Below, piece by piece: positions 1 to 58,660 of a stretch of DNA of 58,660 nt. Source of the DNA: a virus (taxonomy: Duplodnaviria; Caudoviricetes); the IMG/VR virus record IMGVR_UViG_3300029327_000042, positions 1 through 58,660 of that record; one strand, written 5' to 3'. Both the position numbers and the translations under genes were made by a program. The notes below the pieces were generated by a model. That model saw only the letters and a program-made list of their open reading frames with translations. It was not told the DNA's origin and searched no databases. Position 1 is the first letter of the stretch; the number at the start of each line of letters is the position of its first letter.

Positions 1-32
1 CTTCAGCAGCGAATTCCCCGCTTATTTGCTGA

Positions 33-78
33 TGGGCCGCCAGGGTCTCGAACCCCGAACCTCCTGATTAAGAGTCAG
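33..78 (-). tRNA. 3' half of tRNA-Lys(CTT); truncated copy, att-site scar
   Basis: Reverse complement reads CTGACTCTTAATCAG-GAGGTT-CGGGGTTCGAGACCCTG-GCGGCCCA (anticodon arm, T arm, acceptor 3' strand). The D arm and 5' acceptor strand are absent beyond 78. Confidence 0.85.
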
Positions 79-209
79 AAAAAAGCGAAAAGCGTGAGTA
101 GCTAAGGTGATGTATCGGTAAGTTATTTCTATGTAACATCGCGATTTAACGATGGTAATCCTTTTGCTGATTTTCACCGTATTACCCATCGTTACCTGTC
201 CTTTAAAGC

Positions 210-231
210 GATTATGGCAGGATTATGGCAG
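210..231 (+). repeat. GATTATGGCAG x2 tandem repeat, putative integrase arm-type sites
   Basis: Exact 11-bp tandem repeat about 130 bp inside the tRNA-Lys fragment. Confidence 0.5.
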
Positions 232-529
232 AAAATTTGTGAAGGTAAGTAAGCGAAATGACGCTGCTTTGCCGAAGGTACCCGATTTTGGTCCTTATTT
301 AAGGCTTAGCCATATTTTCCCCCATGATCGTCAACTACTTTCACCTACTATTCACTTCATGAATCTGATAAACGCGGTTTGAAAAAGTGGCAGATCTTCC
401 CATTACTTCATAGGAGGAAATCGCAGCGAGAGATTCCTCTATACTCGCATGGCCCTATTCTGAAGCCCATCTTTGACCTAAAAGCTATAGCATATTATAC
501 TTAAATTAGATAATAACTAAAATAACGAT

Positions 530-712
530 GTGGAACAATCTAAACCAAAATCAATCATCAAAAATAAGATGTATATAATCCTGGGAATTCTGGCAATTGT
601 GGCTGTATTTTATACTGCCGTCTATTTTTACCAAAGAGCGACGAGAGAATCATCTTTTCCATTGAACCACGGTAAGCCTTTAGATGTGAACCAACCAGCT
701 ATTAAAGAGTAG
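530..712 (+). CDS. small single-TM membrane protein (similar layout to 25931-26176)
   Basis: Basic N-terminus plus hydrophobic helix. Shares an 18-bp upstream sequence and a GTG GAA start with 25931. Confidence 0.6.
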   Translation: MEQSKPKSIIKNKMYIILGILAIVAVFYTAVYFYQRATRESSFPLNHGKPLDVNQPAIKE

Positions 713-750
713 CAGTTTAGAGTGCTTAATACTAAGTTACAAGTTCTATT

Positions 751-790
751 AAAAAAAAGCAGAATCTCAGTTGAGAGTCTGCCTTTTTTT
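751..790. terminator. bidirectional rho-independent terminator
   Basis: A8-GCAGAATCTC-agtt-GAGAGTCTGC-c-T7 between convergent genes. Confidence 0.75.
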
Positions 791-814
791 AGTTATTTAT
801 GCCTGAGCATTCGT

Positions 815-3748
815 TTAGAAAGGAACAAATGTTATGAGTTTTGGGACGGCCACAAATGTATTCACCAATAACGAAGCGCTATTTATTGTTAAAAACACTG
901 TATCCCATGTGTCCCAGCACAGATTAAGCACACTAGTATGAGTCCCATCGGCATTGTCACTTTCAATAAAGTTGACTGTACACCAGTGAGAATCATTATT
1001 CCAAGTATCATTGATCAGTAAGTATTCGACGCCGTTTATCCTTTTATAACCAGTCGCCAAAACAGCATGTCCTCCACTAAGATCCGGCATACCTATTTGG
1101 GAGACTACTACCCATCCGGAAACATAAGCTGGTTCTCCGTTCATGAGCTTTTGTTTCAATACATCTAACGTCTGGTGTGAAGACAGAAGCAATGGATTGA
1201 GGTAGTCGATGTCCCACTGTACATAAACGTTTTGGGGACTTGCCGATGTTTGAATGCTAACGGAATAATCCCTCATTTTTTCCAGCGTTACCTGATCATC
1301 AACCCACGTCCCGCCCTTTTGAATGTAAGCATCGAGGTACATTGCCATCGACTCGAGTATCTTCTCAGTGTTTTCCGAGTAAGCGGAGTTGTCAAGCTGA
1401 ATGCCATAGGGATTCATACTATTAAAATAGTAGAGAAACATCATCGTAAATGAAACCGGCACACACCCCGCCGGTCCAGCACTACCCGTACCATCAAAAA
1501 ACCGATAGGCTGAATCTTTTTGGTTTATGGCAGGAACCGACAAGGAAAATTCAGTATCAGGTTCATTCCCAGTCGTTTGAGGTCTGAATACCGCTTTGAC
1601 CGCTCTTGAATTTAAAAGGGTTAAGGGCAGAGTGTCCTGCGCATAGAGTGCATTCTCCACAACCCAAACGTCAAAAACCCACCCTGGATTTGCCGCTGCA
1701 GTAAGGGTTGCAACAGTTCCGGGACTTACGGAAGTTTGGCAACTTTGAGAACAGATGAGACCATTCACGTCATTGGACACACTTCCAGCATCAGTTGGAT
1801 CGACCGTTACGGCGAGTGTATTAACGGGGAGAAAAACAGCTTTTAAGGTATTGGCTGCATACATGGTAACTTGAAGAGGATTCTGCGTGTATGGTTTGTT
1901 GTAGCCGTTCAGTTCCCAATGATCAAAAACGAATCCTAGATTTTGATGAGCCGACACTTGTACGTTCTGCTCCGAAGGGTAATCCTGCTGACAAGTGTTT
2001 GGTGGTGATCCGTTGCAAGAAATCCCACCAATATCACTTGTTATGGAACCACCTTCCACAGGGCTAGAAACTACGGTGAGCGAGTAGATCGGTTGAAAGA
2101 CAGCGGAGAGATGCATCGGGTCCGTTATGGTGAAAGTGTCAGTTGAACTAGTTGACACTACATTGCCTCCCACCATCCAATGGACAAAAGTGTAACCAGG
2201 TTGGGGTTGAGCGGTGAGGGTGATTTGCTGATTGTAATCCAATGCTTCTTCACAGTCGCCGGGGCAACTGATCCGAGGATTTTGTGGAATATTTTCTACA
2301 ACCGTTCCGCTGAATTCCGGACTAACGCTGACACTAATCCCCGGCAGTGGGGCGTAATATGCGGTCACGGTCTTGCTCGCGTTCATGGTGACGGTCAGCT
2401 GAGTCGTGTAATACGTATAATTCTGACCATCGTACCAGTAATGCAGGGTGTATCCTGGTTCTTCGAGAGCCGTAAGCGTGACCTGCTGGTTGAGAGGGTA
2501 TGCCTCGTTGCAATCGCTTCCTTGCGAGCCGCAATTGATCCCCGGCCCAGAAATCGATCCTTGGTTGGAGGGATTAGCCACCGTGGTTAACGTAAGCTGA
2601 CCAAGATTGAACAGCGACGGAGAAGGAACTTTTTTGTCAACGTTAGTCCCATCACCAAACCGGCCATTGTTGTTAAACCCCCATGCCTGAACACTTCCGT
2701 CTGACTTACCCGCAAAGCTAGCCTCTGCTTCCATCATAGCTCTGGGTATTACTGTATAAGTTTGTCCGGGATTGACGTTATATGGGGTGAATTTGTCGGT
2801 GGTGGTATTATTTCCGATCTCGCCCTTATAATTGTATCCCCACGTCCATAAGCTTCCGTTCAACTTCAATCCCATGCCGTGCAAGTACCCAGCGGAAATA
2901 GCCGACCAATCATTTTCTCCTGGAATTTTATAGGGGGTCAGCCTATATCCGCTGTTCCATCCATCTCCGGATGCTCCATTATTTTCGGTGCCCCAAACCC
3001 ACCGCGTATGATCGGTTTTCAACGCTATGGTAAAGTTACTTCCTCCTACCGCTTGCAACCAATCCGTAGCCGTACCAACTTGTAATGGACTGAGGACATT
3101 CACTCTGGAATTATTACCCATTTCCCCGAAACTATTACTTCCCCAGACCCACAGTGTTCCATTGGTTTTTATTGCCAACGAATGATATTCTCCGGCGCTA
3201 ATGGATTTCCAATCGGTATCAGTTCCCACTTGAATTGGTATAAGAGAACTGTCCATTGTTCCCCTTCCTAATTGTCCAGCGGAATTATATCCCCAAGCCC
3301 ATAAGGAACCATCAGATTTAAGGGCAAGTGTGTGAATTGCTCCGGAAAAAACATCTACCCAATCATTGTCACTGCCTATTTGGCCTGGCTGATTACTATA
3401 GTATTGCGCACCAATATTTCTACCAAGGGCATAACCCGAAGTATTTGCGCCCCATGACCAGAGCGTGCCATCGGATTTTATCCCAACACTAAAATAACCA
3501 CCGGCAGTAATTTTCGTCCAGACGCTCGGTAATTGCACCGGGGAAAGGGCATTGATTGTTGTTCCATTACCCACTTGACCATAATTATTTTGACCGCTTG
3601 CCCACAATGTTCCATTAACATCAAGAACAAGGGTATGAAATCTACCACCGGCGATTTGCGGCTGGACAGCCATAGCTGCCGTACTCGCACAAACGATGAA
3701 CAGCGAAGCTAAGAGTAATATTAACCATCCTCTAGACGATAAATACAT
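815..3748 (-). CDS. secreted RCC1-repeat protein with Ig-like/InlB-B-like repeats and C-terminal papain-like (C39/C10-like) peptidase
   Basis: Signal peptide after AAGGAG RBS (ATG 3748). About 7 repeats of GxxHxLALKxDGSLWxWGxNxxGQLG, 4 repeats of VTLTAxxxPGYxFxxW, and GCVPVS...GGHAVLATGY...LINDTW (Cys-His-Asp/Asn). Confidence 0.8.
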   Translation of the reverse strand: MYLSSRGWLILLLASLFIVCASTAAMAVQPQIAGGRFHTLVLDVNGTLWASGQNNYGQVGNGTTINALSPVQLPSVWTKITAGGYFSVGIKSDGTLWSWGANTSGYALGRNIGAQYYSNQPGQIGSDNDWVDVFSGAIHTLALKSDGSLWAWGYNSAGQLGRGTMDSSLIPIQVGTDTDWKSISAGEYHSLAIKTNGTLWVWGSNSFGEMGNNSRVNVLSPLQVGTATDWLQAVGGSNFTIALKTDHTRWVWGTENNGASGDGWNSGYRLTPYKIPGENDWSAISAGYLHGMGLKLNGSLWTWGYNYKGEIGNNTTTDKFTPYNVNPGQTYTVIPRAMMEAEASFAGKSDGSVQAWGFNNNGRFGDGTNVDKKVPSPSLFNLGQLTLTTVANPSNQGSISGPGINCGSQGSDCNEAYPLNQQVTLTALEEPGYTLHYWYDGQNYTYYTTQLTVTMNASKTVTAYYAPLPGISVSVSPEFSGTVVENIPQNPRISCPGDCEEALDYNQQITLTAQPQPGYTFVHWMVGGNVVSTSSTDTFTITDPMHLSAVFQPIYSLTVVSSPVEGGSITSDIGGISCNGSPPNTCQQDYPSEQNVQVSAHQNLGFVFDHWELNGYNKPYTQNPLQVTMYAANTLKAVFLPVNTLAVTVDPTDAGSVSNDVNGLICSQSCQTSVSPGTVATLTAAANPGWVFDVWVVENALYAQDTLPLTLLNSRAVKAVFRPQTTGNEPDTEFSLSVPAINQKDSAYRFFDGTGSAGPAGCVPVSFTMMFLYYFNSMNPYGIQLDNSAYSENTEKILESMAMYLDAYIQKGGTWVDDQVTLEKMRDYSVSIQTSASPQNVYVQWDIDYLNPLLLSSHQTLDVLKQKLMNGEPAYVSGWVVVSQIGMPDLSGGHAVLATGYKRINGVEYLLINDTWNNDSHWCTVNFIESDNADGTHTSVLNLCWDTWDTVFLTINSASLLVNTFVAVPKLITFVPF

Positions 3749-4064
3749 TACGTTCTCCTTTGGTGTGAAACTTATTGGTGAGTGTTCAGCATACAAGTCA
3801 TTACCTAACAAGGTATTGTATTCAATTGTAAAAGAACTCAGATACCTCCTTTCGTTTTAGTTTTAGTATCTATGACACTATATACTATGATAGCAGACGG
3901 CTATAATATGGTCAAAACTAGCAAGTCGTTAAGTGTGTTTGGTGAATGTTGTTGGTTTTGATATGAAGGAGAAAGGGGCTTTTAGTAGATGAGATTATAA
4001 ATCCCAGTTCATTCATGCATAAGACCCCTTCCCATGTTTTGGGTTGGGGTCTTTTTTGAAAGAA

Positions 4065-4235
4065 CTAATATCCACATTCCGCGCAACTTGTTTCGATCTT
4101 CCCGCCGCCCAGGGACACAATAATGATCGTGTTCGCGAAGTTGTGGCCGGGGGTGGCCTGGTGGCCGCAGTCGAGCTTGATGTGAGTGCCGGCCAGCAAG
4201 AGCTTGAGATCTTCTGTGGTGAGTTCCTTTTTCAC
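4065..4235 (-). CDS. 56-aa putative Zn-binding protein (not in ORF track)
   Basis: MKKELTTEDLKLLLAGTHIKLDCGHQATPGHNFANTIIIVSLGGGKIETSCAECGY. GTGA overlap with the DUF932 stop; GGAGG upstream. Confidence 0.65.
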   Translation of the reverse strand: MKKELTTEDLKLLLAGTHIKLDCGHQATPGHNFANTIIIVSLGGGKIETSCAECGY

Positions 4236-4963
4236 CGTCCACCCCCTCCCAGCGCGGTGATGGTGTGGTGCAGTTGCACATGCTTTTCCATCACCGTGAG
4301 CGGGGGTGAGGATTTCAACGCCTCGGTACAGGCGTTATAGAGACTCCACATGGTTCTTGGCCGAAACTCTTCATAGGTCGGGCGCAGCCATTCTTCTTTC
4401 ACGACGGTGAGTTGACGCGGACTGATTATGTCTCGCCCGTAGAGCAGCCCCATAAGTTTAAAGGCCTCCAGATCGTTCACGGGGTAACTTTTCATCGCTG
4501 CCGCATCCTCGGTGATCTTTGCAAAGCAGTCCTGGCTTCGGTAAAGCGTTTGAATGCAGGTTGTTTCCAGTGCGAGCCAAACATTTTTGGTATGTTTTTT
4601 CATCACCACGATCTCGCCTTGGAGGGCCAGATTGTCGCAGACAAAGACGCTGGCCCCCATGGCCAGGCCAATGGACATGGAGCGGTCGTAGCTATTGCGA
4701 AAGGCCAGCGAGAGCGCGAGATCGCCCACATCCTTTTGAAACTTGAAGAAGGCGAACATCTGGTTACCGTTCCGGGCCAGTCCGTAATGCTCGCCAACGA
4801 GCAGGTAATCTTTCAAAATGACTTGGGAGATGGTCAGGAGCTTGTTCGCCAAATGATAATGGCTCACTGGTTTATAGGTGTCCGACTCCTGAGGCAGCGG
4901 GATCAAATCTAACTGCTCACGGGTTACCTCTTTGCCATCAACATGCATCATAAAGCCTTCCAT
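4232..4963 (-). CDS. DUF932/DUF945-like protein
   Basis: YKPVSH...RNSYDRS...GASVFVCDNL...KKHT...TMWSLYNACTE motifs; GGAGG RBS. Confidence 0.8.
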   Translation of the reverse strand: MEGFMMHVDGKEVTREQLDLIPLPQESDTYKPVSHYHLANKLLTISQVILKDYLLVGEHYGLARNGNQMFAFFKFQKDVGDLALSLAFRNSYDRSMSIGLAMGASVFVCDNLALQGEIVVMKKHTKNVWLALETTCIQTLYRSQDCFAKITEDAAAMKSYPVNDLEAFKLMGLLYGRDIISPRQLTVVKEEWLRPTYEEFRPRTMWSLYNACTEALKSSPPLTVMEKHVQLHHTITALGGGGR

Positions 4964-5141
4964 AGTGACCTCCTGTGGGTTGGTTTTTCCTCAAAGCGAC
5001 GTAAATCATTGAAAAGAACCATGCTTCCCGGTGGGTTTCTTGGTTAACCGGGAATTACGATGGGAAAGAACTGAAAGGGTGGGGAAGCGGGACATTTTTG
5101 CCAGAGATCCGGGGGCGGGAAACGATTGGTTAACTGGAGGG

Positions 5142-5660
5142 TTAATGCTTGGACTTCGGTTCGGGTTGCTTTTCTGTGGCGGTTATCCCGAGGGCCACCG
5201 CATCAAACATGTTCTGGTGAAACTCCTCTTTCCAGGCGCGGTCCTGCGTCAGGTACACTTTGAGTTCGGGGAATCGCAAGATAATGGCTCGGGCCACCTC
5301 CGCTTTACTGGCCCGGCCATTACCGCAAATGTGTTTTTTCACGGTGCTGGGCGCAATGCAGATCACTTTGAGCTGCTTCCTTTTGCCGAGGGCCTTGATC
5401 TCGTCAGCAAAGACATTGAGCAGCGCGGCATTGCGGTTATTGGCAAAGAACGTTTTTTCCACCACCAGCACTCCCGGTTTCAGATCCGCCAGGAGTCGCA
5501 GGATCACCCGGCGACCTTCTTTGAGGGTGAAATGAGGGGTGGGGCCTTTGCGAAAGACCGTCACCCCGTGGTAGAGCAGCTTTTGTTTATCGAGGAGGGC
5601 CACGCCCATATAGCGGGTGCCGGGGTCAATGGCCAGAATATTGGTTTTGCTTTTTGGCAT
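5142..5660 (-). CDS. RuvC-like Holliday junction resolvase, catalytic residues intact
   Basis: ILAIDPGTRYMGVA, VVEK, PSTVKKHICGNGRASKAEV, MFDAVALG. Start at 5660 or 5690. Confidence 0.8.
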   Translation of the reverse strand: MPKSKTNILAIDPGTRYMGVALLDKQKLLYHGVTVFRKGPTPHFTLKEGRRVILRLLADLKPGVLVVEKTFFANNRNAALLNVFADEIKALGKRKQLKVICIAPSTVKKHICGNGRASKAEVARAIILRFPELKVYLTQDRAWKEEFHQNMFDAVALGITATEKQPEPKSKH

Positions 5661-5706
5661 AAGAGGGAGGATGAGCGAAGAGACCCCCATAATATCTTCG
5701 CTTTGC

Positions 5707-6204
5707 TTAATTATTATCCAATTCGTGGGCGCATAGAGCAGCGAGCGCCACCGCTTCAAAGAGCCTGATGTGATAGGGATTCTTAGCGGCCTTTTCTCGG
5801 TCGAGCTCATACATGAGGTCCGGATACTCCGTGGCAAGGATCTCGGCCATGGCCCGTTTGTTACTCTTTCGCTGTCCCGTAAAGAATCGTTCTAACCGTC
5901 TGAGCGGATACTCGCGCACCTTAGCGCCGTTTGACTCAGCCAGAATGGAGATCTCCTGGGTTAACTGGTTCAGCGCACGGGAGCTGCGACAGCGATCCAG
6001 CTTTTTTATCGCCAAGGCGGCTGGCTGATACCGCTGCAATAATGTCAGGAGAATGTATTTGGCTTTACCGGCCTTCTCCCTGGTTGAACGGCCCCTGAGC
6101 ACCTTGACTCGCCAGTCCCGTAGTTGAGTCCCCTGCAGGACGGCGATGCCAAGGTAGCGCGAGCCGGGATTAACGGCCAGAACGGTCCGTGGTGTTGGCA
6201 TCAT
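5707..6204 (-). CDS. RuvC-like paralogue with degenerate active site
   Basis: VLAVNPGSRYLGIA (D>N), LAIKK (E>K), LFEAVALA (D>E). Colinear with the neighbouring RuvC. Confidence 0.75.
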   Translation of the reverse strand: MMPTPRTVLAVNPGSRYLGIAVLQGTQLRDWRVKVLRGRSTREKAGKAKYILLTLLQRYQPAALAIKKLDRCRSSRALNQLTQEISILAESNGAKVREYPLRRLERFFTGQRKSNKRAMAEILATEYPDLMYELDREKAAKNPYHIRLFEAVALAALCAHELDNN

Positions 6205-6928
6205 GTTGTTTGATGAGATAGTTAAAGAGCGCCCCGCGACTTTTCTTGATGTGTTTGGCTGGTATGAGCATGATAGTGGCAAAGACCTGCCGTAAGAGGG
6301 GCTCGGGGTACTTTTTTGCGTAGGACCGGTAGAGCGCAAGGCCCTTAAGATCATCGAGCCCCTCAGCCAGATCATGGGCCAAGAGATCTTCTCGGGATGG
6401 TCCCTGGTAACCAGGCGTGCCACGGACCCGATTAAGGAACGCTTTTTTACCTTCGATATCGATTTTTAATAATCCTCTTTTTATCGATCTTTCGTTAGCC
6501 GTTGCATGGGAGGCGAATTTTTGCGAAAGCGAAGGGATATTTTGTGTCTGGGAGACCGTTTGAGAGGTGGGCCGCATGCCACGGCTGAGAGCTGAGGCCT
6601 GCCCCGGCTGGGGTGGCTGTATGGCGTTACCACCGGAGGCTTTCCATTTCTTCACCTGGATGGAAAGACACCGTCCGTTACTTTTCGTGGCGATATAGTC
6701 CCCCTCGCGAAGGATCTTGAGCCAGCGAAGGACCGTATCTCTTTCCAGGCCCATGTCGGTACAGATCGTCTGGATCTTCCGAACCAACATGCCGGTCTGG
6801 CGATTGGCACCGAGCACCAAATAGAGAAAGAGCCAAAGAGCATTTTTCATTTTGCGATAATGGGTCGCCCGTTCATCCATGATGAGCCCGGTCCAGAGTG
6901 GTGCCCACCACTGTTTGTTTTTTGCCAT
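6170..6928 (-). CDS. putative replication initiator (winged HTH N-terminus, DnaD-like C-terminus)
   Basis: ALWLFLYLVLGAN...ICTDMGLERDTVLRWLKIL winged HTH, low-complexity linker, C-terminal KKSRGALFNYLIK. Confidence 0.6.
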   Translation of the reverse strand: MAKNKQWWAPLWTGLIMDERATHYRKMKNALWLFLYLVLGANRQTGMLVRKIQTICTDMGLERDTVLRWLKILREGDYIATKSNGRCLSIQVKKWKASGGNAIQPPQPGQASALSRGMRPTSQTVSQTQNIPSLSQKFASHATANERSIKRGLLKIDIEGKKAFLNRVRGTPGYQGPSREDLLAHDLAEGLDDLKGLALYRSYAKKYPEPLLRQVFATIMLIPAKHIKKSRGALFNYLIKQHDANTTDRSGR

Positions 6929-6940
6929 AGGCCAAGGGAG

Positions 6941-6975
6941 TTCGCATCTGGCGCGGCGGGGCGGCCAGATGCGAA
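6941..6975. repeat. perfect 12-bp inverted repeat with 11-nt GC loop
   Basis: TTCGCATCTGGC-gcggcggggcg-GCCAGATGCGAA, 12 bp upstream of the Rep-like start. Confidence 0.9.
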
Positions 6976-7021
6976 ACGGTCAGTCTTGGGTTGATTAGTT
7001 GTTAAAACAGCACCGGATGGA

Positions 7022-7360
7022 TCACCAAGAAGGAGTGGAAAAAGTACGGTCCCGTTCCTGATTGGAAACGGCCTCCTCAGAAGAGTTGGGAAAATAACAC
7101 TGCTCCTTTTCGGTAAGTTCGGTGCGCACCTGTTGTAAGTGCTCCCCGAACAGGGCTTCCACCATGGTGCGATAAAGAACTGCCAGGCGAAAGAGATTAA
7201 GGGTGTCGGGTACGCACACGCCTGTTTCCCAGCGCGAAATCATGCTAGGGCTCTTGAGTCCTAAGATCCGGGCCACCTCCCGTTGAGTGAGTCCTCGAAC
7301 ACGGCGGTATCTCCGTAACCCATTGGCAATCAGTTTTCGCTTGGGAAAAACGTCTGTCAT
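7022..7360 (-). CDS. XRE-family HTH regulator
   Basis: LRRYRRVRGLTQREVARILGLKSPSMISRWETG. Confidence 0.85.
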   Translation of the reverse strand: MTDVFPKRKLIANGLRRYRRVRGLTQREVARILGLKSPSMISRWETGVCVPDTLNLFRLAVLYRTMVEALFGEHLQQVRTELTEKEQCYFPNSSEEAVSNQERDRTFSTPSW

Positions 7361-7578
7361 AGATGGTGCTTACATGGAGAGCGCGATGGCTCAGGAGCAT
7401 CCGAATTTTTACGGAATTGTCGCCCGCTTGTTTTCATACACAAACGGGGGTGCGCCTGAGCCAGCTACGTTGAGCACGCTCTGGTTCTACCGTAGCAGAG
7501 TGAAAAAGGCTGAAAAGCGGGGACAAATTGCTGGGTAAAGCAACCAGCTGAAAGGGCTATGAGAGTGGGGAAGAGTGT

Positions 7579-8859
7579 CTAATGTCTGGTATTGAGGGAC
7601 TGTTCGACCTTGGCGCACGGCGTGCCGTGAGCGGAACGTGAGGCGGCAATTACCGCTGATTTAAAGGAATTTTCCGTTGTAAAGGGGGGCAAAGTGACCG
7701 CGCTGAACGGCTTGGAGACATGGCCGTCGATCATAAGTTTTAGATAAATATGGTGGTTGGGAAGACTTACCAGGGATTCATCGTCAAAGACCGGCAAAAA
7801 TTCTTTGGCCAGGTATTGGGCGTCTTCGGCCCCGACCCGGAAGGCCAAGAGCGTACCGGCGTTTCCGAAGATCGCTGACCGGATCTTAGGGTCCAACTGG
7901 TTGATGTATTGATGCGCCAACACGAGATGAAGGCCGTATTTCCTTGCCTCAGAGAGAATGTCGGCAAACGAGAGGGTCAAAAAATTGTGAACCTCATCGA
8001 CATAAAGGTAAAAAGGCCGGCGGAGCTGCTCAGGGATATTGCCCCGGCTCTGAGCGGCCAGTTGCATCTGGGAAACCAACATAGAGCCTAAGAGCGTGGA
8101 GGTATCCTCGCCGATCTTTCCTTTGGCCAAGTTACAGAGCACGATCCGGCCCTCATCCATCACCTGGCGGAAACGGAAGGCGCTTTGCGCTTGGCCGAGC
8201 GTGTTGCGAAGCGGTGCGCTCACCGCGAACTGGCCGAACTTGTTGAGGATGGGAGAAATCGCTTCAGTCCGAAACCGGTCCGAATAGCGGTCAAACTCAC
8301 TGCGCCAGAAATCACGAATGTCCGGGTTGTTCACGAAAAACATGGCTTCCTTTCGAAACGCCGGTTGGGTGAGCAGGCACGTAACATCGAGCAGAGTGGT
8401 CCCCGGATAGTCCAAAAGCGTCAGCAGGGTGTACCTCAAGATATGTTCAAGACGCGGCCCCCAGAATTCCAGCCACACCTTTTTGAACACGCCAAGAAGA
8501 CCGGAGGCGACCAGTGGACGGTAATCTTGCGACACTTCGGCAATGGGATTGAAGCCGACCGGATAGGCAAGATCGGCGGGATTAAAGTAGATGACGTCCT
8601 TGATCCGCTCCGGCGGGATATGATCGAGAATATCTTCCACCAGGTCCCCGTGCGGATCAATCAAGGCCAAGCCGTGGCCGTTCCGGATATCCGAGATCAC
8701 CAGGTTGCGAAGCAAGGTGGATTTGCCGGTCCCGGATTTACCGATCAAGTACATGTGGCCGCACCGATCCTGCTCTTTAATGCCAAAGATCTTCTGGTTG
8801 TCCCGGTAATTCGTGGCGGCAAAAGGGGTAATGGCGTTTTGTTTTGGAGGGTTGTTCAT
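7579..8859 (-). CDS. VirD4/TraG-like (HerA/FtsK superfamily) ATPase without TM anchor
   Basis: HMYLIGKSGTGKS (Walker A), LIDPHGDL, YLYVDEVHNF (Walker B), SEARKYGL...AHQ. Start 8859 after AGAGGT. Confidence 0.85.
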   Translation of the reverse strand: MNNPPKQNAITPFAATNYRDNQKIFGIKEQDRCGHMYLIGKSGTGKSTLLRNLVISDIRNGHGLALIDPHGDLVEDILDHIPPERIKDVIYFNPADLAYPVGFNPIAEVSQDYRPLVASGLLGVFKKVWLEFWGPRLEHILRYTLLTLLDYPGTTLLDVTCLLTQPAFRKEAMFFVNNPDIRDFWRSEFDRYSDRFRTEAISPILNKFGQFAVSAPLRNTLGQAQSAFRFRQVMDEGRIVLCNLAKGKIGEDTSTLLGSMLVSQMQLAAQSRGNIPEQLRRPFYLYVDEVHNFLTLSFADILSEARKYGLHLVLAHQYINQLDPKIRSAIFGNAGTLLAFRVGAEDAQYLAKEFLPVFDDESLVSLPNHHIYLKLMIDGHVSKPFSAVTLPPFTTENSFKSAVIAASRSAHGTPCAKVEQSLNTRH

Positions 8860-9000
8860 ACCTCTATGGTACCGGCGATAAAGGCCTCTAAAAAGAGAGG
8901 CATTGTGGGCTTTAACGGCAATTTCGCCCGGCTTGTTGGTTCTCCTCACTGCGGTAGGCTGAAGGCAGCTCTTTTAAATCTTTCTACCCAGGAGGAAAAC

Positions 9001-9378
9001 ATGGCAAAGACCGCCCACTGCATCGAAGTAAGGAGCGGCGACGGGACCCTTGTGCTCAGTCTCCATTTCGTGGAAAAGGAGATCGGGCCGACGTCGAGAA
9101 CGGAAACCACATCCTACAAAAAAACAGAAACCAAACAGGAAAGGAGGCAATCAAACGGTTCATCCAGCGGCGAAGGCACCATCACCGACGCCCAGAAACG
9201 ATTCATGTTCCGGATCTTGGCCGACCAGGGCATTGAAAAGGAAGGCGCCTACCAATTCTTAAAGGAGAATTTCGGGGTCGAGATCCTCAAAGACGTGTCC
9301 AAGTCGGAAGCCAGCCGGATGATAGAGCATCTTTTGGGGAAAAACGGGGGAGGCAACAGCGATGGACCACCTTTCTAG
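9001..9378 (+). CDS. hypothetical protein (125 aa) coupled to the downstream nuclease
   Basis: AGGAGG RBS before ATG 9001; ITDAQKRF helical motif; overlaps the next gene. Confidence 0.7.
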   Translation: MAKTAHCIEVRSGDGTLVLSLHFVEKEIGPTSRTETTSYKKTETKQERRQSNGSSSGEGTITDAQKRFMFRILADQGIEKEGAYQFLKENFGVEILKDVSKSEASRMIEHLLGKNGGGNSDGPPF

Positions 9379-10114
9379 CAGCCAGATCAATCTCTACTCG
9401 CAGTGCAGCCTCAAATACAAGTTCCAGTATGTGGATTTGCTCCCCAAACCCTTCAAAGCGTCCGGGCTGGTTTTCGGCAGCGCAGTTCATGCTGCCCTGT
9501 CCTGGTTCCATACGGAGCGCCTGGCGGGAAGAAATCCCACCCTGGATAAGCTGCATAAGGTCTTTGAGGCGGACTGGTACGGCCAAACCATCGAAAGTCA
9601 CGTCCGCTACAAAGAGTGGGAAACGCCAGCGGGCCTCATCATGCTCGGACGAAGTATTCTCGGATTGTATTACCGGGAACCGCATGACGGGGTGCAGGGC
9701 ACTGAAATTCCATTCACAGTGCCCTTGGAAGATCCGGTCACCGGCGAGCGGTTGGGGATCAATCTGGAAGGCTTTATCGACCTCCTTGAACAACCCGACA
9801 CCATCGTTGAATTCAAGACGTCGCTGAAAGCGATGGACATCAAGGACGTGAACGTGCAGCTCAGTGCCTACAGCTACGCCTACGAATTCCTCCACCAGCG
9901 GCTGCCCAGGCTCTTTAAGGTCGTGAATTTCATCAAATCCAAACGGCCTCGGATACTCGTGCTGGAGACGCACCAATGCGATCACCGGCGGTTTTTCAAC
10001 CTAGCCAAGAAGGTGTTCGAAGGTATCCGTGCGCAGATCTTTTTCCCGAAGCACAGCTTCATGTGCGCCGGGTGTGAGTTCGCGGAGCCATGTCAGGGGT
10101 GGGAAGGGAATTAG
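9362..10114 (+). CDS. PD-(D/E)XK nuclease, RecB/AddB/Cas4-like with putative Fe-S cluster
   Basis: HLSSSQINLYSQCSLKY, GSAVHAAL, GFIDLL...IVEFKT, QLSAY, CAGCEFAEPC. Confidence 0.85.
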   Translation: MDHLSSSQINLYSQCSLKYKFQYVDLLPKPFKASGLVFGSAVHAALSWFHTERLAGRNPTLDKLHKVFEADWYGQTIESHVRYKEWETPAGLIMLGRSILGLYYREPHDGVQGTEIPFTVPLEDPVTGERLGINLEGFIDLLEQPDTIVEFKTSLKAMDIKDVNVQLSAYSYAYEFLHQRLPRLFKVVNFIKSKRPRILVLETHQCDHRRFFNLAKKVFEGIRAQIFFPKHSFMCAGCEFAEPCQGWEGN

Positions 10115-10137
10115 ATTAAAGTTCTTTCAGAAAAATC

Positions 10138-10167
10138 AAAGGAAGTAGGAACCTCTACTTCCTTTTT
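10138..10167. terminator. rho-independent terminator
   Basis: AAAGGAAGTAG-gaacct-CTACTTCCTTTTT. Confidence 0.7.
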
Positions 10168-10188
10168 AAATGCGTATCTGGATTGGGA

Positions 10189-10419
10189 TCATATCGACCC
10201 ACCCGATAGCTTCCCAGCAGGGGAAACTTGAACGTCCTTTTTCCGACGGCGGATAACCTTCCCCCGAGAAGCCTTGGCTAACCACTGAGCATTCAACGCG
10301 GTCTTGTACCGCTGTATGAGGACACAATCATTCTCTTCGGTTGTGAAGGGAACGCATAATTTTCGTAACTCTGATTCCAGTTCCCATCGTTTAAGATCCA
10401 AATCATTATTCTTTGACAT
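10189..10419 (-). CDS. hypothetical protein
   Basis: Clean 76-aa ORF co-oriented with DUF2958 and ending at the terminator. Confidence 0.4.
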   Translation of the reverse strand: MSKNNDLDLKRWELESELRKLCVPFTTEENDCVLIQRYKTALNAQWLAKASRGKVIRRRKKDVQVSPAGKLSGGSI

Positions 10420-10506
10420 AGTTTGCCCGTATTGAATTGTTATCTGATCCGAAAAAAGAAAGTGTACATAGCATGACAGGAAACAAATGGCAACGAGAGG
10501 AAGCCC

Positions 10507-10854
10507 TCAGCCCTCTGCGTTCAATCGATGTTCAATCGCGCGGGGATCGATTTTGCTTATGGGGCGTTCCTCGAAGTAGAGATCGCGCTCAATGCCAATA
10601 CCGAGGGGTCCCTGGTAGCGTTCGAGTTCGTCCAGGCTGAAATAGCCCCACTCATCATTCCAATCCCCGAACAAACTTATATAACCAAAGAAGAGGCGCT
10701 CAGCCGGGTAATACTCGGTAGCATACCAGGTGGCGCCTCCGGTCGGGTCAAAGAATTTCGCGATCACCAAGGGATCAACTTGCTCTTCCTGGCATCCAAC
10801 CCGGGCGAATCGTATTTTGAGGTCTTTCGTTAGCAGTTTCATGGTTTTGAACAT
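10507..10854 (-). CDS. DUF2958-family protein
   Basis: AKFFDPTGGATWYATEY...FFGY...EWGYFSLDELE...GIERDLYF. Confidence 0.85.
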   Translation of the reverse strand: MFKTMKLLTKDLKIRFARVGCQEEQVDPLVIAKFFDPTGGATWYATEYYPAERLFFGYISLFGDWNDEWGYFSLDELERYQGPLGIGIERDLYFEERPISKIDPRAIEHRLNAEG

Positions 10855-10911
10855 TAAGGATTATTTCACCAGCCTTGGCATTCCACCTTCTTTCACCTCT
10901 TAGTACAATTC

Positions 10912-10933
10912 GGATAAAACACTTGTTTTATCC
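10912..10933. promoter_or_regulatory. palindrome, putative resolvase res subsite
   Basis: GGATAAAACA-ct-TGTTTTATCC; a half site GTTTTATCC recurs at 10998-11006 just before the resolvase start. Confidence 0.55.
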
Positions 10934-11014
10934 TTAACTTTGACGTAGACTGAAAATGCTGAATTAATAGGGAGTTAGCATACTAATAATAGAAGGGGTT
11001 TTATCCGCATCCAT

Positions 11015-11611
11015 ATGAAACAAAAAATCGCTGCCATTTATGCCCGCGTGTCCACGGACCGTCAAAAGGTGGCCATGCAACTCGAAGAGCTGAGAGCCTT
11101 CGCTCAACGTTCTGGCTGGATCATCTTTAAAGAATTTACGGACGAAGGCTTTACAGGAAAGCACACCGTGCGGCCAGCTTACAATGCCATGATGAAAGAG
11201 GCCCGGCACCGCAAGTTTGATGTGCTCCTGGTCTGGAAGCTGGATCGACTGAGCCGGTCTATGAAAGATCTGATTAATACACTCGATGAATTACGGCACT
11301 TGGGCATTGATTTCGTCTCCTATGATGACCGACAGCTCGATACCACCACCCCCGCCGGCAAGCTTATGTTTCACATGATCGCGGCGGTGGCCGAGTTCGA
11401 GCGAGAGATTATTCGGGAGCGGGTAATTGCGGGCCTCGAAAGCGCCAAACGCAAAGGCAAGCGCTTGGGTCGCCCGCCAGTGGCACCCCTGGTGTTGGAA
11501 CGCGCCAAAGCACTGAGAAAGCAAGGCTTGAGCTTTGCGGCAATCGGGAAACAGCTTGGCGTCTCGGGCGATGTGATCAGGAAGCGCCTTAACGACAAAA
11601 TAAGCTCATAG
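11015..11611 (+). CDS. serine recombinase (resolvase/invertase) with C-terminal HTH
   Basis: AIYARVSTDRQ, VWKLDRLSRS, AEFEREIIRERVIAGL, GKRLGRPP. Confidence 0.92.
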   Translation: MKQKIAAIYARVSTDRQKVAMQLEELRAFAQRSGWIIFKEFTDEGFTGKHTVRPAYNAMMKEARHRKFDVLLVWKLDRLSRSMKDLINTLDELRHLGIDFVSYDDRQLDTTTPAGKLMFHMIAAVAEFEREIIRERVIAGLESAKRKGKRLGRPPVAPLVLERAKALRKQGLSFAAIGKQLGVSGDVIRKRLNDKISS

Positions 11612-11963
11612 AGGTTTTAATCTTCAGGTTTGTACCTTGATCCGGGAGCAGATCTTTTTTCCCGGGCAAAGTTTTATGTGCTTAGGCTGTGAGTACACCG
11701 AGCAATGCCGGGCGTGGGAAGGATCATAATCGCTCAGTTCTTTCAACTCCAAGGAAGTAGAAAACGCTACTTCCTTGTTTTGACAGTATGTAGCAGAGTG
11801 GAGTATCCTGAAAGAAAGCGAGCTAGCAGAATTCTCACCGGCGGAACATACCGCCATGGATAGTGTACAGAAGCCAGTACGGGTAAAAAAGAGGAAAATC
11901 ATGGCCCAACCGGAGTGCCCAAAACATAATTCCGAAAATAAAGAGTTAAAAGCAGTCGAACAT

Positions 11964-14900
11964 ATGAATACTGATCTATCATTTATAACAAATGAAAAAA
12001 ATCAAAGCCTCAAAGACCGATTTGAGGTTCTTATTCGGGATACGGCATTCTTCGATTGCCTGGTAGGTTATTTCTATACCAGCGGGTTCCATGCGCTGTA
12101 TAAGTCTCTGGAAAAGACAGAAAAGGTTCGAATTCTCATTGGCATCAGCACCAACAAGCAGACTTTTGACCTGATTGCTAAAGCTAGTGATCCTCGGCAA
12201 CAAGTCATTGAATTTTCTCATGCAGAAACGAAGGAAGAGGTTGAGAGACTCGTTGAGCAGGAATTGGCAGACTCAGACGATAATAGAAACGTCGAAGAAG
12301 GGGTGCATAAGTTTGTTGAATGGGTCAGGGATAAAAAACTAGAAATTCGGGCCTACCCATCCCAGAATATACATGCCAAACTATACATTATGACCTTTTG
12401 TGAAGGAGACCGCGATATAGGGAGGGTAATTACCGGTTCCAGCAACTTTACCCAGGCCGGACTCATTGATAATCTGGAATTTAATGTCGAGTTAAAAAAC
12501 CGCAGTGATTATGAGTTTTCACGCCAAAAGTTCGAGGAACTGTGGCAGTCAGCAGTGGATGTCAGTGAGCGGTATGTTCAGACGATCCAGGACAAGACCT
12601 GGCTCAGCCAAAGTATCACGCCCTATCAACTCTATCTAAAATTCCTTTACGAATATTTCAAAGATGAACTCAGCCAAACCGATGAGGTTTTTGTAAGGTA
12701 CCTCCCCGAGGAGTTTAAGAAACTCGAATACCAAGAGCAGGCAGTCCTCAATGCCAGAAAGATACTGTTGGAGTATGGCGGCGTTTTCATCTCCGATGTC
12801 GTAGGACTGGGCAAAACCTATATTTCCGCCATGCTGGCGGGACAATTGGAGGGGAGAACGCTTATCATTGCCCCGCCTGTACTTTTGGAAAAATCCAATC
12901 CCGGCTCTTGGACTAACGTGTTTTCGGACTTTCACGTGCCTGCTGATTTTCAATCCCTCGGGAAACTGGACGACCTCCTGAGCAGGGGAACTGATAAGTA
13001 CGCCAACATTATTATCGATGAAGCCCATCGTTTCCGAACGGAAACGACCGCGACCTACGAGAAGCTGGCGGAAATCTGTCGCGGCAAACGGGTGATCCTG
13101 GTGACCGCCACTCCCTACAATAATGCGCCCAAAGATATCCTCAGCTTACTTAAGCTCTTTCAGAAAGCGAAGAAGAGTACCATTCCCAATCTGCCCGACC
13201 TGGAAAGCTTTTTCAGCCGACTTGAGCAAAAATTGAAAAAACTCGACCGCCAGAAAGATTATGACAAATACATTTCTATCGTGAAAGAGAACGCGCGTGA
13301 AATACGGGAAAAGGTACTGAAATATTTAATGGTACGCCGCACTCGGACAGAGATCGTAAAGTATTTTTCCGATGATATTAATAAGCAAGGACTCAAATTC
13401 CCCAGTGTGGAGAAGCCTGTCCCGCTTTTTTATGAACTAAACGAGAAAGAAGATCAGGTCTTTACTAAAACCATTGAGCTCATCGTTAAAGACTTCAAAT
13501 ACGCACGGTATATGCCCCTTCTTTATTATCAAGGCAAGGTGGACCCGCTTGAGCGGCAATCACAGAAAAATATGGGCCGGTTCATGAAGATCTTGCTGGT
13601 TAAACGCCTGGAAAGCAGTTTTTTTGCCTTTCGGAATTCGATTGACCGCTTTTTGCACTCCTATGAAATGTTCATTAAAGAGTTTGACAAGGGCAATGTC
13701 TATGTGAGTAAGAAGCACACCAGCAAGATATTTGAATTATTGGAAGACGATGATGATGAGGCCGTGCAGCGCCTGATCGACGAAAGCAAAGCTGAGCGCC
13801 TTAGCAGTGGCGATTTTGGAGAAGAATTCCGGAATGATTTGCAGCACGACCGTGATGTGCTTCTGGAGATTAAAAAATTCTGGACGAACATTCATCGCGA
13901 TCCGAAGCTGTTAAAATTTATCGACGGGCTCTCCACTGATCCTGGATTGAAAAAGAATCATTTGATCATCTTCACCGAATCCAAGGAGACTGCTAACTAT
14001 CTCTTTACAAATTTGCACCAGAAGTACCCTGACCAGGTGTTATGCTATACTGGCTCTTCCAGCGAAGCGACACGCGATAAAGTCATCGAAAATTTTGACG
14101 CGCGCGCTCGTCATCCAAAGAGCGAGTACCGGATACTGGTGGCCACAGAGGTTTTGGCTGAAGGCGTGAACTTGCATCGCTCCAACACGGTGATCAACTA
14201 CGACATTCCCTGGAATCCTACCCGCATGATGCAGCGAGTTGGCCGCATAAACCGGGTCGATACCCCGGCTGATAAGATTCATACGTTTAACTTTTTTCCC
14301 ACTACTCAATCCAACGACCAGATCAAACTCAGGGAAGCGGCGGAAGCCAAAATCAATGCCTTTTTAACCCTGCTGGGTGGCGATGCCGAATTGTTGACCG
14401 AAGGGGAACCCATCGGCTCGCATGAACTCTTTAACCGATTGATCTCAAAACAGGCTTTAGAAGGCGAGGATGAAGCGGGGGAGACCGAATTGAAATATCT
14501 GCATGCAATAAAAGAGATTCGCGATAAAGACCCTGACTTGTTCGAAAAGATCAAACGGCTACCCAAAAAAGGACGCACGGCTAAATACTTCGCTGAGCAG
14601 GCTGATTCACTGATCACCTATTTTCGAAGGGGTAAACTCCAGAAATTCTACATGGCCGCGGCTCAGCCGGAAGCGCACGAGCTGGACTTTATCTCAGCAG
14701 CCAAACTGCTGGAGAGTGGCGTTGATGAACCAAAGAAAAAATTGCCGGGACAGTTTTACGATCTGATGGATAAGAACAAAGAGGCCTTTGTTTTCTCGAC
14801 CACCGAGGAGCAGTCCCAACTAAAGCAAAGAGGCGGCGGGCGCGACAGCGCGGCCAACATCCTTAAGATTTTAAAAGTTACGATGAAGAACACTCAAAAG

Positions 14901-15158
14901 CTGACGGATGATCAGGAACTCTACCTCAAGAAAGTATTCACCCAGCTTGCGGAAGGCGGCTTGCCAAAGCAGACAGCAAAACAAACGTTGCAGGCTCTAA
15001 ATGATTTAAAAAATGATTTGATCAACCCCTTTAAGGTACTGGGGGTGCTGCAAACTCACATCCCGGCTAAGCTGCTCGAACAGCATTATGCCGAACAGAA
15101 TCCGGCGGTATTTGGCAAACGGGAAGTCATTTTATCCATGTATTTGAGTGGTGAATAA
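11964..15158 (+). CDS. PLD nuclease + SNF2-like helicase (restriction component)
   Basis: IHAKLYI...GSSNFT (PLD), SDVVGLGKT, IIDEAH, LVTATP, AEGVNL, PWNPTRMMQRVGRINR. Start placed at MNTDLSF; the track start is 11856. Confidence 0.88.
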   Translation: MNTDLSFITNEKNQSLKDRFEVLIRDTAFFDCLVGYFYTSGFHALYKSLEKTEKVRILIGISTNKQTFDLIAKASDPRQQVIEFSHAETKEEVERLVEQELADSDDNRNVEEGVHKFVEWVRDKKLEIRAYPSQNIHAKLYIMTFCEGDRDIGRVITGSSNFTQAGLIDNLEFNVELKNRSDYEFSRQKFEELWQSAVDVSERYVQTIQDKTWLSQSITPYQLYLKFLYEYFKDELSQTDEVFVRYLPEEFKKLEYQEQAVLNARKILLEYGGVFISDVVGLGKTYISAMLAGQLEGRTLIIAPPVLLEKSNPGSWTNVFSDFHVPADFQSLGKLDDLLSRGTDKYANIIIDEAHRFRTETTATYEKLAEICRGKRVILVTATPYNNAPKDILSLLKLFQKAKKSTIPNLPDLESFFSRLEQKLKKLDRQKDYDKYISIVKENAREIREKVLKYLMVRRTRTEIVKYFSDDINKQGLKFPSVEKPVPLFYELNEKEDQVFTKTIELIVKDFKYARYMPLLYYQGKVDPLERQSQKNMGRFMKILLVKRLESSFFAFRNSIDRFLHSYEMFIKEFDKGNVYVSKKHTSKIFELLEDDDDEAVQRLIDESKAERLSSGDFGEEFRNDLQHDRDVLLEIKKFWTNIHRDPKLLKFIDGLSTDPGLKKNHLIIFTESKETANYLFTNLHQKYPDQVLCYTGSSSEATRDKVIENFDARARHPKSEYRILVATEVLAEGVNLHRSNTVINYDIPWNPTRMMQRVGRINRVDTPADKIHTFNFFPTTQSNDQIKLREAAEAKINAFLTLLGGDAELLTEGEPIGSHELFNRLISKQALEGEDEAGETELKYLHAIKEIRDKDPDLFEKIKRLPKKGRTAKYFAEQADSLITYFRRGKLQKFYMAAAQPEAHELDFISAAKLLESGVDEPKKKLPGQFYDLMDKNKEAFVFSTTEEQSQLKQRGGGRDSAANILKILKVTMKNTQKLTDDQELYLKKVFTQLAEGGLPKQTAKQTLQALNDLKNDLINPFKVLGVLQTHIPAKLLEQHYAEQNPAVFGKREVILSMYLSGE

Positions 15159-15160
15159 TT

Positions 15161-18100
15161 ATGGACAGACAACAGGCACGCAATCTAATCAAAGAAACAT
15201 TTGAAAAGCCGTTTGAAAAGGCGCGATTTTCTACGTTTATTAAGAACCTTTTAAATCGCAGTGAGGACGCGCCATTTACTTACAAGGGGCAATACATCCC
15301 TGACGCTTATAAGCCCTCCATAAGCACGTTGGAGCGCATCGCCAAATTCACCGATGGCGAACAGAAGGTTGATGTATTGATTATCAGGCTCAGGAAAGAA
15401 AGCTCGCTGGAGCGTGCTCGCACTATGCAGCGGAACTTTGTCGCCTGGTATCTCAATGGCAGCCGGGGTGGAGAACTGAAGGATGCCGCTCTGGTAGCGT
15501 TCGTATCCCCCGATGAAACTGATTGGCGGTTTTCGCTGGTTAAGATGGACTATAAATTTGAGCAGACCACGACCGGCAAAATGAAAGTGAAAGAAGAATT
15601 TACCCCTGCTCGGCGTTGGTCTTTTTTAGTGGGTATCAGCGAAAAAAGCCACACAGCCCAGAGTCGACTGATCAACATTCTAGCAAATGACGAACAGTCA
15701 CCGAGTCTCACCGAATTGGAAGAATCTTTCAACATAGAAACTGTTACGAATGAGTTCTTTTTGAAATACCGGGATCTTTTTGTTCGCGCGAAAGAAGCAT
15801 TAGATAAAGTGGTTCAAAACGATTCCCGCATCAAAGCCGATTTCGAAGCTATCGGAGTGAACACTGTTGACTTTGCCAAGAAATTGTTGGGACAGATCAT
15901 TTTTCTCTACTTTTTACAGAAAAAGGGTTGGTTTGGAGTTAAGGGGAATGACAAGTGGGGGGACGGCTCAAAGCAATTTTTGAGGGAACTGTTTGAAGGA
16001 AAGCACGGGACATATAAGAATTTCTTTAACGACATTCTGGAACCCCTCTTTTATGATGCATTGTCGAGAGATCGCTCGGATATCGACCACTGGAACGACC
16101 ATTTCAAATGCAAAATTCCCTTTTTAAATGGTGGGCTCTTCGATCCTATTGGTAATTATAGCTGGCATAATGCAGACATTTTGCTACCCAACGAACTGTT
16201 TTCTAATCGAAAAGCGCAGATGGGTGAAGGTAACGGTATTCTCGATATCTTCGACCTCTATAACTTTACCGTCAAAGAAGACGAGCCGATGGAAAAGGAA
16301 GTGGCTATCGACCCGGAATTGCTGGGTAAAGCATATGAGAAATTTAATGCCATTCGACCGGACAACTTTGAGGAGTACAAGAAGGCACTAACTAGCGGGA
16401 AAAAAGGCGATGAAAGCAAGTTTAACAAGCAATTCGGCGTCTATTATACCCCGCGTGAAATAGTTCATTACATGTGCCAACAAGGTCTAATAAATTATCT
16501 CACAACTGAAATGGCAGGGTCGGAGGGCAATAAATTTATCAGTAAATCAGATATTGAAACCTTGATTCATTTGGGTGAGCAGGTCGGTGAGAATGAAGCG
16601 CGGGTCGAAAGCCATGGTACAGAGACCAGCGCCTATTCTTACAAACTACCTGAGAGCATCCGCGAAAATGCCGAACTAATCGATCGAAAACTGGCCGGCA
16701 TTACAGTTTGTGACCCGGCCGTGGGGTCCGGTGCCTTTCCAGTTGGTATGATGAGTGAGATCGTAAAAGCGAGGAATGCGCTCTCGATATTTATTCAAGA
16801 TGAGGAACGAACTGTTTACGATTTTAAACGTCGCTGCATTCAGCATTCCCTGTACGGTGTGGATATAGATCCTGGGGCTGTAGAAATCGCTAAGCTTCGC
16901 TTATGGCTTTCATTAGTGGTTGATGAGGATGACATAAGACAAATTAAACCCTTACCCAATCTGGACTACAAGATCATGCAGGGCAATAGTCTGCTAGAAG
17001 AGTTTGAAGGCGTAAAGCTCTTTGATGAAAAACTTATTGCCTCTATCGGTTTTGATAAAGAAAAACGAATCAAATCTTTAAAGGAAAGACAGTCCTCACT
17101 ACAAAAGGAGTACTTTGAACTTCATTCACAAAATATGCTTAGTGGTAGCAAGCAGTCTGTATTAGAGCAGGAGCTAAAGAAAATAAGTTTAACGTTAAAG
17201 AAAATTGCCGCTACAACGAAACCGGTATTTGCTAATCCAGGTTTATTTGACGCTGTAAGTGAGGCGCAACATAAAGCGAGCCAATTGAAGTTGCTTCACA
17301 AGGAACTATTTGAAACTACTGATAAGAAGAAAAAAGATGATATAAAAAAGACAATTGGCAGGTTGGAATGGGAACTTATCGAGGTAACGCTTAAAGAAGA
17401 GGGCAAGAGTTCTGAACTTAAGAAAATCGAAGAATTTAAGAAATCAAACATTAAACCATTTTTTCTTTGGAAGCTAAACTTTACAGAAGTGTTTCAGGAA
17501 AAAGGTGGTTTTGATATCGTTATTGCTAATCCACCGTATGTTAGACAAGAACAAATCGGTGACATAAAGCCTTCGCTCAAAAGAATTTATAGTTCATATT
17601 CCGGCAGGGCTGACTTGTATGTATATTTCTATGAGATGGCTACATGTTCGCTTCTTTCAAAAAGAGGAACACTCTGCTTCATATCGTCCAACAAGTGGCT
17701 ACGCGCTCAATACGGAGAGGGATTAAGGCGAATTTTATCAAGCGCTTGTCGTCCCAATACCCTAATAGATTTTGGCGAACTGCCTGTGTTTGAAGAAGCA
17801 GCCACTTTCCCATTGATATTTATTGGCGCTCGCGGCAATTCATCGGATTTGACCTTTGTGCAAATTCGCTCACTTACTCCACCGTATCCAAATCTTCCTC
17901 TTATTGTTTCCACAGAAGGTATGAAGATATCATCTGGTAAGTTGTCACATCTCACTTGGTCCTTTGGGAATAGCTCCGAAGAAGGGCTTCTCGCTAAACT
18001 TAGAACATTTCCCGGTAGGCTCGATGACTCGATGATAATGGCAGGGATAAAAACGGGCTTTAATACAGCTTTTTGGATTGATGCATTTTGTCGTGAGCAG

Positions 18101-18778
18101 TTGATAACTTTAAGCCCGAGTTGTTCCAAATTTTTGAAACCGCTCATCATTGGTGACGATATAAGACAATGGGAAATAGGGAACCGCAATAGATGGATTA
18201 TATACACGCCCATAGGCACTAATCCAAAGGAGCTTGGCTCAATCCTTATACATCTTGAGAAGTGGAAGCTTAAGTTACAAGGTAGGGCACTAAGTCAGCA
18301 ATGGTGGGAGCTTCAGCAAGCGCAATTTCGCTACTGCCAGCTTTTTGAGTCTCCAAAGATTGTTTATCCAGACATAGCAAAGTCTCCAAGATTCACAATC
18401 GATTATGATGGGCGATACCTTGACATGACTGCTTTTGCTATTGCTTCAGAAAGTAAGTTTTTAGTAGCATTATTGAACTCCAGGTTGATATGGTACTTTC
18501 TGCAAAAAACAGCTGCTGTTTTGGGGGATGCAAATAATGGAGGGAGACTTCGCTTGAAAAGGCAATATATAAAAGAAATTCCAATTCCAAAAGCATCTAC
18601 CAAAGTTGAATATGAATTACAGCTGTTGGTTGAACAAATTCTCGCTACTAAAGAAAAGAATAAGAACGGAGTTATAGATATCTTGGAAAATAAGATTAAT
18701 CAACTAGTCTACCAGCTCTATGGTCTCACCAAAGAAGAGATTAGAATCGTGGAAGGCTCGTATTTTGACGCTAGTTGA
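15161..18778 (+). CDS. Eco57I/type IIG-like N6-adenine methyltransferase with TaqI-like target recognition domain
   Basis: GVYYTPREIV, CDPAVGSGAF, LYGVDID, FDIVIANPPY, C-terminal LVALLNS...IPIP. Confidence 0.9.
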   Translation: MDRQQARNLIKETFEKPFEKARFSTFIKNLLNRSEDAPFTYKGQYIPDAYKPSISTLERIAKFTDGEQKVDVLIIRLRKESSLERARTMQRNFVAWYLNGSRGGELKDAALVAFVSPDETDWRFSLVKMDYKFEQTTTGKMKVKEEFTPARRWSFLVGISEKSHTAQSRLINILANDEQSPSLTELEESFNIETVTNEFFLKYRDLFVRAKEALDKVVQNDSRIKADFEAIGVNTVDFAKKLLGQIIFLYFLQKKGWFGVKGNDKWGDGSKQFLRELFEGKHGTYKNFFNDILEPLFYDALSRDRSDIDHWNDHFKCKIPFLNGGLFDPIGNYSWHNADILLPNELFSNRKAQMGEGNGILDIFDLYNFTVKEDEPMEKEVAIDPELLGKAYEKFNAIRPDNFEEYKKALTSGKKGDESKFNKQFGVYYTPREIVHYMCQQGLINYLTTEMAGSEGNKFISKSDIETLIHLGEQVGENEARVESHGTETSAYSYKLPESIRENAELIDRKLAGITVCDPAVGSGAFPVGMMSEIVKARNALSIFIQDEERTVYDFKRRCIQHSLYGVDIDPGAVEIAKLRLWLSLVVDEDDIRQIKPLPNLDYKIMQGNSLLEEFEGVKLFDEKLIASIGFDKEKRIKSLKERQSSLQKEYFELHSQNMLSGSKQSVLEQELKKISLTLKKIAATTKPVFANPGLFDAVSEAQHKASQLKLLHKELFETTDKKKKDDIKKTIGRLEWELIEVTLKEEGKSSELKKIEEFKKSNIKPFFLWKLNFTEVFQEKGGFDIVIANPPYVRQEQIGDIKPSLKRIYSSYSGRADLYVYFYEMATCSLLSKRGTLCFISSNKWLRAQYGEGLRRILSSACRPNTLIDFGELPVFEEAATFPLIFIGARGNSSDLTFVQIRSLTPPYPNLPLIVSTEGMKISSGKLSHLTWSFGNSSEEGLLAKLRTFPGRLDDSMIMAGIKTGFNTAFWIDAFCREQLITLSPSCSKFLKPLIIGDDIRQWEIGNRNRWIIYTPIGTNPKELGSILIHLEKWKLKLQGRALSQQWWELQQAQFRYCQLFESPKIVYPDIAKSPRFTIDYDGRYLDMTAFAIASESKFLVALLNSRLIWYFLQKTAAVLGDANNGGRLRLKRQYIKEIPIPKASTKVEYELQLLVEQILATKEKNKNGVIDILENKINQLVYQLYGLTKEEIRIVEGSYFDAS

Positions 18779-18849
18779 TGTAGTGCCTTGATCTACTGAT
18801 TGACTTCTGCCTTGTGCCTATAGTTTCGGTAGAGGGTAGACGCGAGTTA

Positions 18850-19584
18850 ATGAAGTATATGAAGATAACTAACGAAATCTCCGAATTGTTGCAATCATAC
18901 GTGTATGTTTTCATCGATCCTCGGAACGGTGAGCCGTTTTATATTGGAAAAGGTTGTGGCAACCGTCTCTTCTCACACCTCGAAGATAACTCTGACTGCG
19001 AAAAGGTGGACCGCATTGCTCAAATTCGTGCGTCCGGTATGGAACCCGAGGTAGATCTTTTGCGGTACGGTTTGACAGATCAGGAAGCCGCTTTGGTGGA
19101 GGCAGCCGCCATTGACTTGATCGGGAGAACTTATCTTACCAATCGCATAGCTGGATATCACAAGGGAAGTTTCGGCCGCATCACTTCACAAGAGGTCATC
19201 GCTATGTTTACTGCCAAACCAGTGGAAGTGCGTCATAAAGCTATCCTAATAACGATAAATCAACTGTATCGAAGTAACATGGCACCAGAAGAGCTGTACG
19301 AAGCTACCAGGGGGATTTGGGTTCTCGGAGAGCGAAGAAATAAAGCGGAATATGCCATGGCTGTGTATCAGGGGATTGTCCGGGAGGTTTACCGGATTCG
19401 GCAGTGGTATCCAGCGGGGACTTTGAAATACACAACCCGGGACCCGTCGGAGTTTCGCAATACTCCGAATCAGGGCCGTTGGGAGTTCGAGGGGGAAGTG
19501 GCTGAGGAAGCGATTCGGAAAGAATATGTTGGCTTCTCTGTCGGCAAGGGGGGACAGAATCCGATTCGGTACAAGGGTATTTAG
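18850..19584 (+). CDS. LEM-3-like GIY-YIG nuclease domain protein
   Basis: YVYVFIDPRNGEPFYIGKGCGNRLFSH, EAALVEAAAID, LTN. Confidence 0.8.
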   Translation: MKYMKITNEISELLQSYVYVFIDPRNGEPFYIGKGCGNRLFSHLEDNSDCEKVDRIAQIRASGMEPEVDLLRYGLTDQEAALVEAAAIDLIGRTYLTNRIAGYHKGSFGRITSQEVIAMFTAKPVEVRHKAILITINQLYRSNMAPEELYEATRGIWVLGERRNKAEYAMAVYQGIVREVYRIRQWYPAGTLKYTTRDPSEFRNTPNQGRWEFEGEVAEEAIRKEYVGFSVGKGGQNPIRYKGI

Positions 19585-19611
19585 GCAACTATTTAAGATC
19601 GCATAATAACT

Positions 19612-20337
19612 ATGAACTTTAGACTCATTGCCACGGAAGTCGGCGACCTTCTCAAGTATGATACCACAGTCAATGAAATCCGAAGAGCGGCTGCGGCATT
19701 ATTCCGCTTTCGCGTTGAGGTATTCCCGAATGACAATATTACCTCTGCTCGAGCCCAGGAGGTCTATAACGCCATTCTCTCTTTGGCAAAACAGGAAATG
19801 AATAACGACGAGCGGAACGAATTATTGAAAAAGTTCTGCCGCCAGATAACGCCGGATGGTCATTGGGACAAGGTTCAGTTGATTATAGAGGATGGCCTTG
19901 GCATCACCTCCAGTGCCGAAAAACTAACGCATGGCGAGTTCATTGCCCGGGGTTTTCATCCTGAGATCATGGATCACTGTAGAAAGCTCTTCTCTCAGGG
20001 CAACTACTTTCATGCTGTGTTCGAGGCTTGCAAGGTCTATAATAAACAAGTTCAGCAGAAAGCCCAAAGTTCGGCTGACGGTGCGAATCTTATGCTTGAG
20101 GTATGGGGGTGCGAAAAAGGAACACTGAAGATTACTCCGTGCCAATCAGAGACTGACAGGAACGTACAGGACGGTGTCAAATTTCTTTCTGCCGGTCTGA
20201 TGCGGGCAATGCGGAACCCGACAGCCCACGAGCCAGCACTGCACTGGCCGATTGGAAAACAAGATTGTCTCGACATGCTGAGTTTTATTTCTTTTCTGTT
20301 CCGTCAATTAGACAAAGCAGTTTATTATAAGGGCTGA
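19612..20337 (+). CDS. TIGR02391-family protein (HEPN-like RNxxAH)
   Basis: FHPEI...NYFHAVFEACK...AMRNPTAHEP...LSFISFLFRQLD. Confidence 0.8.
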   Translation: MNFRLIATEVGDLLKYDTTVNEIRRAAAALFRFRVEVFPNDNITSARAQEVYNAILSLAKQEMNNDERNELLKKFCRQITPDGHWDKVQLIIEDGLGITSSAEKLTHGEFIARGFHPEIMDHCRKLFSQGNYFHAVFEACKVYNKQVQQKAQSSADGANLMLEVWGCEKGTLKITPCQSETDRNVQDGVKFLSAGLMRAMRNPTAHEPALHWPIGKQDCLDMLSFISFLFRQLDKAVYYKG

Positions 20338-20343
20338 CCGCCT

Positions 20344-21282
20344 ATGGAATGTATGAAAATAAGTGAACTAACAAGACGTGACATTACCGACGCCATCATG
20401 GCTGAAGGCTTTCAATGGAACGGTAGATTCGAAGAGACCGAATTTCTCAGTCGTCTTTTTGATTTGACGAAATTACCATCATACGATGGTAGGTTTCACA
20501 ATGCATCGGGCGACATATGGCAACATAGGGTAAACAACCTACACGATTGGGATGACAATTGGATTTTTTCTGATGATCGTTTCAATCTTATGGGTTGTGA
20601 GGATGACTTGTTCCTCAGGTTTCTTTGCGAGACAATCCATCCAGTTATCAGACCTGATGTCACCGAGGCTGAACGGATTTGCCAGCTTTATAATAGTTTT
20701 CTCAAAAACGACGGCTTTGAATTGGTAGAAAGAACAAGACTATCTGGAAAACCAATCTATATCGGTCGTTACGTCGGCTCATTACCATCACCTGGAGTGC
20801 AAATTATAAAGCAAACAATGAGCGGGATAGATGCTTCATATGTCACTCAACAAATTACGAGGATGGAAGCTTCTGTCTTGAATGATCCTGGATTGGCCAT
20901 TGGTACAGCGAAAGAGCTGGTAGAAACCTGCTGTCGAACAATTCTTCATGGAAGGGAAGTGGAAATTCCGAAAACAGCCGATCTGTCACAGCTTGTAAAA
21001 TTGACGAGCAGGGAGCTGCAACTGACGCCGGACGATATTCCTGATCAGGTGAAGGCTTCCGAAGTTATTAAACGGCTTCTCAGTAACCTTGCATCAATCA
21101 CACAAGGAGTCGCAGAACTTCGAAATCAATATGGAACAGGCCATGGGAAGCATGCTCACAGCAAAGGGCTTACTCCCAGACACGCGAAACTTGCCGTGGG
21201 GGCTGCATCCACATTGGCGGTCTTTCTTGTGGAAACCCATGAAGTGAGAAATAATAAATTGCAACAAGCTGGTAAGAAATAG
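20344..21282 (+). CDS. AbiJ-like N-terminal + Abi C-terminal domain abortive-infection protein
   Basis: FLSRLFDL...DIWQHRVNN..DW; LAIGTAKELVETCC; ELRNQYGTGHG. Confidence 0.8.
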   Translation: MECMKISELTRRDITDAIMAEGFQWNGRFEETEFLSRLFDLTKLPSYDGRFHNASGDIWQHRVNNLHDWDDNWIFSDDRFNLMGCEDDLFLRFLCETIHPVIRPDVTEAERICQLYNSFLKNDGFELVERTRLSGKPIYIGRYVGSLPSPGVQIIKQTMSGIDASYVTQQITRMEASVLNDPGLAIGTAKELVETCCRTILHGREVEIPKTADLSQLVKLTSRELQLTPDDIPDQVKASEVIKRLLSNLASITQGVAELRNQYGTGHGKHAHSKGLTPRHAKLAVGAASTLAVFLVETHEVRNNKLQQAGKK

Positions 21283-21342
21283 TAATTCGACTCTGGTGGT
21301 CCATCATCGATAATGCATCGGACTTCTATTGAGTGATAGCTT

Positions 21343-22164
21343 ATGCCCTGGTCATCACAACATCTTTCATGGTTAAAAGATACGGGCAGGGTCTTGCACA
21401 CAGCGGACGGAAAGGACGTTTCGATCTTCGAGTTTGCACATAGCCCTGATCCAAGAATCCTCTCGAAATGGGCGAAACATTTTCGGAATCACTACTGCTT
21501 TGATAATAAGATTGACGATCTTCGACGTGGCACAGGACTTTCCCGTTGCGACTATCTGACTAACTTAAAGTTTCCGCACGTCAGAGAACGTCCGGGGCCC
21601 AGTGTCCGGGCAGGCGATTTTGGCGAAATACTCGTTGCCGATTTTGTCCAATACATGCTCAACTATACGGTCCCCAGGACACGCTATCTTGATAAGATTC
21701 GCCGGAATCAGAGCCCCGAGGGCATCGATGTGATTGGCTTCCTGCAGGCTGATCCTAAACCGTCCCCGCAAGACGAGCTTATTACTTTCGAAGTCAAGTG
21801 CGCCTTAGCCAGTGCGAGTACCACCACTCTCCAGCGAGCAGTTAATGATTCGTGCAAGGATTTCAATCTCCGTAAAGCAGAGTCCCTTAATGCAATTAAA
21901 CAGCGACTGATGATGCAGTCAGAGGAAAACGCAGGTATGATCGCTGTGGTTGAGCGTTTCCAGAACAAAACAGATCGACCCTATAACGAGATTTCTGGGG
22001 CTGCAGCGGTCCATTCCGAGCATACCTATAGCGACGAGGTTGTCACCAGTGCGGACGCTGGATCTCATCCGAACCAAGAAAATCTCTTTTTAGTATTAAT
22101 CCGAGGCAATGAGCTCATGGCTCTCGTGCATGAGCTTTACCGGACAGCTGCCAATGAAGCCTGA
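21343..22164 (+). CDS. hamA: Hachiman HamA (DUF1837) nuclease
   Basis: WAKHFRNHYC, RAGDFGEILVAD, GIDVIG, FEVK; overlaps the downstream helicase. Confidence 0.8.
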   Translation: MPWSSQHLSWLKDTGRVLHTADGKDVSIFEFAHSPDPRILSKWAKHFRNHYCFDNKIDDLRRGTGLSRCDYLTNLKFPHVRERPGPSVRAGDFGEILVADFVQYMLNYTVPRTRYLDKIRRNQSPEGIDVIGFLQADPKPSPQDELITFEVKCALASASTTTLQRAVNDSCKDFNLRKAESLNAIKQRLMMQSEENAGMIAVVERFQNKTDRPYNEISGAAAVHSEHTYSDEVVTSADAGSHPNQENLFLVLIRGNELMALVHELYRTAANEA

Positions 22165-25100
22165 TAAAAATGCTAGATTATTGCTGGGTGCCACTCGGGC
22201 GATGGCGAAGATGCTGGAGTATGATGTCCCCGAAGAACACCGCCAAATTGATATTAAACGAGACCCCACCGTCCTGCTCGATTTAACTATCGGCATTTTA
22301 GGAGATACCTGTGCAGCCGCAAATAACCTAGATCAGGTAAGCCAAAACCTGGATCTCCAGCGTCAGCGCCTCCTTTTTTCATCCTACTACTTTGACGCCC
22401 TGCTCAACTCGAAAGCCAATGACAGTTTTTCTGAGTACTTAAAACTCCTTGGAGCCGGAACCTACTATTTATGCGACTTTCCCGGTAGTGCTCGGGTTTT
22501 GGTTGATAAGATTGAATCGCCCGATCTGGAAGCTGACGGCCTTGATTGGTTCACTTGGTCGTTGCTCGCCCACGACTTTTCGGACGAAATAGCTGAACAT
22601 TTCTCCGGAAAGTACGAAAGAATATTGAAACGGTTGCATTCAGAATTGGGGATTTTTTTCCGTGAGGGCGAGGATGAAGAAGGAATAAATCAACTTCTCA
22701 AAAGATTGAGGCAACGAGCGTACCGGGACGGCGCGGACCGGGAACTCCTTTTCGCTGATGTTGCCACCACCCTATGCAAGAAGAAGCTGGAGATATCCGC
22801 TTGGAATACGCTGCCTCAGTTTACCGGAATTGCCCAGGAACTCTGGAAGCCCTTCGTCCAAAAAACCGGCTCAATTTATGAGCTGTGGCCTGCTCAGATG
22901 CTCTTGGGTAAAAAAGGAGTTTTTGCCGGTCGTTCGGCAGTGGTACAAATGCCGACCAGCGCGGGCAAAACGAAAGCCACTGAATTGATTATTCGAAGTG
23001 CCTTTCTGAGCGATCGGACCAAACTTGCTATTATCGTAGCTCCGTTTCGCGCATTGTGCCACGAAATCTATGACGGACTGGCAAAACAGTTTCAAGGCGA
23101 AGATATCAGTCTTCAACTGGCTTCTGATGTGTTGCAGGATGATCTGAGCGACATGGCTGATCCACTTCCTTGTATTCTAATTCTCACTCCCGAGAAGCTC
23201 GATTATCTATTGCGGCAACAACCAGAGCTGACCAGCGTCACTGGGCTGATCGTCTATGATGAGGGCCATCTGTTTGATGATTCTAGTAGAGGAGTCAAAT
23301 ACGAACTTCTCTTGGCTTCATTGAAGAGAAGATTCTCCTCTGAGGTGCAGGTGGTTTTGATTTCAGCGGTAATCGGCAATGCAAGCGAGATCAGTCAATG
23401 GTTAACCGGCGATGACGAGAATTGCATACGTGGGCGAGATCTGCATCCTACCTATAGAACAGTTGCTTTCGCCAGCTGGCAAGACAGACTGGGTCAACTA
23501 CGGTTTGTAGAACCGGAGGACCCTGATCAATTTGCCTTCTTCGTTCCCCGCATTCTTGAGACACAAGAACTTGAAGTGAGACCACGGGAAAATCCGCGTC
23601 CATTCCCGAAGCAAGATGAGCCTGGCCATATTGCGCTCTATCTTGGGTGTAAAATGGTGCGGAATGGATCAGTGGCCATTTTCGCTGGAAGGAAAGATTC
23701 TGCGGCAAAAATGGCCAGCGATATTGTTGATGCCTTTTCAAGAAATCTGCAGCTGCCTAGTCCTGCTCGTTATTGCGACCCTGAAGAATTGAAAAAGTTA
23801 GTTTTCCTTTATGGACAAAATTTAGGAACAGATTGCATCCCGACCAAATCTGCTCAGTGTGGAATTTTCCTCCACCATTCCAATACTCCTCATGGAATTC
23901 GTCTTGCGCTGGAGCATGCTCTTCAAAATGGCAAAGTGAAATTTGTGATCTGCACTTCCACGCTTGCTCAAGGAGTAAACCTACCGCTCCGGTATCTCAT
24001 TGTGACTACAGATCGCCAAGGCAGAGAAAAGATTAAGATCCGTGATTTTCACAACCTGATGGGGCGTGCTGGCCGAGCCGGGATGTACACAGAAGGGACT
24101 ATAGTATTTTCCAATCCGGCTATTTTCGATAAAAAGATGAACCGTAGTGAAAAATGGCGATGGACCGATGCTAAAAATCTATTAAACCCTGAAAGATCCG
24201 AACCCTGCAAAAGTTTTATCTTGGCTTTGCTCAGTCCAGTACGCGGTCGTGATTCGAGATACGAAGAAGTTCGGTTTAAAGTCGGTCCACTCAGATTAGC
24301 CAAGTTATTTTATGAGGGCAGGGAGACTTTTGACGGCTTACCGGACCAAATGGTTGAAAGAGTAGGGGGAAATGCAAAACTTAGGGCAGACAACCGCGCC
24401 AGCATAGCGCAGCAGTTGAAAGATAGAGCCAATACCTATCAATCTATCAGTGCATTTTTGGTTCAGTACATGTGCGAAGCAGAAGAAAATGATGCATCTC
24501 CACGCGAGGCTGCTGAAGAATTACTACGTGAATCACTAGCTTTTTATCAGGCAACTGAAACTCAGCAAGGAATTTTGTTAGAGCTTTTTTCTTATCTTCA
24601 GGAAAGAATACTGAGTCTCGAGCCATCGCACGAAAAGAGAAAAGTATTTGCCAAGACAGTGTTTGACATCCCTGAGGGCCAGGCATTGCTGAAGTTGGCG
24701 GTGGATATTCTGCCTCAACTTCGGTCTGATATGGAGCTTGAGGAGTTGCTCCGGCTGTTTTGGCCGGCTCTTTACCGGTTTAACACCAATTCGTCGATCA
24801 GGACCTGCACTAGCGAAGAAGCTTTAAAGGAGGCGGGGACCGCCTGGCTGCAAGGGCGCTCCTTTGCAGAGGTATTTTCGTTGTTCAGTCGTAGTAGATT
24901 CGGGAGAAGGAAACCGACCATTGATCATGCGGTGGAGGTTTGTGAAAATGGGTTCGGCTTTCAGGGGTCGATGATTATCGGTGCTTGTATCGATCTTATG
25001 GGAGCTAATGGTTTGGACGATCCCACCATTGAAGAACGAGTGCGTCAATTTCAAAAGGCGCTCAAATACGGTTTGCCCACTGGGAAGGCGATTGCCGTTT

Positions 25101-25279
25101 ATGAGATGGGGTTAGCGGAAAGAGCACTTGCAATGGAACTGAGTAGGTTTGTGCCTCGCATCCCTTCGCGACGGAATATTGTCAGATCCTTTAGACGAAG
25201 CAATCGCGAAGTTCGTGAGATCGTCGACGTGTATCCGGAGTATTTCGAATCCAAGCTAGATGAAATACTGTCTTCGTGA
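22154..25279 (+). CDS. hamB: Hachiman HamB DEAD/DEAH (Ski2-like) helicase
   Basis: MPTSAGKT, TPEK, DEGH, TSTLAQGVNLP, NLMGRAGRAG. Confidence 0.82.
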   Translation: MKPDKNARLLLGATRAMAKMLEYDVPEEHRQIDIKRDPTVLLDLTIGILGDTCAAANNLDQVSQNLDLQRQRLLFSSYYFDALLNSKANDSFSEYLKLLGAGTYYLCDFPGSARVLVDKIESPDLEADGLDWFTWSLLAHDFSDEIAEHFSGKYERILKRLHSELGIFFREGEDEEGINQLLKRLRQRAYRDGADRELLFADVATTLCKKKLEISAWNTLPQFTGIAQELWKPFVQKTGSIYELWPAQMLLGKKGVFAGRSAVVQMPTSAGKTKATELIIRSAFLSDRTKLAIIVAPFRALCHEIYDGLAKQFQGEDISLQLASDVLQDDLSDMADPLPCILILTPEKLDYLLRQQPELTSVTGLIVYDEGHLFDDSSRGVKYELLLASLKRRFSSEVQVVLISAVIGNASEISQWLTGDDENCIRGRDLHPTYRTVAFASWQDRLGQLRFVEPEDPDQFAFFVPRILETQELEVRPRENPRPFPKQDEPGHIALYLGCKMVRNGSVAIFAGRKDSAAKMASDIVDAFSRNLQLPSPARYCDPEELKKLVFLYGQNLGTDCIPTKSAQCGIFLHHSNTPHGIRLALEHALQNGKVKFVICTSTLAQGVNLPLRYLIVTTDRQGREKIKIRDFHNLMGRAGRAGMYTEGTIVFSNPAIFDKKMNRSEKWRWTDAKNLLNPERSEPCKSFILALLSPVRGRDSRYEEVRFKVGPLRLAKLFYEGRETFDGLPDQMVERVGGNAKLRADNRASIAQQLKDRANTYQSISAFLVQYMCEAEENDASPREAAEELLRESLAFYQATETQQGILLELFSYLQERILSLEPSHEKRKVFAKTVFDIPEGQALLKLAVDILPQLRSDMELEELLRLFWPALYRFNTNSSIRTCTSEEALKEAGTAWLQGRSFAEVFSLFSRSRFGRRKPTIDHAVEVCENGFGFQGSMIIGACIDLMGANGLDDPTIEERVRQFQKALKYGLPTGKAIAVYEMGLAERALAMELSRFVPRIPSRRNIVRSFRRSNREVREIVDVYPEYFESKLDEILSS

Positions 25280-25468
25280 TGACCGTTGGCTGACAAGGCT
25301 TCTAAGTCATTTCAGCCCGTCTTTCTAGGCAATCTCATCGATGTTATTCTCTTTGCAGAAGCGGATTGTCTGTCTGCTGCCAATGCTTAGGAAAACAGCA
25401 ACTTAAAATCTTCATGGCTATTCCCACCCTCCTTTAATCACTCCCCCCTGTACCGCCAGGCTCACCGG

Positions 25469-25499
25469 AAACCGGTGACACCATAGTGACAAAGAAGTG
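25469..25499 (+). repeat. 31-bp direct repeat copy 1 (GTGACA at 11-bp period, arm-type sites)
   Basis: AAACCGGTGACACCATAGTGACAAAGAAGTG, identical at 30126-30156. Confidence 0.9.
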
Positions 25500-25612
25500 A
25501 TAAAAGTAGGCTATTGCTGATTAAACCTGACAACATTTACAACTCGACCTTTTGGCTTGTCTTAGCGGAATTTCCCTTGGTTAAGCCAAAAGCTGCACGC
25601 TGCTCATTCAGG

Positions 25613-25633
25613 TTCGAGTCCCGTCACTCCCGC
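25613..25633 (+). repeat. att core copy 1: tRNA 3' end (T arm + acceptor, tRNA-Asp-like)
   Basis: TTCGAGTCCCGTCACTCCCGC, identical at 30260-30280. Confidence 0.85.
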
Positions 25634-25640
25634 AGTTATC

Positions 25641-25664
25641 AAAAAAACGCGAAAGCGTTTTTTT
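25641..25664. terminator. terminator after att core
   Basis: A7-CGC-GAAA-GCG-T7. Confidence 0.75.
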
Positions 25665-25739
25665 GTTTTATCTAAGGTAAAAATTGGACGACCTATTGTT
25701 TAACTGCTCAAGGGTTTGTGTCAGATGTAGTCAATTTTA

Positions 25740-25767
25740 TGTCACAATGGTGTCACTATCGTGTCAC
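25740..25767 (-). repeat. three inverted arm-type sites (TGTCAC x3, 11-bp period)
   Basis: TGTCACaatggTGTCACtatcgTGTCAC. Confidence 0.8.
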
Positions 25768-25930
25768 TGAGAGTGGTAATTCTGAAATTTATGCTGTTTG
25801 GTTGATTAGCAATGGCTTTAGTATAGGCTTTTACTGATAGGGTGGTGACGGGTCTTGTACCCGACGCCTGCTTTTGATTAAGTATCGAAATCATACTATA
25901 ATAAAATGAGATAATAACTAAAATAAATGA

Positions 25931-26176
25931 GTGGAAAGTGCTCAAAGTAAATTGAAAAGAAAATTCAATAAAAAGTCTCTCAGATGGTGGAGTCTCGCAA
26001 TTGTCGTAGCCATAGTGTTGATTGTGACCCTGTGCACACTGTATGGGGAACTGTTTCCTGGTAAAACAGGTTATACTGATGGGGGATCATTCTGGAACTT
26101 TAACTCAAAAACCAAACTCCCTTTAGGAGGGGCAAACAATAATATTGATATGCAGCAAAAGAATTTCTTTAAATAA
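25931..26176 (+). CDS. small single-TM membrane protein
   Basis: Basic N-terminus plus TM helix; same 18-bp leader as 530-712. Confidence 0.6.
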   Translation: MESAQSKLKRKFNKKSLRWWSLAIVVAIVLIVTLCTLYGELFPGKTGYTDGGSFWNFNSKTKLPLGGANNNIDMQQKNFFK

Positions 26177-26200
26177 TTTGGTACATTTTAATAAAAAACA

Positions 26201-26989
26201 GTGGACAAAAATAAAAACAAAATTGTTGAAGTAATAAAGTCATCTAAATTAAAGGTGATCATTCTATGTATCATCGGTGTCTACTTCCTTGGCGTCCTTT
26301 TCATTTATCTTCGCCCAAGACCGCAACATCCTACAGGACTGATACTGGGTGGCGAAGATGAAGCGTTCGATAAATACTTGCAAGAGAAGAGCGAAAAAGA
26401 GAAACAAGAGCAGCAGAAACCGAAGCCTGGATCTATGGGTGGGAGACTTATTGGAGACGGCTGTTATAACCGAACGATGAAAGATGGGCAATTTGATGAA
26501 TACCATTTTAGGATAGATTTCAACAATGATCCAGCAAACACCTCTGTTCACTATGAAAACAAAGAGGCAGGTATAGCGTTTGATGTTCCATATAATAAGA
26601 ACTGGGGGAATAAGGATTGTCAGGTATTGCCGTATGTGCAGATAGGAGATCAAACAATAAGTAATTTGCTGGTCGACTTCGGTTCAGCACATGCATTTAT
26701 TGGACCTGCTTATCATTTTAGAATTCGGCCGAAAAGGACGGCGAATGACATAATCAATGAGCAAAAAGGGGTTGGTGGGGAACCAAATCCCAACCCGAGG
26801 TTGGAAAAAATTGGTCCATACACCGTAGTTGTTTATGAAAGCTATGGAATGGGTGATTCAAGAATTTACGAAGTAGTGGGAAAAACGGCTAATTACAAAT
26901 TCTCAACTTCGCCAATTGACGTCCAAAAGAATCCAAGTTCTCCAGAGTTAGAGAGAGTCATTAAATCATTGAAATATATAAAAGATTAA
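26201..26989 (+). CDS. membrane-anchored extracytoplasmic protein
   Basis: N-terminal TM helix; YENKEAGIAFDVPYNKNW and C-terminal ERVIKSLK, suggestive of a PsbP-like fold. Confidence 0.65.
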   Translation: MDKNKNKIVEVIKSSKLKVIILCIIGVYFLGVLFIYLRPRPQHPTGLILGGEDEAFDKYLQEKSEKEKQEQQKPKPGSMGGRLIGDGCYNRTMKDGQFDEYHFRIDFNNDPANTSVHYENKEAGIAFDVPYNKNWGNKDCQVLPYVQIGDQTISNLLVDFGSAHAFIGPAYHFRIRPKRTANDIINEQKGVGGEPNPNPRLEKIGPYTVVVYESYGMGDSRIYEVVGKTANYKFSTSPIDVQKNPSSPELERVIKSLKYIKD

Positions 26990-27091
26990 GAGACCAAATA
27001 CATTCGCAAAATGATGAACATGACTATTGTAGGTGCCTGACATTTTTAGTGGTATTCGTATTAATATACAAATAATTTAAAAATAAAAAAT

Positions 27092-27433
27092 ATGAGTATT
27101 ATGAATAAGCTTAGCAAACATATATTGTTTGATTGGCTCCATATTATACTTTCGTGCATCGGAATAGGAGCACTTACGATTCAGGCAGGGAGAGTCTCTA
27201 GAAATACTCTGTGTCATTGTTTTGAGCATGACTATGGGCAATGGGTGGCGTTTGTATTGGGAGTACTTGCCATCCCGGTACTTATTTTTGTAAACCGCTC
27301 TAATTGGAAGAATTCCATCGCACTTAAATACATCGTTTTGATAATCGTCATGATTATGTATGTTGTATTGTTTTTTAGTATTCTAGAACTTGGTAAAAAC
27401 ATTGTGCCTGTCGGTTTTCTGCCGCAACAGTAG
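27092..27433 (+). CDS. 3-TM membrane protein
   Basis: Three hydrophobic segments. Confidence 0.65.
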   Translation: MSIMNKLSKHILFDWLHIILSCIGIGALTIQAGRVSRNTLCHCFEHDYGQWVAFVLGVLAIPVLIFVNRSNWKNSIALKYIVLIIVMIMYVVLFFSILELGKNIVPVGFLPQQ

Positions 27434-27599
27434 GACAACAAAATGGGTCAAGTACTTTCGTCTAAAAATTTTTACGATCATAGGTAATGCATGACCCCTT
27501 CATTGGTCTCTCTGTTTTTTATTCAAATATTTAAGTAACCTTGCCTTTATAGATGATCGGTTATATTATTAAATAAAGTTAATATTGATCTTATAGCTT

Positions 27600-28145
27600 A
27601 TGTATAAGCTTCAAAAGAAGTATTTTGTTTTGTTACCAGCAGTCTTTTTGACTGTTTTTTTGTCTTTTGTCTTTTCTGATTGGTATATTAACCACAGAAT
27701 ATCGCAACCATCGGATATACACACGGATAACATTAAAAAAGAAGCCATCATCCCACAAGATACGCCAGCGGTACAAGAAACTGTTGCCAACCCTGTTGAT
27801 CCGGCACAAGAAAATAACCACCAAGAAGAGATAATCAATTGTAAGGCTAAACTTTATAGTGTTAAAGCGACAAAGGAACAATGCAATCAAATTGAAGTTT
27901 TGGATGCACGAGCTCAAGGAAGGATTGATGGATTAGAGCAAGAAGCTAAAACATACAACAATGAAAATGAGAAAAAAATGAAAAAATGTGACAACGCTTC
28001 CACCTCGGTATATCAAATTGTTGCTCTTACAAAGTGTTATAAAGCATTAGAAGATGACACCAACAAAATTTATAAGGAAAAAAAGTCTGAGGAGGCAAAA
28101 ATAAAAAATGACTTGGGGGATACCATTGATAAATTAATTAAATAA
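27600..28145 (+). CDS. membrane-anchored coiled-coil protein
   Basis: N-terminal TM helix; charged helical C-terminus with Cys pairs. Confidence 0.65.
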   Translation: MYKLQKKYFVLLPAVFLTVFLSFVFSDWYINHRISQPSDIHTDNIKKEAIIPQDTPAVQETVANPVDPAQENNHQEEIINCKAKLYSVKATKEQCNQIEVLDARAQGRIDGLEQEAKTYNNENEKKMKKCDNASTSVYQIVALTKCYKALEDDTNKIYKEKKSEEAKIKNDLGDTIDKLIK

Positions 28146-28444
28146 ACCGCCAAATTTCTAATTGGCTGATCATTATAATTAGAGAATTTGGATTATAATG
28201 GCTGTTGTGTTGAAGGATCAATATCGGCAATAGCAATTACTTATTTAATTGGAGTTTATAATTGTAAAAATTTGTTACCAAAACAACAATACGCAGATAG
28301 TTATTATTTGGATATGAATTCTGTAATGGGTCACATATTAATACTCAATAATTACAATATTGTATATTAAAGAAAACGCTATATCCTTTCATATAGCAAT
28401 TGGAAAGATTATGGATGTTTGTACAGAATATTTAAATTATTTAT

Positions 28445-29434
28445 ATGTCTACCAGACTTCCTAGAAAAGTGTTAGCTTTACTAAACAAGGCAAAGGATTC
28501 TGCCTTGCTTGCTGTTGAGATATATAATAAACCAAGAACAGCTTTTAAGTCGTCTGGTTTTATAGTCTTAATGTCTATTGCTTATACAGCCTTGTTCCAT
28601 GCTCATTTCGAGAAAGAAGGAGTCAAATATTTTTATAGGAAAAAGAATTCACGTAGATTTGAAACTATAGAAGGGGATTATAAAGCATGGGAATTGACAA
28701 AATGCGCTGAAGAATATTTGGACTCAAAAGATAATCCAATTTTCAGAAATCTAGAGCTTGTTTTCAAGCTTAGAAATAAAATTGAACATAGGTTTATTCC
28801 AGAAATTGATAGTCATATTCTTGGAGAATGTCAGGCTATGCTTATAAACTTTGAGAATATGTTGGAATCTCATTTCGGGCCAAAGCACTCCATTTCGGAT
28901 CTTCTTAACATCCCCCTGCAGATCAGTCGAGGGAGAAGAAGAATGCCTTTAAGTTCTGAGGCTCAAGAGGTTCTTGATTTTGTAAGAAACTACAGAAGCT
29001 CAGTGTCAAAAAAAGTGAGAGACTCACAAAAATTTTCCTTCAAGGTGTTTTTAATTCCTAAAATTGGAAACCACAGAAATACATCTGATATTGCGATGGA
29101 GTTTGTTGATTTCGATTTGGCCAGTAAGGATCAGCAGGATAATTTAGAGAAAATTCAAACATTAATAAAGGACAGGCAAGTCCCAGTAGCTAATCAAGGT
29201 AAATATAAACCGACGAGTGTCGTTGCAGAGATCACAAATAGAACAGGAGTGGAGTTTAATGTCAGTTGGCATACAGACATGTGGAAAAAATATAAAGTGA
29301 GGCCAGATTCAACTATGTTGAAAAAAGAAAAATGTATCACGAAATATTGTCAGTATGATGTTGTACATAATGATTATGTCTATACAGAAGAATGGATAAA
29401 TCATTTAATTAAAAAAGAAATTATCAAAGGATAG
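28445..29434 (+). CDS. DUF3644-family protein with HEPN-like RxxxxH
   Basis: KAKDSALLAVEIYNKP...FIVLMSIAYTALFHA; LRNKIEH. Confidence 0.8.
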   Translation: MSTRLPRKVLALLNKAKDSALLAVEIYNKPRTAFKSSGFIVLMSIAYTALFHAHFEKEGVKYFYRKKNSRRFETIEGDYKAWELTKCAEEYLDSKDNPIFRNLELVFKLRNKIEHRFIPEIDSHILGECQAMLINFENMLESHFGPKHSISDLLNIPLQISRGRRRMPLSSEAQEVLDFVRNYRSSVSKKVRDSQKFSFKVFLIPKIGNHRNTSDIAMEFVDFDLASKDQQDNLEKIQTLIKDRQVPVANQGKYKPTSVVAEITNRTGVEFNVSWHTDMWKKYKVRPDSTMLKKEKCITKYCQYDVVHNDYVYTEEWINHLIKKEIIKG

Positions 29435-29501
29435 CGTATATATTGTCCATGGCTGGTTTGTTTAAAAATTACGTTACTTGAGCTTGTGCCTCTTCATTCT
29501 A

Positions 29502-29693
29502 TTATTTTAATGACCCAAAACAACCATTCTCCATATATTTTTCAACATCCTCTGGTTTGAACCTGATCAGACCGCCAATTTTGTGGAAGGGAATTTGTCT
29601 TCTTTCTATCATCCGATAGATAGTTCTTTTTGATACATGGAAGTGCTCCGCCACTTCAACGGGTTTCCACATTCTTCGTCTATTCTCGTACAT
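29502..29693 (-). CDS. excisionase-family HTH
   Basis: EVAEHFHVSKRTIYRMIERRQIPFHKIGGLIRF. Confidence 0.8.
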   Translation of the reverse strand: MYENRRRMWKPVEVAEHFHVSKRTIYRMIERRQIPFHKIGGLIRFKPEDVEKYMENGCFGSLK

Positions 29694-29840
29694 AAGTTTC
29701 TTTACGGGCAGGCCGGATTACATTACTGATCCAACATGCCACGTTATGTAATTAGACAGCAATAAAATGCCTATATCCAATTTATAGGATGATGTTGTTT
29801 CTCGTAAGCAGGGTAAAGTTGCCTGAAGCGGCAACCAGCT

Positions 29841-30041
29841 CTATTCGGGCCAGATGAACGGTTCAATACTAGAACGGTTGATGTAGTCCTCAACATCTTC
29901 CTGCTTAAACCTAAGCAGGCCACTAATCTTGTAGCATTTGATCTTTCTTCCATAGATCAGCCGGTAGAGGGTAGTCTTGGATATCGACAACAGCTCCGCC
30001 ACCTCCGGAAGGGTCAACATGCGTTTTGAATTGGTCGTCAT
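29841..30041 (-). CDS. excisionase-family HTH
   Basis: LTLPEVAELLSISKTTLYRLI...KISGLLRF. Confidence 0.8.
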   Translation of the reverse strand: MTTNSKRMLTLPEVAELLSISKTTLYRLIYGRKIKCYKISGLLRFKQEDVEDYINRSSIEPFIWPE

Positions 30042-30125
30042 TGGATTGGTTCTAACAATTATTGTGAAGGGTTACCCTGAGCGGAGCATCGTGCCACTTC
30101 TCCCCATATCGCCAGGCTCCCGGAA

Positions 30126-30156
30126 AAACCGGTGACACCATAGTGACAAAGAAGTG
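30126..30156 (+). repeat. 31-bp direct repeat copy 2
   Basis: Identical to 25469-25499; CGCCAGGCTC also precedes both copies. Confidence 0.9.
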
Positions 30157-30259
30157 GCGCATGCTGTCCTTTCAGGTCAACCGCCGTCACATTAGGCTTG
30201 ATCGGGCTTAAGCCGCGTTTGCTTTATTTAAGCCCCAAATTGTGTTTTTGACGTTCGGT

Positions 30260-30280
30260 TTCGAGTCCCGTCACTCCCGC
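30260..30280 (+). repeat. att core copy 2
   Basis: Identical to 25613-25633. Followed by a terminator hairpin (30291-30320) and GTGACACGATAGTGACA at 30389-30405. Confidence 0.85.
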
Positions 30281-30317
30281 CTCGTTAGAGGAAAGAGCGC
30301 TTAGGCGCTTTTTTCTT

Positions 30318-31460
30318 TTATTTAAGCATAAATTCCGCATTGCTCTCGCTCGGCCAGGACATCGTTTTTTGGTCTTTTTCCCTGACCTGTGACACGATAG
30401 TGACATTTTTTTCTCCACTGCTGGTTTGAGGGTTCAGCGCCCGCATGGCTTCGTGCAGGGCCGTGCGATTTAAGTGCGCATACCGCATCGTTGTCTGAAT
30501 GTCAGTGTGTCCCAGGAGCGCCTGCACCGCTAAGAGATTTGCTCCCTGCTGGACGAGGTGCGACGCAAAGGTATGCCGGAGCGTGTGCCAGCCAACGGCA
30601 CGTATACCGGCCTTTTCACAAATCTTTTTGAGCGTGCGCATGCTGCGGTTTTGCCTCAAGTACTCGCCGTTCATGCCGGGGAATATTAAGCCGCGCTGCT
30701 TGACTCTGCGGGAGAGGAGTTGAAGAACCGAATCAGACATCGGAACTTGCCGGATACGGTTGCTCTTCGTGCTGCCCAGCACCCCTCGGGCATAGGCCTG
30801 CCGAATGGTGAGTTCACCAGTAGCAAAGTCTACGTCCTCCCAGGTTAAGGCCGTCAGCTCTCCGAAACGCAAACCCGTTTCCAGCGCCATGAGAATCATG
30901 TCATGCCAGAACCCACTGACAGCATCAAGCAGTTGCTGACTTTCCTCCCGGGTCAGAAAATCATATTTACTCGGTTGCTTCTTGAGCTGCTTCATCTCCG
31001 GGCACGCCGCGATGAGCCCCCATTCCTTGGCGGTCTGCAGCGCTCGGCGAAGCACCGTTAGCTGATTATTGATCGTCTTGGCTTTGAGCTGCTGAGCGAT
31101 TTTCTCGGCTTTGTAGCGTTCGATGTCTCGGCTCCCAATGGCTCCGAGTTTCTTGCGACCAAAAAACGGCACGAGATGGGCCTTGAGAATTGATTGTTTG
31201 CTCCCAAACTCAGAAGGCTTGTTATTGCTTTTGACATACGTTTCTAACCATTCACTGGCAAACTCTCGAAACAAGAGTTCTTTCGGCTGATCTTTGGTCC
31301 GCTCGGGATCGAGCGGTTCGCCTGATGCCAGGCGTTTTCGTAACTGGACTTCATAGTTGAGGGCTCCTTTTCGGGAATTGTCCGGGCTCGCCCGACGAAT
31401 GCGTTTCCGGTGGAATTGGAAATCCACGAACCATTTTCGATAGCGTTTTCTTACACCCAT
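30318..31460 (-). CDS. int: tyrosine integrase
   Basis: TGLRFGEL, TKS, HTLRHTFASHL, LLGH, TMRYAH; its 3' end abuts the att site. Confidence 0.93.
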   Translation of the reverse strand: MGVRKRYRKWFVDFQFHRKRIRRASPDNSRKGALNYEVQLRKRLASGEPLDPERTKDQPKELLFREFASEWLETYVKSNNKPSEFGSKQSILKAHLVPFFGRKKLGAIGSRDIERYKAEKIAQQLKAKTINNQLTVLRRALQTAKEWGLIAACPEMKQLKKQPSKYDFLTREESQQLLDAVSGFWHDMILMALETGLRFGELTALTWEDVDFATGELTIRQAYARGVLGSTKSNRIRQVPMSDSVLQLLSRRVKQRGLIFPGMNGEYLRQNRSMRTLKKICEKAGIRAVGWHTLRHTFASHLVQQGANLLAVQALLGHTDIQTTMRYAHLNRTALHEAMRALNPQTSSGEKNVTIVSQVREKDQKTMSWPSESNAEFMLK

Positions 31461-31479
31461 ACGCTTATAGAGGCATCGG

Positions 31480-31677
31480 TCAAATGCCCTTTGCTTCCAG
31501 GTACTGGTTAATCTCCGTAATAGGAAACCTGAGTGAGCCGCCCACCTTGTGAGCCGGGAGCTCCCGTTTATCTACCAACCGATACACAGTGGTTTTGGAA
31601 ATGGCCAGGACCTCCGCAACTTCTTCGGTGGTGTACACTTTTTTAAGTGGGTGAGGGGCATCGAAACCGATGTTCAT
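31480..31677 (-). CDS. excisionase-family HTH
   Basis: YTTEEVAEVLAISKTTVYRLVDKRELPAHKVGGSLRF; directly upstream of int. Confidence 0.85.
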   Translation of the reverse strand: MNIGFDAPHPLKKVYTTEEVAEVLAISKTTVYRLVDKRELPAHKVGGSLRFPITEINQYLEAKGI

Positions 31678-32112
31678 TGAATTGTTAAAGAGCGATATAG
31701 GGGTATGGCGAATTTGGCCACACTTGTCTATATCCACTCTAGCGTTAAGGGTAAGAGCTTACAAGTGTCCGTAATGCAAGGAATGTTTGCCTGTTTCCGG
31801 TATCACACATTCAGCTTAGGCGAACATCCCGAGAGATAAAAGACGGGTATTGTTGCCGTTACAAGCAACACTGAAGGCTACTGCGTAAGCCGGTTGCTGC
31901 CCCATGACCCTAACGGTTGCACGGGAATGATAGAGAGAAGAAAGAAGAAGAGAGAGACGAGGAGGGGAGAGAAAAAACCAGTGTAACCAAGGACCGCCCC
32001 TTTAAAGAAGGGATTAACCAGCCCTTAACCGATTGAAGTTATTCGCATTCCACGGTTTTTCATCAGGATTATGCCGTTTATAAAATAACCAGGGAGTTAC
32101 CTCCGTCGCCGA

Positions 32113-33153
32113 TTATTCAGCCATTAACTCTTGCTTGTCTACTCCAATGAGCGTTTTAACCATGGACTGTAAATAATCCGGCATATCCTGAATAGGGATT
32201 TCAGTTTCGGTTAATCGATGGTATTCATCCAAATATTTTTGGAAGACTTGCTTATGGTCAGTCGCAAATCCAACGGTATTGTTTTGGAGATGACCCAGGT
32301 TAGTTAAGGTCCTTACCCTCTCATCAAAATAATCAATGTGCGGTTGATCCTGACCCATAAAAAGCACCTTGCTGTTTTCATTGCTATTGCTGGGTAGCTC
32401 CTTCATTTGGACAAATAGGCGTGGGCACATCCCAATTAACTTAATATTGAACAATCCTGGATAGCGAGTAACGAATTGAATTGTTTCTCTAATGTGTTTC
32501 AATATATGCTTTTTGACCTCAGCCTTACTACCTAGTGCTATATAATCCTCCATACATTTATGACAAACCAACGTGTTGATATGATAGCCATTTTTCAAAG
32601 AGTAATTAAATAAGTGCCATCTCCTATGATGGAAATGATCGGACAAGGTGCTGTAAATGCGATACAATGAGTCATCCTGGCTGGTATAAAGCTTTTCATA
32701 TTTTCTCTTAATGTGGAATACATATTCATGGGACATCATGGCGACATGAGGCGTCTTGTAAATTAAGTATGTATCTCCCGGCAACCGTTCCATGGATAAG
32801 ATCAACAGGTCAAAGGTGATCAGGGAGTGGATGTTTTGAAGCCCCTTGATACTCCGTCGCTCCGCAGCCTGCATCAGCAGGTTCGCATCGAGCTCATCAA
32901 CCTCGCTCCACCCATAAAACTTGAGTATCTCATTGGTTTCGCTTAAGGGGAGATTGAGCGCCACCATTGCGACGGCAAGAATTTTATCTCGGCCAATCTT
33001 GCCCACTTTTCCCTTTTCGATGAGTTTTAGGTAACTATTTGAAATGCCAGTGATAGTGGCTATTTCATTTTTGCTCAGACCGGATTGTATTAACTTCCCC
33101 CCCAGATCATAGCTGGGCTCGGGAGCGAATTTTCTGTCTGCCGACTGTGACAT
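32113..33153 (-). CDS. XRE-HTH regulator with large C-terminal domain
   Basis: SGLSKNEIATITGISNSYLKLIEKG; start placed at MSQSAD. Confidence 0.7.
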   Translation of the reverse strand: MSQSADRKFAPEPSYDLGGKLIQSGLSKNEIATITGISNSYLKLIEKGKVGKIGRDKILAVAMVALNLPLSETNEILKFYGWSEVDELDANLLMQAAERRSIKGLQNIHSLITFDLLILSMERLPGDTYLIYKTPHVAMMSHEYVFHIKRKYEKLYTSQDDSLYRIYSTLSDHFHHRRWHLFNYSLKNGYHINTLVCHKCMEDYIALGSKAEVKKHILKHIRETIQFVTRYPGLFNIKLIGMCPRLFVQMKELPSNSNENSKVLFMGQDQPHIDYFDERVRTLTNLGHLQNNTVGFATDHKQVFQKYLDEYHRLTETEIPIQDMPDYLQSMVKTLIGVDKQELMAE

Positions 33154-33348
33154 AGCGTTCCTCACTGTAAATAGTACTTGCAGTAATGCTTGACATACCG
33201 AACAACTGCGACTAGAATCCACACTCATTGAGTACGTATCACAGGTGGCTCCGCAGAGCAATCCAAAAGTGGAGCATCAATATAATTCCTCACACAGCGC
33301 TTCTCATTGTTTCAACTCGGCTCCGGACCGCTAGGAGGAGGGAAGGTG

Positions 33349-33648
33349 ATGACGGTTAAGACGGAGGAAGCCATAGCACGGGAAGCCCGAGAAGATTTCG
33401 GCAATCGAATCAATCGGACCTGGGTGATGAAGAATAAAGCCGCCGAAGTGCTCGGCTACCACGAAAAGAGTATCCGTAATTTTGTAAACGAGGGCCGTCT
33501 CACTGGGTACCATGATAAGCAGGGATACCACGTTGAGATCCTCTCCATGGCGACCTTCCTCTATTGGAAAACGTCCCATCTTTCCCGCGAGTTGCGATAC
33601 CAGATAGTCCACGAGCTTTTCAGCACCCACGGTCTTTTACGCAAATAA
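33349..33648 (+). CDS. HTH DNA-binding protein (xis-like)
   Basis: KAAEVLGYHEKSIRNFVNEGRL; GGAGG RBS; hairpin terminator 33671-33705. Confidence 0.7.
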   Translation: MTVKTEEAIAREAREDFGNRINRTWVMKNKAAEVLGYHEKSIRNFVNEGRLTGYHDKQGYHVEILSMATFLYWKTSHLSRELRYQIVHELFSTHGLLRK

Positions 33649-33819
33649 GCTTTCTGGTTTCTGATTAACTGGACTGAGAGAGAAATCTCTCGGTCCTTTG
33701 CTTTTTATGGAAATACAAGGAAGCGGTGGAAGCTCCTGGAGTCGTCTTTCCATCTGCCTGAAAATACAATGAAATATAAGGCGTACAACGTTAACTGATT
33801 AACCGATGGAGCAGAAGCA

Positions 33820-34434
33820 ATGGACAAAGTAGATGAAGTCATGAGGCTCATGGAGATGCTGCAAGTCTCGGACAAGCACCCCATCGGCAAAGTTATGTCA
33901 GCGAAGGGGTACTGGACGGCGGGAGTTTCGGCCAGCAATAACGCTTACAAAATCCTTGTCGAACTCGTCAGCCTTAACCGCCTGGAAAAGGGCAACGGAT
34001 TCTTCCGGCTGCCGGGATGTAAATCCGATTATGGCGAACATGCAAGGCTTCTGACCAGGATACTTGCCGAAATTCTCAAACTGCCCTTTGCCGTTTCTAT
34101 TTTTCGCGAGCACACCATACAAGCTGTTGGCTTGCGACCAGACGCGCTCATCTTGATCACCGATCACAACCGGGCGTTGTGTCTGGTACTCGAAGCGGTC
34201 AATCAGGAATCAGACCGCTCTTTGGAAACTAAGCGGAATGTGTGGAACCAGTGGGCCGATGCCAAAAAGTACCTCGGCCAATTGTTCAGGGTCACGATTC
34301 CGCATTTCGATTTTGTCAGGAGCGATGAACTCAGTCGCTACCTCAAGGAGGTAATCTATGACCAACCAAATCGCCATATGCCTCACCTTTTCTCTGATGC
34401 TGGGGCTGGTGGCGTATTACAAACCGCCTCCTGA
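33820..34434 (+). CDS. Replic_Relax-like PD-(D/E)XK protein
   Basis: EHARLLT...FREH...LRPDALI...LVLEA. Confidence 0.55.
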   Translation: MDKVDEVMRLMEMLQVSDKHPIGKVMSAKGYWTAGVSASNNAYKILVELVSLNRLEKGNGFFRLPGCKSDYGEHARLLTRILAEILKLPFAVSIFREHTIQAVGLRPDALILITDHNRALCLVLEAVNQESDRSLETKRNVWNQWADAKKYLGQLFRVTIPHFDFVRSDELSRYLKEVIYDQPNRHMPHLFSDAGAGGVLQTAS

Positions 34435-34720
34435 AATAAAACGGGAGGTAATTGAGAAGCCCGTAATCGTGAAAGAAGTGGAAATTGTTGAAAAGCCGGT
34501 CATCGTGGAAAAGATGGCGGGAACCCACGACAAGGAATCTGTCACTGCCCCGCATGGCCGGTCGAAAATAAAACACAAACCCATCTCGCGTCCACTGGTG
34601 CGAAACGGCTATGCCGTGCGGTACCAACCAGGAGAACGGTGCGGTTGCCAACCGGGGTATCCATCCTATGGGACAACCGGCTATTGGGAATCACCCTATC
34701 GTTGGCATGCGTATCGATAA
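34358..34720 (+). CDS. membrane-anchored hypothetical protein
   Basis: AAGGAGG RBS; TM helix; EVIEKPVIV repeats. Confidence 0.6.
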   Translation: MTNQIAICLTFSLMLGLVAYYKPPPEIKREVIEKPVIVKEVEIVEKPVIVEKMAGTHDKESVTAPHGRSKIKHKPISRPLVRNGYAVRYQPGERCGCQPGYPSYGTTGYWESPYRWHAYR

Positions 34721-34758
34721 TCTACTGGCTACGATGAGCGGCCAGAAAGGAAACAGCT

Positions 34759-34983
34759 ATGGAACAAATTGTAATTGCGAGTTCGTCCGTAATGCCGCTG
34801 CTGATGGCATTCGGACTTGGTATCCTCTTAGGCTGGCTACTTAGTTATCAATCGGCGCTGCGAAGAGGCTATGAACGGGCGATCCAGGAACGGAATCGGG
34901 AACAGAGCGCTCAAGCCTTTGCGCAGTACCTACAGAGTATTGCACAAGGAGTGCGTAATGAACCTTCCGATTCCCACGAATGA
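34759..34983 (+). CDS. small TM protein
   Basis: Hydrophobic helix then amphipathic tail. Confidence 0.6.
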   Translation: MEQIVIASSSVMPLLMAFGLGILLGWLLSYQSALRRGYERAIQERNREQSAQAFAQYLQSIAQGVRNEPSDSHE

Positions 34984-35428
34984 CAAACTGAAATTAAAGT
35001 TGCCGCCGCTACACGCGTTGCCCGCGATGTTCGAGCCGATGCTGCCTATGCCGGTGCCTCAGTTACCATACAAACCAGGAATCGCCGGCATCATCGAAGG
35101 GTTTTTCCATAACGTAGCGCTCAAGCAGCTCAACACTGCGGCGGAAAGCGAAGCCAACATCGCCGAAAATAAATTGCGACAAACCAAGGCCCAGTTCGAA
35201 CAGATTAAGGAGCTTCTGTTATTTGGGCATAAATACAACTTGGACATGGTGAGAATTAACCACGAGCAGGAAATGTTGGCGATTGAAAAACGGTCGGCGG
35301 AAGCCTCTCTGGCTGAGCAACAGTTGAAAAACTATCTCACCCAGATCGAAGCCGAAAAGGCCCAGCTCGAATTGCAGCAAATGAAGAAAGAATTGGGCAT
35401 CGGCTCGGATAAAGAAAGCAGCGAGTAA
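34958..35428 (+). CDS. coiled-coil hypothetical protein
   Basis: AAGGAG RBS; heptad-rich C-terminal half. Confidence 0.6.
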   Translation: MNLPIPTNDKLKLKLPPLHALPAMFEPMLPMPVPQLPYKPGIAGIIEGFFHNVALKQLNTAAESEANIAENKLRQTKAQFEQIKELLLFGHKYNLDMVRINHEQEMLAIEKRSAEASLAEQQLKNYLTQIEAEKAQLELQQMKKELGIGSDKESSE

Positions 35429-35857
35429 GAAGATAAAATCAACCACCCTTCACCGGGGATCAAATTTCCGGTGAAGGGATGGCGGGAGCGTCTTTGACAA
35501 CTCCCGTCAGAAATATTGAGGGAAGGGGGTGAGATATAGATGCACGGACTTGATGTAATAAGGCGGATGAATGATCGCGCTGTCGAGAAGGAGCGCGAGA
35601 GTGATGTGAAGTGTCGATGCGGGAAGAATACTCTCGACACTGAAGACGAAGAGCAAATAGAACGCGCCGCGAGAATAATCTGGGTCTTGTGCCGGAAAAA
35701 GGCTGCGTAGCGCAGTAAGGGAAAGGGCAGGGCTTGGGTAAGCTCTGCCCGCCCTTAAAAAATAGACGGCAGAAGCCGAATTGACATTTTCATTCCTCTT
35801 CACTGGAAAAACTACCTTGAGGGTAATTCTCCAGTGAAATGGAATGGAGGTGAACCG

Positions 35858-36994
35858 ATGAATCTTCTTTCCCGGTTAAAACTCGGACTAAGTCCGAATT
35901 GGGTGATGGAATACATTGCGGGTCCGAATCGGTATCTGGGGACAACCATGGTGGGTGGCCCCGGCACGGGCAAGACTTCATTTATCCGCTCGTGCTGGCA
36001 GCAAGATGAACTCTATGGGACGTCGCGGATGCTGATCGATCCCGCACGCTTTTTGGCCATGGATGCTCTGGCAATCTCCCATGGCCAGGCGCTTTATTGT
36101 TCTCAAGAAACGCCGTTAAGTCTCAACATAATGGCCCAGCCCTATCACGAAAACCAGATCGTGGACACAGTCTGCGAGGCCATTAACCAAGTGATTGCGC
36201 TGACCACCAGCAATCAAAGTCTCACTGCACGGATGCGCGCCATCCTTCAGGAATCGATACTTTACAATCTCAAACGTAACCGTAAGTCGCTGATCAATGT
36301 ACGTGACCACATCGCTCAAGGGAAACAGGATGTAACGACCGAGGGGATATTGGCCCGCCTGAATTACCTTCTGGGGGACGCGCAGGTGAACAGGATTATC
36401 TGTGGAAATAATCCTTTGGAAGTGGGCAGTTTCAGTAAAAGCGGCAAAGCATTTATTCTAGATTGTTTTGGCATGAGCCGCGAGCGCATGCTCTTTGTGG
36501 GGAATCTACTTAGTCAAACCGTCAAAAACTATTTCCTCTATCAGCGGCCCAAAACCTACTCACCGCTGGCTCTCTATATTGATGAGGCGCATAACTTCGT
36601 GAATCCAAATCTGTTCGACATTTTGAAGGAAGGTCGGAAATACAAACTGGCGTGTCTTCTTGCCACTCAGGATTTCGCCCTGGTCGGTGAAAAACTCGCC
36701 AGAGTCATGCTTAACGTCGGCAACTTGGTGGCCTTCCGGGTGGGGTATAAAGAAGCCAGTCTCCTAGCCAGGGAAATGGGCCTAACGCCCGAAACATTGC
36801 AGTTCCTACCGAAATATTACTTGGCGTACAAAACGGTTGATCGGGTGGGGATTGTGAAAGCGCCCCGCCCACCGTTCGTGAAACCGTTGCAGCTCGGGAA
36901 ACGGCCGCCTCACGGACCGGTCATGCCGGTTGCTGAGCCAAGACCTGAGTGGAAGGGCTGGTTTCCGTTGGAACAGACTGAGTCATCCGTTTGA
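35858..36994 (+). CDS. VirD4/TraG-like ATPase
   Basis: GGPGTGKT, LIDP, LYIDEAHNF, KEGRKYKL...ATQ; GGAGGT RBS. Confidence 0.82.
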   Translation: MNLLSRLKLGLSPNWVMEYIAGPNRYLGTTMVGGPGTGKTSFIRSCWQQDELYGTSRMLIDPARFLAMDALAISHGQALYCSQETPLSLNIMAQPYHENQIVDTVCEAINQVIALTTSNQSLTARMRAILQESILYNLKRNRKSLINVRDHIAQGKQDVTTEGILARLNYLLGDAQVNRIICGNNPLEVGSFSKSGKAFILDCFGMSRERMLFVGNLLSQTVKNYFLYQRPKTYSPLALYIDEAHNFVNPNLFDILKEGRKYKLACLLATQDFALVGEKLARVMLNVGNLVAFRVGYKEASLLAREMGLTPETLQFLPKYYLAYKTVDRVGIVKAPRPPFVKPLQLGKRPPHGPVMPVAEPRPEWKGWFPLEQTESSV

Positions 36995-37053
36995 ATCATG
37001 GGGACAGCATCTGCGCTGTCCCCAATCATTTTACCTGTAAAGGAAATACTGCC

Positions 37054-37353
37054 GTGGAAGAATATCTGACCACCAAGGAATTAGCCGCCAGAATCAGATA
37101 CAGCGAGCAAACCATTTACAACATGATTCACAAAGGGACGCTGATTCTGGGAGAGCACTATATTAAACCGACCCCGAAGAAGCTGTTGTTTCGATGGAGC
37201 GCGATGCGGGACTGGTTGGGCGAGACGCCGAGCCTCCCAGCCCACATAAATGCTCAAGATCAAACTCGACCGGAAGCGTTCCCCGAATCCATCGTTCGAT
37301 CAAAAGGATCGGGATCTCATCGAGAAAAGGGATCACGAGTGATCAACATCTGA
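37054..37353 (+). CDS. excisionase/AlpA-like HTH
   Basis: EYLTTKELAARIRYSEQTIYNMIHKG...GEHYIKP. Confidence 0.8.
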   Translation: MEEYLTTKELAARIRYSEQTIYNMIHKGTLILGEHYIKPTPKKLLFRWSAMRDWLGETPSLPAHINAQDQTRPEAFPESIVRSKGSGSHREKGSRVINI

Positions 37354-37453
37354 AGTCCGTGAGCAGTGAACTCTTCTTGGCAGCCGCTGATTCTGGTAGA
37401 ATGCAGGCTGGTGAAAATCAGCGGAAGGAGGTTGCCTATGAGGAGCATTTAGG

Positions 37454-38770
37454 ATGAGCACTGGTAATGCGGCGAAAGCCAATGTGGTGGATTTTCCACT
37501 CATTACGAAATCAAAGAAGCAGATCGCAAAGACCCGGAAATCCGGGCTGAACCACAATAAGTGGGGTTCGGTCCGAAACTATGAGGGCAAGGTCGGGGTG
37601 GATTTCATCTATCTTGATGAGCGGGTTAGGGAAGTGACGGAATACCGCTGGAATGAGAAAAACACCAAGACTGTTCGAGAACAGATGGATCGGATCAAGA
37701 TCAAGATCGATGAAGGTACGTTTCGGTTTTCAGAGGCCTTCTCGTTCAGTAAGAAGGCGGAATACTTCGCCAACAAGGAGCGTGAGCATTACGGGCTCCC
37801 GCTAACTCCCGAGCAGGTGCGGTGCGGGGAGTATGCCTGGCAGTGGTATCAACGACGGAGCCTCTCGGGCCGGATAACGGGTAGAACCCTTCGGGAGTAC
37901 AAGAGTTATCTGAAACGCTATCTCGATCCGTTCTTTGGCACGCGGTCATTTGGGCAGCTCAATGCAGAGGTGTTGGAAGATTTTGTGGCCTGGGCACGGC
38001 AGCAGAAACTTAAGGGCCATCCCGTCTCCAATAAATCGATCAATAAGTATTTGGTGCCTCTGCGGATGATCTGTGAAGCGGCCGCGATTGAACATAAGTG
38101 GGGACGTGGCTTTGACCCGTTCTTTGGATTTAGCCGACTGCCCGAAAACGATGCTCGGGATGAAATCTTCCCGTTTAAGCTTGAGGAACAGGTGATGATC
38201 TGCGAGGCCCTCCCTGAGCATTGGCGACCCTATTTCCAGTTTGCTTTCCGGTCCGGTTTAAGACCGGGGGAGCAGATTGGATTAAAGCCGGAAGACATCG
38301 ATTGGGAAAAGGGGTTGCTTCACGTTCGGCGGGCCATCACGCTCGATGTGGAAGGACAGAGAACGGAAGGGAAGACCAAGAACAGATTCAGTCGGCGGAC
38401 GATCAAACTCACACAGACAATGCTGGCGCCACTGCTGGCCCAGAAAGTCATTTATGAAAGGTTGGGGAGTGCCTACTTCTTTTGCACGCCGGGCGGTCAC
38501 CCCGTGCATCTGAGCAATTTGCGCAGGAAAGTCTGGATACCCACGCTTGAGGAGGTGGTGGGGATACCCGTAAGAGCTCTCAAGCAGACTCGCCATAGCT
38601 TTGCCACGAACGCCCTGAGCCACGGCGTCAATCCGTTGTGGATTGCCAAGGTGATGGGGCACCGGGACACCGAGATGGTGATCAAGACCTATACGAAGTA
38701 TGTCGAGAATAGCCGGGGGATGGAGGATGGTGCCATCTACGACAGGTTGTATCAGTCCGGTCCGCAGTAA
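37454..38770 (+). CDS. int: tyrosine integrase with arm-binding N-domain
   Basis: SGLRPGEQ, KTK, KQTRHSFA, VMGH, TYTKY. Confidence 0.92.
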   Translation: MSTGNAAKANVVDFPLITKSKKQIAKTRKSGLNHNKWGSVRNYEGKVGVDFIYLDERVREVTEYRWNEKNTKTVREQMDRIKIKIDEGTFRFSEAFSFSKKAEYFANKEREHYGLPLTPEQVRCGEYAWQWYQRRSLSGRITGRTLREYKSYLKRYLDPFFGTRSFGQLNAEVLEDFVAWARQQKLKGHPVSNKSINKYLVPLRMICEAAAIEHKWGRGFDPFFGFSRLPENDARDEIFPFKLEEQVMICEALPEHWRPYFQFAFRSGLRPGEQIGLKPEDIDWEKGLLHVRRAITLDVEGQRTEGKTKNRFSRRTIKLTQTMLAPLLAQKVIYERLGSAYFFCTPGGHPVHLSNLRRKVWIPTLEEVVGIPVRALKQTRHSFATNALSHGVNPLWIAKVMGHRDTEMVIKTYTKYVENSRGMEDGAIYDRLYQSGPQ

Positions 38771-38793
38771 GGATGTGGTTTGACAAGTTATCT

Positions 38794-38826
38794 TGAAAAA
38801 GGGTGAATTGGGGTGAAAAAGGGTGA
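38794..38826 (+). repeat. GGGTGA x3 at 10-bp period, putative arm-type sites of the second integrase
   Basis: GGGTGA at 38801, 38811 and 38821; TGAAAAAGGGTGA occurs twice. Confidence 0.6.
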
Positions 38827-38964
38827 CGTTGTGAAAAATTAAGTAGATACGTAGAAGTAAAGAGTTATTGGAATCTCGGAAAAGTCAAAAGGAAAATAGG
38901 GGTTTGACAGGCAATGTCGGAAAAGTCGGTTCGCAACAGAGCTGTTTATTTTGCCTAGTCAACA

Positions 38965-38998
38965 CGAAAAAGGCCAGGCAAGAGCCCGGCCTTTTTCG
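38965..38998. terminator. bidirectional terminator
   Basis: CGAAAAAGGCCAGGC-aaga-GCCCGGCCTTTTTCG. Confidence 0.75.
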
Positions 38999-39023
38999 AC
39001 AGAAGGAGATCGCCTGTATTCTA

Positions 39024-39299
39024 TCAGACGACTACTTCGATATCATGTACTTTAATGGTTCTATTCCCATCCTCTATGGTGTAGAGGGCATAAATAGCTG
39101 TTGCTGAAAAAAATTGAAGCTCCATCTCGTAGACGCGCCAAGGCGGATCTGCTTCAAAAATAATATGACCGTCCTGACCGTCCCGGCAGAGATACCATCG
39201 AAGCGACATCAAGACTTCATCCAAGCGAGGATGAGCCACCTTAAATTTGTTAATTTTCTCAGTTGCAACTGAGGTCAGTTCCCATTCCCTAAGCAGCAT
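39024..39299 (-). CDS. putative RelE/ParE-like toxin
   Basis: 91 aa overlapping the antitoxin stop; C-terminal YALYTIEDGNRTIKVHDI strand pattern. Confidence 0.5.
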   Translation of the reverse strand: MLLREWELTSVATEKINKFKVAHPRLDEVLMSLRWYLCRDGQDGHIIFEADPPWRVYEMELQFFSATAIYALYTIEDGNRTIKVHDIEVVV

Positions 39300-39858
39300 T
39301 GGCCCGATTCTCCATGCAACCCTGCATAGACACCGTCGCCCAATTAATAGCCGCAGGAGAAGCCTTGCCGGCGGACTTTACAAAGACAGTATGAAGTGGA
39401 ATTTCTTCGTCAAGGTTTGCTCGTGACCATGTTTCATCATGAGTTAGTTCACTAATGGATTTGGCAGTGTGGTTATGGCACACGATGTTAACCACTTCAT
39501 CGATCAAGCTGATTTGTGCGGGAGAGAAAAGAGAAAGATTGGGTTTCTTGAGCGGAACAAAATCCTTCTTGGGGTATCCGTAATATTCCGTATCTCTGAT
39601 TGCGATTTGTTTCGTCTCAGCAAGTTCATGAAGGATTTCGAGGATATGCCGTGGAACAGGGCCGTACTGTTGTTTTACGTAAGACTCTCCGGTAATTGGT
39701 TCCCCATCCAGAACATAGGACCACACATCCGCGTACCAAAGCGATTTGTTCAATTTAGTAGCTCCCAAGCTACTATCCGCTTTGTAGCAGATGTAGTGAA
39801 CCAATGCTTTGAGTTTTTCGCGGTCGAAATCATACCCGCGGACATTGTTCTGTTCCAT
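39289..39858 (-). CDS. Panacea/SocA (DUF4065) antitoxin
   Basis: KLNKSLWYAD...PITGESY...YGPVP...ISELTH..W. Confidence 0.85.
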   Translation of the reverse strand: MEQNNVRGYDFDREKLKALVHYICYKADSSLGATKLNKSLWYADVWSYVLDGEPITGESYVKQQYGPVPRHILEILHELAETKQIAIRDTEYYGYPKKDFVPLKKPNLSLFSPAQISLIDEVVNIVCHNHTAKSISELTHDETWSRANLDEEIPLHTVFVKSAGKASPAAINWATVSMQGCMENRANAA

Positions 39859-40167
39859 CTTGGGCTCCTATCAGCACAACCAAAAGTTAAAATGACGTTA
39901 ACTTGTTACATAATAGCCGATAACCTCTATTATTATCGGCATCTTTAACATGAAGCATAAGCAGAATAAAGTGTTTTGTTGCCTTTGTGAGGTAGTAAAA
40001 TGCAGTATTTCATCCTACTTTTAGGCCCTATCTAATCCAATTAACGAATGACCGGCCTGGATCAAATTCGAAATATCCTTTGTAAGCCCTGGGGGAATGA
40101 GATAATTTTATGCTGCCCATGCTCGGAGAAATTGACGGAAGCGCTCCAAAGTCCCCGTATGTATTAA

Positions 40168-40308
40168 TCACTTCTTCTTTGTCGGCTTCTTGTCTGTTTC
40201 CACAACTGTTGTTTTGGGGTGCTTTTTAGCTTCATCCAAAGTAGTGTAGCGTCCTGTGTCAGCTTCACGAGCCCTTTTTATTGTCCCACCCTTCTTTTTG
40301 TCGGACAT
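40168..40308 (-). CDS. 46-aa basic protein (not in ORF track)
   Basis: AAGGAG RBS; MSDKKKGGTIKRAREADTGRYTTLDEAKKHPKTTVVETDKKPTKKK. Confidence 0.65.
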   Translation of the reverse strand: MSDKKKGGTIKRAREADTGRYTTLDEAKKHPKTTVVETDKKPTKKK

Positions 40309-40552
40309 GACTTTCTCCTTTTTTGGACGAGTTATAAGGATCACTTCTGCCGTAAGTTTCGGTCATCCAATCTTATTTTGCAGGATGATCAATTCCTTAA
40401 CAGTGGAAAGAAGATCGGATCGGGCAAGTTGGTCGCATGATTGCTCGACCATGACATTTACAAGGGGATCCGGGGAGTTCGCCGGCATTGCGGATGTCGG
40501 TGCAGACCCCGATGATGGGTTGATGTTTGATCTCGGCCTGGTTTGCTCTCTG

Positions 40553-40930
40553 CTAATCTCCCCTGACCTTCCATTTTGGTTCTACGGTTTGCTCAAGGTT
40601 GATTCCGACGACAATTGAGAGGTCCCTAAATTCAAGTGGAACGGCATCGAGTGAAGCTCCGAATGTGATCTCTACATCGGCGGGCAATTTCGTGAGAAAT
40701 TCAAGAAAGCGTTCGGCGGTTGGCCTGCTGTCGATTTCTGAAATTGGTCCGAAAAAATTGCCGTCGATTTCATTAAGCTCAATCTGCAGCAAGTCATCCC
40801 CTCTCATCTTGAACCTATAAAAAACCAGAGGGCGCATTCTGTATTTGGATGAGCCGAACGTAATTTCCGTATCTGGAGGGACCTTGCTAAGGAAGTTGCA
40901 CAATTTTCCGACTGTCAGTGATTCGCTCAT
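40553..40930 (-). CDS. hypothetical protein with internal duplication
   Basis: FLSKVPPDTEITFGSS...PLVF and FLTKLPADVEITFGAS...PLEF; GGGGAG RBS. Confidence 0.7.
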   Translation of the reverse strand: MSESLTVGKLCNFLSKVPPDTEITFGSSKYRMRPLVFYRFKMRGDDLLQIELNEIDGNFFGPISEIDSRPTAERFLEFLTKLPADVEITFGASLDAVPLEFRDLSIVVGINLEQTVEPKWKVRGD

Positions 40931-40993
40931 CTAATCTCCCCGAACCTTTATCAGAACAAGAAATCTCTTCCTGAAGGGGTCCTTGCCAACCAT
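40925..40993. repeat. copy of repressor S24 active-site DNA (41606-41674)
   Basis: 60/69 identity by manual alignment; a third partial copy lies at 40553-40570. Confidence 0.9.
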
Positions 40994-41021
40994 GATTAAA
41001 AGCCGCCCAAGATCTTTCTCC

Positions 41022-41315
41022 TCAAGAAGTCTGGTAAACTGGAAGACCGATCCATCCATCAGGATGGGATACCGTTCGGTAGATCTTCCCATCTGCACGT
41101 AATTCGTAATCTGGGAGCCCGCACCAGCCCATCGGATGGGAGACGGTTCGATAGATTTTACCGTTTGGACGCAATTCGTAATCAGGAAGACCATTCCATC
41201 CATCGGGATGCGAAACGGTGCGGTAGATCTTGCCGTCATCGCGTAATTCGTAATCGGGTAATCCGCTCCAGCCGCTTGGATGGCTTACAGTTCGATTGAT
41301 TTTTTTTATTGTCAT
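41022..41315 (-). CDS. 24-aa tandem repeat protein
   Basis: About 4 x IYRTVSHPxGWxGLPDYELRxxGK (72-bp unit); AAGGA RBS just after the repressor stop. Confidence 0.75.
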   Translation of the reverse strand: MTIKKINRTVSHPSGWSGLPDYELRDDGKIYRTVSHPDGWNGLPDYELRPNGKIYRTVSHPMGWCGLPDYELRADGKIYRTVSHPDGWIGLPVYQTS

Positions 41316-41326
41316 TCCTTCCTTTT

Positions 41327-42148
41327 CTAGTCGAATTCCTTCCCTGCCCAGCGGACTCGGCCGAGGATATATTGCTTAAGGGATCGGCCGGGCACCAAGT
41401 CAAATTCGAAGGGTCTGTAAACGGCAACATTGTCACTCATGCAGATAAGAGTCATCCGGCCGTCCTCCTTGCGGCTCAGCGCCAGGCGCTTAATCGCGGA
41501 GCTTCCGTCCGGCATTATTATCATGTAGATTGAGCCGGTGCGAACGTCTAACCGCTCCCCCTCGTAAGTGTCCACCATTACAACTTCACCTGGATTGATC
41601 GTGGGGCTCATCGAATCTCCCCGAACCTTTATCAGGACAAGAAATTTCTTCCTGAACTCATCTTTCCCAACCATCCGCTCGATCCACCATTTCTTGAACG
41701 GATATTGATCGGCGACCTCATCAAAGATGATTTCTCCTTCAGGTCCAGCGGCAACTCTCGATTCGAGTAGAGGTAAAAGCTCAAAATCCTCAGGCGATAA
41801 GCAGTTATAGGGCGCCTGCTGCTCGCTCAACTCCTCGCCCCGCCGCATTGGCCCCTCGCCGGAAAGCAGCCAGTCAGAAGAAATCCCATGCTTCTCGAAC
41901 GCTTCAACAATCCATTGAGCAGGAAGACGTTGTCTTTTTCTCGCAGATCCAAACGATCCGAGGGTCAGGTTTAAAATTTTCATCAGTTCTGTTGGATTTT
42001 TAGCACCGAGAGCACTGATAAGCCTCTCCAGTTTTGACTCGAATAGCGGATCAGGCTGGTTCGCTTGCTCTTCAGGATCAACCGAACCACCAAGCGAACT
42101 AGTTGGCTTGGTGGATTTGTGATCTATGCCGTTGTTTATATTAGACAT
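41327..42148 (-). CDS. CI-like phage repressor (HTH + S24 peptidase)
   Basis: ISSDWLLSGEGPM, VAAG, KVRGDSMSPTI, AIKRL, ILGRVRW; divergent from the early operon. Confidence 0.9.
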   Translation of the reverse strand: MSNINNGIDHKSTKPTSSLGGSVDPEEQANQPDPLFESKLERLISALGAKNPTELMKILNLTLGSFGSARKRQRLPAQWIVEAFEKHGISSDWLLSGEGPMRRGEELSEQQAPYNCLSPEDFELLPLLESRVAAGPEGEIIFDEVADQYPFKKWWIERMVGKDEFRKKFLVLIKVRGDSMSPTINPGEVVMVDTYEGERLDVRTGSIYMIIMPDGSSAIKRLALSRKEDGRMTLICMSDNVAVYRPFEFDLVPGRSLKQYILGRVRWAGKEFD

Positions 42149-42270
42149 AATGTTACACCGCCCAAAAGTGATAAAAATCCACGTTGCGAACAAAATATTC
42201 ATTGACTCACTAATGAAAATCATTAGAATGCTGTAACATACGTTTCAATCACAAATTACAGGATTCGGAC

Positions 42271-42717
42271 ATGGCAATCAATGGGAATACGAAACCAAAT
42301 TTCGGACAGCCGGGGCGGCAATTGACCCTCCGCGACCAGATGAGCCTTGATCCGACCGATCTCCTGAAGGCAGCGATGCGGGAAGCCGTGAATAATTCAG
42401 GGCTTTCACGCTCCCAGGTAGTTGAAGAAATGAACAGGCTGTCAGCAATTGCCGGGCTGGGTGTCCGGGTGAGCGAGGCGATGCTCGATAAATGGATCGC
42501 GCGAGGTTCCAAAGGCCACATCATACCTGTCAGGGACCTGCCTATTTTTTGCCAGGTTGTTGGGTCGATCTTGCCTCTCCAGGCTCTTATGCCTTCCGGC
42601 GTTGAAATCATCGCCGGAGATGACCTGAAGCTTTTGAGATGGGCCAGGGCTGAATCGGAAAAGAGAAAGGCCGCAAGACAAGCCAGGCGGTTCGCCGAGG
42701 AGGCCGGAATCCGATGA
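42271..42717 (+). CDS. phage regulatory protein (CII-like)
   Basis: SGLSRSQVVEEM...MLDKW...FCQVVG; first gene of the early operon. Confidence 0.6.
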   Translation: MAINGNTKPNFGQPGRQLTLRDQMSLDPTDLLKAAMREAVNNSGLSRSQVVEEMNRLSAIAGLGVRVSEAMLDKWIARGSKGHIIPVRDLPIFCQVVGSILPLQALMPSGVEIIAGDDLKLLRWARAESEKRKAARQARRFAEEAGIR

Positions 42718-42905
42718 GACCCGAATGGCAGCTTAAAGGCATCAAAAAGTGGTTGATCGATTTGAACATGACGCAAGATCAGATCGCAAAGGCCGCAGGT
42801 GTGAGCCGCCCCCTGGTTAGCCTCACCATTTCAGGCCGAAGGAAGAATAAACAAGTGATTGACTTCCTTTTATCTAAAGGGTGCCCGAGGAACTTGCTCG
42901 ATTGA
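42714..42905 (+). CDS. Ner/Cro-like HTH
   Basis: MTQDQIAKAAGVSRPLVSLTISGRR. Confidence 0.75.
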   Translation: MRPEWQLKGIKKWLIDLNMTQDQIAKAAGVSRPLVSLTISGRRKNKQVIDFLLSKGCPRNLLD

Positions 42906-42931
42906 TCTTTAGCGGCGGAGGCCGAAATCAG

Positions 42932-45214
42932 ATGAACGACCGGGTAACAGTAAAGGATCTAGCGGCGTCGCTCGGGATAACCGAACGGGCGGTGCAGAAA
43001 AAAGCGAAGGAGAAGAACTGGCCGGCGCAGGATTCCACAAATCCAAAGGGCGGTCGGCCGATCAAAACTTTCCCGCTTTCAATCCTTTCCAGGGAAGACC
43101 AGGAAAAGGTAGCTAAGCATCGCCTGGAGGAGCGGCTCCGAAATCCCATGTACCTGGTCGACAAAAATGCCCAGTCCTCCGCAAGCAAAAACGCCGGTTT
43201 GTCAATTCCAAATGCCGGTTTGTCAAATCCGCCCACCGTTCCCGGACAGATGACATCCGGTACAGGTTTAACAAACTCAAACAAACAGGCCGCCCCTCCG
43301 GCTCGGTCCGACCAGGTTGGGCTTGCAAAGTTCAACCTGGTCACCGCCTGGAGAAACCTCCTTGAGTCGCAGCCTCACGGCAAAAAGATCGAGGCGACCC
43401 AGGCGTTTTTGCTTGCGTACAACTCGGGGCGGCTGCTTCCCGGACCCTTCGCCCTGGTCGGGCCAATGGCATCGGGCACACTCCGCGATCTTGACAAAAA
43501 ACTCCGGGCGTCTCGCGATCAAAATAACGGCGTCGAGGACTACCACGCGATATGCGACGGTCGCGGCGGGTGGCGAAAGCACGGGACCACCTTGTGGAGG
43601 CAGAGATCGCTTTCGAATGAGGCCAAAGATGTCTTCTTGTCATGCTGGCTTCGGCCCGAACAACCCACGGTCGCGCTCGCGATCCGCGCCGCCAGGATGA
43701 TGCTGGAGAAGCGCGGAACGCCGGAACCATCCGACGACCGCACCTGGCGAAGATGGCTCGAAGACTGGTCCAAAAGATCTCAGCATATAATAGTGCTCGC
43801 ACGCGAGGGCGAAAAAGCCTACCGAGACAAGGTCGGCCCCTATATCACACGCGACGACTCGATGCTTGAGCCCGGCCAGGTGCTCATTGCAGACGGCCAC
43901 GATCTAAACTTCCAGATCCTGCACCCCCAAACCGGGAAGCCCTCGCGCCTCAAGCTGGTGATGTTTTTCGACTGGGCATCGCGCATGCCGGTCGGCTGGC
44001 AGATCATGCCCACCGAGAACTCGGTCGTCATCCACGCGGCCCTTCGCAACGCGATCATAGCCCTGGGCAAGGTGCCGGATGTCGTCTATCTCGATAACGG
44101 CAAGGCATTCAAGGCCAAGGTTTTTACCGATTCGAGCCCGGATCTTACCGAATTTACCGGCATCTACGCCCGCCTCGGGATCGCCACGCAGTTCGCGCAG
44201 CCCTACAACGCCCGCGCAAAGATTATCGAGCGGTTTTTCCAGACGCTAAACGAGCAGTTCGAGCGGCTGATGTCTAGCTACACCGGGGCATCGATTGCCG
44301 ATAAGCCGGCCTGGACCTCCCGAAACGAAAAATTCCACAAGGCCATGCACGCCAAACGCACGGGCGGCTGGGTCCCCGACATCCGGGAAGCCGCCTGGCT
44401 CGTATCGCTCTACATCCAGTGGTACTCGCAGCAGGAACACTCCGGGATCAACTTCCAAAAACCGGCCGACCTGCTCGCCGCCGGCAGGGGTCCCGGAGTG
44501 GACGTCGCCGACCTCAACTACAGGATGCTTTGGGAAAAGACTGCTGTTCCGCACCGCTGCCGGGTGACCCTCTTTGGAATCGACTACGAATCGGACTGCC
44601 TGCACGGCTACGCGGACAAGGTTGTGGTCAAGTACGACTGCTCCGACCTCGCAAAAATCTGGTTCTACACGGCTGACCGCGAGTACCTCGGCGAGGGCCT
44701 CCCCGTCCAGGCGCTAAACCCAATCGCCCGCCAGCTCGGAGACCAGGTGGGAGTCGACCAGGTCAAATCGGCTATTGCTCGCCAGCGCAGCCTGGCCAAG
44801 CAGACAAAAGCCGGCCTGCTGGAACTCGGGGCTTCGAATGAAACAGCCGAAGGACTTTCGGCCCTGCCCTGGCGGCAAAAAGCTGCGGTGCTTCCAGGAG
44901 GGAAATCAGAATCAGCGCAACCCAAGCTCGAAGCGCCCATGCCCGAAGAGGAGAAGGCACGTCTTGAGCTGGTTGCCAGCCGGGCCGAGGCCGAGATCCG
45001 CAGGGAAGAAGAGTCAAGGCCCGAACTGGAGCGCCCCGAGCAATTCCGCAGCCCGGCAGAGAGGTTCGAGTGGTGCTGGAGGGCTCAACACCAGCACAAA
45101 GCCGAGCTGACCCACGAAGAGCAGGCGTTTATGGCCTGGTACCAGACTACTGAAGAATTCCAGACGGTCTGTCGGCAGCGGATTGAAGACCTTGAGATGA
45201 TTTACTGCCAATAA
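42932..45214 (+). CDS. MuA-like DDE transposase
   Basis: N-terminal HTH; LIADGH, FDWASR, YLDNGKAF, AKIIERFF; GGAGG RBS. Confidence 0.92.
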   Translation: MNDRVTVKDLAASLGITERAVQKKAKEKNWPAQDSTNPKGGRPIKTFPLSILSREDQEKVAKHRLEERLRNPMYLVDKNAQSSASKNAGLSIPNAGLSNPPTVPGQMTSGTGLTNSNKQAAPPARSDQVGLAKFNLVTAWRNLLESQPHGKKIEATQAFLLAYNSGRLLPGPFALVGPMASGTLRDLDKKLRASRDQNNGVEDYHAICDGRGGWRKHGTTLWRQRSLSNEAKDVFLSCWLRPEQPTVALAIRAARMMLEKRGTPEPSDDRTWRRWLEDWSKRSQHIIVLAREGEKAYRDKVGPYITRDDSMLEPGQVLIADGHDLNFQILHPQTGKPSRLKLVMFFDWASRMPVGWQIMPTENSVVIHAALRNAIIALGKVPDVVYLDNGKAFKAKVFTDSSPDLTEFTGIYARLGIATQFAQPYNARAKIIERFFQTLNEQFERLMSSYTGASIADKPAWTSRNEKFHKAMHAKRTGGWVPDIREAAWLVSLYIQWYSQQEHSGINFQKPADLLAAGRGPGVDVADLNYRMLWEKTAVPHRCRVTLFGIDYESDCLHGYADKVVVKYDCSDLAKIWFYTADREYLGEGLPVQALNPIARQLGDQVGVDQVKSAIARQRSLAKQTKAGLLELGASNETAEGLSALPWRQKAAVLPGGKSESAQPKLEAPMPEEEKARLELVASRAEAEIRREEESRPELERPEQFRSPAERFEWCWRAQHQHKAELTHEEQAFMAWYQTTEEFQTVCRQRIEDLEMIYCQ

Positions 45215-45238
45215 CGCGCCTTTCAGTCGTTTAGCTGA

Positions 45239-45511
45239 ATGACTGAAAAAGGGACAAAAATGGAAATTATTGGAGAGATCACAGAGCGTGCCGCAGAAGT
45301 CCTGGGCGGCTATCAACTGGTAACCGAGCATGACTTGCGCGACGTAATCACTGACATGATCGAGCGTCTTGGGTCGCAGACCGCTGTTGCAAGGGAACTC
45401 GGGGTATCGGTGGTTTATCTGAATGATGTGCTGCACGGGAAACGGGGATTGGGAATGAAGCTCGCCGAAGGGCTCGGCTGGGAGAAGATCGAGATCTACA
45501 GGAGGAAGTAA
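45239..45511 (+). CDS. small HTH protein between MuA and MuB
   Basis: GSQTAVARELGVSVVYLNDVLHGKR. Confidence 0.7.
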   Translation: MTEKGTKMEIIGEITERAAEVLGGYQLVTEHDLRDVITDMIERLGSQTAVARELGVSVVYLNDVLHGKRGLGMKLAEGLGWEKIEIYRRK

Positions 45512-45516
45512 CGCCA

Positions 45517-45540
45517 AAAATTGCGAAATTTCGCAATTTT
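45517..45540. promoter_or_regulatory. perfect 24-bp palindrome upstream of MuB
   Basis: AAAATTGCGAAA|TTTCGCAATTTT. Confidence 0.6.
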
Positions 45541-45560
45541 CAAACAGGGGGGGAACAGGC

Positions 45561-46277
45561 ATGAAAGCGGTATTTGTCGAAACGCGGAACACGGTGCGCG
45601 CCAGGGAAGCGCTCTCCGTGCTTGAAGACATCGAAGGCGGGCAGCCGGGGCTGGCTTGTTTTTACGGCGAGGCCGGGCGGGGCAAGACCATCTTTGCGCG
45701 CCACTACACCGTCCAGACCGGGGCCGTCTACCTGCGAGTGCTCGAAGACTGGACGCCTCGGGCCATGCTGGCAGCTCTTTGCAGGCAGCTCAACGGGTCC
45801 GAACCCAACTCGGTTGACCGGTGCAAGCGCATGGCCTGCGAGCAGCTCGAAACTCAGCGCCGCACCCTCCTGGTCGATGAGGTTGACCGCCTCTCGGTTA
45901 ATCTCATCGAGCATCTTCGGGACATACACGATATCTCAGGGGTCCCTGTAATACTAATTGGAGAGCAGCATCTTTTCCCCATTCTAAACGCCAGAAAGCG
46001 CCTCTGGTCCCGCGTCACTCAGGTGGTCGAGTTCAAGGCCATCTCCACCGAAGATATCATCCTTTATGCCATGAGGGCCGCCGACCTGAAGCTCCATCCA
46101 GAGGTGGCGGCAAGGATCGAATCGCGCTCCGGCGGAGATTTCCGCCTGGTCTTCTCCGACATCCGGGACTGCGAACAGATGGCGCGGGCTGCCGGGACAA
46201 AGACCGTCGATATCAAAATGGTGCAATCACTTTCCTCGCGTCGGCCTGGAGCAAGTGGAGGCCGCAATGGAAACTGA
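45561..46277 (+). CDS. MuB-like AAA+ ATPase
   Basis: GEAGRGKT, LLVDEVD, LRDIHD, LWSRV. Confidence 0.9.
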   Translation: MKAVFVETRNTVRAREALSVLEDIEGGQPGLACFYGEAGRGKTIFARHYTVQTGAVYLRVLEDWTPRAMLAALCRQLNGSEPNSVDRCKRMACEQLETQRRTLLVDEVDRLSVNLIEHLRDIHDISGVPVILIGEQHLFPILNARKRLWSRVTQVVEFKAISTEDIILYAMRAADLKLHPEVAARIESRSGGDFRLVFSDIRDCEQMARAAGTKTVDIKMVQSLSSRRPGASGGRNGN

Positions 46278-46869
46278 GCGCAGAAAATGCGGCAGAAAGC
46301 TCAATTCGGAGACCGAGCAAATCAGGCAGGCGCTTGCCGCAATGGGTACCGCCACAACTCGGCAGCTCCGTGACATGGGGTTTTCCAGGGCCAAGATCGA
46401 CATCGCAATCGAGACCTTTCGACGGCAAAAATGCGTCATGCGAATATCGAGGGCGACCTACCAGTATGTGCCGGAGCGACGGCCGGCGCGCGAAGCGCCC
46501 CTGGAGGACCGCATCTGGCACGCGATGAGGATCAACCCAAAGTGGAGCTGCTCGGACATTGCCATCCAGGCCGGAACGACTGTCTCCTATGTCTACAAAC
46601 GCTTACGTGAATACCGTGCGGAAGAATTCATAGCACGAGCTGGTTTGAGAGGGCTTGAGAGGCTCTGGAAGCTCACCATCAAAGGCCATGAGCATATCGA
46701 GCGCCCCGAGGTCGAATTTTTCGAGCCGGACCCGCTCGTCCTTCTTGCGGCCAAGATCAACAAGCTGGTTGCAACCGGCATGGCTCAGCGCTTTGCCGAC
46801 GCGAACGAAGCCGCAAAAGCGGCATGCTCGGAACTCCGGGACAAGCTCGAGGAGATAGCATGCTTGTAA
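46267..46869 (+). CDS. winged-HTH phage protein
   Basis: RIWHAMRI...DIAIQAGTTVSYVYKRL; overlaps the MuB stop. Confidence 0.65.
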   Translation: METERRKCGRKLNSETEQIRQALAAMGTATTRQLRDMGFSRAKIDIAIETFRRQKCVMRISRATYQYVPERRPAREAPLEDRIWHAMRINPKWSCSDIAIQAGTTVSYVYKRLREYRAEEFIARAGLRGLERLWKLTIKGHEHIERPEVEFFEPDPLVLLAAKINKLVATGMAQRFADANEAAKAACSELRDKLEEIACL

Positions 46870-47195
46870 GGACCTTCACGCGGCACTTTGTAAAAATGTG
46901 GTGCCAGTGGCGCGGGGGCTTCCCGGACATCGAGGAAGTAAACCGCCTGATATCCGAAGGCCAGCAGCTACGGCCTCAGCTCTTGCTCTTTAAGCGCATG
47001 CCCGACGGCACTTACCGCGACTACATGCTCCTGGCCGAACACTGGAACAACGAAGCCGGCGTGGTCATGCGAATCGATGAAGCAAACGGGACGGCTGTCA
47101 CGATAATCGCCGCTGGGCGGCGAAAGGAATTCAGCCGGTATTTTCCCACCCGAAAACGGTCCACGGAGAACGGCCATGCCAAGACCTCTGCCTAA
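46860..47195 (+). CDS. hypothetical phage protein
   Basis: GAGGAG RBS; tiles the operon. Confidence 0.55.
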   Translation: MLVRTFTRHFVKMWCQWRGGFPDIEEVNRLISEGQQLRPQLLLFKRMPDGTYRDYMLLAEHWNNEAGVVMRIDEANGTAVTIIAAGRRKEFSRYFPTRKRSTENGHAKTSA

Positions 47196-47640
47196 GATCG
47201 GAAACAAGGAAAAGGCGCTGATTCACGTGGCTAAATCGAAGCTCGGCCTCTCCGAGGACGCTTACCGCGAGATGCTGGCAAGCGTCGGCGTGACCTCTTC
47301 TAGGGACCTGAACGTGCTCCAGTTCGAAGAACTGCTGGGCAGGCTGGAAGCGGGGGGATTTGTATCGAGCCGGGCGCCCCGCTCGGCCGATGGGAAGTCC
47401 CGCAAGCGGGTTAAGCCTGCAGACGGGAGAGGCCCCCTGCTTCGGAAGATCCGGGCGATCCTCGCCGATACGGGCCTCACTGAAGAGTACGCCCTGGGCA
47501 TCGCCGCCAAGATGGGTTTTTGTGCGACCGCGCTCGAATGGCTTCATCCAGACTCGCTCTGGAGGGTGGCCGCGGCGCTGTCCATCTATCAAAAGCGCAA
47601 GAAAACAAAGGAGGGAACAGGCAATGAACGAAATGTGTAG
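47176..47640 (+). CDS. GemA/gp16 (DUF1018) family
   Basis: LIHVAKSKLGLSEDAYREML...SSRDL...KIRAIL. Confidence 0.85.
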   Translation: MPRPLPKIGNKEKALIHVAKSKLGLSEDAYREMLASVGVTSSRDLNVLQFEELLGRLEAGGFVSSRAPRSADGKSRKRVKPADGRGPLLRKIRAILADTGLTEEYALGIAAKMGFCATALEWLHPDSLWRVAAALSIYQKRKKTKEGTGNERNV

Positions 47641-47920
47641 AGGCGAAGATATTACCAGGCCCCCTTTTCGCAAGGCCGGGCGCGGTATTACCCAAGACCA
47701 CATACTCGTAACCGACGAACTGATCGACTCTTTGGCCAATCGATTTCTGGATGGCAGGGTTCGCGAAATTACCGGATGCACGTTCGAACTCTACATCCTG
47801 CACCCGGAGGCGTGGGAGCGGATCGCAAAGGCCCTCAGGGAGGGCAAGGCGGTCCGATACCAGAAGGGCTATCCGGAAATCATCGAAGTGATTGTGCCCG
47901 GAAGGTCAGTCGTCGACTAG
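47624..47920 (+). CDS. hypothetical phage protein
   Basis: Start follows GGGAACAGGCAATG; tiles the operon. Confidence 0.55.
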   Translation: MNEMCRGEDITRPPFRKAGRGITQDHILVTDELIDSLANRFLDGRVREITGCTFELYILHPEAWERIAKALREGKAVRYQKGYPEIIEVIVPGRSVVD

Positions 47921-47932
47921 AAAGGATCCGGC

Positions 47933-48307
47933 GTGAGCAACGATCCCGAAAACAGGCTGCTTAAAGCTTTGTCCCACCATCACGGCCGTGCCAGGGCGAT
48001 CTCGATGCCCGCACTTTTCCATGCCGTCTACGACAAGCCGATGGGTGACAAGATCAATGGGACCCGAGCCCTGCGCGACCTGGTGACGAAGTTGCGCAAG
48101 GAAGGGATCCCCATTTGTTCTACCGCCTCTCAGGACGGCGGGGGCTACTACCTTGCCAGCGCCGGGTCCGACCTCGATGAATACTGCCGCAAGCTCAAAA
48201 TCCAGGGTCTCAAAAAGCTCGCCATAGTTGCCAAGCTGCAAAACAGGGCACTGCCGGAATTGATCGGGCAAATATCGATCAACCTGGCCAGGGACGAAAA
48301 GATCTAG
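47933..48307 (+). CDS. winged-HTH phage protein
   Basis: RALRDLVTKLRKEGIPICS...GGYYLA. Confidence 0.7.
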   Translation: MSNDPENRLLKALSHHHGRARAISMPALFHAVYDKPMGDKINGTRALRDLVTKLRKEGIPICSTASQDGGGYYLASAGSDLDEYCRKLKIQGLKKLAIVAKLQNRALPELIGQISINLARDEKI

Positions 48308-48325
48308 CTGCAAAGGGAGACAGGC

Positions 48326-48439
48326 ATGTTTCAGCGCATAAGGCTTTTTCTCTACATTTGGTGGCGCAATGACTGCTCGATATCAATGGCCTGGTGGCTG
48401 GCGGGCAACGTCGAGAAGTTCTGCGAGGATTCAGATTAG
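48326..48439 (+). CDS. 37-aa peptide (not in ORF track)
   Basis: Preceded by the shared GGGAGACAGGCATG motif; MFQRIRLFLYIWWRNDCSISMAWWLAGNVEKFCEDSD. Confidence 0.45.
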   Translation: MFQRIRLFLYIWWRNDCSISMAWWLAGNVEKFCEDSD

Positions 48440-48497
48440 CCGCGGGGGACGCGGAGAGCGCGGAAACATAACTCCGCGCCCTCTGAGTCCTCTGCGG
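48440..48497. repeat. 25-bp imperfect stem-loop, REP-like
   Basis: CCGCGGGGGACGCGGAGAGCGCGGA-aacataac-TCCGCGCCCTCTGAGTCCTCTGCGG. Confidence 0.7.
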
Positions 48498-48525
48498 TGA
48501 ATCAAAAATAGAAAGGGAAACAGGC

Positions 48526-49026
48526 ATGGCTGAACCGGCAAGAAAACTTGATTATCCGACCGCTGCCCACAAGATCGCGGACGGATACCTGGAAGACATC
48601 GCGGCAACCACGCTGGCGCTTAAGAAAATGGAAGTTGAATGGAAGGCCGAACTCGATCAGCTGGCCACCAGGTGGAAGGCCAAAATGGCCCCGCAGAAGG
48701 CCCTGCTCGGCGAGCTTGAAGTCCAGATCGAAAAGCACATGAAGGTCAACCGGAATCAGCTTTTCGACGGTACCGACCGGGTCGACCTGGCAAACGGGGC
48801 TCTCATCTTTGCCGTTATCAAGAGGGTCAAGCGCGCGCGAAACCTCCTGGAGCGCCTTGAGAAGATCAATGCCGATGATGCGATCGCGATCACCAAGTCG
48901 GTTGATTGGGAGAAGCTCGAAACATGGACAGACGAGCGGCTGCTCGAAATCGGGACAGAGCGCGTCAAGGAGGACAAGTTCTCGTGGGAACTCCGGGAGG
49001 ATAAGAATGGGCCTGCCAAAAATTAA
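48526..49026 (+). CDS. gam: Mu Gam-like host-nuclease inhibitor
   Basis: Coiled coil, then LFDGTDRVDLANGALIF...SVDWEKL...KEDKFSWE. Confidence 0.8.
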   Translation: MAEPARKLDYPTAAHKIADGYLEDIAATTLALKKMEVEWKAELDQLATRWKAKMAPQKALLGELEVQIEKHMKVNRNQLFDGTDRVDLANGALIFAVIKRVKRARNLLERLEKINADDAIAITKSVDWEKLETWTDERLLEIGTERVKEDKFSWELREDKNGPAKN

Positions 49027-49333
49027 TATCGGACTGGCAAGGAGGGGGCGGGGCGGCTCGTTAGCGGAGCTTTTGCTTGGAGTGGAAGGCCGCGAAGGCT
49101 CAACTGCATTGATTGATGGTTATGCAACCCCTCGCGATGCATGCCGAAGCGCTGCGAAAAAACTTCGCATCCTCGCGGAAAAGTTCGAGCTGCTCGGGCA
49201 ACAGAAAGATCAGTACCGAGCGTCGGTGCAGGATCGCATCAATAAGATGACGGCATCCGGAAGGGCCTCCGCGCTCGGAGCCTGCCCCGGCAGCGCTTTT
49301 GAGCCGGGGGAGTCTGCGGTTAACGAAGATTAG
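49007..49333 (+). CDS. hypothetical phage protein
   Basis: GGAGG RBS; overlaps the gam stop. Confidence 0.5.
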   Translation: MGLPKINIGLARRGRGGSLAELLLGVEGREGSTALIDGYATPRDACRSAAKKLRILAEKFELLGQQKDQYRASVQDRINKMTASGRASALGACPGSAFEPGESAVNED

Positions 49334-49412
49334 GAAAGGCGAGACGATGGGAAAACAGGCGGGGGGGGGCACTTGCCGGCGCTGTCAGAAACTAAAGAAA
49401 AAGGGGTAGCCC

Positions 49413-49616
49413 TTGGCTGAACAAGTATCCGGCATAGCCGGCAAAATTGCATGCAGGGAATGCCATAACTTCAGGCAGGGGCACGGATCTGTGGCCGCCC
49501 TGGGAATCTGTCAGTCAAGACCGTGGGACGGTCACCGCGGGCAGTGGCCGTTCCGCCGGCATGCATGTCGTAGTTTTCGCTCTGCGGTCTCTACGCCCGC
49601 TGCGGTGAAAAACTGA
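49413..49616 (+). CDS. small Cys-rich protein
   Basis: CRECHNF...GIC...HACRSF. Confidence 0.55.
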   Translation: MAEQVSGIAGKIACRECHNFRQGHGSVAALGICQSRPWDGHRGQWPFRRHACRSFRSAVSTPAAVKN

Positions 49617-50125
49617 TGCGCGGCGTTTGTCCGGGCTGCGGCCTGGTAGCCGACCTGGAGGCTTTCCTCACCGACGCCGACTGGCGGGCCGTGGTCGATT
49701 TCTTTCCGAACATCCCGGCGCAGCTTCAGCGCCGCTCGATCTCCTTTCTTGGCCTTTTCCGGGGCAAAAACGCGCTTCGGCCGTCGACGGCCCTCAAGAT
49801 CCTCCGAGGCCTCCAGGAGCTTGCCACCAGTGGATCGGTCAAATGGGAAGGCTGCGAGACCAGGCCCGCGCCCGTCGAGTTATGGATTGAAGCAATCGAC
49901 GCGATGATCGAGTCCGGCAAGCGCGGCTTCACGGACCGGCAGGGCCTCAATTATCTGCGGCATACCGCCTGGGTAAAGGCGGAAGGGCTTGCGCGAAAAA
50001 CCGAATCCAGGCGCGAGATCGAGCGGAGACACCGGGTGGAGGACCCGGTGGATAGTCCTCCGGCAACCGAAGAGGAGCGTAAGGCAGTTAAGGACATGAT
50101 GAAGCAATTTTTGGGGAAATCGTAG
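49616..50125 (+). CDS. hypothetical Mu-like phage protein (N-terminal CPxCG)
   Basis: MRGVCPGCG...FLGLFR...LNYL. Confidence 0.7.
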   Translation: MRGVCPGCGLVADLEAFLTDADWRAVVDFFPNIPAQLQRRSISFLGLFRGKNALRPSTALKILRGLQELATSGSVKWEGCETRPAPVELWIEAIDAMIESGKRGFTDRQGLNYLRHTAWVKAEGLARKTESRREIERRHRVEDPVDSPPATEEERKAVKDMMKQFLGKS

Positions 50126-50162
50126 GGTGGGCAGCCTCTGCCCACCGGGGAGGGAAACAGGC

Positions 50163-50468
50163 ATGGCGGAGGAGGAAGTTCTGAAGGGGCTTGAGGCGTC
50201 CCGGCGAAAAGGGGTCGACCGGATGCGCGACAACGCCTGTTTTATTCTGGCCCAGATCCTCAAGAAGCGGATGGTCTCAATTGAGGAACTGGCCGATGAG
50301 AGCGGGCTTTGCTCGCGCACCATTTACAGGTGGGTCGAGTCATTGAGCTTTCAATTCCCGATCACGATAAACGGCGGGGTCGTCTACGTCGCTGACAATT
50401 TCGACCTGCAGCGGTTGCACCAGGCAAAATTATTTTCAGAACCGGAAAAAAAGTTAAAGGCGTTTTGA
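50163..50468 (+). CDS. HTH regulator, positional candidate for late activator
   Basis: SIEELADESGLCSRTIYRWV; last gene before the lysis module. Confidence 0.65.
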   Translation: MAEEEVLKGLEASRRKGVDRMRDNACFILAQILKKRMVSIEELADESGLCSRTIYRWVESLSFQFPITINGGVVYVADNFDLQRLHQAKLFSEPEKKLKAF

Positions 50469-50682
50469 CAACCCTGGTCACGAGCGTGTGCTAAGGGTTG
50501 TCTCGCCTGTTTCCCAACCGAGGGATCAAGGGGGCCGGAATTCTGGAGGGGGCTCCGGTTCCCTTGACTCTCGGCGTAGCCCCTCGAACATCACAGGCAG
50601 CGAGCCTCTAGATGATAGGGCGGATGCGGCAAACCACCATCCGCCCACCCATCTTCCCCTCCGCATCGGGAGGGGGAATCCC

Positions 50683-51333
50683 ATGAAGCTTACACCCGAA
50701 GGACTCCAACTACTCCTCGACGGCGAAGTCGGCGGCGGCTGGAAGTACTATGAGAAGTTCTGCCTTCATCCGGTGGTGCCCGGCGGCAAAGATACCAACT
50801 CCGGCATTACCCTCGGGATCGGCTACGACTGCGGGGCCCAATCAACCGGCACATTTCTTACTGAATGGGAAGATTTCCTCTCGCAAGCCGATCTTGCAAG
50901 ACTTCTTACGGTAGTCGGGCTGCGCGGTGCCGAGGCGAAGCGATGGCTGCCCATTTTGAAGGATATCACTATTCCCTGGGATGCCGCTCTCGAACAGTTC
51001 GAACGCTATAGCGTGCCTCGCTACTGGGCGGCAACTCAACAGGCATTCCCCGGCGTAACAGAAGCCCCGCCATGTGTCCAGGAAGCACTTCTCTCCCTCG
51101 TTTTCAACCGAGGCCCCTCGATGGCCGGAGCACGGCGAATCGAAATGCGCTTTATCCGCATCGCGGTTGCCGCCGGGCAATGGTCGCAGATCCCAGTCGA
51201 GTTGCGCGAAATGAAGCGGCTATGGCCGGATACCAAGGGCCTCCAGAATCGCAGGGAAGCAGAAGCACGCCACATAGAAATCGGACTGGCGAAGAGCAAC
51301 TCACCGCAGAGCGCACAGAGTGCGCAGAGCTAA
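50683..51333 (+). CDS. endolysin (lysozyme GH24/pesticin-like)
   Basis: LLLDGEVGG, SGITLGIGYDCG, ALLSLVFNRG, GLQNRREAEA. Confidence 0.85.
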   Translation: MKLTPEGLQLLLDGEVGGGWKYYEKFCLHPVVPGGKDTNSGITLGIGYDCGAQSTGTFLTEWEDFLSQADLARLLTVVGLRGAEAKRWLPILKDITIPWDAALEQFERYSVPRYWAATQQAFPGVTEAPPCVQEALLSLVFNRGPSMAGARRIEMRFIRIAVAAGQWSQIPVELREMKRLWPDTKGLQNRREAEARHIEIGLAKSNSPQSAQSAQS

Positions 51334-51349
51334 AAACAGGGAGTAGACA

Positions 51350-51769
51350 ATGATGTTGAAACGTTTTGTTTGTAAGTCGAGGAAGGTCCAGGTTCTGGCG
51401 ATTTGTCTCCTTTTGGTTATGGCCGGGTGCGCGGGAAGCCTGCCGTCGGGCGATGGCCAACCTCAGTCCTCGGATGTTGCCAACTTCGCATCGAATTGGC
51501 TGACGGGTCTTACCAGTTCAATCGCGCAGAATGCTCCGGCGGCGATCAGCACTCTTTGCGCATCGGGCGCAATGAGCTCGGAGGAATGCGGCTACGCGGC
51601 CCTTGGCCAGTCTCTTCTTCCGGCCTTTGTTGGAGTGGCCCAGAGCGCGCTCACCAACTTCAAGGCGCAGCCCACTGCCGAAAACCAGAAGGCGCTCGAT
51701 ACCGCTATGGCCCCGGTCTACACGGCTGCAAAGACTTTGGGGGGAGGGGCAACTCCGGCAGCGCCCTGA
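51350..51769 (+). CDS. lipoprotein in lysis module
   Basis: Lipobox LVMAGC. Confidence 0.7.
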   Translation: MMLKRFVCKSRKVQVLAICLLLVMAGCAGSLPSGDGQPQSSDVANFASNWLTGLTSSIAQNAPAAISTLCASGAMSSEECGYAALGQSLLPAFVGVAQSALTNFKAQPTAENQKALDTAMAPVYTAAKTLGGGATPAAP

Positions 51770-51897
51770 CCGGATTGCATGACCTTTCCGGGCTGGGAAG
51801 ATCAGAGTCAGACATGGAGCAACCCTCTTTGGACTGGATCTCTGGGCGAGCCTGGCCCGGATTTCTACATCAACATCATTAACCGGAGGTTTTGAAC

Positions 51898-52089
51898 ATG
51901 CCCCGAGGATGGATGACAAAAACAGGAGCCGTTTTATCGGCTTTATCGGGTGCGATTCTCGGCGCGGTGCAGGTTTGTCCGGTCGCCGAATGGCAGCCCT
52001 GGATGACCTTCGCGGCCACGATCCTGGGCGGCCTCGGAGTAGCGCTCATCGGCCAGGGAATCAGACGCAATCTTCCTACAAGCAAATAG
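51898..52089 (+). CDS. holin-like 2-TM protein
   Basis: GWMTKTGA...two TM helices...GIRR; GGAGG RBS. Confidence 0.65.
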   Translation: MPRGWMTKTGAVLSALSGAILGAVQVCPVAEWQPWMTFAATILGGLGVALIGQGIRRNLPTSK

Positions 52090-52097
52090 GGGTAGTC

Positions 52098-52454
52098 ATG
52101 GATGGCGCTGTTTTAGATCTGGCCGTTAAGATCGTTTCCGGCTTCGGCATTCCGGGCATCATTTTCGTGGTCTGGTACTACAGCGAGAAAAGCCACGAGA
52201 AGACCTTGGCGATCTATCGCGATGACACGTTGAGGCAGCAAAAGATCTTCGAGGAGGGTTTGGGCGAGGTCCGGCGCATGTATGAAAACAATGCCGAGCT
52301 GGTCAGGCGGTTTGCAGCACTGGCTGGTGACCAGAAAGACATCCTCCTCATGAACGCTCAGGGCTACGCGAAGCTGTGCGACCAGGTCGCCACCAACCAA
52401 TTCTGTCCAATGGTCAGGCTCAAAAAACAGGCAAGCGGGAGGGAAGAAGGATGA
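52098..52454 (+). CDS. membrane-anchored phage protein
   Basis: FGIPGIIFVVWYY...MYENN...CPMVR. Confidence 0.7.
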   Translation: MDGAVLDLAVKIVSGFGIPGIIFVVWYYSEKSHEKTLAIYRDDTLRQQKIFEEGLGEVRRMYENNAELVRRFAALAGDQKDILLMNAQGYAKLCDQVATNQFCPMVRLKKQASGREEG

Positions 52455-52714
52455 GCGAACGACTGATGGCCCAGGGGAAGCTCCAGGAGCTAAAGCTCCA
52501 GGTCGAGCAGCGAAAACTTGCAGTGGAAGAGGCCAGGCGAGCCATACGCGAGGCGACCAGTCCCATAGTTGATACGCAGCACCTAGAGTCCGACAGAGTG
52601 CTGTTCCTTGCGGGCGAACTGGCCCTAGCACTGGAATCGACCGAGGATGGCCGCCTCGGACTCAGGCCCCTGCTCGCTGAAATAGCGAAGCTTTGCAAGG
52701 AATACGGCCTATGA
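52451..52714 (+). CDS. coiled-coil phage protein
   Basis: ATGA-coupled on both sides. Confidence 0.65.
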   Translation: MSERLMAQGKLQELKLQVEQRKLAVEEARRAIREATSPIVDTQHLESDRVLFLAGELALALESTEDGRLGLRPLLAEIAKLCKEYGL

Positions 52715-53226
52715 ACCACCGCGAGTTGCTGCTCAGTGCCTCAAAAAAGGCGAGGTTCGCATTCCTGTCCCTGCCCGAGGGTCTCCAGGATGAAATAATC
52801 GCAGGTCTGGACGGGCAGACCCTTACCCTGCAATCAGCATCCGCGCTGGTCAAAGAGCGCGGTCATAGCCTGAGCCATGAAGGCATCGCGGGCTATTACC
52901 GGGCGCTTCGAACGGAGAGGCGGCTCCTGGGAGTGCGCGAGGAGATGTCGCGCATTATCGCCGAATACGCCAAGAAGCCACACAAAGAGGCACTGGAAAG
53001 TCTGGTCAACCTGGCCATCGCAACAGCGGCGACCGGTTTGGTTGATGGTTCGACGAAAATGAAAATCGACCTGGCGGCCCTGGTCAAGGCGCTGCCGCAG
53101 GATCAGCCTGCTCCCGTACAGCCGGAGCCACAGGCCGGTGAACAGAAGCAATCGCCCGAGTCTGGACCCGGACTCAGCGAACAGGCGGCCGAAGAGATCC
53201 GCAAAAAGGTGCTTGGAATAAGATGA
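52711..53226 (+). CDS. Mu gp27-like (DUF3486) small terminase
   Basis: LPEGLQDEI...GHSLSHEGIAGY...GLSEQAAEEIRKKVLGI; sits before the terminase. Confidence 0.75.
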   Translation: MNHRELLLSASKKARFAFLSLPEGLQDEIIAGLDGQTLTLQSASALVKERGHSLSHEGIAGYYRALRTERRLLGVREEMSRIIAEYAKKPHKEALESLVNLAIATAATGLVDGSTKMKIDLAALVKALPQDQPAPVQPEPQAGEQKQSPESGPGLSEQAAEEIRKKVLGIR

Positions 53227-54686
53227 GCGAAATTCCCGACCTCCTCATGCCCTACCAGAAGGCCTGGATCGCCGATAAGGCCCCGGTCAAACTGTGCGAG
53301 AAATCGCGCCGCGTCGGGCTTTCCTGGTGCGAAGCGGCGGACGATGTGCTCGAAGCGGCAAGCACCGGCGGCATGGATGTCTGGTATATCGGCTACAACA
53401 AGGAGATGGCCCTCGAATTCATTAATGATTGCGCCTTCTGGGTCGGCGTCTACGGCGAAGCGGCATCGGCGATGGAAGAAGTCCTGGTCGAGGACGAGGA
53501 CCATGACATCATCGCCTTCAGGATAACTTTTTCAAGCGGCAAGCGTGTGACCGCGCTTTCCTCCAGGCCCTCGAACCTTCGAGGCAAGCAGGGCAAGGTA
53601 GTGATCGATGAGGCCGCTTTCCACAACGACCTTCCAGGGCTGCTCAAGGCCGCAATCGCCCTTCTTATGTGGGGCGGGCGTGTCGTGGTTATCTCCACCC
53701 ACTTCGGCGAGGACAATCCATTCAACGATCTGATCGGAGAGATCCGCGCCGGCAAGAAGCCCTACTCCTTACACAGGATTACGCTCGATGACGCCCTGGC
53801 GCAGGGCCTCTATCGCCGAATCTGCCTCAAAACAAACCAGGAATGGACAGCAGAGGGCGAAGCGGCCTGGCGCCAGGATCTCATAAATTCCTACGGCGAT
53901 GATTCCGATGAGGAACTTTTCTGCATCCCGAGCAAGGGGTCCGGCATCTACCTGCCTCGAAATATTATCGAAGCCTGCATGGATGCCCAAATACCGGTGG
54001 TCCGCTGGAAATGCACGCCGGAATTCGCGGAGCAGCCCGAGGATGCGCGCACCGCCGCCGCCCTTGCCTGGTGCGTCCTATACCTCGATCCGGTCCTGGA
54101 CGTCCTGCCCGAGAACTGGCCAACCTACTTCGGCGAGGATTTCGGCCGCACCGGTGACCTGACGGTGATTGTCCCCCTCCAGGAGCAGCCGTTTCTCACC
54201 TACCGCGATATCTGCCAGATCGAACTTCGAAACGTTCCCTTCAGGCAGCAAGAACAGGTCCTCTTCTATCTTCTCGACCGTCTGCCCAGATTTCGCGGAG
54301 GCGCAATGGACGCGCGCGGAAACGGCCAGTATCTAGCCGAAGTCGCCATGCAGCGCTACGGCTCCTCGCGGATCGCCCAGGTAATGCTCTCCGAGACCTG
54401 GTACCGCGAGAATATGCCCCCGCTCAAAAGCGCCCTTGAAGACCGAAAGATGGCCATTCCGAAAGATGCGGACACCCTGGACGACCTTCGAGCGGTCAAG
54501 ATGGAAAAGGGCGTGGCAAAGGTCCCGGATACCTACAAGGGAAAAGGTCGCGACGGCGGGCAACGCCACGGAGATTCCGCAATAGCTCACGCCCTGGCTT
54601 GGTCGGCAACAAAGATGGCCGGCGGGCCTCCTGAATATGAATCAGTCGGCGAGCGCCGCTTTGCGAATCACAGAGGAGCTTACTAA
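53223..54686 (+). CDS. Mu gp28-like terminase large subunit
   Basis: LMPYQKAW, EKSRRVGLSW, VIDEAAFH, ISTH, GEDFGRTGD, RHGDSAIA. Confidence 0.92.
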   Translation: MSEIPDLLMPYQKAWIADKAPVKLCEKSRRVGLSWCEAADDVLEAASTGGMDVWYIGYNKEMALEFINDCAFWVGVYGEAASAMEEVLVEDEDHDIIAFRITFSSGKRVTALSSRPSNLRGKQGKVVIDEAAFHNDLPGLLKAAIALLMWGGRVVVISTHFGEDNPFNDLIGEIRAGKKPYSLHRITLDDALAQGLYRRICLKTNQEWTAEGEAAWRQDLINSYGDDSDEELFCIPSKGSGIYLPRNIIEACMDAQIPVVRWKCTPEFAEQPEDARTAAALAWCVLYLDPVLDVLPENWPTYFGEDFGRTGDLTVIVPLQEQPFLTYRDICQIELRNVPFRQQEQVLFYLLDRLPRFRGGAMDARGNGQYLAEVAMQRYGSSRIAQVMLSETWYRENMPPLKSALEDRKMAIPKDADTLDDLRAVKMEKGVAKVPDTYKGKGRDGGQRHGDSAIAHALAWSATKMAGGPPEYESVGERRFANHRGAY

Positions 54687-54689
54687 AAA

Positions 54690-56342
54690 ATGCTGCTCGA
54701 TCAGTTCGGCCGAGAGATCCAGATGGGGGATATCAGGACCCCGGAAACCCGCGAAATATCGGTCCAGCTCCTGCGCGACCGCTACAGCACTTATCCCAGC
54801 TCCGGCCTCACGCCCGACCGGCTGGCAACGATCCTCAAGGCCGCCGACCAGGGAGACGTACTCCGCCAGGCGGAACTGTTCGAAGAAATGGAAGAAAAGG
54901 ACGCCCACCTGGCGTCGCAGTTCCAGACCCGCAAATTGGCCGTGCAAGGTCTTTCGTGGGAGATATCGCCGACATCCGAAGATTCCGCCGACAAGAAAAT
55001 TGCGGAATTTTGCAATATGGTTCTCGAAGGCCTGGCCGACCTCGACGATCACATCCTCGATATGCTCGACGCCCTTGGCAAAGGCTACTCGATGATGGAA
55101 ATCATGTGGGATACCTCTTCAGGCCAGGCGAACGTCACCGGGCTCAACTGGATACACGCCAAGAAGCTCACCTTCTGGAACTCCATACACCCCAGGGTGC
55201 TAACCGAAGAAGACCAGGTACAGGGCATCGATCCGCCCCCATTCAAGTTCGTCTACCACCGCTACAAGGCCCGGTCAGGCTATGACACAAGGGCCGGGAT
55301 CATGCGCGTTTGCGCCTTCATGTACCTTTTCAAAAATTATGCAATTAAAGACTGGGTATCGTTTGCTGAAGTATATGGCATGCCGATCCGGGTTGGAAAG
55401 TTCGAGCCGGGTGCATCGAAAGCGGACAAAGACGCCCTGATAAATGCAATCCGCTCGCTCGGAGCCGATGCCGCCGGCATCATATCCAAATCCACCGAAA
55501 TCGAATTTATCGAATCGACCAAGACCAGCTCGCTAAACGTCTACGAAAGCCTGGTAACTTTTTGCGATGCGCAAATGTCAAAGGCCATCCTCGGCCAGAC
55601 GCTCACATCGGAAGCCGGCGGCAGCAAGGGCCAGGGCAGCTTCGCTCTCGGCCAGGTGCATAACGACGTCAGGCAGGACCTGATAGAGGCAGACTGCCGC
55701 GCACTCGGTAAAACCATCACCCAGCAGATCCTCCGTCCCCTGGTCGGCTTTAATTTCGGCTGGGACGCGCCGATACCGCAGTTCCGGTTTCTCTACGAGC
55801 CTCCGGAAGACCTCAAGGCCGCCGCCGATGTGTACAAGATCGTGAGCGACATGGGGCAGCCGATCAGCCAGGAACATATCAGCGAGCGATTTAAGATACC
55901 TCTTCCGAAAGATGGCGAGACGCCCTTAAAGAAGCCGACCCCGCCTCCGCAACCGTTCGGAGGCATGCCGCCCGGATCGCTGCCGGGAATGCAGCCCGAA
56001 AAAAAGCCTCCTGAAGGACCGCCCGAAAACAATCCGCCCGAGGATGAGCCGCCCCCGGCAAAGGCGAAGCGTATCGCAAAAAGTGTTAAGGGGGGCGGCG
56101 AACCGTCCGGTCAGAAGGCAATCGACGCCATGCGCCGAAAGGCATTGCCGAAGGCAACCGATGAGATCCAGGCAATGCTCAAGCCGGTCTTGGACATGAT
56201 TAAAAACGCTGAATCTCTCGAAGAGATCGGCGCGAAAATCTACGCCCTCTATCCGCGCCTGGACGGCGAGCGCTTCCAGCAGCTCCTCGCCCGCGCGATC
56301 CTCGCCTCGGCCCTAACCGGCGGCGCAAGCGAGGGTGAATGA
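54690..56342 (+). CDS. Mu gp29-like portal (DUF935)
   Basis: LLDQFG, LFEEMEEKD, FAEVYGMPIRVGK, MSKAILGQTLT, VHNDVRQD. Confidence 0.92.
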   Translation: MLLDQFGREIQMGDIRTPETREISVQLLRDRYSTYPSSGLTPDRLATILKAADQGDVLRQAELFEEMEEKDAHLASQFQTRKLAVQGLSWEISPTSEDSADKKIAEFCNMVLEGLADLDDHILDMLDALGKGYSMMEIMWDTSSGQANVTGLNWIHAKKLTFWNSIHPRVLTEEDQVQGIDPPPFKFVYHRYKARSGYDTRAGIMRVCAFMYLFKNYAIKDWVSFAEVYGMPIRVGKFEPGASKADKDALINAIRSLGADAAGIISKSTEIEFIESTKTSSLNVYESLVTFCDAQMSKAILGQTLTSEAGGSKGQGSFALGQVHNDVRQDLIEADCRALGKTITQQILRPLVGFNFGWDAPIPQFRFLYEPPEDLKAAADVYKIVSDMGQPISQEHISERFKIPLPKDGETPLKKPTPPPQPFGGMPPGSLPGMQPEKKPPEGPPENNPPEDEPPPAKAKRIAKSVKGGGEPSGQKAIDAMRRKALPKATDEIQAMLKPVLDMIKNAESLEEIGAKIYALYPRLDGERFQQLLARAILASALTGGASEGE

Positions 56343-57079
56343 AAATCGACGCCGTTCCCTTCGATCTCGACTTCGAGGAGGCCATAGCCTGGTTTCGGAG
56401 CAAAGGCTATGCGATTACGGCAACCTCCTGGAGGGAACTCTGGAAGCAGGCGAACGCTCGCGCTTTTACGGTGGCTCGCGTTACCGAAATGGACGTGCTG
56501 GTCGACATCAAAAACGAAGTCGACAAAGCAATCCGCAACGGCACAACGCTCAAGGAATTTAAAGACAACCTCATCCCGAAGCTCGAAGAAAAGGGATGGT
56601 GGGCCCCGACCGGTGAAAAGGCAATCGTGCAGCTCCCGGACGGGACCGAAATGAAGCGTCTCGCGCCCTGGCGGCTTGAGACCATTTTTAACACCAACAT
56701 TCAGACCGCCTACTCGGTCGGCCGGTTTCAGCAACAGATGGAAGTCGCGCAGGATCGCCCCTACTGGCAATACAAGGCGATCATCGATTCGGTCACCCGG
56801 CCCGATCACGCCGAGATGGACGACAGGGTTTATCACTACCTGCACCCGATCTGGAACGAATGGTATCCGCCCAACGGCTTTGGCTGAAGGTGCTACATCG
56901 TGACGCTCTCGGTCGAGGACGTAGGAGAACGCGGACTGGAAGAGGAAACAACCGGGGTATCGGCAAAACCCGATGAAGGCTGGGACTATAACGTCGGAAG
57001 AGAAGGCCTCAATTCCTACAAGCCGGACCTCTCTAAATACCCCGAGGACTTGGCCAGGCAGTACAAGGAGCCGGAATGA
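56339..57079 (+). CDS. MuF/gp30 head morphogenesis protein; in-frame TGA (56885-87) proposed as selenocysteine (246 aa)
   Basis: RAFTVA, RLETIFNTN, RPYWQY, D..TRPDH, YPPNGFG(TGA)RC. The frame continues 63 codons through PDEGWDYNVG to a TGA overlapping the next ATG. Confidence 0.8.
56903..56922 (+). promoter_or_regulatory. putative bacterial SECIS element
   Basis: ACG-c-UCUC-GGUC-GAGG-a-CGU hairpin; 23 nt separate the UGA from the loop; same GGUC loop as E. coli fdhF SECIS. Confidence 0.65.
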
Positions 57080-58182
57080 ACAAGTTCATAGTTATCGCGC
57101 AGATGCCCCCCGGAATAATTCCGACAGAGTTCCAGGTCTTTCCTGCCGGCCAGGTGGAGGCGAAAGGGGCCGGTGCCTTTACCGTCGACGCTGAAGCTAT
57201 GAACGCGGTCATCCAAAAGTTCCAGGCCCGAGGCCTGGACATGGTGATCGACTACGAACACCAGACCGAGGGCAAAACCGATCAATACGATTTCACCGCC
57301 CCTGACGGACGCGCTCCGGCTGCCGGCTGGATAAAGCGGCTGGAAAATCGCGGTCAGGACGGGCTCTGGGCGATTTGCGAATGGACCGACAAGGCCAGGG
57401 AATACCTCGCCAGCCGCGAGTACAGATACTTCTCGCCTGTTTTCATGGTTTCAAAAAGTTCCGGAAAATTGACGGAGCTGCTTAGAGTGGCGCTCACAAA
57501 CGCGCCGCGCCTTAATCAAATTCAGCCAATCGTGGCGAAAAATCTCAAGGAGGAAAGTATGGAGTTTTTAAAGAAAATAGCCAAGCTGCTCGGGCTCCCC
57601 GAGACGGCCACGGAAGACCAGGTGTCAGTTGCCATCGCCGGGCTTAACGGTCACAAGGAAACCGTTCTCGCATGCTCCAGGGAAGTAGGTCTAACCGATG
57701 CAACGGGCGGAGAAATCATTATCTCGGCGATCAAATCGCTCAAGGAACAGCCCGCAAAGATCGTTGCCTGCCCCGAAGTTATCGAGGCAATCGGCCTGGC
57801 CACAACCGCTACCAAGTCCGAAATCATAGCCTCGATCCACGCGCTGAAGCAGCGCCCCGACGCGACGGTTCTCCAGGAGATCGCATCGCTTAAAGCGCGC
57901 CTGGCCGAACGCGATAAGGACGATCTCGTCACCGCCGCGCTCAAGGAAGGCAAGATCACCCCGGCGCAGAAGGAATGGGCCGAAAAATACGCCCTGGCCG
58001 ATGCCGAAGGCTTCAAGCTTTTCGTAGCCAAGGCCCCACAGGTTGTGCCGACAGACAAGCTCCAGGTCGTACCCGATCCCAAGCCGGCTGCCGTGCCTGA
58101 TGACGCCCAGCTCCAGATCAACAAGATGCTCGGGGTCTCGGATGAGACCTGGAAAAAATACAACACGCCGGCGACGGCCTAA
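57076..58182 (+). CDS. Mu gp32/I-like protease-scaffold
   Basis: VIDYEHQT, APAAGWI, EYRYFSPVF, VALTNAP, GKITPAQKEWA. Confidence 0.9.
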   Translation: MNKFIVIAQMPPGIIPTEFQVFPAGQVEAKGAGAFTVDAEAMNAVIQKFQARGLDMVIDYEHQTEGKTDQYDFTAPDGRAPAAGWIKRLENRGQDGLWAICEWTDKAREYLASREYRYFSPVFMVSKSSGKLTELLRVALTNAPRLNQIQPIVAKNLKEESMEFLKKIAKLLGLPETATEDQVSVAIAGLNGHKETVLACSREVGLTDATGGEIIISAIKSLKEQPAKIVACPEVIEAIGLATTATKSEIIASIHALKQRPDATVLQEIASLKARLAERDKDDLVTAALKEGKITPAQKEWAEKYALADAEGFKLFVAKAPQVVPTDKLQVVPDPKPAAVPDDAQLQINKMLGVSDETWKKYNTPATA

Positions 58183-58219
58183 GACGAACTGCCGGAAACG
58201 GCATCAAGGAGGGTTGGAA

Positions 58220-58660
58220 ATGGCTTTAGCTGACGACAGAAAAACCCAGTATTTCGAGGGCCTAGAAAATTACTTCCCGGTTGGGGCGGCTAAGAAAATT
58301 TACGCCGGAAGTCTCGTCTGCCTCGACGGAGTAACCAGACTGGCCGAAGCCGCAAGCGATGCTGCAAGCAAGGTATTCGCGGGCGTGGCCGGCGAGCGGG
58401 CCGACAACTCGCTTGGCCTGGCCAGCGCAATCAATGTGCTCACGCGCCGGCGCGGTGTGTTCCTGTTTGGCATCGCGGCCGCGGTCCAGGGAGACGTCGG
58501 TAAGGCGGTCTTTGTAAAAGACGATGAGACTGTCGACCTGGTCGGAAACGTCACGAACGGAATCTACGTCGGCGTTATCGCGCGCGTTGAATCTGCAACC
58601 AAGGTCTGGGTCGATATCTACCCCGGCCTCATCCAGTCAGATGTCGCAACCCACATCGCA
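58220..58660 (+). CDS. capsid decoration/cement-like protein, truncated by the window end
   Basis: AAGGAGG RBS; MALADDRKT...IYAGSLV...FAGVA...RRGVF...DVGKAVFVKDD...VWVDI. Confidence 0.7.
   Translation, partial: MALADDRKTQYFEGLENYFPVGAAKKIYAGSLVCLDGVTRLAEAASDAASKVFAGVAGERADNSLGLASAINVLTRRRGVFLFGIAAAVQGDVGKAVFVKDDETVDLVGNVTNGIYVGVIARVESATKVWVDIYPGLIQSDVATHIA

Follow-up and report, generated by a model that had tools for sequence, protein, structure and literature searches.

The window, by which we mean the whole 58,660-nucleotide stretch of DNA analysed here, carries two adjacent genes of the RuvC family that differ in catalytic standing. One encodes a pseudo-RuvC (the dead copy), a maintained RuvC-fold protein that has lost its catalytic triad; the other (the live copy) encodes what is, judged by its residues, a catalytically intact RuvC-family nuclease. 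Across a widespread family, what would be a dead RuvC subunit has become evolutionarily fixed next to a live one, and it is tied to a replication-type protein. The best reading of this arrangement, which we hold tentatively, is that the two proteins form an asymmetric heterodimer with one active site.

A live RuvC and a paralogue without the catalytic triad

Both genes lie on the minus strand. The dead copy (5707-6204) encodes 165 aa, with N12, K67 and E150 replacing the catalytic D, E and D, while the live copy (5142-5660) encodes 172 aa and carries D22, E78, H158 and D163 (P0001 numbering). The longest ATG-initiated ORF of the live copy runs from 5142 to 5690, and homologues favour the ATG at 5660, which gives the 172-aa product. 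The first-pass annotation had described two adjacent RuvC-fold paralogues with the motifs AIDPG, VVEK and FDAVA in one and AVNPG, AIKK and FEAVA in the other, and both ORFs and all of these motifs are present as described. The two proteins share 28% identity over 159 residues (BLASTP, E 2e-19), and they score 41.4 bits (live) and 22.3 bits (dead) against the Pfam RuvC profile PF02075, for which the cut-off is 22.2. Also borne out were an overlap between the dead ORF and the Rep-like ORF, which amounts to 35 nt shared with the end of 6170-6928, and an absence of ruvA and ruvB, no RuvA_N or RuvB_N match being found across the 58.7-kb window.

The catalytic D, E, H and D of the live copy are held in 88, 88, 87 and 88 of 88 homologues, respectively. 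The D and E align with the RuvC active-site motifs of PDB chains; as the HMM alignments end before the C-terminal H and D, these were placed via the family alignment and the residue list in an excerpt of PMC3592405, which gives Asp7, Glu70, His143 and Asp146 as the catalytic set of Thermus thermophilus RuvC. The live copy thus retains this D/E/H/D set along with the FF aromatic pair, which aligns with Phe73/Phe74 of the same enzyme; the dead copy has L-H in place of the pair. Both copies have the fold and size of bacterial RuvC (PF02075; Escherichia coli 1hjr, T. thermophilus 4ep4 and 4ld0). They differ from it in falling far below the housekeeping equivalog cut-offs (for the live copy, 47 bits versus 163 for NF000711 and 33 versus 100.65 for TIGR00228; for the dead copy, 18 bits against the NCBIfam cut-off of 163), in having no ruvA or ruvB nearby, and in coexisting with a host RuvC encoded elsewhere: a separate housekeeping RuvC, scoring 121-166 bits, was found in three host genomes.

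The live copy matches the PHROG family "RuvC-like Holliday junction resolvase" at 1e-18, and its own family comprises 1306 clusters at 90% identity. Phage RuvC-like resolvases (PHROG 159; Lactococcus phage bIL67 RuvC, 4ktw) are likewise small nucleases encoded beside mobile-element replication genes. They differ from the present pair in that the dead copy has no PHROG match and the live copy has no phage-record match at E<=1e-10, and the literature searched held no description of a dead paralogue partner for these phage enzymes. Nor did the open-access main texts searched describe a tandem pair of RuvC and dead RuvC in bacteria or their mobile elements.

In a profile alignment of the dead copy with E. 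coli RuvC (1hjr), N falls at the position of the D in ILGIDPG, and K at that of the E in FAIEQ. These replacements are themselves fixed: N, K and E are kept in 74, 75 and 75 of 76 full-length homologues, so that the family does not retain D/E/D. In a set of 150 sequences, each representing a cluster at 50% identity, D occurs at the first site once, K at the second in 143 and E at the third in 138, and a large "S-K-E" branch accounts for 55 of the 150. The fold is retained according to the AlphaFold (AF2) model (pLDDT 92.8), Foldseek and Pfam. The best Foldseek matches of the model are the RuvC structures 7xhj, 1hjr, 4ep4 and 6lw3 (E 3e-9 to 2e-8, TM 0.70-0.81), and chains 8u8v and 5ol8 of the mitochondrial transcription elongation factor TEFM are also among the structural matches.

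The loss of all three acidic residues, together with a truncated or stop-interrupted dead copy in 2 of 80 loci (L040 and L053), is what might be expected of a duplicate decaying without function. Against this, the ORF is intact at about 165 aa in 76 loci and holds its specific replacement residues, the family spans at least 146 clusters at 50% identity (E<=1e-30), the fold is confidently predicted, and the dN/dS analysis that the first-pass annotation had proposed gave a median of 0.164 (87 pairs). Decay is ruled out on these grounds, and we give it practically no credence. The corresponding median for the live copy is 0.085 (78 pairs), and the dead copy evolves about 1.8 times faster than the live copy.

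Conservation of the module and dead copies without a live partner

Using the live copy alone as the query, we retrieved 80 metagenome loci. The dead copy lies directly upstream of the live copy in 78 of them; of the two exceptions, one has no upstream sequence at all and could not be assessed, and the other is a variant arrangement in which the live copy has another degenerate copy beside it. Recurrence of the pair in 78 of 80 loci that were fetched independently is far beyond chance. The variant arrangement (L086 and L109) again has a live copy beside a degenerate RuvC-like gene in which the catalytic positions read N/E/D or S/GK/D. The spacing is tight as well: the gap between the dead-copy stop and the live-copy start is 60 nt or less in 85 of 88 cases, and the end of the Rep-like gene falls within 150 bp of the dead-copy start in 50 of 51 loci, with an overlap of exactly 35 nt in 31 of those 50. 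The core module reads XRE, Rep-like, dead RuvC, live RuvC, and the family counts 416 confirmed metagenome stretches. A scan of 4900-7650 for promoters and terminators found none on the minus strand, which lends weak support to a single operon. No terminal direct repeat of 20-200 nt was found in any of the 80 metagenome loci, most of which are partial records, so this result carries little weight.

The two RuvC copies also diverge together. Across loci, dead-live divergence is correlated with r 0.64 (partial r 0.57), whereas the correlations of the two paralogues with the adjacent Rep C-domain are 0.42 and 0.40 (partial 0.23 and 0.19), the pairs in these comparisons being non-independent and the Rep domain compared being short (85 aa).

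The Rep-like protein (6170-6928, minus strand) consists of an N-terminal winged helix of DnaD/initiator-like type, a disordered linker and a conserved C-terminal four-helix domain of about 70 aa, and its AF2 model is confident at residues 28-98 and 179-249. Across the family, one C-terminal domain is common to two N-terminal variants. Pfam assigns HTH_36 to 33, RepL to 5 and DnaD_N to 4 of 37 homologues, and PHROG matches include "DnaD-like helicase loader" (4.3e-8) and a replication initiation protein (1.9e-4). Structure searches (Foldseek, VIA-wide) returned only generic winged helices, and these for the N-terminal domain only, while ESM Atlas gave RepB_C and Bac_RepA_C with scores of 0.85-0.87, which we treat as leads only. 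From a generic winged helix and weak leads of this kind, the gene may encode a DnaD/RepA-like replication protein. The first gene of the module is an XRE-family HTH regulator (7022-7360, minus strand; Pfam HTH_3, 3e-9), and in 44 loci homologues of it directly precede the Rep-like gene, which they often abut or overlap.

Between these two genes the window has an inverted repeat (6941-6975) whose perfect 12-nt arms enclose an 11-nt loop; the first-pass annotation had put it forward as a cruciform substrate for the pair. This feature did not survive comparison as part of the module. We scanned the XRE-Rep spacer in 36 loci and found the 12-nt stem of the window to be the longest; XRE and Rep abut or overlap in 16 other loci, and among the 19 other loci that have a spacer only two (L003 and L061, 10 nt each) contain a stem longer than any seen in 50 shuffles. 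A conserved cruciform target between XRE and Rep was therefore rejected, the hairpin being specific to this window as far as the XRE-Rep spacer is concerned.

Five loci (L009, L010, L106, L107 and L108) keep XRE, Rep and the dead copy without a live copy; in L010, the live gene is reduced to a 33-residue remnant. The dead-family profile, which does detect the live copy of G001 at 8.8e-27, found no live copy in any of the three genomes from which L106-L108 come. Comparison of the solo dead copies of L106 and L107 gave a dN/dS of 0.13 at a dS of 1.4. In a phylogenetic tree, a branch supported at 96/99 separates dead from live copies, with the solo copies placed inside the dead clade at three or more points; the tree is in effect unrooted, as two of its three housekeeping RuvC outgroups are unreliable (one of 61 aa, the other a long-branch 207-aa ORF). 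Since the solo loci are under purifying selection, the dead copy also has a role independent of the live copy and, on this sequence evidence, can function without it.

An alternative is that the two proteins do separate jobs. In this view the pseudo-RuvC would probably be homodimeric and would serve as a non-catalytic DNA clamp or branched-DNA binder that aids Rep at the origin of the element, much as TEFM assists mitochondrial RNA polymerase. The live RuvC would be an ordinary homodimeric resolvase that clears branched replication intermediates, a task such enzymes have in phage replication modules. Selection on the solo Rep-dead loci, the several positions of solo copies inside the dead clade, the conserved 35-nt overlap with Rep and the resolvase match of the live copy in PHROG are all consistent with such a division. 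So is the presence of TEFM among the structural matches: according to an excerpt of PMC6056719, TEFM is a RuvC-fold protein that has lost catalysis, and its pseudonuclease core forms a sliding clamp on DNA at the switch between replication and transcription. TEFM differs, however, in having no active RuvC paralogue as a partner, in carrying extra domains and in being eukaryotic, and its relationship to the dead copy is by fold only. Separate jobs would leave unexplained why practically every live copy comes with a degenerate RuvC partner and why the dead and live copies co-diverge more tightly than either does with Rep. We consider this division of labour possible, if doubtful.

A proposed mixed dimer with one active site

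The textbook RuvC is a symmetric homodimer, in which the presence of two active sites accounts for the clean cutting of Holliday junctions; here, one of the two partners is catalytically dead. In the heterodimer model that we favour, the XRE, Rep, pseudo-RuvC and RuvC operon would serve replication or DNA processing of the element. The pseudo-RuvC, translationally coupled to Rep, would be a non-catalytic subunit that acts with Rep on DNA, and wherever the live RuvC is present the two would assemble into a mixed dimer of the RuvC type that has only one active site. Where a resolvase makes paired cuts, this dimer would nick branched or extruded DNA on a single strand. The 3'-OH left at the nick could then prime copying of the excised element by strand displacement or a rolling circle; alternatively, nicking could serve the controlled processing of its replication intermediates. 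The observations that the first-pass annotation had named as contrary to an active/inactive heterodimer (homologues with D/E/D, a decaying copy, an unconserved pair) were not found, and to that extent its proposal stands; it does not explain what the dead copy does in the solo loci.

Evidence from the interface itself is limited to a partial pattern. On helix B of the dimer, D96/E97 of the live copy is invariant, and the position opposite E97 is R or K in 45 of 76 dead copies; it is E in the dead copy of the window, and E. coli RuvC has R/G at the D96/E97 columns. Charge complementarity across the dimer helix is thus partial and, on this alignment, a suggestive lead only. A predicted complex of live-copy residues 11-182 with the dead copy scored 0.03 against a mark of 0.32, was run without controls and is counted neither way.

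There are precedents for the logic. In the 1990s, the West laboratory reportedly engineered dimers of wild-type and inactive RuvC that nick one strand of a junction; these were laboratory constructs of one protein, whereas the subunits proposed here would come from two natural genes that have diverged. The structure-specific nucleases Mus81-Eme1/Mms4 and XPF-ERCC1 likewise combine a catalytic subunit with a non-catalytic paralogue, and Mus81, according to an excerpt of PMC4027171, is active only in complex with its regulatory subunit. Those enzymes differ in having the XPF/ERCC4 fold in place of an RNase H-like one and in being eukaryotic, and the heterodimer demonstrated for them is in our case a proposal. 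If a mixed dimer does form, bacteria would have arrived independently at the Mus81-Eme1 and XPF-ERCC1 solution by turning a resolvase into a one-strand, structure-specific nickase, and integrative elements would have an unrecognised way to start or process replication. At 165 + 172 aa the pair is small; it would be easy to express and would offer a direct test of how nick and counter-nick are coupled in RuvC enzymes.

A more specific version, that the DnaD/RepA-like initiator recruits the heterodimer to the origin of the excised element for nicking there, is unlikely as it stands. It would make replication nick-primed with no HUH or Rep_trans enzyme. Pfam finds no relaxase, HUH or Rep_trans domain in either RuvC copy, in the Rep-like protein, which only winged-helix families match, or in the genes around them. 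Were it true, bacteria would for the first time be seen to have an equivalent of the active/inactive paralogue nucleases of eukaryotes, and the pair would represent a nick-primed start of replication previously unknown in bacteria.

The dead copy may alternatively be a regulator, as the first-pass annotation had allowed. It could bind and restrain the live RuvC in the manner of an inhibitor or antitoxin, with the effect of addiction or of sparing host DNA until induction. The gene order would suit this, with the dead gene first, the nuclease second and little space between them, as would the faster evolution of the upstream partner and the existence of orphan dead copies but not of an orphan nuclease, an asymmetry that is typical of toxin-antitoxin pairs. 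The pair, however, always stands behind a Rep-like gene with a conserved overlap (50 of 51 loci) and is not a free two-gene cassette, and orphan dead copies remain under purifying selection to a dS of 1.4, which would be unusual for a useless antitoxin. Neither Rep nor either RuvC copy matches a PADLOC defence model; a defence-system reading was set aside on this ground, which also weighs against an inhibitor-nuclease pair. We judge a restraining role to be quite improbable.

Neighbouring genes and mobile context

Upstream of the module, the window encodes a soluble VirD4/TraD/HerA-like P-loop ATPase (7579-8949, minus strand; Pfam TrwB_AAD_bind, 1.7e-11; PHROG 5156, 4.7e-56). The first-pass annotation had proposed a survey for conservation of a Rep-deadRuvC-RuvC-VirD4 neighbourhood, of which the Rep-dead-live order is kept and the VirD4 part is not, members of the ATPase cluster being present in only 16 of the loci clustered. 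It had also raised the idea that the pair stands in for a relaxase, in which case the pair would nick an oriT and the ATPase would export the element by conjugation. The ATPase does adjoin the module in the window and in some other loci, and the lack of a relaxase domain in the genes scanned would fit as well. It is missing, however, from many long loci, shows no obvious hydrophobic membrane segment at its N-terminus (by eye), and has further matches to HerA and mad8 models. Since RuvC enzymes cut by hydrolysis and do not become covalently joined to DNA, there would be no 5'-linked protein to pilot the DNA, and a relaxase-like role is for this reason very unlikely.

Other neighbours are accessory. 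A DUF932 protein (4232-4963, minus strand; Pfam DUF932, 3.6e-9) is encoded downstream of the pair and occurs in 6 loci, and a PD-(D/E)XK (Cas4-like) nuclease (9362-10114, plus strand; Pfam PDDEXK_1, 3.9e-25) is found in 5 clustered loci plus L106 and L107.

The module resides in integrative mobile elements of many phyla. Integrases lie near it, in several loci the live RuvC is followed directly by the start of host liv transporter genes, and only 6 of the 401 host-phylum genomes sampled carry the module. A phage or plasmid origin was considered and rejected: tblastn with the live copy at E<=1e-10 gave no match among 50,697 phage and 72,556 plasmid records, and a search of IMG/VR gave only two loci, at 26% identity. 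The virus label of the window is due to a Mu-like prophage at its far end, not to the RuvC module. The XRE-Rep-dead-live order provides a compact marker for unstudied integrative elements of anaerobic sediment, peat and sludge bacteria. In the window, a small serine recombinase of the resolvase type (11015-11611, plus strand; Pfam Resolvase, 1.2e-48) is encoded at the edge of a higher-GC segment, and related loci have large serine or small tyrosine recombinases in its place.

Gene order of the RuvC/pseudo-RuvC module

The module comprises four minus-strand genes: an XRE-type regulator (7022-7360), a winged-helix Rep-like protein of 252 aa (6170-6928), a degenerate RuvC of 165 aa (the dead copy, 5707-6204) and an intact RuvC-family nuclease of 172 aa (the live copy, 5142-5660; its longest ATG form begins at 5690, and the ATG at 5660 is the start seen in homologues). 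The end of the Rep-like gene overlaps the start of the dead gene by 35 nt (6170-6204). Pfam RuvC scores of 41.4 bits (live) and 22.3 bits (dead, cut-off 22.2), together with a pairwise match between the proteins (28% identity, E 2e-19), confirmed two RuvC-fold ORFs with motifs exactly as described in the first-pass annotation, which had also remarked on the lack of ruvA or ruvB nearby; we found no RuvA or RuvB domain in the whole window. In profile alignments against solved RuvC chains, the active-site Asp of 'IDPG' and Glu of 'AIEQ' correspond to D and E in the live copy and to N12 and K67 in the dead copy; the live copy's FF pair aligns to Phe73/Phe74 of Thermus thermophilus RuvC.

Among 1478 candidates, live-copy homologues formed 1306 90%-identity clusters at E<=0.001, and the 120 listed are 64-90% identical to the window's copy and come from many phyla. 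The D, E, H and D residues are conserved in 88, 88, 87 and 88 of 88 sequences and match the T. thermophilus RuvC catalytic set of Asp7, Glu70, His143 and Asp146, as given in an excerpt of PMC3592405. Judged by profile score, the live copy is not the housekeeping RuvC, since it reaches 47 bits against an equivalog cut-off of 163; three module-carrying host genomes have a full-scoring RuvC elsewhere (121-166 bits).

A dead-family search of species-representative genomes returned 13 loci, labelled Planctomycetota, Nitrospirota, Aminicenantes, Thermodesulfobacteriota, Syntrophobacteraceae, Clostridia, Bacteroidota, Methylobacillus and Dehalococcoidaceae, one of them a Desulfarculales MAG contig identical to the window. 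As a less biased test of pairing, we used the live copy alone to query metagenome contigs, which gave at least 591 pattern matches and 416 confirmed stretches. In the best 80 of these 416, many of them short fragments and some near-duplicates, a dead-family ORF lies directly upstream of the live copy in 78 (including two damaged-looking dead copies, in L040 and L053); the exceptions are L085, which has no upstream sequence, and L086, a variant arrangement. Of the 51 loci whose upstream sequence is long enough, 50 have a Rep-like gene ending within 150 bp of the dead-copy start; 31 of these 50 show an overlap of exactly 35 nt, a constancy of layout that implies strict translational coupling. 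The dead stop and live start are at most 60 nt apart in 85/88 cases, and an XRE gene precedes the Rep-like gene in 44 loci. Thus, while the Rep-dead-live order proposed in the first-pass annotation is conserved, its VirD4 component is not: the window's VirD4-like ATPase, DUF932 and PD-(D/E)XK genes recur in only 16, 6 and 5 loci, so the conserved unit is XRE-Rep-dead-live with optional extras.

Homologues of the Rep-like protein have two different N-terminal winged-helix versions and one common C-terminal domain of ~70 aa (consensus ...REELLA.DLA.ALND...YLSY..KYPE..LR......IP...IKKSRGALFNYLI). Pfam assigned HTH_36 to 33 of 37 and RepL or DnaD_N to a few, and PHROGs matches were to 'DnaD-like helicase loader' (4.3e-8) and 'replication initiation protein' (1.9e-4). 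A language-model atlas placed the C-terminal domain nearest to RepB_C and Bac_RepA_C (0.85-0.87, leads only). AF2 predicted two domains with confidence and a disordered linker between them, and structure searches recognized only a generic winged helix; a replication-type assignment is therefore plausible, not established.

The hairpin at 6941-6975, named earlier as a possible substrate of the pair, is real in the window but is not conserved in other loci and cannot be claimed as the pair's target. A direct repeat, TTGGTTAAC(C/T)GG, lies just downstream of the live gene (5040-5051 and 5126-5137), and a 16-nt imperfect inverted repeat lies upstream of the XRE gene (7387-7463); both are possible binding sites.

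The dead copy as a conserved family

A word-indexed search found 64 dead-copy homologues, each ~165 aa, and an exhaustive profile search covering 1.84 billion cluster representatives yielded 2197 proteins at E<=0.001, of which 949 reached 1e-10 and 146 reached 1e-30. In 76 full-length dead copies from the fetched loci (66 clusters at 90% identity), the former catalytic sites are N in 74 (S in 2), K in 75 and E in 75. The best 150 50%-identity representatives all score higher on the dead than on the live profile; their first site is N, S or hydrophobic (D only once), with K kept in 143 and E in 138. As they are held across both sets, the replacement residues are specific, and a K67-E150 pairing within the former metal site is possible. 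Where active RuvC has its aromatic FF pair, the dead family has L-H. An AlphaFold model built from the family alignment (pLDDT 92.8, pTM 0.90) had bacterial RuvC proteins as its top structural matches (E 3e-9 to 2e-8, TM 0.70-0.81), followed at lower rank by MOC1, poxvirus and phage RuvC, Ydc2 and the pseudonuclease TEFM.

Pairwise dN/dS over 96 locus pairs (dead copies 68-99.5% identical; pairs non-independent, near-duplicates included) had a median of 0.164 in the dead copy, from 87 usable pairs, and of 0.085 in the live copy, from 78. The dead copy evolves ~1.8 times faster, with mean pairwise identities of 0.51 versus 0.68. Homologues of the second copy thus neither keep D/E/D nor decay, two outcomes the first-pass annotation had weighed against itself, and a conserved family with specific replacements under purifying selection refutes the reading of the dead copy as a decaying duplicate.

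About a third of the 150 representatives (55; P0210-P0336) have Ser as their first-site residue and make up an 'S-K-E' branch. Two dead copies adjoining intact live copies look damaged: one has an in-frame stop (L053:4446-4952), and the other is cut down to its C-terminal third (L040:4905-5159).

Proposed partnership of the two copies

The live copy practically never occurs without a degenerate RuvC partner. In a rarer arrangement (L086 and L109), Rep is followed by the live copy, an XRE-like gene and a third RuvC-like gene (L086:2028-2600, L109:1057-1608), a lineage that replaces the usual upstream dead copy and has lost the first acidic residue (sites N/E/D and S/GK/D). Across 62 loci, with non-independent pairs and a short Rep segment, dead and live divergence correlated at r = 0.64, versus 0.42 (dead) and 0.40 (live) with the Rep C-domain; partial correlations were 0.57 for dead-live and 0.23 and 0.19 against Rep. 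We consider it unlikely that the pair is a nuclease restrained by a paralogous inhibitor, with the dead copy as the inhibitor.

Five loci (L009, L010, L106, L107 and L108) have XRE-Rep-dead without a live gene. Host genes directly follow the dead copy in L009, a 33-residue remnant of the live gene remains in L010, and metabolic cargo genes follow in L106. No live gene was found within ~7 kb in L106-L108, nor, within the limits of MAG incompleteness, any second dead-profile match at E<=1e-12 in their source genomes; the same profile detects the live copy of genome G001 at 8.8e-27. The L106 and L107 dead copies have a dN/dS of 0.13 at dS 1.4. In a phylogenetic tree, the solo copies branch off at three or more positions within the dead clade, a pattern suggesting repeated loss of the live partner. 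Persistence under purifying selection without a live gene argues that the dead copy has a function not needing it, most simply together with Rep.

In the reading we favour, the dead copy serves as a RuvC-fold subunit without catalytic activity, linked to a DNA-binding protein of replication type. In loci that have a live copy, the paralogues would pair as an asymmetric dimer containing a single active site, and this dimer would nick, not resolve, branched or extruded DNA when the excised element is replicated or processed. The fold, the lost catalysis, the selection, the order of the genes, the coupling to Rep and the mobile context are shown by the data; the heterodimer, its nicking and a role in replication are inferred. 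We hold this reading tentatively, at somewhat less than an even chance. Of the closest known systems, RuvC has the same fold but is symmetric and works with RuvAB; phage RuvC-like resolvases have a similar context, but we found no dead partner for them; Mus81-Eme1 and XPF-ERCC1 share the active/inactive logic but are eukaryotic and of another fold. Engineered wild-type/mutant RuvC heterodimers reportedly nick junctions, and we found no description of a natural RuvC/dead-RuvC pair in the open-access full-text literature (supplements excluded). Alternatively, and somewhat less probably, the dead copy could be a TEFM-like clamp for Rep beside a live copy acting as an ordinary homodimeric resolvase. 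TEFM, a RuvC-fold pseudonuclease, acts as a DNA clamp according to an excerpt of PMC6056719. The suggestion in the first-pass annotation that the pair substitutes for a relaxase is very improbable, because RuvC hydrolysis leaves no covalent link and the VirD4-like ATPase, in only 16 loci, is optional.

Mobile context and make-up of the window

A few genes upstream of the module are recombinases of the large serine or small tyrosine type. Host genes for branched-chain amino-acid transport (protein clusters c5, c6 and c17) start right after the live RuvC in at least eight loci, which places the module at one end of a small integrated element. That end lies just upstream of the host ABC transporter cluster (Peripla_BP_6, BPD_transp_2, ABC_tran) in L009, L010, L038, L041, L047, L054, L084 and L089, a recurrence that points to a preferred integration site. 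A sample of 401 genomes of the host's phylum contained the module in 6. Searches of 72,556 plasmid and 50,697 phage records with the live-copy protein gave no hit at E<=1e-10, and an IMG/VR search gave only two matches, at 26% identity.

The window is a mosaic. The higher-GC module segment (~4-11.6 kb) is followed by a defence-type island (SNF2-PLD/Eco57I-type methylase, 11856-25279) encoding a DrmD-like HKD/PLD + SNF2 helicase of 1100 aa (PADLOC 'HKD+Snf2', 8e-47), an Eco57I/MmeI-type methylase of 1205 aa with a TaqI_C specificity domain (15161-18778) and a DEAD helicase of 1056 aa (22109-25279); L012 and L072 also have a similar SNF2 gene beside the module. Beyond the island, two tyrosine integrases (30318-31460, minus strand; 37454-38770, plus strand) and a very low-GC stretch (35-37%, 26-30 kb) point to a stack of several mobile elements. 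The start of a Mu-like prophage occupies 42881-58660 (GC ~58%) and probably accounts for the classification of the record as viral; it encodes a Mu-type transposase (42881-45214; rve + Mu-transpos_C), a Mu portal (54690-56342) and a Mu-like protease (57076-58182). At the other end, a minus-strand ORF of 998 aa (815-3811) has a signal-like N-terminus and many repeats that look RCC1-like by eye (W..G.N..GQLG).

Follow-up and report, generated by a model that had tools for sequence, protein, structure and literature searches.

The window (the whole stretch of 58,660 nucleotides analysed here) is a mobile-element mosaic in which a Mu-like element is represented only by its left 17 kb, while the left 41 kb of the window carries mobile and defence genes and no housekeeping genes. 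The head module has the order terminase large subunit, portal, MuF, protease/scaffold and virion protein, with MuF next to the portal gene. The features at and around the MuF gene are the following:

54690..56342, + strand: Mu-type portal gene (Pfam Portal_Mu, 7.2e-110), given as context
56339..57079, + strand: minor head (head morphogenesis) gene of the MuF / SPP1 gp7 family (PF04233, TIGR01641, phrog_220, likeness to Mu gp30)
56885..56887, + strand: in-frame UGA, the proposed selenocysteine (Sec) codon, aligned with the first Cys of the C-R-C motif, which is invariant
56888..57076, + strand: 63 codons 3' of the UGA, the conserved C-terminal part of MuF (RC...LS...RGL...PDEGWDYNVG), with purifying selection in pairs of TGA forms
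56891..56893, + strand: TGC for C185, the second of the invariant Cys residues, two codons past the UGA
56903..56922, + strand: SECIS-like hairpin ACG-C-UCUC[GGUC]GAGG-A-CGU, apical loop at 56911-56914, 23 nt past the UGA
57076..58182, + strand: gene for Mu-like prophage protein I (protease/scaffold; Pfam Mu-like_Pro, 8.8e-81), given as context

The portal gene ends in a TGA that overlaps the MuF start as ATGA. The MuF product matched PF04233 (Phage_Mu_F) with 72.4 bits (cut-off 29.6, 6.5e-20), TIGR01641 with 43.5 bits (cut-off 39.65) and phrog_220 at 3.2e-79. Since the Phage_Mu_F match covers residues 56-187, the Pfam domain crosses the TGA. Read up to this codon, the gene is a short ORF of 182 aa (56339..56887) with the C-terminus ...WYPPNGFG; if the internal UGA is read, it has 246 codons, with U183-R184-C185 at the motif. 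The frame behind the UGA translates as RCYIVTLSVEDVGERGLEEETTGVSAKPDEGWDYNVGREGLNSYKPDLSKYPEDLARQYKEPE (63 codons) and ends at the TGA 57077-57079, which overlaps the ATG of the protease/scaffold gene (57076), again as ATGA. The sequence-only reading had described YPPNGFG-TGA-RC at the MuF Cys column, 63 open codons, the overlap with the protease gene and a hairpin with its loop 23 nt past the UGA, and all of these were confirmed in the sequence, the hairpin at 56903-56922.

The reliability of the letter itself was checked at the level of contigs from an independent assembler. A second assembler's contig from a public DNA run, possibly of the source sample (depth 26.9), showed 0 differences over 56711-57079, so that the TGA is no assembly artefact. 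One DNA run contained the MuF region, and no RNA run was found among the runs listed. A sequencing or assembly error is almost certainly not the explanation, and the same holds for a phage in which TGA is reassigned to a standard amino acid; apart from the bare stop codon, nothing speaks for either. TGA is in use as a stop in this DNA, terminating the portal gene, MuF and 32 of the 66 rough ORFs in the window, and no tRNA gene was found in the window. Among the other TGA-joined frames in the window, none resembles a single gene, and only the TGA at 56885 joins two conserved parts. Reassignment was rejected on these grounds.

The position of the TGA was compared with homologues. Both C183 and C185 are invariant in 44/44 full-length homologues in the alignment, and the two columns are equally invariant in 59/59 C-terminal domains. 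Of the best 120 database matches, the window's own product excluded, 13 fall below 200 aa (identity to the query 55-71%), and each of them ends right before the first Cys; this is a result at protein level, with the DNA read for two of the 13 (L082 and L083). In DNA, TGA was found at the first-Cys column of 13 other distinct MuF genes from phages and prophages, with 63-262 open codons behind it (L081, L082, L083, L084, L087, L108, L131, L133, L134, L136, L137, L138 and G457). The TGA is thus not private to this genome. Two further genes, L141 and L142, have TGA at the second Cys (C-R-U), so that at least 15 other MuF genes carry TGA in the motif, all of those read keeping 61-262 open codons downstream. 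As a control, the DNA pattern was also run with TGA placed at the adjacent Trp codon, which yielded 0 matches. The conservation of Arg-Cys after the TGA is circular evidence in most of these forms because the DNA search pattern demanded it; L108 and G457 came from the protein search, having escaped the DNA pattern, and G457 reads U-L-C. The 13 TGA sequences represent about 9 lineages and are therefore not independent. In the tree, 8-10 switches between Cys and Sec are required, which is many and counts against the Sec reading.

For a Cys codon (TGC or TGT), TGA is the only stop codon that a single substitution can produce. The locus could accordingly be a MuF pseudogene in a defective prophage, cut by a plain TGC-to-TGA mutation, and the single step required, the mosaic nature of the window with its incomplete Mu-like element and the weakness of the window's own hairpin (see below) all agree with such an origin. 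This explanation is nevertheless very unlikely, given the recurrence of TGA at the same column in other genes, the 13/13 short homologues ending there and the Trp codon that is never TGA. The closest homologues, P0062 (71% identity) and P0063 (69%), are truncated at the same place, so the stop has survived much divergence. Likewise, 16 of the 18 differences to a co-occurring strain variant lie at third codon positions, a comparison that covers only the part upstream of the TGA.

Selection downstream of the TGA bears on the same question. In three pairs of TGA forms, dN/dS behind the TGA was 0.30 (L133/L134), 0.34 (L136/L138) and 0.21 (L081/L087), and the window compared with L082 over this part gave pN 0.35 and pS 0.95. 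With values of 0.21-0.34 in the three pairs, the codons past the TGA are not under relaxed selection, against the expectation for a nonsense mutation. Purifying selection here is equally compatible with a split gene, in which translation truly ends at the UGA, the C-terminal part is produced on its own, for instance by re-initiation, and the two polypeptides assemble. The window has an in-frame GTG at 56900 with a Shine-Dalgarno-like AAGG 7-9 nt upstream, and the ORF listing gives a 59-aa ORF at 56900..57079. On the other hand, the break would fall inside the invariant C-x-C, with the first Cys lost and the RC codons untranslated, although RC (or LC) is retained in the two forms found without requiring it (L108 and G457). 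Other TGA forms lack a start codon at the matching place, the first in-frame GTG of L082 coming 9 codons further on, and a split would leave the GGU-starting loops described below unexplained. There is, in our judgement, only a slim chance that two separate polypeptides are made.

The hairpin was evaluated both in the window and across the family. In the window, its energy is −4.8 kcal/mol by itself, and adding the lower stem brings this to −10.2 kcal/mol. With an upper stem of 4 bp and a C-A mismatch it is among the weakest of the TGA forms, and the fold of the window's 81 nt is unremarkable (z = 0.71). Its loop, GGUC, is that of E. coli fdhF. An Rfam scan of 56850-56980 with E up to 10 returned no SECIS family and a single chance lncRNA row. 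The bacterial SECIS (bSECIS) consensus, as given in PMC13188914, has a loop of 3-9 nt, an upper stem of 4-16 bp, a G within the first two nucleotides of the loop, a spacing of 16-37 nt and a minimum free energy ≤ −7.5 kcal/mol. The window fits this consensus (stem 4 bp, spacing 23, −10.2 kcal/mol), which also passes 52 of 90 Cys forms. With 10/13 TGA forms passing, the loose model as published does not separate the two groups (p = 0.155).

Comparisons focused on the local hairpin and its loop gave a different result, the hairpin windows having been chosen partly after inspection of the TGA forms. With a stricter version of the model that demands a G[G|U] loop, 9/13 TGA forms passed vs 18/90 Cys forms. 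The best contiguous hairpin with its loop 14-37 nt past the codon had a mean energy of −5.7 kcal/mol in the 13 TGA forms vs −2.3 in the 90 Cys forms (p = 6e-5). Hairpins of ≤ −5 kcal/mol with a G within the first two nucleotides of the loop were present in 8/13 vs 4/90, and loops starting with GGU in 5/13 vs 0/90. The TGA-bearing homologues do have hairpins at the SECIS position, and the GGU start is specific to them. Five TGA forms aligned in one register were 82.5% paired, vs 25-40% with the partners slid, and 3/8 pairs of this set changed on both sides. In one case, L136 (CCACC[GGUC]GGUGG) and L138 (CCACA[GGUU]UGUGG) are one compensatory pair apart. Not all forms follow the pattern: L081 and L087 have no G in the first two loop positions, and the spacing in L133 and L134 is 15 nt, below the consensus value of 16. 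The whole 57-nt folding energy was the same in TGA and Cys forms (p = 0.64). In summary, the window hairpin alone is no better than chance, while the comparative pattern exceeds chance.

In E. coli, C or A after a UGA makes for a leaky context, and in other systems read-through can be promoted by a hairpin behind the stop codon. All the forms have C or A directly after the UGA, and the hairpin might simply slow the ribosome so that a near-cognate tRNA, for Trp or Cys, decodes the UGA independently of SelB, giving a mixture of short and full-length protein with no selenium involved. This is quite unlikely. A Trp at this position, where Cys is invariant, would probably leave the site inactive, and the TGA forms show no rise in overall folding energy. 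What the loops match is the consensus for SelB binding, with G[G|U] as the first loop nucleotides and a spacing of 15-25 nt, rather than any stable structure in general.

The sequence-only reading had proposed that phage head assembly would be tied to host SelABCD and selenium supply. No gene for SelA, SelB, SelC or SelD was found in the window's record. In host genomes with a TGA-form MuF (G001, G047, G592 and G457), SelB and SelA were found in 4/4, and tRNA-Sec scored above the cut-off in 3/3 tested (G001, G047 and G592). The L137/G592 type comes from a record derived from an isolate. SelD was above the cut-off in G047 and not in G001; in G047 the selD gene, too, carries a Sec-UGA, and the hairpin behind it has a loop starting with GG. 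The presence of SelB in 4/4 hosts says little because it is near-universal in the host phylum (186/201 sampled genomes). These counts apply to the hosts of other TGA forms.

Taken together, a UGA at an invariant Cys, coding that continues past it and a SECIS-type hairpin make a selenium-containing phage protein the most likely product. We consider it probable that UGA 56885-56887 is a selenocysteine codon and MuF a genuine selenoprotein. Comparative sequence data thus favour the earlier proposal of a phage MuF selenoprotein, through recurrence, purifying selection, GGU loops and Sec machinery in those TGA-form hosts that could be reached. During late gene expression, we infer, the host SelB-GTP-Sec-tRNA(Sec) complex would bind the hairpin on the translating mRNA and insert Sec, giving a 246-residue MuF whose centre is U-R-C instead of C-R-C. 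Where selenium or SelB is missing, translation would end at the UGA, yielding a 182-residue product that lacks the two invariant cysteines along with the conserved C-terminal part and is presumably inactive. Recoding of MuF would be wholly reliant on host SelA, SelB, SelC and SelD.

The repeated replacement of either cysteine by a putative Sec suggests that the C-x-C of MuF may be a reactive (redox, nucleophilic or metal-binding) centre. Structure and profile searches gave little on its role. A profile search of PDB sequences for the role of the C-x-C returned nothing relevant, and Foldseek with the whole MuF model gave no match at E ≤ 0.001. With VIA-align wide, the best Z was 5.0 for the whole model, covering a helical hairpin only, and 3.4 for the model of the C-terminal domain (pLDDT 91.2). 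A weak or missing structural match of these models does not demonstrate a new fold.

More tentatively, and with some doubt, MuF may be the first bacteriophage selenoprotein family, in which a reactive C-x-C has been upgraded to Sec at least 8 separate times, at either cysteine, in phages of selenium-rich anaerobes. Infective particles would then depend on host SelABCD and selenium, and the Sec/Cys pair would represent an unrecognised chemical activity in a virion protein that matches no solved fold. A search of paper texts found no phage selenoprotein, in agreement with the sequence-only reading, which was aware of no described case; supplementary lists of predicted families (e.g. Table S2 of PMC12013277) could name MuF.

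If MuF is a selenoprotein, its genes are systematically cut short or split at the UGA by phage gene-calling programs. In a set of phages that infect sulfate reducers and related anaerobes, virion production would hinge on a trace element and on recoding by the host machinery, and this need for selenium and recoding would be a new kind of host dependency. Repeated Cys-to-Sec replacement would also mark the MuF C-x-C as a chemically active site. MuF also serves as the carrier domain for toxins delivered by phages, and its confidently predicted model matched no solved fold in these searches.

Compared with known phages, the window MuF is 38% identical to phage Mu gp30 (F) over 94% of the length, and as in the Mu gp30 / SPP1 gp7 family it lies between the portal and protease/scaffold genes. 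The invariant PPNG-x-x-C-R-C of that family is common to the window MuF, with UGA as the codon of the first Cys. Among deposited phage records, 30/30 of those listed show one continuous match, and in no case does the annotation indicate a split gene. Longer MuF relatives described in PMC5512222 carry C-terminal effector domains (PBECR, ART), unlike the short form in the window.

In bacterial selenoproteins, with E. coli fdhF as the prototype, the UGA aligns with Cys and the frame stays open after it, as in the MuF described here, and the window hairpin resembles the bSECIS in its 4-bp upper stem, 4-nt GG-starting loop, 23-nt spacing and energy of −10.2 kcal/mol with the lower stem (PMC13188914). 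As with these proteins, the TGA-bearing MuF homologues occur in Sec-using bacteria. The MuF gene differs in belonging to a phage and in encoding a virion-associated morphogenesis protein rather than a cellular oxidoreductase. To our knowledge, this widespread head protein has no known enzymatic activity.

Selenoproteins encoded by viruses are known from poxviruses, namely the glutathione peroxidases (GPX) of molluscum contagiosum virus and fowlpox virus; these two are called 'the only proven examples' in a review whose available text contains neither 'phage' nor 'bacteriophage' (PMC6769590). According to this review, they are virus-encoded UGA-Sec proteins dependent on the host Sec machinery, as proposed for MuF, and the fowlpox SECIS lies inside the reading frame, as does the MuF hairpin (PMC6769590). 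The poxvirus GPX are captured host enzymes with a eukaryotic SECIS (PMC6769590), whereas MuF is a native gene of the phage structural module with a hairpin of bacterial type.

The window is one entire virus record of IMG/VR, 58,660 bases long. Its right-hand 17 kb corresponds to the left portion of a prophage of Mu-like type, with the MuF minor head protein gene between those of the portal and the protease:

41327-42223, minus strand, repressor of the Mu-like prophage
42881-45214, transposase (phrog_310, 1e-96)
between transposase and terminase large subunit in gene order, transposition protein B
53223-54686, terminase large subunit (phrog_2, 2.5e-35, PHROGs only; no Pfam match at E <= 0.01)
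54690-56342, Mu-type portal
56339-57079, MuF
57076-58182, Mu protein I protease/scaffold
after the protease/scaffold, virion protein, incomplete, extending past the window end

The left 41 kb (window 1-41200) belongs to other elements and not to the Mu-like phage. It encodes a 998-aa RCC1-repeat protein with a C39-like peptidase domain, a coupling-protein-like ATPase, a PLD-helicase, an Eco57I-type methylase, a DEAD helicase, DUF3644 and two tyrosine integrases, and the label of a 98% complete virus probably covers a mosaic of elements.

The first MuF frame halts at TGA 56885-56887, after ...WYPPNGFG. The sequence-only reading had proposed selenocysteine (Sec) here, from a TGA at a Cys column, an open frame and a hairpin, and all three observations proved correct. 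The 63 further codons read RCYIVTLS... onward and include PDEGWDYNVG, and the final TGA shares bases with the ATG of the protease gene, as claimed. The Pfam Phage_Mu_F match covers residues 56-187 and thus spans the TGA. The read-through protein, aligned over 94% of its length, is 38% identical to phage Mu gp30. TGA is a normal stop in the window, terminating the portal gene, MuF and 32 of 66 rough ORFs, and no other TGA in it links two halves of one recognisable gene. Judged from sequence, this UGA probably directs genuine Sec insertion, which is the best-supported reading; SelB-independent read-through, a split gene, a recent nonsense mutation and an error share the remaining, smaller probability. 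Concerning an assembly error, a contig from another assembler (public bioanode-metagenome run) spans 56711-57079 at depth 26.9 with 0 differences, although the run is possibly the source sample and the agreement is therefore not independent sampling. Over the upstream part of MuF (56365-56509 and 56566-56740) the same run also contains another, less abundant strain variant, at a depth of about 10-12 versus about 24 for the main form, with 18 differences, 16 of them at third codon positions (hand count).

The TGA is not private to this genome. When the read-through protein was searched against 5.8 billion proteins (1259 matches), 13 of the best 120 matches, besides the window's own product, were shorter than 200 aa. 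With 55-71% identity to the query, all 13 finish directly before the Cys of the C-R-C motif, at ...PPNGF[G/N/F/R] (one NHFF). The corresponding DNA was sought by back-translated patterns in DNA collections and by protein search of genomes. Pattern scans gave true MuF loci at L081/L089, L082/L085/L090, L083, L084/L086, L087, L131/L132, L133, L134, L136, L137 and L138; matches at L088, L091 and L135 were due to chance and are not MuF. MuF matched in 27 of 401 genomes sampled from the phylum of the L084 genome, where 2 of 22 loci with a readable motif have TGA (genomes G001 = L105 and G047 = L108) and 20 have TGC or TGT. For the class of G001 (matches in 101 of 401 genomes), an in-frame TGA was present in three match rows: G001; G592, whose MuF does not differ from L137 in the motif region; and G457, whose motif reads U-L-C. 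Among the best 80 viral relatives the motif was readable in 67, with 66 TGC/TGT and 1 TGA. The window MuF is one instance of a family-wide pattern. In total, 13 other distinct MuF genes with TGA at the column were read as DNA, each with 63-262 open codons after it that encode the conserved C-terminal part of the family.

Two further runs of the viral scan served as controls for random nonsense mutation. With the TGA in place of the conserved Trp codon that immediately precedes YPPNG there were 0 matches, and with the TGA at the second Cys there were 3 stretches, one a chance match and two real MuF genes:

L141, TGA at locus position 610, + strand, C-R-U, 66 open codons, GG-containing hairpin after the TGA
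L142, TGA at locus position 3218, + strand, C-R-U, 61 open codons, GG-containing hairpin after the TGA

Therefore, stops occur only at the two invariant cysteines, either of which is replaceable.

The sequence-only reading had named relaxed selection downstream as the sign of a pseudogene; in TGA-form pairs the codons that follow the TGA are under constraint. The dN/dS downstream and upstream of the TGA was 0.30 and 0.12 for L133/L134, 0.34 and 0.24 for L136/L138, and 0.21 and 0.14 for L081/L087. The saturated pairs gave pN 0.35 and pS 0.95 (window and L082) and pN 0.28 and pS 0.85 (L082 and L083). This constraint excludes a dead gene; taken by itself, it would be compatible with a split gene.

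Passages of a recent review (PMC13188914) give the bacterial SECIS (bSECIS) consensus as a loop of 3-9 nt with an upper stem of 4-16 bp, G as first or second loop nucleotide (mostly G[G/U]), 16-37 nt from UGA to loop, and MFE <= -7.5 kcal/mol. The window hairpin is as first described, UCUC[GGUC]GAGG plus ACG/CGU beyond a C-A mismatch, with a spacing of 23 nt. On its own it folds at -4.8 kcal/mol and, once the lower stem is included, at -10.2 (unconstrained MFE -10.7), and it agrees with all four points of the consensus as quoted there, which is loose and not specific.

Hairpins of other TGA forms (loop in brackets; spacing from UGA to loop)
L133, L134: GUGUCA[GGUC]UGACAC, 15 nt
L136: CCACC[GGUC]GGUGG, 25 nt
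L138: CCACA[GGUU]UGUGG, 25 nt
L084: CCUCCC[GGC]GGGAGG, 25 nt
L108: UCUCUC[GGC]GAGAGA, 23 nt
G457: UGGGCGUC[GGC]GACGCCCG, 21 nt
L131: UUCUCGG[CGGGC]CCGAGAG, 19 nt
L137: AGCCUGUC[CGGGC]GACAGGUU, 23 nt
L082: UCUGUC[CGUGA]GACAGA, 23 nt
L083: CUGUC[CGUGC]GGCAG, 23 nt
L081: UGAC[CCGAA]GUCA, 23 nt
L087: UGAC[CCGCA]GUCA, 23 nt

Hairpins were compared between 13 unique TGA sequences, equivalent to about 9 lineages, and 90 unique Cys sequences, all drawn from retrieved loci, in test windows partly chosen after inspecting the TGA forms. The MFE of the whole 57 nt was alike (p = 0.64). The best contiguous hairpin with its loop 14-37 nt downstream averaged -5.7 kcal/mol in TGA and -2.3 in Cys forms (p = 6e-5). 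A hairpin of <= -5 kcal/mol with G in the first two loop positions was found in 8/13 versus 4/90 (p = 2e-6), and a loop starting GGU in 5/13 versus 0/90 (p = 1.5e-5). The published bSECIS model passed 10/13 and 52/90 when unaltered (p = 0.155), and 9/13 and 18/90 with G[G/U] required (p = 6e-4). A compensatory C-G to A-U pair distinguishes L136 from L138, and at the same register L082 and L081 differ by U-A to A-U. In a gapless alignment of five forms, 82.5% of cells pair versus 25-40% with partners slid, and 3 of 8 pairs changed on both sides; the covariation score was reached by 3 of 500 shuffles, in a small sample whose structure was derived from the same five sequences. The five hairpin codons of L133 and L134 are identical though gene-wide pS is 0.5-0.6.

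Neither tRNA genes nor Sec genes were found within the 58,660-base window. The nearest named MuF relatives are from Deltaproteobacteria and Desulfobacteraceae MAGs (about 60% identity). Sec genes were searched in four genomes carrying other TGA forms:

G001: tRNA-Sec 79.4 bits, SelB wing 63.2 bits, SelA 519 bits; SelD sought, none above cut-off
G047: tRNA-Sec 77.5 bits, SelB wing 74.1 bits, SelA 557 bits, SelD 392 bits
G592: tRNA-Sec 81.9 bits, SelB wing 62.2 bits, SelA 525 bits
G457: SelB wing 65.8 bits, SelA 522 bits

SelB is so widespread in the phylum (186 of 201 sampled genomes) that the host result fits the Sec reading without discriminating power. The selD gene of G047 (L143, G047:C8:108900-110500) is a selenoprotein gene in its own right, with an in-frame UGA (VKGAG-U-ASK). 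The SECIS hairpin behind that UGA has a 6-bp upper stem, loop GGGAU and spacing 19, and is of the same type as the prophage hairpin (GG-starting loop). A TGA-form and a Cys-form MuF coexist in G047 (G047:C24:5993-6604 and G047:C9:18852-19565), presumably in two prophages.

Invariant residues near the site are R154, H157, W172, P177, P178, G180, C183, C185, D212 and G214. Sec at either C183 or C185 suggests that the pair cooperates, through redox or metal chemistry. The model of the C-terminal domain (window 56651-57076, residues 105-246; pLDDT 91.2, pTM 0.80) gave nothing above Z 3.4 against 48,161 PDB representatives, and no sequence relatives of the domain were found in the PDB. Passages of PMC5512222 present MuF as a head protein of the virion that also serves to carry injected effector domains; PMC5576092 uses none of the terms cysteine, motif, selen and stop codon.

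A quick maximum-likelihood tree of 104 rows (13 TGA and 91 Cys forms) was built from the 165 residues that precede the column and the 20 that follow it, the column itself being masked. It requires 10 Cys/Sec changes, of which at least 8 are still needed when only well-supported branches count, a lot for one family; recombination of the C-terminal part could reduce the number. L081, L087, L133 and L134 form an all-TGA clade (support 98), and the window falls in a supported 11-row clade with two other TGA and eight Cys forms. Sec and Cys forms are close neighbours in L108/L107, L083/L007 and L131/L126.

The sequence-only reading knew of no described case, and likewise no phage selenoprotein was found in the paper texts searched. 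According to a passage of a 2019 review (PMC6769590), two poxvirus peroxidases are the only proven viral selenoproteins. The repeated switching at a reactive Cys agrees with the account of bacterial selenoproteins in the abstract of PMC1794560.
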